A program made the translations under genes and the position numbers. The notes beneath the pieces were generated by a model, which saw only the letters and a list, made by a program, of their open reading frames with translations, was not told the DNA's origin and ran no database searches. From Haloferax volcanii DS2 (GTDB lineage: Archaea > Halobacteriota > Halobacteria > Halobacteriales > Haloferacaceae): a stretch of DNA of 32,000 nucleotides. Positions 1 through 32,000 of the stretch are shown piece by piece (within the stretch, counting starts at the first letter, position 1; the number at the start of each line of letters is the position of its first letter). Location: NCBI RefSeq assembly GCF_000025685.1, contig NC_013964.1:405907-437906 (forward strand), written 5' to 3'.

Positions 1-101
1 TCAAACGCGTCATCGACAACGCCGTCGAGTGGGCGACGCCGACCGAGGGCGCGTCGGCGCGGTGGGGGAAGACCGACCCGCTCGAACACGTCGAGGAGTG
101 A
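1..101 (+). CDS. C-terminal fragment of a CDS cut by the window start; product unknown (possibly ThuA-like, not verifiable here)
   Basis: Frame 3 reads KRVIDNAVEWATPTEGASARWGKTDPLEHVEE followed by TGA at 99-101. Third positions are GC-rich and the tail is acidic. The antisense track ORF 10..243 is Arg/Pro-rich and looks spurious. Confidence 0.35.
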   Translation, partial: KRVIDNAVEWATPTEGASARWGKTDPLEHVEE

Positions 102-303
102 GCGGAGCGGCGCGCGTCGGCGCGGAGACTGTTCCCCACTGAAGAACGACGACCACAACTGCTGCTGAACGAATTCGCTCTTTGGTCACTGGGAGAACTG
201 GGAGGATGTTCGACCTCGGGGTCGAGCAGCGGGACGGCCACACATACCAGATTTAGATATATATTTGAAAATTGGTGATTCAACGTAGAACAGCAACAGG
301 AGG

Positions 304-729
304 CTACGACGTGCTCGCGGTGGGGTTCCACCGTGAGCCGACAGTCCGCATCAGCCATCCGCCGATTCGACCGCACCCCAGACCGAACATGGAGGCGAGA
401 CAGACGACGACCCCGCCGGCGAATGCGAAGAACGCGACTCTGGACAGCGGCCACGCCACCGTCGTTCCCGTCGTCACCGCGAATATGACCAGTTCTAGAA
501 CGCCGCCAAGAAAACCGGCGTAGAGTCCGGCGGCGTCCGAGTCCACCGAGCGGACCGCGGCGACGACTCCCGCGGTGACCGCCCCGAATATCATCATCCC
601 GGCACCGACGGTCGCCTCCGAGTTCGGGAACCAGTTCACCACGGCACTGATGGGAAGCGAGGCTATCGCCCCGACGAGCGCGGCGTTCCATTCCGGAGAG
701 AGGGCACTGAATCGGGGAATCGAGACCAT
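304..729 (-). CDS. small multi-pass membrane protein (resembles the haloarchaeal DUF5518 family, from memory)
   Basis: Track ORF 304..735. The translation is Gly/Ala/Val-rich with 3-4 hydrophobic segments. The first codon at 735 is GTG and an ATG follows at 729. An AT-rich box (AAATATATG on the minus strand, 757-765) lies about 25-30 nt upstream. Confidence 0.6.
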   Translation of the reverse strand: MVSIPRFSALSPEWNAALVGAIASLPISAVVNWFPNSEATVGAGMMIFGAVTAGVVAAVRSVDSDAAGLYAGFLGGVLELVIFAVTTGTTVAWPLSRVAFFAFAGGVVVCLASMFGLGCGRIGGWLMRTVGSRWNPTASTS

Positions 730-980
730 ACGCACGTATGTAAGACGGCTAAGAAGTCATATATTTGGCGGGGTTTGACCGCGGGGGTCGAACTGTACTC
801 GGCGTCCGGGCCGTTCGTGGTACTGTTCGCAGACTGTGGGGCCGGCGATGACGACAGGACCCTCGGAGCGATAAATGTCATAAGTAGTAGATGAATAGAA
901 TCTATAAAGTATTTTGATATATTGTAATCGGGGTTCGGTTCCGACGCAAGAGATACTACAATGCCCGCAGAACGTGTTTC

Positions 981-1334
981 ATGGCAGACAGTACAACAGT
1001 CGACGAACTGGTCGTCACGAAGCTTTCCGACGCAACCTCGACAGCACTCGAAGGCGGTCGCACGGAGTCGGTCGAACTACGCGGCGTGTCGGTCACGCGA
1101 GCGACGCTGGAGCCGGGGTGGGGAGCGGAAGCCGACCGCGACGGAACGGAACCCGACTACTGTCAGAGCGCCCACGACATCTACGTCGTCTCCGGGACGC
1201 TCGGTCTCGAACTGGACGACGGGGCGCGGACGGAGATTGCCGCCGGCTGTGCCGCGACCATCCCGCCGGGGCATCGCGGCTGGACGGTCGGAGACGAGCG
1301 ACTCGTCTATCTGGAGTTCGACCCGAGCGAGTAA
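981..1334 (+). CDS. cupin-domain protein
   Basis: 117 aa with an ATG start. It has beta-barrel cupin-like motifs (LEPGWGAE..., HDIYVVSGTLGLELDDG, IPPGHRGW). The composition is acidic and third positions are GC-rich. Confidence 0.7.
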   Translation: MADSTTVDELVVTKLSDATSTALEGGRTESVELRGVSVTRATLEPGWGAEADRDGTEPDYCQSAHDIYVVSGTLGLELDDGARTEIAAGCAATIPPGHRGWTVGDERLVYLEFDPSE

Positions 1335-1376
1335 CCGTGACTACCATACCGCCGGTCCGCGTAGCCTCCCGACGAG

Positions 1377-2207
1377 ATGTCCCGATTCGTGGCGGCCGCG
1401 TGCCAGCTAGACTCCCGAGACGACAAGGCGGCGAACGTGGAGCGGGCGCTCGGCCTCCTCGACGAGGCCGCGGCCGACGGCGCTGATTTCGTGGCGTTCC
1501 CGGAGATGACGACCTTCATCGGCCCGGAAGAGCGGTTCGCAGAGGTCGCGGAGGCGCTGGATGGCCCGACGATACAACGGTTCTCGGAGAAGGCCCGCGA
1601 GCACGGCGTCTTCGTCCACACGGGCAGTTTCTTCGAGCGGATTCCGGACAGCGACCGAGTCTACAACACGTCGGCGCTCATCGGCCCGAGCGGCGAGGTG
1701 CTCGACACCTACCGGAAGGTCCACCTGTTCGACATCGAACTCGACGGCAGCGTCGAACACCGCGAGTCCGACTACGTCGCCCCCGGCGATAGGCCGGTGA
1801 CGGTCGATACCGACCTCGCGACGTTCGGCCTCTCTATCTGCTACGACCTTCGGTTTCCGGGGCTCTACCGGGCGATGGCGCAGTCCGGCGCGAACGTCCT
1901 ACTCGTCCCGTCGGCGTTCACGATGCACACCGGAAAAGACCACTGGGAGCCGCTCCTTCGCGCCCGCGCCATCGAGAATCAGGCGTACGTCATCGCGCCC
2001 GGCCAAATCGGGGACAAGCCGTCGTGGGTCGAGACCTACGGCCGCACGCTCGTCGTCGACCCGTGGGGGAACGTGATTTCGAAGGCGCGGGACCGCGAGG
2101 AAGTCGTCACGGCGACCATCGACCTGTCGCATCTGGACGAGATTCGCCGCGACATGCAGACGCTCCAGCACGCGCGACCGGACGTGTACGAGCGGTCGGA
2201 GAAGTGA
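1377..2207 (+). CDS. carbon-nitrogen hydrolase (nitrilase superfamily, Nit/omega-amidase-like)
   Basis: 276 aa. The Glu-Lys-Cys triad context is visible: VAFPEM, YRKVHLFD, GLSICYDLRFP. It lies 43 nt downstream of the cupin gene, so the two are probably co-transcribed. Confidence 0.9.
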   Translation: MSRFVAAACQLDSRDDKAANVERALGLLDEAAADGADFVAFPEMTTFIGPEERFAEVAEALDGPTIQRFSEKAREHGVFVHTGSFFERIPDSDRVYNTSALIGPSGEVLDTYRKVHLFDIELDGSVEHRESDYVAPGDRPVTVDTDLATFGLSICYDLRFPGLYRAMAQSGANVLLVPSAFTMHTGKDHWEPLLRARAIENQAYVIAPGQIGDKPSWVETYGRTLVVDPWGNVISKARDREEVVTATIDLSHLDEIRRDMQTLQHARPDVYERSEK

Positions 2208-2234
2208 GGACAAGACGCGGGCGACTCGGCTCGA

Positions 2235-4568
2235 TTAGCTCCCGCCGAGGACGCGCTTGAACAGCGTGAACGTGAGCAGGGTGAAGAACAGTCCGTTCAA
2301 CATCCCCTGACTCGCCGCGAGCACCCGCGCCGCCGGCCCGAGCGGATTGATATCGCCGTAGCCGACCGTACTGAAGCTGATATAGCTGTAATAGACGTTG
2401 TCGAAAAGCACTTCCATCGTCGTTTTGTCGACGGCGGCGGGGTCGAAGACGCTCCCCGCCTGCGTCAGGAACGGCCCGCCGAGGGCGTAACACAGTCCGA
2501 ACAGCGCCGGGAGGAGGAACGTGAACGCCGCGATTCGCGGGAGTCGGTTGCCGTAGCCACAGGTGACCTGCATGAGCGTGTTCAGCCCCACGCTGGCGAC
2601 CTTCTTGCCGCGGGCCCACGTGTTCAGCGAGTACTCGTTGAGGATGATGTCGAAGTTCTTCTGGCGGTTGTAGTAGTAACGCTTGAACTCGAACTCGCGG
2701 CTCGCGGGGGTGTCGCCGACCGCGTTGGCGCTGTCCTGCGCTTTGCGGTACGTTTCTTCGATGATATCGGGCGTTAGCTCGACGGCGAACTGGCCGGTCG
2801 CGCCGTTGCCGACGAAGTCGTGGATGGTCCAGTCGTTGCGTTCGAGATAGCCGTGGTGGTCGCTGAAGTCGAAGCGGTCGAACTCGGTGAGGCAAAAGCG
2901 GAAGTGGTCCAAAAGCTGGTGTTCGTTGCCGCCGCCCTCCAGCGTCAGGTCGCCGATGGTCGCGCGGGTGAGGTCGTACGGCGTCGGCTCGCCGGAGCCC
3001 TGCGAAATCGTGCCGCCGTCGAGCGTCGCGTCGGTGAAGTCGAGGTAGGTGTCGCGGTCGCCGACGAGCACGCGGAAGCGCGCCGTCTCGAAGTCCGACT
3101 GCCGGAAGTCCGCCCGGTCGTGGAACGTCGTCTCCCAGAACGACGCGCTCGTGAAGTTCGCGGCCTCGAACTCCGCGCCGGCCTCGAAGGTCGCCCCGTT
3201 GAACGAGGCGTTGGCTTCGAGATGTTGCAGTTCGCCCTGGAAGAACGCCCCGCGGAAGGACGCGAGGCCGCGGAACGTGGCGGCGTTGAATCTCACGTCC
3301 TCTTCGAATCGGGCCTCACCGAACCGGGCGTTCGATTGGAACTCGACCGCCTCGAACGAGGCATCGGAGCCGAACGTCGCTTCCTCGGCGACGACGGCGT
3401 CGTGGAACTCGCTGTCGTCGAAGTTCGCTTGCCCGCCGAACGACGCCAAAGAGAGGTCGAACGCGCCGTCGACGCGGAGGCGATAGCAGTCGGTGCGGGC
3501 GGTGAACGTCGCGCGGTCGAAGCTGACCGCGCCCTTGAACACGGCGTCTTTGAAGTCCGAATAGCGGAATCGCGCGAGTTTGTAGTCGGCTTCGCCCTCG
3601 AACGTCGCGCCCTCGAACGTCACGTCGTCGTGGGTCGTCCGGCTGCCGCCGTTGAACTCGACGCCGCGGAACTCGGCCAACTGCATGAATCGGGCGTTTG
3701 CGAAGCTCGCGTCGTCGTCGAACCGCGCCTCGTCGAAGTCGGCCATCTCGTTGAAGCGGACGCCGTCGAACCGCGCGTCGCCCTCGAACTCGACGTGTTC
3801 GAAGTCCGAGCCGGCGGTGAACCGCGCGCCGTCGAACGTCACGTAGTCGAAGAGGGCCTGTCTGAAGCTCGCGTCGTCGCGGAACGTCGCGTCCGCGAAG
3901 GTGATGTGGTCCTCCAGAACGTGACTACTCCCGCTGGTCTCGACGTTGCGGAAACGCGCCGTGCCGTGGAACGTGGCGTCCGCGAAGCTCGTGTCGCCCT
4001 GAAACACCGTCTCGTCGCACCGGACCTCGCCGCGGAAGGTCGCCCCCGAGAAGCGAACGTCCTGTTCGAACGTCGCCTCGTCGGCCGTCACCGCGCCGGT
4101 CACGGTGACTTCCCGGGCGTCCACGTCGCCGGTGACGACCGCCTCATCGAGTTTGAGGCGGTCGACCGTCGCCTCGCGGAGAATCAACCCTTGGTCGAGG
4201 CGGCCGTGGGTGAGGTCCAAGCCCTCGATATCGGCGTGCTGGAAGTTGAGGACGTGGTTCGTCGCGCCGTTGATGTCCTGATAGGTGAGCGAGAGATGCG
4301 GGAGGTCCGCGCCGACGTACTCGTTGACGCGGGTGTCGGGCGACTGGAGGTTCGCCCGGAGCTCGTCGACGATGTCGTCGCCGGTCACGTCGAGCGATGC
4401 GCGCTCGTCGCGGCTCATGTGGAACACGCAGAACTCGCTTTCGGGGTGGGCTTCGTGCGGACACTCCCACGTCGTCTGGAGGTGGGCGTCGGTCTGGACC
4501 GACGGGTCGAACGTGTACCGGCACGACGAGGAGGACATCAACGCCGGCGTGGACTCATTTCTCGACAT
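2235..4568 (-). CDS. pentapeptide-repeat protein fused to a C-terminal 2-TM potassium-channel pore domain
   Basis: 777 aa. The N-terminal Cys/His motif is CPHEAHPESEFCVFH. About 450 aa of A(D/N)LxF-type pentapeptide repeats follow (FxxAxF periodicity throughout). The C-terminus has TM1 (IAAFTFLLPALFGLCYALGG), a pore helix plus selectivity filter (YYSYISFSTVGYGDINP) and TM2 (ASQGMLNGLFFTLLTFTLF). Confidence 0.85.
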   Translation of the reverse strand: MSRNESTPALMSSSSCRYTFDPSVQTDAHLQTTWECPHEAHPESEFCVFHMSRDERASLDVTGDDIVDELRANLQSPDTRVNEYVGADLPHLSLTYQDINGATNHVLNFQHADIEGLDLTHGRLDQGLILREATVDRLKLDEAVVTGDVDAREVTVTGAVTADEATFEQDVRFSGATFRGEVRCDETVFQGDTSFADATFHGTARFRNVETSGSSHVLEDHITFADATFRDDASFRQALFDYVTFDGARFTAGSDFEHVEFEGDARFDGVRFNEMADFDEARFDDDASFANARFMQLAEFRGVEFNGGSRTTHDDVTFEGATFEGEADYKLARFRYSDFKDAVFKGAVSFDRATFTARTDCYRLRVDGAFDLSLASFGGQANFDDSEFHDAVVAEEATFGSDASFEAVEFQSNARFGEARFEEDVRFNAATFRGLASFRGAFFQGELQHLEANASFNGATFEAGAEFEAANFTSASFWETTFHDRADFRQSDFETARFRVLVGDRDTYLDFTDATLDGGTISQGSGEPTPYDLTRATIGDLTLEGGGNEHQLLDHFRFCLTEFDRFDFSDHHGYLERNDWTIHDFVGNGATGQFAVELTPDIIEETYRKAQDSANAVGDTPASREFEFKRYYYNRQKNFDIILNEYSLNTWARGKKVASVGLNTLMQVTCGYGNRLPRIAAFTFLLPALFGLCYALGGPFLTQAGSVFDPAAVDKTTMEVLFDNVYYSYISFSTVGYGDINPLGPAARVLAASQGMLNGLFFTLLTFTLFKRVLGGS

Positions 4569-4725
4569 GGCTGGGGAGGGGCGGACGGCTGCGGTGGGCG
4601 CGCTGAGGACGGCGGGCGTGACGGATGCCGCGAGTCCGGCGGCCGAACCGAGTGCGGCGAGCGCACTCGGGCGTCGGGGCGACGGTCGAACGCGCGGACA
4701 GTCGTATGTGCAACATTGTCTGGTG

Positions 4726-4743
4726 TTTTGATATATATCTTCG
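4726..4743 (-). promoter_or_regulatory. AT-rich TATA-like box upstream of the channel-fusion gene
   Basis: The plus strand reads TTTTGATATATATCTTC in an otherwise GC-rich spacer. It lies about 160 nt upstream of the ATG at 4568, which implies either a long 5' UTR or an unrelated transcript. Confidence 0.25.
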
Positions 4744-4757
4744 GACCGCCGTCGGCG

Positions 4758-5729
4758 TCAGTCGAATATCTCGCGGCGCTCGGACGCCGAGAGTTCGGCG
4801 TGAATCGCGTTGGGCGAGCAGTGTTCGCACTCGCGGGCGGGATTAGTGCTCTGCTCGAAGGTCCAAAGCGGCCACCCGAAGAGGAAAAACGCCTCCATCT
4901 GGTGGCGTTCGATGATGGCCTCGGCGGGCTTGCCGCAGTTCGGACACCACTCGTCGCCGTCGGCCGGCTCTTGGAACGTCACCTTCCGGCGGCCGAATCC
5001 GGCGTTCGAGTACGCCTCGCTTCGGGACATCTCGACGAGGTCCTCGGCTGGATACGGGTCGGCGTCGACCGCGTTGTCGAAGCCGGTGTCGGTCTCGACG
5101 CTCGACGCGAGATACGGCCCGACGCTGACGGTGTTGTCGTAGCCGACGAAGTGAACCGAAACGGCCGCGCCCCGACCCTCGACGCGCACCTCGTGGCCGT
5201 GGCCGACGAGGTAGAACTCCACGTCGGCGGTGACTTTCGTGAGGTCGATGTCGTGGGCCATTCCGACCGCGTAGACGCCCGTGTCCGGGTCGGTCGCGCT
5301 CCCCGACTGCTTCCAGCCGAAGGTGGACACGTCGTAGTCGTCGGGGGCGGCCGCGGGCGTTGCCTCGCCAGCGTAGACGTTCTCCGCGCCGGGTGCCGAA
5401 ACCGCGCCGTCGGCGGCGTCCGCGGCGATGAACACGTCTTCGGCGTCGCCGAGAAGCACGTCGCCGGCGACCGACTGGACGTAGCCGTCTTCGAGACTGC
5501 CGCGGATTTCGGTCTCGACGGCCGCGTCGCCGCCCGTCCCATCGCCGACGGCCGCGTCGTCGGTCACCGGCGCGTGGGTGAAGACGTACTCGGCGTTCTG
5601 CACCGCGAGGTCGCCGGCGACGCTCGCGCCGCCGACGAACACGTCCGCGGGGTCGCGGAGTTCGACCGGGGGTCGTTCGGAGCCGTTGAGCGTCACGTCG
5701 CCGTCGTAGGTGGAAGCGTTTCGGGTCAT
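4758..5729 (-). CDS. hypothetical acidic protein with repetitive beta-rich N-terminal/middle region and C-terminal zinc-ribbon
   Basis: 323 aa with an ATG start. The C-terminus carries CPNCG...x29...CEHC (four Cys, zinc-ribbon-like). The middle segment HGHEVRVEGRGAAVSVHFVGYDNTVSV resembles DUF3060/bactofilin-like repeats (from memory). It starts 16 nt after the upstream gene ends. Confidence 0.7.
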   Translation of the reverse strand: MTRNASTYDGDVTLNGSERPPVELRDPADVFVGGASVAGDLAVQNAEYVFTHAPVTDDAAVGDGTGGDAAVETEIRGSLEDGYVQSVAGDVLLGDAEDVFIAADAADGAVSAPGAENVYAGEATPAAAPDDYDVSTFGWKQSGSATDPDTGVYAVGMAHDIDLTKVTADVEFYLVGHGHEVRVEGRGAAVSVHFVGYDNTVSVGPYLASSVETDTGFDNAVDADPYPAEDLVEMSRSEAYSNAGFGRRKVTFQEPADGDEWCPNCGKPAEAIIERHQMEAFFLFGWPLWTFEQSTNPARECEHCSPNAIHAELSASERREIFD

Positions 5730-5745
5730 CGGTGGGTGTTGGGCG

Positions 5746-6270
5746 TCATCGCTGAGTTTTGGGCGTCATCGTCGTCTCCGTGTGCAGCGCGAGGTCGTAC
5801 TCCGGGTAGGTGTGGTACGTCTCGTAGCCGCCGTCTGCGATGCGGATGGTGGTCCACGCCTCCGGGTCGAACCGGTAGGCGACCGTCGCGTCGTCCGGAC
5901 CGGGGAAGGCGTCAAGCGGCCGGCCTTCGACGACCGTTTGGGCGTCGAGTCGGTCGCTCTCGAAGCTGAACTCGCGTTCCGCGCCGACGGAAAGCGGCGT
6001 CTCGTGGGTTCGCTCGTACGGCAGCGGCTTGCACGAACACAGCTCGTGGAAGTCGAGCGCCGGCAGGCCGACGTAGTGGGACTCGCCGATGACGGTGAGG
6101 ACCGCCGGTTCGCCCGCGAGCGTCGCCGGGGAGACTGTCTTCACGTCCACGGTCGTCAGGTCTGGTGCGTCGGCGCTGTAACCGAAGTACAGTTCCGTCG
6201 GTGTCTCGGCCGGCGGCGACGGGTCGGCGGGGGAAGGCGATTCGGTCGTGGAAGGTGGGTGGGAGGGCAT
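5746..6270 (-). CDS. hypothetical protein (Pro/Ser-rich N-terminus, no recognisable domain)
   Basis: 174 aa with an ATG start 6 nt downstream of the stop of the spermidine-synthase-like gene. Codon bias is good and the composition is acidic. Confidence 0.6.
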   Translation of the reverse strand: MPSHPPSTTESPSPADPSPPAETPTELYFGYSADAPDLTTVDVKTVSPATLAGEPAVLTVIGESHYVGLPALDFHELCSCKPLPYERTHETPLSVGAEREFSFESDRLDAQTVVEGRPLDAFPGPDDATVAYRFDPEAWTTIRIADGGYETYHTYPEYDLALHTETTMTPKTQR

Positions 6271-6276
6271 GGGAAA

Positions 6277-8103
6277 TCAGGTGTCGACGAGGATGTCGTA
6301 GTTCGGGTGGAAGATGGAGTTCTCGCGGACGCCGCGGTAGTGCGGGACCGCGTGCCACTCGACTGCGCCGTAGTGTTCCTCGCGGGCGCGGACGTACCGG
6401 GTCGCGCCGTCGCCGGTGAGTCGGGGGCGGTCGCCGGGGGCGAGCACGTAGAACTGCTCGACGCGCTCGGTCTCGCCGTCGTCGTCGAGGTCCTCGCGCA
6501 CCCAGTAGGAAAGCTCTCGGGTGAAGCCCGCGGCCCCGACGGTGTTGACGAACGCCTTGTGGTGTTCGGGGTAGGCGTCGGGCGAGTAGCCCCACGTCAC
6601 CGCGACGCCGTCCTCGGAGAGGTGGGTTCGGACGGAGCGGTAGAACTCCGTGGAGTAGAGGGTGAGCAGGTCGTCGTCGGTCGCGCCGGGGATGTCGAGC
6701 AACACGAGGTCGTACGTCTCGTTCGTCTTTTGGAGATAGCGGTAGCCGTCCGCGACCGTCGTGTTCAGCCGGTCGTACTCGTAGGCGTCGTCGTGCCAGC
6801 GGGCGAAAAACGGGTCCGTCTTCGCGTCGCGCATGAACTCGCCGTCGAGGTCGACGTGGTCGACGGTGACGCCGTACTCCCGCAGGTGGTCGACGGCAAT
6901 CCAGTCGCCGCCGCCGACGACGAGCACCTTGGTGTCGGGGCCGGGGTCGACCAGCGACATCGGCACGTCGACCAGCCCCTCGTGGTAGCTGTCGGCCCAA
7001 CTCTCGCAGAGTTGGACGGCCGCGCCGAGGCGGAGGCACCGTTCTGTCCGCCCGTCGAAGTGCGGGTTCGGGCCGGTGCCGGTCCAGGTTCGGTCGTACC
7101 GGATGACGTGCTGGTAGGCGGTCGTCTCCTGTGAGGTGACCGTCGCGCGTATCGCGCCCGGCGGGTACTCGTTTTCTATCTGCTGTTCGAGGTAGAGCTG
7201 CGACAGGCGCTCGTCGGCGGCGTCGTGCTTGGCGACGACGCCCGCGTAGGTCGCCGTCAAGAGGAGGCAGACGACGAGGAGCGTCTTCGAGACGCGGGCG
7301 GCCGAAAGCGAGCGGTCGGAGCCGTCCGTTCTGGCGCTGGCGGCCGCGTTCCCGCCGGTGCCGGCGCTTGCGGACGCCTCGTCGCCGCCGAGGGGCCACC
7401 ACGACCACGCGCCGAAGTGGGCGACGAAGACGAGCGCGGCGACCCCGTTGAGGAGCGCCAGCACGAATATCGTCGGGATGAGGCCGATGCCCGGGTAGAG
7501 GACGCGGGCGTAGACGACGGCACCGGCGAGGCCGCCGACGTAGTCCATCGCGAGGACGACCGAAAGCCCGCTTCTGCGGCCCTCGGTCCGCTCGACGGTC
7601 CAGAGGGTGCCGACGGCGGCCACGACGAAATCGTGGATTCGCGTGCCGGCGGTCCGGAGCCACGAGGGCGTCGCCGACCCGTCGCCGTCGAGGTCGTCGA
7701 ACATGCGGGTCAAAAGCGGGAGTTCGAACCCGGAGAGGAACCCGACGACGACGACCGGCAGGCGGGCGACGGTCCAGACGAGTTCCGCGGGCACCGCCTG
7801 CGGGATGCGGACGCTGTTGAGGCCGACGATGAGCAGGAAGCCCGCGGGTGCGGCCGCGGCCAAGAGCACCTCGGTGCGGAAGAAGTTCCCGCCGAGGGTC
7901 TCGCCGTCGAGGTCGTCCGAAAGCGCCGCGCCGATGCCGAGGCTGAAGAAGTACAGCCCGACCGTGATGACGTACTGGGTGACCGTTCCGCCGTACATCA
8001 CCGTCAGCAGCTCCGAGTAGACGAACTCGTAGGCGAAGCTACAAAAGGACACCACGAAGGTGAGCGTCAGGAGCGTCGCCGTGTCGGTTCGTGTGTTAGA
8101 CAT
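6277..8103 (-). CDS. membrane-fused spermidine-synthase-like (polyamine aminopropyltransferase family) protein
   Basis: 608 aa. The N-terminal ~250 aa form multiple TM helices. The C-terminal domain has SpeE-like motifs: VLVVGGGDWIAVDHL, VDLDGEFM, YDLVLLDIPGATDD, LYSTEFY. Confidence 0.85.
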   Translation of the reverse strand: MSNTRTDTATLLTLTFVVSFCSFAYEFVYSELLTVMYGGTVTQYVITVGLYFFSLGIGAALSDDLDGETLGGNFFRTEVLLAAAAPAGFLLIVGLNSVRIPQAVPAELVWTVARLPVVVVGFLSGFELPLLTRMFDDLDGDGSATPSWLRTAGTRIHDFVVAAVGTLWTVERTEGRRSGLSVVLAMDYVGGLAGAVVYARVLYPGIGLIPTIFVLALLNGVAALVFVAHFGAWSWWPLGGDEASASAGTGGNAAASARTDGSDRSLSAARVSKTLLVVCLLLTATYAGVVAKHDAADERLSQLYLEQQIENEYPPGAIRATVTSQETTAYQHVIRYDRTWTGTGPNPHFDGRTERCLRLGAAVQLCESWADSYHEGLVDVPMSLVDPGPDTKVLVVGGGDWIAVDHLREYGVTVDHVDLDGEFMRDAKTDPFFARWHDDAYEYDRLNTTVADGYRYLQKTNETYDLVLLDIPGATDDDLLTLYSTEFYRSVRTHLSEDGVAVTWGYSPDAYPEHHKAFVNTVGAAGFTRELSYWVREDLDDDGETERVEQFYVLAPGDRPRLTGDGATRYVRAREEHYGAVEWHAVPHYRGVRENSIFHPNYDILVDT

Positions 8104-8172
8104 CGATGGAAGGCGAGTCGGTCGCGGCGGACGCGACGATGTCGCCGCGGCGGTCGTCGTGGTTCGTCCCGC

Positions 8173-8898
8173 TCAGATGCGCGGGGAGACTTTCCACTCT
8201 TCCTCGATGGAGTACCCCGCGTCACCGATGCCGTCGGTGACTTCGAGGTCGTAACACTCCCAGCGGAAGTCGTGGTTCACGTCGTCGCCGACGATGTGCG
8301 CGCCGACGCGGTACCAGCCGTCGCGACCCAGTTGGCTCCCGTCGGACATGTCGTACTCGGCGGTGCCGCTCGGGTCCTGTATCTCGCGGTCCCACGGCAC
8401 CGGGCCGGCGTCGGGCGCGTCGTCGCGCATCGCCGCGGTCGACCCGAGGTAGGCGATGCCGAGCGCGGCGACGCCGACCGGGAACCGGCTCACTTTGCCG
8501 GCGTTGTTCTCGTACCAGTCGTCGGCGTAGTCGCCGCCGTGGTACCACGCGTGGCCGTGGACGGTCCGCGGAGCGGAGGCGTAGCCGCCTGTGCCGCGAC
8601 CGGTCGCACCGCGGCCGCCACCGCCGCCGCCCTTTCCTTTCGCGCTCGCGACCCCGACGGGACTGAGCGCGGCCAGCGACTGCGGGTCGAACCCTGACAG
8701 CGACGACTGGTCGGCGGCTTCGTAGCGGGACATCACCCACGTCTGGTCGGCGAGGTCGACGACGAGCGAGCCGTCGGACACCTCGAAGTCGGAGACGACG
8801 CTGGACTTTCGCGGGGGAGGGGAGTTCGAGCCGAGACAGCCGGCGAGCCCGCCGGCGGCCCCGAGACCGGTCAGTTGGAGGAACGTGCGGCGCTTCAT
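8173..8898 (-). CDS. Tat-signal lipoprotein, function unknown
   Basis: The track ORF starts at a TTG (8919). The ATG at 8898 gives MKRRTFLQLTGLGAAGGLAGC, i.e. a twin-arginine motif plus a lipobox Cys. There is a Gly-rich linker (KGKGGGGGGRGATGRGTGG) and a Trp/Tyr/Asp-rich C-terminal domain. Confidence 0.7.
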   Translation of the reverse strand: MKRRTFLQLTGLGAAGGLAGCLGSNSPPPRKSSVVSDFEVSDGSLVVDLADQTWVMSRYEAADQSSLSGFDPQSLAALSPVGVASAKGKGGGGGGRGATGRGTGGYASAPRTVHGHAWYHGGDYADDWYENNAGKVSRFPVGVAALGIAYLGSTAAMRDDAPDAGPVPWDREIQDPSGTAEYDMSDGSQLGRDGWYRVGAHIVGDDVNHDFRWECYDLEVTDGIGDAGYSIEEEWKVSPRI

Positions 8899-9005
8899 GA
8901 GGACTCTCGTCTCTGTCAATCAGAAAACTAGGATAACAGTCTTGTGGTTCGATACGTTCGGCGTGAGAGAAAACCGCGCCGGCCGGTGCGTATCTCGGAA
9001 CGGGG

Positions 9006-9027
9006 CCGCGGTGGGCCCGCGGTGGGC
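9006..9027. repeat. perfect 11-bp tandem duplication (CCGCGGTGGGC x2)
   Basis: Read directly at 9006-9016 and 9017-9027. It sits in the spacer between the transporter stop (9076) and the lipoprotein start (8898). Confidence 0.8.
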
Positions 9028-9075
9028 CCGCGACCGCGCCGACCGCCTCGTGTCGCGGCGAACGCACACGAGCGG

Positions 9076-10242
9076 CTACGCGGCCAGCGGGATGATGATA
9101 ACGAGGAGCTTCGCGTAGACGACCATGAACAGGAGCGCGAAGGGGTAGGTGTTACCGTAGCCCGCCGCGACCTCGTCGGCTCCGGTGGCGTCGACGGCGG
9201 CCGCGAGACCCTTCGTGTCGGTGTGGCCGCCCGTGATACCGCCGGCGGCGCTAATCCAGTCCATGCCCCAGACGTAGCGAGTGAGCGCGAGCCCGGCGAG
9301 GATGGCGATAAAGCTCGTCAGCGCCGAGGCCGCCACGATTTGGAGGCCGTACTCGGAGATGGTTGCGAGGAAGCCGCCGCCGGCACCGATGCCGACGACC
9401 GCGAGGAACATCGCGAGCGTGAACGCCCGAATCTCCGAGAGGATGCCGGTGTCCATGCGCGTCGGCACGGGACCCACCCGGCCGAAGTAACCGAAGACGA
9501 GCGCGGCGACGAGGACGCCGCCGGTGGTCCCGAGCGAGGGCGTGCCGAACGGTCCCATCGGAATCGGAATCGACCCGATGACCGCGCCGGCGACGATGAC
9601 GAGCGCGTAGCCCATCACGCTGAACGTCACCTCGGTGACCGACGAGCCCGATTCGTCGTCGTCGGTGCCGCCGATAGCCTCGTCGAAGCCGCGCTTCTCC
9701 TCGTCGAGGTCGAGGCGGGCGATGACGGGGTACAACTGCTGGAACACGACGATGACGAGCACGCCGACGACGTAGCCGACCGAGTGGCCGATTTGGTAGT
9801 CCTGCCGGGCGGCCGCGGGGAGGGCCTCGATAGCCGACCCCAGCCCCGGACTGCTCGTCAGCGCGCCCGAGAACGACCCCATGATGAGGGGCGTCGACGC
9901 GTTGGGGAAGACGAACTGCGTCCAGACGTAGGTGAGCGCCAGCGCGACGGTCGGCATCAGCACCGCGACGGCGACGAAGTTGAGCCCGTACGCCTTGACG
10001 GTCCCCTCGATTTCGTGCGCCGCGATGAGACCGACGGCGGCGACGAACAGCGCCAGCGTGAGCCCGCTGTACGCGTCGGGGACGGTGAAGCCGAAGTGGC
10101 CGAGCACCAGCCCCGCAAACAGCGGGCCGGCGACGCCGAACTTGACGCCGCGGAAGCTGATTTTGCCGAGCCCCATCCCGACGAGCACCGCGAGGAACAG
10201 GACGAACAGGCCGTTGCCGACGAGCGACTCGACTATCGCCAC
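9076..10242 (-). CDS. AAE-family (YidE/YbjL/AspT-like) transporter, short form without TrkA-C domains
   Basis: 388 aa with an apparent GTG start. Two homologous membrane halves each carry the GxxLGxAGGxLxxGL-like signature (GVKFGVAGPLFAGLVLGH and PSLGTTGGVLVAALVFGY). They are joined by an acidic linker. Confidence 0.7.
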   Translation of the reverse strand: MAIVESLVGNGLFVLFLAVLVGMGLGKISFRGVKFGVAGPLFAGLVLGHFGFTVPDAYSGLTLALFVAAVGLIAAHEIEGTVKAYGLNFVAVAVLMPTVALALTYVWTQFVFPNASTPLIMGSFSGALTSSPGLGSAIEALPAAARQDYQIGHSVGYVVGVLVIVVFQQLYPVIARLDLDEEKRGFDEAIGGTDDDESGSSVTEVTFSVMGYALVIVAGAVIGSIPIPMGPFGTPSLGTTGGVLVAALVFGYFGRVGPVPTRMDTGILSEIRAFTLAMFLAVVGIGAGGGFLATISEYGLQIVAASALTSFIAILAGLALTRYVWGMDWISAAGGITGGHTDTKGLAAAVDATGADEVAAGYGNTYPFALLFMVVYAKLLVIIIPLAA

Positions 10243-10490
10243 GGGCGGTCACCCCCGAGACCGAGATGCACGCGAGAGGTCGAACCGCACCCGACCGAGC
10301 ACCGTGACGGGCACTGACATAGTTGAATGTTCGGTGACATACACATGGAGATTCACAGATACGGTGGATAAGGCTTGATTCGATTCTCACGGGCTGACGA
10401 CGAACCAAAAATCGCAGGACGGCAGCGCACACACTGTATTCTGCGGGATATTATCAGCCGCCACGTCGAGACGGCTCGATCGGCCCACAA

Positions 10491-11753
10491 TCAACCATCA
10501 TCTATGTGAAATGATTCGCGGAGTTCGGTCGTGAGTCGGTGCACGTCCAACTGTTCCGGCAGGTCGTCCCGGCCGTCGTGGTCCGTGAGCGAACCGGGTT
10601 CGAACGCGGGGTTCCGCTTTTCGACCGTCTCCAGGGGAACCTTGGTCGTGACGGTGAAGTGTTCGACCGGCGAGACGAACCCCCAGAGCGCGCCCGCGGT
10701 GTTGAGAACGACGAGAATCGGCGTCCACGGGACCGCGAGGAGCGTGAGTTTCGACTCGGACCGGTAGCTCGCGACGCCGACGCCCGTCACGACGAACAGC
10801 GTGGCGAACTCGACGAGCGAGCCGATTCGGTAGAGCATCAGGTCGGGGAGCGCGCCGGGGACGAGAAACGTGAGGAGCGTTATCAGCGGGATGAGCGGCG
10901 AAAAGCCCCACGCGACGAGGCGGAACTGGAGGAACACCTGATAATGTAGCGGCAGGAGGTCAGAATCCTGTCGCGTCCCCGAGAACCACCGACGGCGCTG
11001 TTTGAGCATCGTCATCACCGACGGTGGTGCCTGATTGCGGAACTTGCAGTCCAGCACGTTGAACTCGAGGTTCGTCGCGCTGGCGGCGCGCCACGCGAAG
11101 TCCGTGTCCTCGGTGATGGTCTTCGAGTCCCACGTGATGTCGTTTTCGAGGCGCGTCCGAATCGCGATGCCGCCGCCCCACGCGTACAGCGGGAATCTGA
11201 ACCGGCCGAACGCCCGCTGCTCGCGCTGGTAGCCGATGCGGAACACCTCCGAGAGATACGTCACCCACGACCCGGTGTACAGCGGGAGTTCCGTAATCTG
11301 GACGATGTCGCCCTCCGGCAACCCCTCGAAGTTCGCCATCAGCGTGTCCTCGTCGAGGTAGAGGACGAACTCCTTGTCGCAGGGAATCTCGCGGCGCGCC
11401 CATTCGAGCGCCCGGCCCTTGTGGGTCGCCGTGCAGGTGAACTCCTCGGGGACGACGTGGACCGACGCACCGTCCACCGAAATCGGCTTCTCGGCGACGA
11501 CCCGAACGTCCGCGAGGCCGTCGGGCACCGCGTCGACCGTCGATTGGACGATGCCCGCCGCGTCGATGGTGATGATACGGACTTGGATGTCGTCGTAGCC
11601 GTAGGCGACGTCGTCGGCGGCGATAGTCTGTCGCCACGCGAGGACGAGCACCTCGACGAACCACGTGAAGACCGACGCCGAGTAGAGCGCGAAGACGGTC
11701 CAGACGAGCATCAAGAGGACGAATATCGCCAGCTCGGACTGGACTTCGAACAT
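10491..11753 (-). CDS. membrane-embedded family-2 glycosyltransferase, processive-synthase-like (D, DxD, TED, QRRRW motifs)
   Basis: The track ORF 10491..12002 has a junk-like N-terminal extension. The ATG at 11753 gives MFEVQSELAIFVLLML... (421 aa). Motifs seen are LYLDEDT, ITEDTDF and LKQRRRWFSG, with N- and C-terminal TM helices. Confidence 0.85.
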   Translation of the reverse strand: MFEVQSELAIFVLLMLVWTVFALYSASVFTWFVEVLVLAWRQTIAADDVAYGYDDIQVRIITIDAAGIVQSTVDAVPDGLADVRVVAEKPISVDGASVHVVPEEFTCTATHKGRALEWARREIPCDKEFVLYLDEDTLMANFEGLPEGDIVQITELPLYTGSWVTYLSEVFRIGYQREQRAFGRFRFPLYAWGGGIAIRTRLENDITWDSKTITEDTDFAWRAASATNLEFNVLDCKFRNQAPPSVMTMLKQRRRWFSGTRQDSDLLPLHYQVFLQFRLVAWGFSPLIPLITLLTFLVPGALPDLMLYRIGSLVEFATLFVVTGVGVASYRSESKLTLLAVPWTPILVVLNTAGALWGFVSPVEHFTVTTKVPLETVEKRNPAFEPGSLTDHDGRDDLPEQLDVHRLTTELRESFHIDDG

Positions 11754-11852
11754 GTAGATTAGACAGACATTCTTGGAGTAATGAATGTACGGACTACGGA
11801 ATCGACCGACTCGGTGCGGGCCGGGAGCCGTCGCCCGCGACGAGACAGAGCA

Positions 11853-11876
11853 GTGCTGGAATCTGAGAACCAGCAC
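11853..11876. promoter_or_regulatory. palindrome GTGCTGG-N10-CCAGCAC upstream of dmsR
   Basis: Perfect 7-bp inverted arms at 11853-11859 and 11870-11876. The site ends 36 nt before the dmsR ATG. Confidence 0.3.
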
Positions 11877-11911
11877 AACCCACTTCCCCCGTGTTGACCG
11901 ACTGACTACCA

Positions 11912-12553
11912 ATGGCTGATTCCACGAGCGGCGTCGCGGAGGCGAAAGCCGACACACTGCGGGAACAACACCTCCAGCTCCTGCTGGAAATCGAGCCTGC
12001 AAAGCGCTGTTCGTGCCCGTTAGCCGGCCCCGACTCGGCGGTCGAAGACGTCCACACGCAGCTCGACGGCGACGTCTGCCACGCCGAGGTGACCGTCGGC
12101 GACGGGGACGCCTCGAAAGTGGTCCACGCGACGACGAGCGTCGGCGACGACTGTCTCTGCCGGGCGTTCGCCGAGTTCGAATGCGTACCGCGAATCCGCC
12201 GCGCCGACGGCGAGTGTATCGTCGTCGAGACGTATCTCTCGGACCGCGCGGTCATCACCGACCTCGTGGAGCGGCTCGACGAACTGACCGAGCGGGTCTG
12301 TCTCAGGCGACTCACCTCCGACGGGCGCGGCGATTCGACCGAGTCGAAGACGGCGACTATCGACCTCTCGTCGCTCACGGCGAAACAGCGCGAGGCGGCG
12401 CTCATCGCCGTCCACCACGGCTACTACGAGACGCCGCGACGGACGGAGTTGGCGACGCTCGCGGAGGCGCTCGGCATCTCGAAGTCGGCGCTCTCCCAGC
12501 GGTTGAACGCCGTGGAAGCCAAGCTCGCGACGGCGGTGTTCGACTCCGAGTAA
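11912..12553 (+). CDS. dmsR: Bat-type HTH (HTH_10) transcriptional regulator, DmsR-like
   Basis: 213 aa. The C-terminus, LTAKQREAALIAVHHGYYETPRRTELATLAEALGISKSALSQRLNAVEAKL, is the haloarchaeal bat-like HTH. The N-terminal half is Cys-rich. It lies immediately upstream of dmsEABCD, as in the described haloarchaeal dms loci. Confidence 0.8.
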   Translation: MADSTSGVAEAKADTLREQHLQLLLEIEPAKRCSCPLAGPDSAVEDVHTQLDGDVCHAEVTVGDGDASKVVHATTSVGDDCLCRAFAEFECVPRIRRADGECIVVETYLSDRAVITDLVERLDELTERVCLRRLTSDGRGDSTESKTATIDLSSLTAKQREAALIAVHHGYYETPRRTELATLAEALGISKSALSQRLNAVEAKLATAVFDSE

Positions 12554-12618
12554 TCCCTCGACTACCCCGCAAAAACGGCAGACAGCTGACGTTCGAGACG
12601 GCTCGGTGCGACGTCGAG

Positions 12619-12626
12619 TATATAAA
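12619..12626 (+). promoter_or_regulatory. TATA-like box (TATATAAA) of the dmsEABCD operon
   Basis: This is the only AT-rich element in the dmsR-dmsE spacer, about 60 nt upstream of the dmsE ATG. It is preceded by the direct repeats GACGTTCGAG and GACGTCGAG, and followed by a 7-bp stem (GGGTGGC/GCCACCC, 12644-12668). Confidence 0.4.
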
Positions 12627-12685
12627 CCGCTTCATTATCCAGCGGGTGGCCTACCGAGGCCGCCACCCTCGGTACGTGTGTAACC

Positions 12686-12925
12686 ATGAACGACCCACAA
12701 CAGCCGCGACTGACTCCGCTCGACGAGTGGGAGACGGAAGCGGCGAACATCCTCGACGGGGGCGATTACGACGCCGAGTTGGGACTGCGGATGGCCCGCG
12801 ACGCGATTCGGGTCTCGAACGGCGAACTCTCAGACGAGGCGTTCCACGAGAAGTACCACGAGGCGGTCGTCGCGGAGTTCGGTGAGGACGCCCGCCCGAC
12901 CGAACCGGAGGGGTTCGATGAGTGA
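12686..12925 (+). CDS. dmsE: small acidic protein preceding dmsA (DmsE-like)
   Basis: 79 aa, very acidic, with good GC3. Its stop overlaps the dmsA ATG by 8 nt. Its position matches the small dmsE ORF of haloarchaeal dms operons (from memory). Confidence 0.6.
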   Translation: MNDPQQPRLTPLDEWETEAANILDGGDYDAELGLRMARDAIRVSNGELSDEAFHEKYHEAVVAEFGEDARPTEPEGFDE

Positions 12926-15449
12926 CGACGGACGCGGCTCGACGGGAGGTGGTGGCGACGGCGACGGCGACGGCGTGTTCAGACGCGACGTGCTGAAAGC
13001 CAGCGGGGCCGCGGCCGTCGCGCTCGGACTCGGGGGCGGCGGCTACGCCTCCTCGCTGGCCGAGACCGCCACCGAACCGGCGTCGAGGCAGAACCCCGGC
13101 ATCGAGAGCTACGTCGGACAGGACGAGATTATCAGGACGGCGTGCGCGCCGAACTGTCGCGGGAAGTGTCCGCTCGAAGCGCACGTCCGCGACGGACGCG
13201 TCAGGAAAATCGAGCCGCAGATTCCCGAAGACGAGCGGTACAAACGCGCCTGTACCCTCGGGCTGTCGCACACCCAGCGCATCTACAACGCCACGCGGCT
13301 CAAGTACCCGATGAAGCGCGTCGGCTGGGAGCCGGGGAGTCCGAACCCCGAGGGCCGCGGCGACGCCGCCGAGTTCGAGCGCGTCACGTGGGACGAGGCG
13401 CTCGACTACATCGCCGCGGAGATGGAGCGCGTCCGCGACGACTACGGCCCCGAGAGCGTCTACTTCGAGACGGGGTCGGGGAACAACGGCATCAGCGGCA
13501 CCATCCAGAGCCGGCTGTCGTCGCTGTTCGGCGGGACTCAGAAGTCGTGGTCCATCGACATCAACGTCGGACTCGGCTTCAGTCGACTCGCCGGGGCCGG
13601 CTTCTTCAACGTCCCGACCAACGAGGTCGTCGACTGGCGGAACGCGAACACGGTCATCGTCTGGGGGTCGGACATCTTCGCCAGCAACCTCCAACAGGAC
13701 GCCTCGAAGCTCCTCGACGCGGTCGAAAACGGCGCGAAGCTCGTCTGCGTCGACCCGGTGTACACGAACACCGCCGCGAAGGCCGACCTCTGGCTCCCCA
13801 TCAAGCCGGGGAAGGACACGCTCCTGACCCTGTCGATGATTAAGACAGTCCTCGCCGACGAGACCTACGACACCGAGTTCCTTCGGAAGCGGACACTCGG
13901 GCCGGCGCTCGTCCGCGACGACACGGGCGAACTGCTCGACGCGAGCGACGTGTTCGACGACGTGACCGAGGACCTGCCCGTCGCGGTCGACGAATCGACG
14001 GGCGAGCCGGTCGCGCTCGAACCCGAGACGTACGGTGAGTACGCGCTGTTCGGTGAGTACACCGTCGCTGGCGTCGACTGCCACACGGCGCTTTCGCTCC
14101 TCGAAGAACACGTCTCCGACTACGACCCCGACGCCGTCGCCGCCGAGGTCGGCATCAACGCCGACAACATCCGCACCGCGGTGCGCTGGCTCGCAACGCG
14201 CGGCCCCGGCGGCATCGCCTCCGGCTACGGCGTCGACCGCTACAAGTACGGTCACACCTTCGGGCAGGCGTACGCCATCCTCCTCGGGCTGACCGGCGAC
14301 TTCGGTCGCCACGGGAGCATTCAGGGGAGCCACCCGCTCGGCGGGTCGTACGACAACGGCGGCTACGACGCCCCCGAGGACGGGCCCGGAACCACGTCGC
14401 TCCCGCAGACGGACATCCTCACCGCGATAGAGTCCGGCGACCCCTACCAGCTAAAGGTGATGTACTCACAGGAGTCGAACTTCATCGCCAACCAGATGCC
14501 GGACAGACAGCGGTGGCTGGAGGCGTCGAAGAAACTCGACCTCATCGCCGTCGCCGACATGCACCACACGCCGTCGGTCCAGCACGCGGACATCATCCTC
14601 CCCGCGTCCCACTGGTTCGAACGCGAGGACGTCGTCGACACGTGGGGCGGCCACCCGCACATCATGTACCGCCAGCCCGCCCACGACCCGCTGTGGGAGT
14701 CGAAGTCCGACCACTGGATGCTGGTCAGGCTGGCCGAGCGCCTCGGCTTCGGTGACTACTTCAACCGCGATAAGTCGGCGACGCTCCGAGAACTGCTCGC
14801 CAACGACGACGAGGTGGACTACGAGACGCTGAAAGAACAGGGAACGGTGAAGGTGAGCACGCCGGTCGTCAAGTTCACTGGGGAGTTCAACACCCCGTCG
14901 GGCCGGCTGGAACTGTACGACGAGGACGCGCCGACCGAAGGCGGCGTCACGCTGGAACTGCCGAAGCACATCGAGAGCCGGACGGCCGACGACTGGGACA
15001 CGGCGGAGGACTACCCGCTGATGTTCATCCAGAAGCACTCGAAGTGGCGCATCCACTCGCAGTACGAGTACCAAAACTGGCTGCGGGAGATAAACAACGA
15101 GCCGCAGTTGGACATCAACCCGAAGGACGCCGCGGCCCGCGGCATCGAAGACGGCGACTACGTCCGCGTCCACAACGAGCGCGGCGAGATGGTCGTGAAG
15201 GCGAAGCTGAACGACGGGATGCAGCCCGGGCTGGTGAACACCGACCAAGGCTGGTGGGGAAGCGACTACGTCCGCGGCCACCACAACGACCTGACCCACA
15301 CGGACGTGTGTGAGGTGACGGGGAACTTCGCGTTCTACGACACCAGAGTCGAGGTCGAACCGGCACCGAGCGACGTCGACACGAGCAAGTACACGAGCGA
15401 CCAGCCGACCGGTTCGGGCGCGACCAGCGCCGGGGCGGGAGGTGACTGA
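12918..15449 (+). CDS. dmsA: DMSO reductase family molybdopterin oxidoreductase, catalytic subunit A (Tat-exported)
   Basis: The ATG at 12918 gives MSDDGRGS...GVFRRDVLKASGAAAVALG, a twin-arginine signal. The N-terminal Fe-S motif is CAPNCRGKCPL...ACTLG. It has Mo-bisPGD family length (~843 aa) and conserved blocks throughout. Confidence 0.92.
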   Translation: MSDDGRGSTGGGGDGDGDGVFRRDVLKASGAAAVALGLGGGGYASSLAETATEPASRQNPGIESYVGQDEIIRTACAPNCRGKCPLEAHVRDGRVRKIEPQIPEDERYKRACTLGLSHTQRIYNATRLKYPMKRVGWEPGSPNPEGRGDAAEFERVTWDEALDYIAAEMERVRDDYGPESVYFETGSGNNGISGTIQSRLSSLFGGTQKSWSIDINVGLGFSRLAGAGFFNVPTNEVVDWRNANTVIVWGSDIFASNLQQDASKLLDAVENGAKLVCVDPVYTNTAAKADLWLPIKPGKDTLLTLSMIKTVLADETYDTEFLRKRTLGPALVRDDTGELLDASDVFDDVTEDLPVAVDESTGEPVALEPETYGEYALFGEYTVAGVDCHTALSLLEEHVSDYDPDAVAAEVGINADNIRTAVRWLATRGPGGIASGYGVDRYKYGHTFGQAYAILLGLTGDFGRHGSIQGSHPLGGSYDNGGYDAPEDGPGTTSLPQTDILTAIESGDPYQLKVMYSQESNFIANQMPDRQRWLEASKKLDLIAVADMHHTPSVQHADIILPASHWFEREDVVDTWGGHPHIMYRQPAHDPLWESKSDHWMLVRLAERLGFGDYFNRDKSATLRELLANDDEVDYETLKEQGTVKVSTPVVKFTGEFNTPSGRLELYDEDAPTEGGVTLELPKHIESRTADDWDTAEDYPLMFIQKHSKWRIHSQYEYQNWLREINNEPQLDINPKDAAARGIEDGDYVRVHNERGEMVVKAKLNDGMQPGLVNTDQGWWGSDYVRGHHNDLTHTDVCEVTGNFAFYDTRVEVEPAPSDVDTSKYTSDQPTGSGATSAGAGGD

Positions 15450-15451
15450 CC

Positions 15452-16273
15452 ATGACTAACTACGGCTTAGTAATCGACCAAGAGCGGTGTATCGGCTGTC
15501 ACGCCTGCGCCGTGACGTGTAAACAGGAGAACAACGTCGGCCTCGGCCAGTACTGGAACCGCGTGCTCACCGAGGGCGGCGACAAGATGGACACGCCGGC
15601 CGGGACGTACCCGGAAAACGGCGAGGACGGCACGCTGGAGATGTCCTACCAGCCGACGGCCTGCCAGCACTGCGACAACGCGCCGTGCGTGAAGGTGTGT
15701 CCGGTCAACGCGACCTACACCCGCGAGGACGGCATCGTCGAAATCGACTACGACAAGTGTATCGGCTGTCGCTACTGCATGGCCGCCTGCCCGTACAACG
15801 CCCGCGTGTTCAACTGGGACGAACCGCAGACGGTCCCCGAAGACGGCACCGGCGACGTGCCGGCCCGGCCGCAGGGCGTCGTCGAGAAGTGTACGTTCTG
15901 TTCACACCGCGTCGAGGAGGGGCTCGACCCCGCCTGCGTCGTGAACTGCCCGGCGGACGCCCGCATCTTCGGTGACCTCGACAACGAGGAAAGCACCGTC
16001 TCGAAGTACATCAGAAAGTACCAGACGACGCGACTGCTCGAAGACCGCGGCACCGACCCGAAGACGTACTACATCCGCGGCGAGATGAGTCCGGGTCGCC
16101 CGCAGACCTCCGACAAGATGGAGAGCGAACTCGACGACGTGTCGGTCTGGTCGGAGCCGAAGGACAACGGTCCGGTCGAGGAAAGCGGCGGAAGCGGCGG
16201 CGGCGGGTCGCACGGCTCGCTGTCGAACGACGCGCTTCCGCACGTCCCCGCGTTCGAGGGAGGTGACGACTGA
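15452..16273 (+). CDS. dmsB: DMSO reductase 4Fe-4S ferredoxin-type subunit B
   Basis: 273 aa with four Cys clusters: CIGCHACAVTC, CQHCDNAPCVKVCP, CIGCRYCMAACP, CTFCSHRV...CVVNCP. It starts 2 nt after the dmsA stop. Confidence 0.92.
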   Translation: MTNYGLVIDQERCIGCHACAVTCKQENNVGLGQYWNRVLTEGGDKMDTPAGTYPENGEDGTLEMSYQPTACQHCDNAPCVKVCPVNATYTREDGIVEIDYDKCIGCRYCMAACPYNARVFNWDEPQTVPEDGTGDVPARPQGVVEKCTFCSHRVEEGLDPACVVNCPADARIFGDLDNEESTVSKYIRKYQTTRLLEDRGTDPKTYYIRGEMSPGRPQTSDKMESELDDVSVWSEPKDNGPVEESGGSGGGGSHGSLSNDALPHVPAFEGGDD

Positions 16274-17586
16274 TGTCGAGAGAGACCGCCACCTCGCGGT
16301 TCGTCGTCCCCGAGTTCGGAAGCGCCGGGAAGCTCTGGGTGGGCTTTCTCGCCGCCGTCGTCTTAGTGGGCGTCGTCGCGTGGGCCTACCAGCTCACCAC
16401 CGGCCTCGTCGTCACGGGGATGCGCAACGTGTTCTCGTGGGGGCTGTACATCATGATGTTCGTCCTGTTCGTCGGGCTGTCGGCCGGCGGGCTCATCATC
16501 TCCAGCGCGCCGAAGTTCTTCCACTCGCACCGCTACGAGGGGTTCGCGCGCCTCGGGGTGCTGGTGAGCCTCGCGTGCATCACCGTCGCCGGGCTGCTCA
16601 TCCTGCCCGACATCGGCCGCCCCGAGCGCCTCTACCAGTTTTTCACCTCGCCGGACTTCCGGTCACCGATGGTGTGGGACTTCGGCATCGTCATCCTCTA
16701 CGGCGCGCTGAACCTCTGGTATCTCTGGCTCCTGACCCGCCGCGACCTCGCGGCCCGCGGGTCGCGGCTGGCGCTCGGCGTCGAGGACACGGAAGCCGGC
16801 CGCGAGCGCGACCGGACGCTCATGTTCTGGACCGCCGCCGTCGCGCTGCCGACCGCGGTCGCGCTCCACTCGGTCACCGGGTGGATTTTCGCGACGCAAA
16901 TCGGCCGCGGCGACTGGTTCAGCCCGCTCGTCGCGCCGGTGTTCATCGCCAAGGCGCTCGTCTCCGGGCTCGGTCTGCTGTTGGTCGTCTCCGTCCTCGT
17001 CTCGCGGTTCACCCGCTTCAGCGTCGACCGCGAGGAGCTGACGAGCCTCGGGAAGGTGCTCGGCATCTTCCTCGCGTTCCACGTCGTCTACCTGCTCGCG
17101 GCCGAGCGCCTCCCGCACGCGTGGGCCGACCACTTCGGGTTCTGGGCCATCACCGAAAGCTTCCTCATCGGTGAGTCGGCGTACTTCTGGCTCTGGACGG
17201 TCGTCGGCGGGGCGGTCCCGCTTGTCATGCTCGCGCTCCCGTCGTTCCGCAAGCGCGTGTCGGTCATCTTCACCGCCAGCGCCCTCGCGGTGTTCGGGAC
17301 GACGTTCGAGGGGGTTCGACTGGTCTTCACCGGCTACGACGCGGCCAACATCGACGCCGCGCCCGGCATCTCCGTCGGCGGCGAGTACGCCGGCGTGACG
17401 ACCGACATCTGGGCGACCGCGGGGTCGTACACTCCCACGCTCGTCGAGGTCGCGGTCACCGCTGGCGTCATCGCCATCGGCGCGCTCATCGTCACCCTCG
17501 GACTGCGGTACGTCCCGATTCAGGCGGAAACCGAATCGACCGCCGTCGCGACCGACGGCGGCGAGACGCGGGGGGAAGACCGATGA
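16273..17586 (+). CDS. dmsC: DMSO reductase membrane anchor subunit C (NrfD/PsrC-like)
   Basis: 437 aa with about 8-10 TM helices. Its ATG overlaps the dmsB TGA by 1 nt. Confidence 0.85.
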   Translation: MSRETATSRFVVPEFGSAGKLWVGFLAAVVLVGVVAWAYQLTTGLVVTGMRNVFSWGLYIMMFVLFVGLSAGGLIISSAPKFFHSHRYEGFARLGVLVSLACITVAGLLILPDIGRPERLYQFFTSPDFRSPMVWDFGIVILYGALNLWYLWLLTRRDLAARGSRLALGVEDTEAGRERDRTLMFWTAAVALPTAVALHSVTGWIFATQIGRGDWFSPLVAPVFIAKALVSGLGLLLVVSVLVSRFTRFSVDREELTSLGKVLGIFLAFHVVYLLAAERLPHAWADHFGFWAITESFLIGESAYFWLWTVVGGAVPLVMLALPSFRKRVSVIFTASALAVFGTTFEGVRLVFTGYDAANIDAAPGISVGGEYAGVTTDIWATAGSYTPTLVEVAVTAGVIAIGALIVTLGLRYVPIQAETESTAVATDGGETRGEDR

Positions 17587-18176
17587 GCGAACCCGTCGCC
17601 CAAAGCCCGAGCGAGGGGAACGAGAAGTACGAGGAGCACGCGGCGGCCGGCGACGCCTTCGAGTCGGCTCGGACGGCGACGTACGCGGTCCTCGCGGCCT
17701 GCTGGCGCGAACCGACCGAGCGGCTGGTCGAAGTCGCCAACGACGGTGAACTGTCGGCGCTTTTCGGCCCGCTGGAGTCGCTCGAACTCCACGCGCTGCG
17801 AAGCGAGTACGCCCGGCTGTTCATCGGCCCGGCCGGCCCGCCGTGTCCGCCCTACGAGAGCGTCTACCGCGACAGGGCGGACGACGACGAGTTCGGAGAG
17901 GTACTGGGACCGGCGACGACGGCCGTCGAGCGCTGGTATCAGGCGTTCGGCGTCGAGCACCGACCCGAGCAGCGCGACCTGCCGGACCACGTCGCGACGG
18001 AACTGGAGTTCTGCGCGTACCTCGCCGAACACGGCCGCGACGACCGCCTCGACCAGTTCCGCGACGAACACCTCACGCAGTGGGTCGACGACCTCTGTGA
18101 CCGGGTCGAAACCGAGACGCGGTCGCCGTTCTACGCGGCGCTCGCCCGGACGACGCGGGAGGTGGTCAGCGACTGA
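17583..18176 (+). CDS. dmsD: TorD/DmsD-family molybdoenzyme maturation chaperone
   Basis: 197 aa with the TorD-like motif RLFIGPAGPPCPPYESVY. It has an ATGA overlap with dmsC. Confidence 0.85.
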   Translation: MSEPVAQSPSEGNEKYEEHAAAGDAFESARTATYAVLAACWREPTERLVEVANDGELSALFGPLESLELHALRSEYARLFIGPAGPPCPPYESVYRDRADDDEFGEVLGPATTAVERWYQAFGVEHRPEQRDLPDHVATELEFCAYLAEHGRDDRLDQFRDEHLTQWVDDLCDRVETETRSPFYAALARTTREVVSD

Positions 18177-18245
18177 CACACAGCCGAGTTGGAACCGCCG
18201 AACCGAACGCACTCACCAGGTCGCTCCCGCGCCGAGTCGACTCGC

Positions 18246-18250
18246 TTTTT
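18246..18250 (+). terminator. oligo-T tract after dmsD (candidate archaeal terminator)
   Basis: A T5 run sits about 70 nt after the dmsD stop in GC-rich sequence. Confidence 0.3.
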
Positions 18251-18257
18251 CGACCTC

Positions 18258-18265
18258 TTTAAAAG
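18258..18265 (+). promoter_or_regulatory. TATA-like box TTTAAAAG upstream of the Mo-domain/mobA/ABC genes
   Basis: An AT-rich element lies about 65 nt upstream of the ATG at 18328, directly after the T5 tract. Confidence 0.3.
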
Positions 18266-18327
18266 CCTTAATTATCAGCGGTTACATACACCGTTAGAGT
18301 CAACCGATGTTGGTGTAGTGAGTACGC

Positions 18328-18801
18328 ATGCACGCACACCACGACCGGTCGCGGCCGGCGACCCCCCTCTCCGAGTCGATTCTCGTCTGCGGCGACAGTC
18401 GAGTGTCGCTGACCGGCCCAGAGCTACGCGGGTTAGCCAGCGAGGACCGAACAGTGACGGTCGCGTGCGCGTCGGGGACGCGACACACCGCGACGTGGAC
18501 CGGGGTTCCGGTCCTCGACCTCTTTGCCGACGCCGGCCTCGACGACGAGACGACGCACCTCCTGGTCGAGAGCGCCGACGGCTATCGGGTCTGCATCGAC
18601 GTGTACGCCACCCTCGACGCGGTCGTCGCCTACGCCCGCGACGGGACACCGATAGGCGAAGAACACGACTACGAGACGCGCTTTATCGCGCCCGACGTCG
18701 ACGGGTCGCGGACGGTGAAAGGCGTCCGCGCCGTCGAGGCGCTCGCGCTCGACCCCGCCACCGACCCCGAATCGCTCGAAGACATCTTCAAGAAACCCTG
18801 A
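18328..18801 (+). CDS. short molybdopterin-binding oxidoreductase-domain protein (YedY/sulfite-oxidase Mo-domain-like)
   Basis: 157 aa. The segment VTVACASGTRHTATWTGVPVLDLFADAG...ADGYRVCI...RFIAPDVDGSRTVKGVRAVE matches the Oxidored_molyb pattern (C...W.GV.l..ll, DGY, R...P...g...vK). Confidence 0.6.
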   Translation: MHAHHDRSRPATPLSESILVCGDSRVSLTGPELRGLASEDRTVTVACASGTRHTATWTGVPVLDLFADAGLDDETTHLLVESADGYRVCIDVYATLDAVVAYARDGTPIGEEHDYETRFIAPDVDGSRTVKGVRAVEALALDPATDPESLEDIFKKP

Positions 18802-18805
18802 CCAG

Positions 18806-19564
18806 ATGACGCGAGAGAGACAGAACCGACCGGACCGGACGGACGCGCCGACAGCGGCGGCCGCGCCGAGTCTACGGCCCGCGCCGGACGCGACGGCCGT
18901 CGTCCTCGCCGGCGGCGAGAGCACCCGCTTCGGGCCCGGACACAAGGCTCTCGCGACGCTCGACGGGGAGCCGCTGATTCGGCGCGTCGTCGGGACGCTC
19001 CGAGCCGTGGCGGGCCGCCCCCCGATAGTCGCGGTTCGGACCGCAGACCAGCGCGAGCGCCTCGCGCAGGCGCTCCCGAGGGACTGGGACGTGCGGTTCG
19101 TCCGCGACGACCCGGGTCTGTCGGGGCCGCTCGCGGGCGTCACCGCGGCCGCCGACACAGTCACCACTTCGTGGCTGTTCGTCGCCGGCTGTGATATGCC
19201 GCTTCTCGAACCGCACGCGGTGGCGGCGCTGTTCGAGTGCGCCGCCCGGAGCGACGGCGACCGCGACCGCGACCGCGACCGGCACGTCTCAGCGGACGGC
19301 GACCGCCCCAGTCCGCCGGCCATCGTCCCCGTCTCCGAGCGCGGCCACGAACCGCTTCACGCCCTGTACCGTCGTGCCGCGGTCCGAGACAACGTCTCCG
19401 AACTCGCTCCCGACGACGGCCTCGGGGCGCTTTTGAACCGACTCGACGGCGTCGAGTACGTCGGATTCGACGCGCTTCCCGAGAGCGTCGACCGGTCGGT
19501 GACGAACGTGAACACGCGCACGGAGTTGGCGCGGGTCGCCGCCGGAGACGAGGTGCGGCGATGA
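18806..19564 (+). CDS. mobA: molybdenum cofactor guanylyltransferase
   Basis: 252 aa with VVLAGGESTRFG (the LAGGxSxRxG motif) and FVAGCDMPLL. It has an N-terminal extension and an internal DRDRDRDR-containing insertion. It starts 4 nt after the upstream stop. Confidence 0.85.
   Translation: MTRERQNRPDRTDAPTAAAAPSLRPAPDATAVVLAGGESTRFGPGHKALATLDGEPLIRRVVGTLRAVAGRPPIVAVRTADQRERLAQALPRDWDVRFVRDDPGLSGPLAGVTAAADTVTTSWLFVAGCDMPLLEPHAVAALFECAARSDGDRDRDRDRHVSADGDRPSPPAIVPVSERGHEPLHALYRRAAVRDNVSELAPDDGLGALLNRLDGVEYVGFDALPESVDRSVTNVNTRTELARVAAGDEVRR
19269..19292 (+). repeat. in-frame hexanucleotide microsatellite (GACCGC)x3 + GACCGG inside mobA
   Basis: Read directly. It encodes DRDRDRDR within a segment absent from typical ~200-aa MobA proteins. 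Confidence 0.85.
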
Positions 19565-20478
19565 ACCCCGACTCGGCCGCGGGTCGGTCGAGCAGACGGG
19601 CGTTCCTCGCGGCCGTCGGCGGGGTCGCGGCCGGCGGCCTCACCGCGACAGCGGGCTGTCTCGGCCGGGGTGAGGAAGCACCGACCGTATCGATTCTCGC
19701 CGCCGGAAGCCTCCAGCGGGCGCTCACCACCGAGTTCGACGCGCCGGACGGAACTCGCATCGAGGTCGAGGCCCACGGCTCAGCGCGCGTGGCCCGGATG
19801 GTCGACGACGACCAACGCGACCCCGACATCGTCGCCCTCGCGGACCCGGCGCTGTTCGACGCGCCGCTTTCGGTCCCGTGGTACGCGACGTTCGCCAACA
19901 ACGCGCTCGTCGTCGCGTACAACCCCCAGACGGAGGGCGGAACGCGGGTCACCGAGGCCGCCTCGTGGCCCGACGCCCTCCTCGACGACGCGGTCAGCCT
20001 CGGTCGGACCGACCCCGACCTCGACCCGCTGGGCTACCGGACGCGGTTCGCGCTCGCGCTCGCGGCCGACCACTACGACCGGCCGGCGCTCACAGCGGAC
20101 CTGCTCCGCCGCGACCAGATATACCCCGAGACGCAACTGCTCGCGCAGTTCGACGCCGGCGGCGTCGACGCGGCGTTCGTCTACCGGAGCATGGCCGTCG
20201 AGCGCGACTACCCGTACCTCGAACTCCCGGCGGCAATCAACCTGAGCGACCCCGACCACGCGTCGGCGTACGCGACAGTCAGCTACACGCTCCCGGACGG
20301 CGTCACCGTCCGCGGCGGCCCGATTCGGTACGCCGCGACGCGCCGCACCGACACGGCGGCGGCGAAGTCGGTGTTCGAGGCGCTCGTCGGGACCGCCGGC
20401 GACTTCCTCGAACCCTCCGGGTTCACCGTGCGCGCGAGCCACCCACACTACTTCGGAGATGTCCCACCGACAGCCTAA
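19561..20478 (+). CDS. ABC transporter substrate-binding lipoprotein, WtpA/ModA-type (molybdate/tungstate)
   Basis: The ATG at 19561 (ATGA overlap with mobA) gives MNPDSAAGRSSRRAFLAAVGGVAAGGLTATAGC, a Tat signal plus lipobox. The motifs ILAAGSLQ and TDPDLDPLGYR are as in WtpA-type oxyanion binders. The track ORF start at 19237 is an Arg-rich artefact. Confidence 0.8.
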   Translation: MNPDSAAGRSSRRAFLAAVGGVAAGGLTATAGCLGRGEEAPTVSILAAGSLQRALTTEFDAPDGTRIEVEAHGSARVARMVDDDQRDPDIVALADPALFDAPLSVPWYATFANNALVVAYNPQTEGGTRVTEAASWPDALLDDAVSLGRTDPDLDPLGYRTRFALALAADHYDRPALTADLLRRDQIYPETQLLAQFDAGGVDAAFVYRSMAVERDYPYLELPAAINLSDPDHASAYATVSYTLPDGVTVRGGPIRYAATRRTDTAAAKSVFEALVGTAGDFLEPSGFTVRASHPHYFGDVPPTA

Positions 20479-21268
20479 CCGCCGCGAGCGCGGCGTCACG
20501 CGACTCCTGCCCGAGACGTGGCGAGGCCTGACGCTGCTTCTCGCGGGGGTGCTTCTCCTCTACTACCTGCTTCCAATCGGCGCGCTCGTCTTCGCGCAGT
20601 CGCCGGCGTCGCTGGCTACCGACGTGACGAACGAGGTCGTCCTGACCGCCGCCACCAACTCCGTCGTCGCGGCGACGCTCAGCACGCTGGTCGCCGTCGC
20701 CTTCGGCGTTCCCTTGGCCTACTGGCTCTCGCGCACGTCGTTCCGCGGCCGCGACGTGATTCTGGCGCTGGTGATGCTCCCGCTCGTCCTCCCGCCGGTC
20801 GTCAGCGGGATGTTACTGCTCAGACTCGTCGGCCCCGCCGGCCTCGGCCAACTGACGAGCGTCCCGCTGACGCGCTCGCTTTTCGGCGTCGTTCTCGCGC
20901 AGACCTACGTCGCCTCGCCGTTTCTGGTCGTGACCGCGAAGACGGCCTTCGACGGCGTGGACAGGCAACTCGAAGCGGCGGCCCGCTCGCTCGGAGAGGA
21001 CCGCGTCGGGAGCGTTCGACGCGTGACGCTCCCGCTGGCGAAGCAGGGCATCCTCGCCGGCGTGACCCTGACGTTCGCGCGGGCAATCGGAGAGTTCGGC
21101 GCGACGCTCATGCTGGCGTACTACCCGCGGACGCTCCCGGTGCAAATCTGGGTGTCGTACCTCTCGACCGGCCTCGACGCCGCGTTCCCGGTCGCGCTCG
21201 TCCTCGTCGGCATCGCCGTCGGGGCGATTCTGCTGGTCCACGCGCTGGGGACGAACCCGTGGGAGTGA
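20459..21268 (+). CDS. ABC transporter permease (ModB/WtpB-like)
   Basis: 269 aa with 5-6 TM helices and the EAA-like loop LEAAARSLGEDRVGSVRRVTLPLA. It overlaps the binding-protein gene by 20 nt. Confidence 0.85.
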   Translation: MSHRQPNRRERGVTRLLPETWRGLTLLLAGVLLLYYLLPIGALVFAQSPASLATDVTNEVVLTAATNSVVAATLSTLVAVAFGVPLAYWLSRTSFRGRDVILALVMLPLVLPPVVSGMLLLRLVGPAGLGQLTSVPLTRSLFGVVLAQTYVASPFLVVTAKTAFDGVDRQLEAAARSLGEDRVGSVRRVTLPLAKQGILAGVTLTFARAIGEFGATLMLAYYPRTLPVQIWVSYLSTGLDAAFPVALVLVGIAVGAILLVHALGTNPWE

Positions 21269-21324
21269 ACGGATAGAAACCCACCATCGCGCCGCACCCG
21301 AGGGTTGAGTGCGGCGGCCCCCGA

Positions 21325-21414
21325 AGCGACCGTATACCCGTCGCGAGCGTGGGCGACGAGACGGTCGTCTCCGGCGAGGCCGTCGTGTTGTCGCTGGCGC
21401 ACGACGGGGGCGTG
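21325..21414 (+). pseudogene. possible 3' remnant of the missing ABC ATPase gene (TOBE-like tail)
   Basis: About 30 codons with almost exclusively G/C at third positions read SDRIPVASVGDETVVSGEAVVLSLAHDGGV. The frame is open from 21277 but has no ATG. It lies where the ATPase gene of a wtpABC/modABC operon would end. Confidence 0.2.
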
Positions 21415-21482
21415 AGAGGAAGGAACGAAGAGAGGAGTCGGGCTACCGACCGCAGGACTCACTCAGGCCGGCGTCGTCCCGC

Positions 21483-22973
21483 TTACAGCGGGTAGTCGCG
21501 GGGTTCGTGCTGGAGGGAAATCCACTTGTCCTCGGTGATTTCGTCGAGGAAGGCGTCGCTGTTGTAGGTGCCGACGCCGGACGCCCCGGTGCCGCTGAAC
21601 GGGACGTGCGCCTCGTCGTTGATGGGTTGGTCGTTGACGTGGACGTTGCCGGTCTCCATCCGGAGGGCGATTTCCTTGCCGGTGGCGAGGTCGCCGGCGT
21701 GGACCGATCCGGAGAGGCCGTACTCGGTCGCGTTGGCGAGTTCGACCGCCTCGTCGACGTCCGAGAAGGGGATGACGGGCGCGATGGGGCCGAAGTGCTC
21801 GTTGCGGGCCGCGGCCATGTCGTTGGTCACGCCCGAGAGGACGGTCGGCTGGACGACAAGCGAGTCGTCGACGCCGTCGAGGTCGGCCGTCGAGCCGCCG
21901 GTTTCCAGCGTCGCGCCGGCGGCGACCGTCTCCTCGACGTAGCCCAGCATTTCGTCGCGCTGGGACTCGTCGATGATGGGGCCGACGACCGTGTCGTCCT
22001 CGTGGGCGGAGCCGACGGGCAGCTCCGCGGCCCGCTCGGTCAGCTTCTCGACGTACTCGTCGTAGACCGACTCGTGGACGATGTGGCGGTTGATGGAGAT
22101 ACAGACCTGTCCCTGATGGACGAAGCTCCCGAAGACCGCGGCGTCGGCCGCGCGGTCGACGTCCGCACCCTCGGTCACGACGTGGGCGTTGTTGCCGCCG
22201 AGTTCCATCGCGGGCACGGCGAGGTTCTCGCCGGCGATGCCCGAGACGCGCTTGCCGACCTCGGTGGAGCCGGTGAACGCCACCACGTCGCTCTCGGGGT
22301 GGCCGGCGACGCGGTCACCGATTTCCGAGCCGCGGCCGGTGACGACGTTGACGACGCCCTCGGGGAGGTCGGTCTCCTCGAACAGCTTGGCGAACAGCAG
22401 CCCGCCCGTGATGGGGGAGTTGGTCGAGGGCTTCAGTACGACCGCGTTCCCCGCGGCGACGGCGGGCGCGACCGCCCGCATCGACAGGTTCAGCGGGAAG
22501 TTCCAGGGCGAGATGACCGTCACCACGCCCTTCGGGTTCTTCTGCACGATGTTCTCCTTGCCGGGGATGTTGGAGGCGACGTGCTCGCCACGCATCCGAC
22601 GGGGCAGCGTCGCGGCCTCGCTCGCGTGGTCGGAGGCGATTTGGATGGAGGTCTCGCCCATGATGCGCGAGCCGCCGACCTCGTGTGCGAGGAGGTCGAT
22701 AATCTCGTCTTCGTACTCGTTCAGCGCCTGGAGGAACTGCTCGACGACCTCCTGCCGCCGCGCGGGCGGCGCTTCGGCCCACGATTCCTGGGCTTCGGCG
22801 GCCGCCTCGTAGGCGGCGTCGACGTCGGCCTCCGTCCCGCGAGGGACGTGCGCGACCGTCTCGCGGGTCGACGGATCCTCGACTGCGATGCTCTCGCCGC
22901 TCTCACTTTCGGTCCACTCGCCGTCGATGTACAGCGCGTTCCAATCGGCGTCGGTGGCGATGTCGTCGACCAT
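21483..22973 (-). CDS. NAD(P)+-dependent aldehyde dehydrogenase
   Basis: 496 aa with catalytic contexts MELGGNNA (Glu) and HQGQVCISINR (Cys), plus the cofactor motif FTGSTEVG. Confidence 0.92.
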   Translation of the reverse strand: MVDDIATDADWNALYIDGEWTESESGESIAVEDPSTRETVAHVPRGTEADVDAAYEAAAEAQESWAEAPPARRQEVVEQFLQALNEYEDEIIDLLAHEVGGSRIMGETSIQIASDHASEAATLPRRMRGEHVASNIPGKENIVQKNPKGVVTVISPWNFPLNLSMRAVAPAVAAGNAVVLKPSTNSPITGGLLFAKLFEETDLPEGVVNVVTGRGSEIGDRVAGHPESDVVAFTGSTEVGKRVSGIAGENLAVPAMELGGNNAHVVTEGADVDRAADAAVFGSFVHQGQVCISINRHIVHESVYDEYVEKLTERAAELPVGSAHEDDTVVGPIIDESQRDEMLGYVEETVAAGATLETGGSTADLDGVDDSLVVQPTVLSGVTNDMAAARNEHFGPIAPVIPFSDVDEAVELANATEYGLSGSVHAGDLATGKEIALRMETGNVHVNDQPINDEAHVPFSGTGASGVGTYNSDAFLDEITEDKWISLQHEPRDYPL

Positions 22974-23185
22974 GTGCAGTCGTGAGTTGGGGGCGGCGGG
23001 ATAAATGGGGCCGTAATGGGGAGAACTGCTCGCGTTACAACAACCTCAAGAGCCTCTGTCCCCGCGGCGCGCGAGGCGCGGTGACAGTATGGACGTGTCG
23101 AATGAAAGCGTCGTACACAACGACGACGACAGAGAGACGACAGACCGCCGATGAATATATGTTTTTTTAACAGAAACGGGTTCCC

Positions 23186-23380
23186 ATGAGGCGAACCAGG
23201 GCGCTGACGATGTATCTCATCGTTCCGTGTCTGCTCTACGCTGCCGCGTTCGTAATCGTGGTAACTCAGTTTTCGGCTGTCGTCGAAACCAGCACGCTGC
23301 GGCAGTCACACACGGTATTCGCAGCGATTATCGCGGTCGTTCTGCTCGTGAAAAGAGACGAACTGTCCGCCGAGAGGTGA
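23186..23380 (+). CDS. possible small two-TM membrane protein
   Basis: 64 aa with hydrophobic segments MYLIVPCLLYAAAFVIVVTQF and VFAAIIAVVLLV. An AT-rich box (AATATATGTTTTTTTAA, 23154-23170) lies about 25-30 nt upstream, consistent with a leaderless transcript. Codon bias is weaker than in neighbouring genes. Confidence 0.3.
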   Translation: MRRTRALTMYLIVPCLLYAAAFVIVVTQFSAVVETSTLRQSHTVFAAIIAVVLLVKRDELSAER

Positions 23381-23561
23381 GCGCGTTCCGCTCGGGGTGC
23401 GTGCTGTACTGCGTCACGAATTAGAATCGTCCGCCGAGTGCGAGGCGTCATCCGTACGCCTCAAGTTTGCCCATTCGACGGCGAGTCGCCGTTCCGCGAA
23501 ACATCCGAACCGACACCCACCTTCTTTACGGAGCGTTCCGTGGTCGCGAACAGAGGACTCG

Positions 23562-23777
23562 ATGACACCGAAACAGGGTGGACGTACACCGCTTTCTCCT
23601 CGCGCGACGCGAGCGTTCGAGCACCTTCGGCCCCTCGTCGCTGACCGCGACGCCGGGATGCCCGTGGCGGACGCGCGCCAACGAGTTCGCTCGGCGGGTG
23701 AAGACCCCGCGGCCGTCGACGAACTCCTGAACAAGGGCTATCTCTACGAAGTCGAAGGCGACGTGTTCGTGACGTGA
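23562..23777 (+). CDS. small hypothetical protein (71 aa)
   Basis: The internal ATG of track ORF 23397..23777 gives MTPKQGGRTPLSPRATRAFEHLRPLV...LLNKGYLYEVEGDVFVT. GC3 is good from this ATG onward and poor upstream of it. Confidence 0.45.
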   Translation: MTPKQGGRTPLSPRATRAFEHLRPLVADRDAGMPVADARQRVRSAGEDPAAVDELLNKGYLYEVEGDVFVT

Positions 23778-24013
23778 GCGCTGTCGCGCCGGCCTGACCG
23801 GACGCGAAGGCGGACCGCCGAACCGGACGCGACGAAGTGCGAGGCCGCGCCGACCGCGACCCGCTCGCGGGAGTCGGGTGCGACTATCCTGTGACACGCG
23901 AAGATTTTCGGCTATATAGCTCCCGTGCGACTCGTGAGACGCACATATCCGTCACGAGAATCGAGAGGAGCCACGAGATACTTACACCGCGAGCGAGACG
24001 TGCGGGGTGCATC

Positions 24014-24751
24014 ATGAAGAAGGTCCTCGCACGAATCGGAATCGGCAACGCGACCGTCGATACCGTCCTCCCCTCCGATACCGTCCGCCCCGGCGAGACG
24101 GTCGACGCAGAGGTTCGCATCGAAGGCGGGTCGGCGGAACAGGAAATCGGGAAGGTTCGGTTCGAGCTGGAGACCCGCTACCGAACCGACGACGGCTACC
24201 GAGAGGTCGATATCGCGCAGTACACCCTCGCGGAGAGCCTCACTGTCCAACCGGACGAACAAGAGACACGGGACGTGTCACTCGACATTCCCCACGGGAC
24301 GCCCGTCACACTCGGGAACGTCGACGTGTGGGTCGAGACCGAACTCGACATCGAACTGGCCGTCGACCCCGAAGACAAAGACTACCTGAACGTCCAGCCG
24401 ACGCCGCGGCTGCAAGCCGTCTTCGACGCGCTCGACGACCTCGGCTTCTCGCTGCACACCGCCGAGTGCGAGGCCGACCCCCACGGCGTGTTCACCTCGT
24501 CGCGGCGCTTCGTCCAAGAGTTCGAGTTCCGACCCACGTCGGGTCCGTTCGCCGGCGATGTAGACGAACTCGAAGTCGTGCCGCGACCGGACGAAGACGC
24601 GCTCGAACTGTTCCTCGAAGTCGACCGCCGCGGCGGCGTGCTGAGCGAGCTCAGCGACTTAGACGAGCGGACCGTCCAGACGACGGTTCGGACCACCGAC
24701 GTGAGCGACGTGCGCGACGAGCTGGAGTCGCTGATTCGCGCCAACGCCTGA
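24014..24751 (+). CDS. Spo0M-like (sporulation-control protein family) protein
   Basis: The ATG at 24014 gives MKKVLARIGIGNATVDTVLPSDTVRPGETVDAEVRIEGG..., the typical SpoOM N-terminal arrestin-like domain. 245 aa. The upstream part of the track ORF is Arg-rich junk. Confidence 0.8.
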   Translation: MKKVLARIGIGNATVDTVLPSDTVRPGETVDAEVRIEGGSAEQEIGKVRFELETRYRTDDGYREVDIAQYTLAESLTVQPDEQETRDVSLDIPHGTPVTLGNVDVWVETELDIELAVDPEDKDYLNVQPTPRLQAVFDALDDLGFSLHTAECEADPHGVFTSSRRFVQEFEFRPTSGPFAGDVDELEVVPRPDEDALELFLEVDRRGGVLSELSDLDERTVQTTVRTTDVSDVRDELESLIRANA

Positions 24752-24832
24752 CGGCGGCGCACGGGACGAATTACCCCAACTCACTTCCGGCGACCCAACG
24801 TTTTTGCGTCGATTCGGCGTATCTCTGCCGGC

Positions 24833-25843
24833 ATGACGACACTCGAAGACATCGACCTGGACTTCGTCCCGTTCGGCCAGACGGGTCTCCAGACGAGCGA
24901 ACTCCAGTTCGGGACGTGGCGGTTCGGCAAGGAGACCGAACAGGGCAACGTCGAAATCGACGAGGAGCGCGCGCACGAACTGCTCGACGCTTACGAGGCG
25001 GCCGGCGGGCGCTTCATCGACACCGCAGACATCTACGGCGGCGGCGCGAGCGAGCGCTGGATCGGCGACTGGCTCGAAGACCGAGACCGAGAGCGCTTCA
25101 CCATCGCGTCCAAAATCTACTGGCAGATTCGCGACGGCGACCCGAACAGCCGCGGGACGAACCGGAAGAACGTCCGCCACCGCATCGACGCCCTACTCGA
25201 CCGCCTCGACACCGACTACGTTGACGTGCTCTACATCCACCGCTGGGACGACGAGACGCCCACGCGCGAGATGATGAAGACGCTCAACGGCCTCGTCGAA
25301 GACGGGAAGGTCCACTACCTCGGCGCGTCGACGCTCCGACCGAACGCCTGGAAAGTGGCGAGGGCGAACGAAATCGCCCGCGCCGAGGGCTGGGAGCCGT
25401 TCACGGTCGCACAGCCGCGGTACAACCTCGTCGACCGCGAAATCGAAGGGGATTACTTGGAGATGACCCGCTCGTACGGCATCGCGGTCTGCCCGTGGAG
25501 CCCGCTCGGACAGGGCTTTCTCACCGGAAAGTACACCCGCGAGGACGGTCTCACCGGCGAGTCCCGCGCCGCGGAGTCCAGCCGGTTCGAGGAGTCGTAT
25601 CTGACCGAGGAGAACTTCGACGTGCACGACGAACTCGATGCGGTCGCCGGAGAAGTCGACGCGACGCCCGCGCAGACGGCGCTCGCGTGGCTCATGCACC
25701 GCGACGGCGTCACCGCACCCATCGTCGGCGCGCGCACGGTCGAACAGCTGACCGAGAACCTCGAAGCCGCGACCATCGACCTCACGGACGAGCAGGTCGA
25801 CCGCCTGACCGGGGCGAAGCCCGACCCCTACGTGGGGCTCTAA
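24833..25843 (+). CDS. aldo/keto reductase
   Basis: 336 aa with FIDTADIYGGGASE, ASKIYW and YIHRWD, plus C-terminal AKR blocks (PIVGARTVEQLTENL). Confidence 0.92.
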   Translation: MTTLEDIDLDFVPFGQTGLQTSELQFGTWRFGKETEQGNVEIDEERAHELLDAYEAAGGRFIDTADIYGGGASERWIGDWLEDRDRERFTIASKIYWQIRDGDPNSRGTNRKNVRHRIDALLDRLDTDYVDVLYIHRWDDETPTREMMKTLNGLVEDGKVHYLGASTLRPNAWKVARANEIARAEGWEPFTVAQPRYNLVDREIEGDYLEMTRSYGIAVCPWSPLGQGFLTGKYTREDGLTGESRAAESSRFEESYLTEENFDVHDELDAVAGEVDATPAQTALAWLMHRDGVTAPIVGARTVEQLTENLEAATIDLTDEQVDRLTGAKPDPYVGL

Positions 25844-25861
25844 CGGCCTATTTGGGCAGTA

Positions 25862-26881
25862 TTACACGCCCTCGCGAATCGTCTTGTAGAGGTGCGCGAG
25901 CGTCTTCATCCCCGGCGCGTTCCGTTCGAGGGAGTAGAAGGGGTGAAGTTCGGGGTTGAACTTCGCCTTGTATCGGTTGATGCGGCGGTTGTTCGCGCCG
26001 ACGAGGTCGTAAGTCGTCCGCCCGCGGTCCATCGCGTCGCGCATGATGCGCCAGTCCAGCAGGTCGTTGATGGCGAGGTCTGAGTCCACGTCGGCCCGGA
26101 CGCCGCCCTGCCACCGCGACACCGTCTCCTTGTAGTCGACGGCGAGGATTCCGCCGGCGAACTCGCCGTCGATTCGGAGGACGTAGGGGCGAATCTGTCC
26201 CTCGGGAAGGGTGGCGTAGAGGTCCCTGACGAACTCCGGCGACGACCGATAGGAGATGCCCTGCGCTTCGTAGCGCGAGGCGACCTGTTCGACGATGCGC
26301 TCGATTGCTTCGGGGCCGCCCTCCTCGATGGTGTACGCGTCGTCGAGCGCGTTCCGAATGTTCGACCGGGCGTCGCTACTGAAGCTCATGAACACGTCGT
26401 CGACGCCGGGCGAGAGGTCGACGTGGTAGGTGTACTGCGGCGTTATCGCGTAGTCGTTCCACGAGAACGCCCTGAGGTCGTCGTACCGGCCGTCGAGTCG
26501 GATGTGGGCGTAGCGCGGCCGAATCTCGTCGCGGACCCATGCGAGACAGTCGTCGATGAACTCGTGGTGTCGTCCCTCGCGCTTTCGCTGTTTCATGTGG
26601 TCCATGTTCAGGAGGACCGGACCGAGGTACGCGACGCGAAGCTCCGGCGGCGGCGAAAACACCGTCGCTATCGGCCCCTTGTTGATCCGGAACACCGGAA
26701 ACAGTCCGACGACCTCCTCGCCTTTTCGTCCGACGAGCGGAACCAACTCCGCGCCCGCGTGCGCCGCCTGAATCTCCAGCGCGTCGTACTGATGGAACGC
26801 GTTGCCATGCGGTGACTGTTCGACGAACGTGTCCCAGCCGTGGACGTCGTCTCCAGTCGCCCGCCGAACCTCGATACTCAT
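25862..26881 (-). CDS. FemAB-like / BioF2-like GNAT acyltransferase
   Basis: 339 aa. The C-terminal half, GGILAVDYKETVSRWQGG...INDLLDWRIMRDAMDRGRTTYDLVGANNRRINRYKAKFNPEL, matches the FemAB-type acetyltransferase fold pattern (from memory of Acetyltransf_6). Confidence 0.75.
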   Translation of the reverse strand: MSIEVRRATGDDVHGWDTFVEQSPHGNAFHQYDALEIQAAHAGAELVPLVGRKGEEVVGLFPVFRINKGPIATVFSPPPELRVAYLGPVLLNMDHMKQRKREGRHHEFIDDCLAWVRDEIRPRYAHIRLDGRYDDLRAFSWNDYAITPQYTYHVDLSPGVDDVFMSFSSDARSNIRNALDDAYTIEEGGPEAIERIVEQVASRYEAQGISYRSSPEFVRDLYATLPEGQIRPYVLRIDGEFAGGILAVDYKETVSRWQGGVRADVDSDLAINDLLDWRIMRDAMDRGRTTYDLVGANNRRINRYKAKFNPELHPFYSLERNAPGMKTLAHLYKTIREGV

Positions 26882-27079
26882 GAGTAAGGTGCCTGAACTG
26901 TCGCGTCAGCCCTCTTTGTTATGCGCCCGTTATGCGGGTGATTTGACCCGCTTCGGACGGCTCACAACCGCATCACGGCAGTCGTTAACGGCAAATTTCT
27001 GATAAGAATCCGACGACGGTGCAGACGTTCGCGGGTCGGAAGTCGACGAGTCGGGAGGAAGCCGTCAAAGCGGGGACTA

Positions 27080-27095
27080 CCCTCGCGTTTGTAAC
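27080..27095 (+). repeat. isolated copy of the right-edge repeat core (CCCTCGCGTTTGTAAC)
   Basis: Exact match to the 13-bp core CTCGCGTTTGTAA, plus a flanking CC on one side and a C on the other. It ends 47 nt upstream of the PNPOx-like gene ATG. Confidence 0.8.
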
Positions 27096-27141
27096 GCCGG
27101 GTCGAAGCCACCGTTTTACGCGGTGAGACCGAACTTCGACC

Positions 27142-27534
27142 ATGGCCGGTCTCTCCGAACGCGCCGCGTCGCTCGTGACGAGCGAACCGCTCATGGCGCA
27201 CCTCGCGACCAGCGTCGACGACCGCCCCCACGTCGCGCCCGTCTGGTTCGACTACGCGGCCGACCGCGGGGTAATCGAAGTGCTCACCACGGGCCGAAAG
27301 CTCGCTAACATCCGCGAGAACCCGCGCGTCGCGCTCTCCATCCAGAAGGACGAGAAGGGACAGGCGCAATGGAAGGTGACGGTTCTCGGGACGGCCACCG
27401 TCGTCACCGACGACGACGCCCTGCGAGCCGCCACGCGGCGAATCAATCGGAAGTACGGGGCCGATGAGTCGGCGTGGCCCGAAAACGAGTTGGTCCGCAT
27501 CTCGGTGGGGACCGCGACGGTCAGCGAGTACTGA
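27142..27534 (+). CDS. pyridoxamine 5'-phosphate oxidase-like (FMN/F420-binding split-barrel) protein
   Basis: 130 aa. The pattern LMAHLATSVDDRPHVAPVWFDY...IEVLTTGRKLANIRENPRVALSI is typical of the PNPOx-like family. Confidence 0.85.
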   Translation: MAGLSERAASLVTSEPLMAHLATSVDDRPHVAPVWFDYAADRGVIEVLTTGRKLANIRENPRVALSIQKDEKGQAQWKVTVLGTATVVTDDDALRAATRRINRKYGADESAWPENELVRISVGTATVSEY

Positions 27535-27626
27535 AGTCGTCCAGTCGGCCGACGGTGCGTCAGTTTGGCGACGGCGCGTCAGTTTGGCGACGGCGTCTCA
27601 GTCGGACGACGGCGCGTCAGTTTGGC
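27535..27626. repeat. tandem 19-bp direct repeat, 4 full units plus one degenerate unit
   Basis: The units are GACGGTGCGTCAGTTTGGC (27551), GACGGCGCGTCAGTTTGGC (27570), GACGGCGTCTCAGTCGGAC (27589) and GACGGCGCGTCAGTTTGGC (27608). They are preceded by the degenerate GTCGTCCAGTCGGCC. The array spans the convergent junction and contains the stop codon of the symporter gene. Confidence 0.9.
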
Positions 27627-29127
27627 CGTCGTCGAACCGCCGAATCTCCCGCGAGAGCCGCCCGAGGTCGAACCCGGCGTCCGCGAGTCGGGCGGCGACG
27701 AGCGACGCCGCCGTCGACACCACGAACGCCCCGCCGAAGGAGGTGAGATACAGCGGGTCGGCCGCGGGGAGCAGGCCGCCGACGACCGGAATCGACGTGA
27801 TGACGCCGCGGAGGTCGGGGAAGAACGCGAGGCCGACGGCGAGCCCGGTGAGACTGCTCGCGAGCGCGCCGAGGCCGGTGATTCGCGTCGAGTACAGCCC
27901 GTAGACAAGGGGGAAGGCGACGGCCGCGCCGAGCAGGTCGGCGAAGAAGAACAGCCGGAGGACGCTCTGGGCCCGGAGGCTGACGTAAATCGCAGCGGCC
28001 GCGACGACGACTGTGAGCGCTCTCGACCCGAGCGCGAGGTGGCGGTCGCTCGGTTCCGCGAGCAGGCGGGCGAGGTCGGCGGTCACGAGGCTCGAAAGCG
28101 CGTTGAACAGCGTGTCGATGGAGCTCATCACGAGCAGGAGCGCGAGGAGGACCGCCGCGAGGACGAGCCACTCGGGGAACGCCTCGCCGAGGAGGACGAA
28201 GAAGGCGGCGTCGGCGTTGTAGCCCGCGCTCGCGGGGTCGGTGACGACGGCGGCGTTACCGACCGCGACGACGCCGAAGAAGGCGGTGACGAACACGATG
28301 GCGCCGTTGGCGAGCGCCGCGGTACGGAAGCTCCGTCCGACCGTCTCCGACGAATCGGCCGCGTAGATGCGCTGCCACCACGTCTGGTTGATGAGTTCCG
28401 CGCCGAGGATGGCGAACGCGAGCGCGAGGCCGAACTGGAGGCCGGCGACCGCCCCGAGGTCGAGGAGCGCGGGGTTCGTCGCCGTGATGCCGTCGATGGC
28501 GGCGGCGGGGCCGCCGAGCGCGACGAGCGCGCCGGCGAACGCGAGCAGCAAGAGCGGGATGACGACGACCGCTTGGACCGCGTCGGTCGCGATGCTGGCC
28601 CGGAGGCCGCCGTAACTCGTGTAGAGCAGGACGAAGCCGCCGACGAGGAGCGCGGTCTGCCACTGCGGGACGCCGGCGACGAGCGAGAGCGCGCCCGCGA
28701 TGCCGGTCAGTTCGGCGGCGAGGAAGATGAACATGTAGAGCGCGCTCACGAGGAGGACGAAGGCGTACATCGCGGTCCCGTAGCGGGCGTGGGCGTACTC
28801 GGTCAGCGAGTGGCCTTCGGGGATGAGTTCCCGGATTCGCGGGCCGAGGCGGGCGTAGACGAGCATCGGGACGGCCTCGCCGACCGCGTAGCCGACGACG
28901 GCCGCGATACCGAAGCTCGCGCCCGCTTCGGGGGCCGAAAACAGCACCCAGACGCCCATGACGGACGCGACGAGCGTCGCCGTCGTCCGCCGGCTTCCCG
29001 CGGAGTCGCGGGCGCTGATGAGGTCCTCGACGGAGCCGACGCGACCCCGGGAGAACCACACGCCGACGCCGGTAAACGCGACGAGCGTCGCGACGGTTAG
29101 CCCGAGCGCGACGGTCGAACTCACCAT
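27598..29127 (-). CDS. sodium:solute symporter (SSS) family transporter
   Basis: 509 aa with about 13 TM helices. The SSS-like N-terminus reads SRGRVGSVEDLISARDS...ATLVASVMGVWVLFSAPEAG. It overlaps the upstream TenA-like gene by 7 nt. Confidence 0.85.
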   Translation of the reverse strand: MVSSTVALGLTVATLVAFTGVGVWFSRGRVGSVEDLISARDSAGSRRTTATLVASVMGVWVLFSAPEAGASFGIAAVVGYAVGEAVPMLVYARLGPRIRELIPEGHSLTEYAHARYGTAMYAFVLLVSALYMFIFLAAELTGIAGALSLVAGVPQWQTALLVGGFVLLYTSYGGLRASIATDAVQAVVVIPLLLLAFAGALVALGGPAAAIDGITATNPALLDLGAVAGLQFGLALAFAILGAELINQTWWQRIYAADSSETVGRSFRTAALANGAIVFVTAFFGVVAVGNAAVVTDPASAGYNADAAFFVLLGEAFPEWLVLAAVLLALLLVMSSIDTLFNALSSLVTADLARLLAEPSDRHLALGSRALTVVVAAAAIYVSLRAQSVLRLFFFADLLGAAVAFPLVYGLYSTRITGLGALASSLTGLAVGLAFFPDLRGVITSIPVVGGLLPAADPLYLTSFGGAFVVSTAASLVAARLADAGFDLGRLSREIRRFDDGQTDAPSSD

Positions 29128-29906
29128 CGGTCGTCACCCGGTCGGGACGAACCTCGGCCCAGTTCGTACGCCTCGTCGAAGAACGCGACCTCCAGTTCGA
29201 CCGTGCGACGGAACAGCTGTTCGAGCCGCCGTTGTCGGCGCGGCGAGGCGGCCGCACCCTCGCGGTCGAGTTCGGTTCGGAGCCACTCGACGAACGACGC
29301 GAAGTCGTCGACTGCGTGGAGGTCGACCCACTCGGAGAGGTAAAATCGAGACGGGGAGTCGTCAGCGTCGGCCGCGGCGGTCGCCCACGACAGATAGACC
29401 CACTCGGCGGGGACGAGCACCGCCAGCGTCTCGGCGTACCCGCCCTGCCCCGCGGCGCGTTCGAGGAGGTCGATGAAGGCGCGCGTCGTCGGCGTGGTTT
29501 TCGGCTCCGAGTAGACCGATTCGGGCACGTCGAGCGCGTCGAACGCCCGCAGGAAGTAGTCGTCCTCGTCGTCGGTCAGGACGCCGAGAAACGAGACGAG
29601 TTCCGACTTCGACGCCATCGTCGGCGCGGTGCCGACGGCGTGACCGAAGACGCCGACGAGCGTCTCCACGAAGGCGTAGTCCTGCACGAGATACTGCCTG
29701 AACACGTCGTCCGCGAGTTCGTCGGCGGCGAGTTCCCGCGTCAGTCGGTGCGCGGTCGCGTCGTCCCACGACTCGCCCGCGCGGTCGCGGAGCCAGTCGG
29801 TAAAGCGCGGGTCCGACCGCGACGCGGCGAACTCGTCGTACGTCTCGGGGGCCGGCTGGCTCTCACCGGGCGAGCCGACCGAGTCCGACGGGTCGCCGTC
29901 GGTCAT
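29121..29906 (-). CDS. TenA/THI-4/PqqC-family protein lacking the active-site Cys (TenA_E-like)
   Basis: The ATG at 29906 (ATGA overlap with the upstream tenA stop) gives 261 aa. Motifs are FRQYLVQDYAFVE and ELEVAFFDEAY. At the position of the catalytic Cys it reads LVPAEWVY instead of LLPCxW. Confidence 0.8.
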   Translation of the reverse strand: MTDGDPSDSVGSPGESQPAPETYDEFAASRSDPRFTDWLRDRAGESWDDATAHRLTRELAADELADDVFRQYLVQDYAFVETLVGVFGHAVGTAPTMASKSELVSFLGVLTDDEDDYFLRAFDALDVPESVYSEPKTTPTTRAFIDLLERAAGQGGYAETLAVLVPAEWVYLSWATAAADADDSPSRFYLSEWVDLHAVDDFASFVEWLRTELDREGAAASPRRQRRLEQLFRRTVELEVAFFDEAYELGRGSSRPGDDRW

Positions 29907-30568
29907 AGCGGCCACTCCTCTTGCCGCCACGCGGCGTCCCAAAACAGGTACTCGTACTGCGCCGACGTGCGGAACAGGTCGCGGTAGCGCTCGCGGTCCG
30001 ACTCGGTCGCGCTCGCGGCCACGTCGTCCATGAGCGCCTTACACCAGTCGGTGAGTTCGGTGAACTCGTCGCCGGCGTACATCTCGACCCACGCGGCGTA
30101 CTGGTCGTGGTCCGGGACACCCGCGTCCGCGAGGCGGCGTCCCGTCTCGTTGAACCCCCACATGCAGGGGAGCAAGGCGGCGACGATATCGCCGAACGAG
30201 CCGAGCGTCGCGGTGCGAACGAGGAAATCCGTGTAGGCCCGGGTCGTCGGTGACGGCGTCGTGGCTTCGAGTTCGTCGGTGTCGATGCCGAACTCGGCGG
30301 CGTAGCTCCGGTGGAGGTCCATCTCCTCGTTGACGGTCGATTCGAGGAGGCTCGCGAACGTCCCCATCGAGTCGAGCGTCGGGGCCTTCGCGGCACCGAG
30401 CGCGAAGAGACGACTGTACTCGACGAGGTAGACGTAGTCCTGCCGCACCCAGTAGCGGAACGGCTCCTCGTCGAGGCTCCCCTCCCCGAGTCGGACGACC
30501 ATCGGATGGTCGAGGATGGCCGACCAGAACTCGTCGGCCTCGTCGTGAATCGTGTCTGTGAACGCCAT
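29903..30568 (-). CDS. tenA: thiaminase II / aminopyrimidine aminohydrolase (TenA, Cys-type)
   Basis: 221 aa with FRYWVRQDYVYLVEY, AALLPCMWGFNETG (catalytic Cys context as in B. subtilis TenA) and AQYEYLFWDAAW. Confidence 0.85.
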   Translation of the reverse strand: MAFTDTIHDEADEFWSAILDHPMVVRLGEGSLDEEPFRYWVRQDYVYLVEYSRLFALGAAKAPTLDSMGTFASLLESTVNEEMDLHRSYAAEFGIDTDELEATTPSPTTRAYTDFLVRTATLGSFGDIVAALLPCMWGFNETGRRLADAGVPDHDQYAAWVEMYAGDEFTELTDWCKALMDDVAASATESDRERYRDLFRTSAQYEYLFWDAAWRQEEWPL

Positions 30569-30702
30569 AGCGAGTAATCGAAGAAGACGCTGAAAAGAAT
30601 TATGATGGGGTAGTATTCATTAGTTATTCGCGCGGGAGAGCGGCGTCTCGGACCAGCGTATCGGATGTGTTCAACGGGTTCGCCACCGTTCGACGGTTTC
30701 TA

Positions 30703-30778
30703 AGTCCGGACTGTGTTCCAAATCCGGACTGTTGTCCGGTCGACGGCCGATTAGCCGCCCGGTTGTCCAGTTGTCCGG
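30703..30778. promoter_or_regulatory. cluster of short repeats in the tenA-tbp divergent spacer
   Basis: AGTCCGGACT (a perfect 10-bp palindrome, 30703-30712) is followed by GTGTTCC. Then come TCCGGACTGTTGTCCGG (30723-30739) and GGTTGTCCAGTTGTCCGG (30761-30778). The shared elements are CCGGACTGT and GTTGTCC. Confidence 0.35.
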
Positions 30779-30807
30779 TGGTTAACGGGGAGAAACGACC
30801 CCGGTAG

Positions 30808-30814
30808 TTTAAGG
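30808..30814 (+). promoter_or_regulatory. TATA-like box (TTTAAGG) for tbp
   Basis: It lies 27-33 nt upstream of the tbp ATG, a spacing typical of leaderless haloarchaeal transcripts. Confidence 0.35.
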
Positions 30815-30840
30815 CGAATGAGTGTCAACTATTTCACAAG

Positions 30841-31407
30841 ATGTCGCAGGTGAACGCCATCGGGTCCATCGAGATTCAGAACGTCGTCGCTTCGACGGAA
30901 GTTCCGGTCGAGCTCGACCTCGAACGACTCTCGCTCGACATGAACGGGACCGATTACGACCCCGAGAACTTCCCCGGACTCGTGTATCGGACTCGGAATC
31001 CCAAGTCGGCGTGTCTCGTCTTCCGGTCGGGCAAAGTCGTCTGCACCGGCGCGGACAGCGTCGACGACGTGAGTACGGCCATCGAAACGCTGTTCGACGA
31101 GTTCACCGAACTCGGAATCCCGATTCCCGACGACCCGGATATCACCGTCCAAAACATCGTTTCGAGCGCCGACCTCGGGGCGGCGCTCAACCTGAACGCG
31201 TTGGCTATCGGCCTCGGTCTCGAAGCCGTCGAGTACGAACCCGAGCAGTTCCCCGGACTCGTCTACCGCCTCGACGAACCGAGCGTCGTCGTCCTCATGT
31301 TCGGGAGCGGGAAAATCGTGATTACGGGGGTGAAGCGGGTTGGCGACGCCGAAACAGCCCTCGAAACCGTCGACGATGACGTTCGCGAACTCGGACTACT
31401 CGGGTGA
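30841..31407 (+). CDS. tbp: TATA-box binding protein
   Basis: 188 aa with two TBP repeats: IQNVVASTEV...FPGLVYRTRNPKSACLVFRSGKVVCTG and VQNIVSSADL...FPGLVYRLDEPSVVVLMFGSGKIVITG. Confidence 0.93.
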   Translation: MSQVNAIGSIEIQNVVASTEVPVELDLERLSLDMNGTDYDPENFPGLVYRTRNPKSACLVFRSGKVVCTGADSVDDVSTAIETLFDEFTELGIPIPDDPDITVQNIVSSADLGAALNLNALAIGLGLEAVEYEPEQFPGLVYRLDEPSVVVLMFGSGKIVITGVKRVGDAETALETVDDDVRELGLLG

Positions 31408-31508
31408 GCACTCGTCGGGTACTCGGTCGGCGGTGAGCGACGGGGTGTTGTCCGACGTGTTGGCGTGGTTGGGAGGTTGTGAACTGGAAGTCGGCAGACC
31501 GGTCACGG

Positions 31509-31612
31509 ATTCGTTGTTCGTTGTTTGTTGTTGGATTTTGTGCTGCTTTGTTATTTTGTTGTTGTTATTATTTTGTTGCTGTTGTTTTATTGTTTTTTGT
31601 TGTGTTGAGTAG
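31509..31612. repeat. strand-asymmetric T/G-rich low-complexity block (GTT/TTG-type runs; almost no C or A on the top strand)
   Basis: Read directly: cgttgttcgttgtttgttgttggattttgtgctgctttgttattttgttgttgttattattttgttgctgttgttttattgttttttgttgtgttgag. It is followed by the palindrome CTAGTAG-N5-CTACTAG (31618-31636). The Cys/Phe/Leu-rich track ORFs over this block are artefacts. Confidence 0.9.
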
Positions 31613-31716
31613 TAGAACTAGTAGTCTAGCTACTAGTGATAGTGTGATGTCGAGATACCATGACTACTCTTCGAGGACCGGGTGTCACTCACGAGTAGAC
31701 CATCTGTCCTCGGGAA

Positions 31717-31796
31717 CACACACACACCCCCCTCGCGTTTGTAACGGCTACGCCAGTCCCTAGGGAGATTCGACACACCCCCCTCGCGTTTGTAAA
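31717..31796 (+). repeat. two forward ORB-like repeats: (AC)n-CCCCCC-TCGCGTTTGTAA
   Basis: Copy 1 (31717-31745) is CACACACACACCCCCCTCGCGTTTGTAAC. Copy 2 (31773-31796) is ACACACCCCCCTCGCGTTTGTAAA. Confidence 0.85.
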
Positions 31797-31857
31797 TATA
31801 GGGGCAAAATCAACCGATAATTCCTCACCCGTTGACCCACCCCCCACGCCGATTCGC

Positions 31858-31996
31858 GTTACATTCGCGAGGGTGGTGTGTCTGCACTGCCCCTTTCACC
31901 ACTCGACGTTACAAACGCGACGGTACTCCCCCGTTCGATTACAAACGCGAGGGTGGTCTCTCGGAGGCCGAGTTACAAACGCGAGTGTACCCCCCA
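31858..31996 (-). repeat. four reverse-orientation ORB-like repeats (GTTACAAACGCGAG core)
   Basis: Copy 3 (31858-31881) is GTTACATTCGCGAGGGTGGTGTGT, which is degenerate. Copy 4 (31908-31932) is GTTACAAACGCGACGGTACTCCCCC. Copy 5 (31939-31958) is TTACAAACGCGAGGGTGGTC. Copy 6 (31972-31995) is GTTACAAACGCGAGTGTACCCCCC. The array runs to the window end. Confidence 0.85.
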
Positions 31997-32000
31997 CCGA

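Follow-up and report, generated by a model that had tools for sequence, protein, structure and literature searches.

The question raised by this locus is whether the repeats crowded at the right-hand edge of the window, by which we mean the whole analysed stretch of 32,000 nucleotides (Haloferax volcanii DS2, contig NC_013964.1, positions 405,907 to 437,906), form a replication origin and, if so, which replicon and which initiator protein they serve. The original prediction, made from the letters alone, read them as an ORB/DUE origin, i.e. inverted origin recognition boxes (ORBs) around an AT-rich unwinding element (DUE), with the initiator gene and further ORBs lying beyond the edge. This reading coincides with a published locus, at which we find eight ORBs, two zones of low duplex stability and an adjacent orc6 gene: with a probability of about 0.97, the repeats belong to ori-pHV3, a replication origin of the Orc1/Cdc6-dependent type on the H. 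volcanii mini-chromosome pHV3 (438 kb). That origin is already known, and as an origin the locus adds nothing new.

The identification relies on an exact protein match and on published coordinates. The TATA-box-binding protein (TBP) encoded in the window is identical to H. volcanii ADE01327.1 (A0A384KP21_HALVD), and the replicon, at 437,906 bp, is pHV3. Positions 20841-32000 align without a mismatch over 11,160 bp to a contig (L001) that runs on past the window edge, and all coordinates above 32000 given here were derived from that contig with an offset of 20840. It carries an Orc1/Cdc6 gene at 11361-12593, which corresponds to 201-1433 when numbered from the window end; in the genome paper (Hartman 2010), orc6 (HVO_B0001) occupies pHV3 201-1433 and is described as 'associated to oripHV3'. 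The tbp-orc6 intergenic region measures exactly 793 bp, and Norais et al. (2007, PLoS Genet 3:e77) place ori-pHV3 in a 793-bp intergenic sequence between these two genes, so that gene positions, intergenic length, orc6 coordinates and replicon size all agree with the published locus. The orc6 offset, the TBP match and the size of pHV3 together indicate that the window is the last 32 kb of the linearised record of a circular replicon. As this record is cut inside ori-pHV3, the window holds only the left 593 bp of the intergenic region, while the remainder and orc6 itself lie across the start of the pHV3 record.

The predicted initiator gene was found where it had been expected. It encodes a 410-AA Orc1/Cdc6 protein and begins 201 bp past position 32000, with its ATG at 32201. 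Pfam assigns to the product AAA/AAA+, Cdc6 lid and Cdc6 C-terminal winged-helix domains, and its best relatives among solved structures are the ORB-bound ORC1 of A. pernix (2v1u, 1e-65) and Orc1-1 of S. solfataricus (2qby_A).

Experimental support for origin function comes from the earlier literature: the prediction of ori-pHV3, its cloning on an autonomously replicating fragment and its mapping all date from 2007, and the origin was later taken up in reviews and in the genome paper. According to Norais et al. (2007), a 693-bp fragment (pCN26) transforms H. volcanii at high frequency, i.e. has ARS activity, and a pulsed-field blot assigns this fragment to pHV3. The same paper describes two DUEs in the tbp-orc6 intergenic region, both inside the active fragment, as well as replication-initiation-point (RIP) mapping, in which the transition points fell inside or close to the DUEs of each origin. 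In the absence of selection, plasmids with pCN26 are lost, and the fragment by itself thus gives no stable maintenance. Activity of ori-pHV3 in replication profiles is stated in secondary citations of the marker-frequency work of Hawkins 2013.

Analysis of the repeats (Table 1) showed that the 13-bp core, CTCGCGTTTGTAA, occurs as two forward and four reverse copies between 31732 and 31985. The two exact forward cores, at 31732-31744 and 31783-31795, each lie within an identical 23-mer, ACACACCCCCCTCGCGTTTGTAA, and are preceded by (AC)n and a C-run as had been noted. The four reverse copies described at the outset are likewise present, at 31859 (two mismatches), 31909 (one mismatch), 31939 and 31973 (both exact). 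What comes after them is either GGGTGGTGTGT or a C4-6 run set off by a 4-6-nt spacer, in keeping with the earlier description. At up to two mismatches, the core is found seven times in the window compared to 0.39 +/- 0.60 times in dinucleotide-preserving shuffles, none of which reached seven. The expectation of further ORBs beyond the edge was also borne out, with two more exact reverse copies and one degenerate copy, CTTACTTGCGCGA, between the window end and orc6. The full origin therefore comprises eight ORBs, two forward and six reverse, plus degenerate copies, with the strings directed away from the AT-rich spacer; ORB1 to ORB8 lie 469, 418, 342, 292, 262, 228, 171 and 60 bp from the orc6 start.

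Table 1. Features of the ori-pHV3 locus in window coordinates; positions above 32000 lie beyond the window and were taken from the overlapping contig.
Feature	Position	Strand	Remarks
Solitary class B ORB, GGGGACTACCCTCGCGTTTGTAAC	27069-27095	+	Exact core 27082-27094; 4.6 kb from the origin
tbp (TATA-box-binding protein)	30841-31407	+	Pfam TBP, E = 1.9e-58; left flank of the origin intergenic region
T/G-rich degenerate (GTT)n tract	31509-31612	+	Candidate DUE; T-run region just 3' of tbp
Palindrome ACTAGTAG-TCTAG-CTACTAGT	31617-31637	.	8-bp stem; three CTAG sites; conserved in close relatives only
ORB1, class A	31717-31745	+	(AC)n + CCCCCC + TCGCGTTTGTAAC; 22/24 columns invariant, 5 species
ORB1-ORB2 spacer element GCTACG...CTAG	31747-31763	.	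Invariant columns; CTAG at 31760 invariant
ORB2, class A	31772-31796	+	22/24 columns invariant
AT-rich ORB2-ORB3 spacer	31796-31825	.	Second low-stability zone, candidate DUE; 60-64% AT; flanked by inverted ORBs
Degenerate forward C-string half-site, GACCCACCCCCCACGC	31834-31849	+	88% identical to the string end of ORB2; partly conserved
ORB3, class A	31858-31882	-	AATGTAA core variant; 24/24 columns invariant
ORB4, class B	31907-31931	-	Core, GTAC spacer, string of opposite polarity; least conserved ORB, 7/24 columns invariant
ORB5, class A	31938-31962	-	Repeat and core match
ORB6, class B	31972-31995	-	Origin continues past the window
ORB7	~32029-32052	-	Beyond the window
Degenerate ORB	~32060-32078		Beyond the window
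ORB8	~32140-32163	-	Beyond the window
TATA box TTTATTA	~32168-32174		Conserved; ~27-33 bp upstream of the orc6 ATG; abutted by ORB8

Two classes of copy can be distinguished. Class A (ORB1, 2, 3, 5 and 7) has the form (AC)n-CC[A/C]CCC-TCGCG[T/A][T/A]TGTAA, while class B (ORB4, 6, 8 and the solitary site) has, ahead of the same core, (G)TAC-like bases and a G-run on the opposite strand. The repeats are polar and carry a C/G-string that adjoins the core. ORB2 and ORB3, inverted with respect to each other and with outward strings, bracket a 63-bp spacer, which places an AT-rich element between inverted ORBs.

Conservation across the genus follows this architecture closely. PLSDB matches to the region were confined to Haloferax megaplasmids, and the number and polarity of the ORBs and their distances to the orc gene are almost unchanged in H. 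alexandrinus, H. lucentense, H. gibbonsii, H. mediterranei and H. larsenii. Inside ORBs, 76% of the columns of a five-species alignment are invariant, as compared to 34% of those separating the ORBs and 3% of those upstream of ORB1; ORB1, 2, 3, 7 and 8 are the best conserved. A scan with the Orc6 protein yielded 16 further full-length Haloferax loci (93-100% identical) and a split copy in H. profundi; all 16 have six to eight copies arranged as two forward and then reverse, with fixed copies at about -171 and -60.

The core was suspected from the start to be specific to a divergent Orc paralogue, and its distribution agrees with this. It is located upstream of every Haloferax Orc6 orthologue examined and is missing in front of Orc genes from other genera with 35-45% identity; these carry string-bearing inverted repeats of their own, ACCCCTCGTACCGAGTGAG in Natrinema, Haloterrigena and Haloarchaeobius and TTACAACTCGACAAAGGGGGGT in Halosimplex, with the strings likewise directed away from a central region. 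Outside the origin neighbourhood, no copy (at up to one mismatch, or as a relaxed 12-mer) was present in 200 kb of the sister megaplasmid pBNX82-1 of H. alexandrinus; the 7-kb flanks of 16 Haloferax loci (22 scanned) gave two hits only, both at two mismatches. Since the core accompanies Orc6 orthologues and is missing from the sister megaplasmid segment and from the upstream regions of other Orc genes, it appears to pair with Orc6 and not to be a dispersed regulon motif. From this co-occurrence at the sequence level, binding of the ORBs by the cognate Orc6 can be predicted. Origin-specific recognition was raised as a possibility already by Norais et al. (2007).

A single exact copy lies well to the left of the array. 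This solitary ORB is positioned 48 bp upstream of the ATG of a PNPOx-family gene (Pfam) and is preserved in H. gibbonsii and H. mediterranei as an isolated stretch of identity amid intergenic DNA that has diverged. Neither this copy nor the half-site between ORB2 and ORB3 had been listed in the original prediction. Searches of the intergenic region for structured RNA gave no Rfam match at E <= 1, and a scan for bacterial-type promoters and terminators, which tells nothing in an archaeon, returned no promoter and one hairpin, GCCGTTCAAACGGC, beyond the window, as compared to 2.2 expected.

Two zones of low duplex stability are present, and a stretch within each had been listed in the original prediction. 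The AT-rich stretch at the switch in orientation falls in a low-stability zone at 31783-31835, with a dG of up to -34.7 kcal per 30 bp compared to a window mean of -46.9. The block described as almost pure T+G consists of 65 T, 26 G, 8 A and 5 C in 104 nucleotides and is the most T+G-skewed 100 bp of the window (0.89 vs. 0.50 +/- 0.058); Tandem Repeats Finder calls it a degenerate (GTT)n of ~33 units. Together with the adjacent palindrome it makes up the larger zone, 31508-31675, which is the longest easily melted stretch of the window, and this makes the (GTT)n tract a candidate for one of the two published DUEs. The CTAG-rich palindrome itself is real, but its stem is 8 bp and not 7 as first given. 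As a significant structure in its own right it is weak, with a hairpin energy of -5.9 kcal/mol (z = -2.3) and conservation only among close relatives. The two zones fit the 'two DUEs' of Norais et al. (2007), as these are described in the text of that paper.

It is possible, although we lean against it, that neither the T/G block nor the CTAG palindrome contributes to the working of the origin, that the short AT-rich spacer between ORB2 and ORB3 is the functional unwinding element, and that the block is a fast-evolving (GTT)n microsatellite whose T-runs terminate tbp transcription. The spacer alone occupies the classical position between inverted ORBs, whereas the block, called as a degenerate 3-bp tandem repeat, lies outside the array, about 100 bp past the end of the tbp reading frame, with the sense strand of tbp being the T-rich one. 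Its sequence is not conserved and cannot be aligned between species, as reflected in the 3% invariant columns upstream of ORB1; its length and unit differ by species, and it is weak or absent in the larsenii and elongans group. On the other hand, tracts of the (TTG/TGTTG)n type reappear at -650 to -780 in the group formed by volcanii, gibbonsii and denitrificans, and an AT-rich, T-skewed tract is found at the same place in most species despite the turnover in sequence. No other stretch of the window melts as easily over such a length, and the two DUEs reported in the intergenic region by Norais et al. (2007) are both part of the active fragment. We retain the block as a candidate DUE beside the ORB2-ORB3 spacer.

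Two other explanations would deny the locus its role as the resident origin, and we give next to no credence to the first of them, namely that the repeats are transcription-factor operators regulating orc6, tbp or a regulon and that there is no replication origin. The abutment of ORB8 on the TTTATTA box of orc6 and the solitary copy near the PNPOx-family gene do mean that some copies occupy promoter positions. A motif spread over many promoters, named in the original prediction as the outcome that would speak for a regulon, is nevertheless not what the 200 kb of sister replicon and the flanks of related loci contain, and the regulon reading is rejected on these grounds. Moreover, the array has the grammar of an origin, with inverted copies around an AT-rich spacer beside orc1/cdc6, and the fragment replicates autonomously with mapped initiation points (Norais et al., 2007). 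A regulatory role of promoter-proximal ORBs is compatible with an origin and is no alternative to it. No more believable is an origin belonging to an integrated or recently captured mobile element instead of the resident replicon, a variant that the original prediction had left room for alongside the replicon itself. Haloarchaeal origin-initiator pairs are thought to spread via capture of extrachromosomal elements (PMC2841640), and related origins do occur on plasmids that differ in size and content. However, synteny across the genus takes in the origin, Orc6 and much of the neighbourhood (tenA, tbp and an M20 peptidase). The window around the origin has a GC content like that of the host (0.62-0.73), the codon usage of pHV3 is native and this replicon is regarded as a mini-chromosome; in addition, no integrase or transposase was called among the genes within 10 kb on each side of tbp in the overlapping contig.

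How ori-pHV3 might fire can be outlined from the archaeal ORB/Orc paradigm and the structurally characterised Orc1-ORB complexes. Orc6 monomers would bind each polar ORB through the core TCGCG(W)(W)TGTAA and the adjacent C/G-string, and the inverted ORB2 and ORB3, aided by ORB1, would position MCM loading at the AT-rich spacer or at the neighbouring (GTT)n zone, either of which may be the first to melt. ATP-bound Orc6 would then recruit MCM, and bidirectional synthesis would start in or near the unwinding elements. Through the six same-sense ORBs, which extend as far as the TATA box of orc6, transcription of this gene is probably linked to origin occupancy; at ORB8 in particular, which abuts this box, Orc6 occupancy probably feeds back on the transcription of its own gene. 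Binding, first-melting zone and autoregulation are thus all proposed here by analogy with better characterised origins.

The distribution of CTAG sites adds a further, more speculative aspect. CTAG is the m4C target of the conserved orphan methyltransferase HVO_0794 and is under-represented in haloarchaea. The window contains seven sites as compared to ~33 expected, and four of the seven are inside the origin; over 20 Haloferax loci, the density is 5.8 per kb in origin regions vs. 0.35 per kb in flanks. Low GC content does not account for this enrichment as a by-product, because other windows with GC <55% keep the avoidance, at 0.66 per kb as opposed to ~5-6 per kb in the origin. The site between ORB1 and ORB2 is present in 20/20 Haloferax loci, while its neighbouring bases vary. 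As a long shot, the ori-pHV3 family may carry selected CTAG sites, comprising this fixed site and the clusters beside the large unwinding zone, and together with the conserved solitary ORB these would point to methylation-coupled control of pHV3 initiation or copy number involving accessory sites. A functional methylation link at ori-pHV3 is unlikely. Among the chromosomal origins in a published analysis only oriC2 was CTAG-dense, and a methyltransferase-free H. volcanii strain grows normally. If such control did exist, the CTAG layer would be an archaeal counterpart of GATC/SeqA sequestration.

Apart from the identification itself, the locus serves as a calibration case, in which an origin and an unseen initiator gene were correctly predicted from sequence alone. 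The two ORB classes, the spacing fixed across the genus in ~20 species, the position of ORB8 at the TATA box, the invariant CTAG and the solitary ORB extend a known system by small steps, and, ORB8 apart, they go unmentioned in the accessible part of the text of Norais et al. (2007). What value remains is accordingly comparative, together with two small leads that the solitary ORB and the invariant CTAG offer. Details of this kind could inform experimental work on Orc-ORB specificity and on what CTAG methylation does in haloarchaea.

As a locus, the window feature does not differ from the ori-pHV3 of Norais et al. (2007), whose two AT-rich zones and ORB-like repeats are those seen here. With regard to CTAG only, and as an idea, an analogy may be drawn to the GATC/Dam/SeqA system at oriC of E. 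coli, in that an otherwise rare methyltransferase target is concentrated in the origin; unlike in that system, we know of no reader of hemimethylated CTAG in archaea.

Canonical ORB/DUE origins such as Sulfolobus oriC1, Pyrococcus oriC and H. volcanii oriC1 have several traits in common with ori-pHV3: the repeats are polar with a G-string at the end, inverted copies flank an AT-rich element, orc1/cdc6 follows directly downstream, and the initiator is of the Orc1-1 type. The likeness to the canonical ORB noted at the outset holds for GTTnCA and the G-string, the only elements in common, and does not extend further: the euryarchaeal ORB consensus is GTTCCAGTGGAAAC-AAA----GGGGG, and its mini-ORB part has no match at up to three mismatches in the 20.6-kb locus, so that membership in the canonical ORB sequence family is rejected. 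The core of ori-pHV3 is instead TCGCGWWTGTAA with the string directly abutting, as opposed to a canonical string ~8 bp off; its copies come in two classes with the string on either strand, and the array is asymmetric, with two copies against six. The ori-pHV3 element hence works like an ORB while standing outside the canonical ORB sequence family. A same-sense run of ORBs beside the initiator gene is also known from oriC2 of Haloarcula hispanica, in which, however, the cluster proposed to repress is downstream of cdc6, whereas the run in ori-pHV3 is upstream, between the spacer and orc6. More broadly among haloarchaea, each ORB family is tied to its own Orc/Cdc6 family (Wu et al., 2012, BMC Genomics 13:478; Wu et al., 2014; PMC4010727), and the literature on this origin-initiator pairing counts pHV3 as having one orc gene with one predicted origin; the core of ori-pHV3 and Orc6 form a pair of the same kind.

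The apparent truncation of the ori-pHV3 origin at the window edge is an appearance only: position 32000 (11160-11161 of L001, the contig that runs past the edge into orc6) is where the linearised record of the circular pHV3 replicon starts and ends, and orc6 lies at 201-1433 from that start. For circular replicons, features at record ends need to be read across the junction. Beyond it, an invariant TTTATTA box was found about 27-33 bp 5' of the orc6 ATG, with ORB8, the last of the origin recognition box-like repeats, directly upstream. Because ORB8 adjoins a box at this distance from the ATG, the sequence suggests that the orc6 transcript is leaderless and that its promoter is occupied by the initiator.

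Between ORB1 and ORB2, an invariant GCTACG and an invariant CTAG 8 bp further on make up a conserved spacer element, which bears no likeness to any ORB and may be bound by another factor. This CTAG was found in 20 of 20 Haloferax species. More generally, the m4C target CTAG, avoided elsewhere, is concentrated in the origin, with 5.8 sites per kb in origin regions versus 0.35 in their flanks and 0.66 in composition-matched DNA (loci L001 and L008-L028). Over the window as a whole, GATC is even more strongly depleted than CTAG: trinucleotide counts predict about 114 sites, and 5 are present (ratio 0.04). H. volcanii restricts GATC-methylated DNA, and the low count is consistent with this.

One ORB, GGGGACTACCCTCGCGTTTGTAAC, stands alone at a distance of 4.6 kb from the origin, and the ATG of a PNPOx-family gene follows 48 bp downstream of it. 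In H. gibbonsii and H. mediterranei this ORB is kept as an island amid diverged flanks; it may serve Orc6 as an accessory site or reflect Orc6 action on a promoter.

Coordinates of features at and around the origin and of related repeats
Feature	Position	Strand	Remark
Solitary ORB	window 27069-27095	+	
CTAG sites at origin	window 31618, 31626, 31633, 31760		
GCTACG	window 31747-31752		invariant; directly after ORB1
ORB8-orc6 upstream region	L001 11300-11360 (window-equivalent 32140-32200)		
TGAATA	window-equivalent 32185-32190		invariant; downstream of TTTATTA box
Repeats upstream of Orc6-related genes	L029-L033 about 2520-2830; L034 about 1897-2594		

In the H. larsenii and H. elongans group (loci L010 and L021-L025), the ORB array is retained, and the gene upstream of the origin is one other than tbp. 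At the H. larsenii locus (L010), the only one of these with annotation, that gene encodes a metal-cation transporter, and other AT-rich low-complexity DNA, e.g. TATCC repeats, takes the place of the (GTT)n tract. Outside Haloferax, Orc genes of Natrinema, Haloterrigena, Haloarchaeobius and Halosimplex with 35-45% identity to Orc6 are accompanied by inverted, string-bearing repeats of their own (ACCCCTCGTACCGAGTGAG; TTACAACTCGACAAAGGGGGGTGTGT). These Orc6 relatives and their repeats represent a ready series for studying the joint change of ORB and Orc specificity, sharing with the ori-pHV3 ORBs the same geometry of outward-pointing strings.
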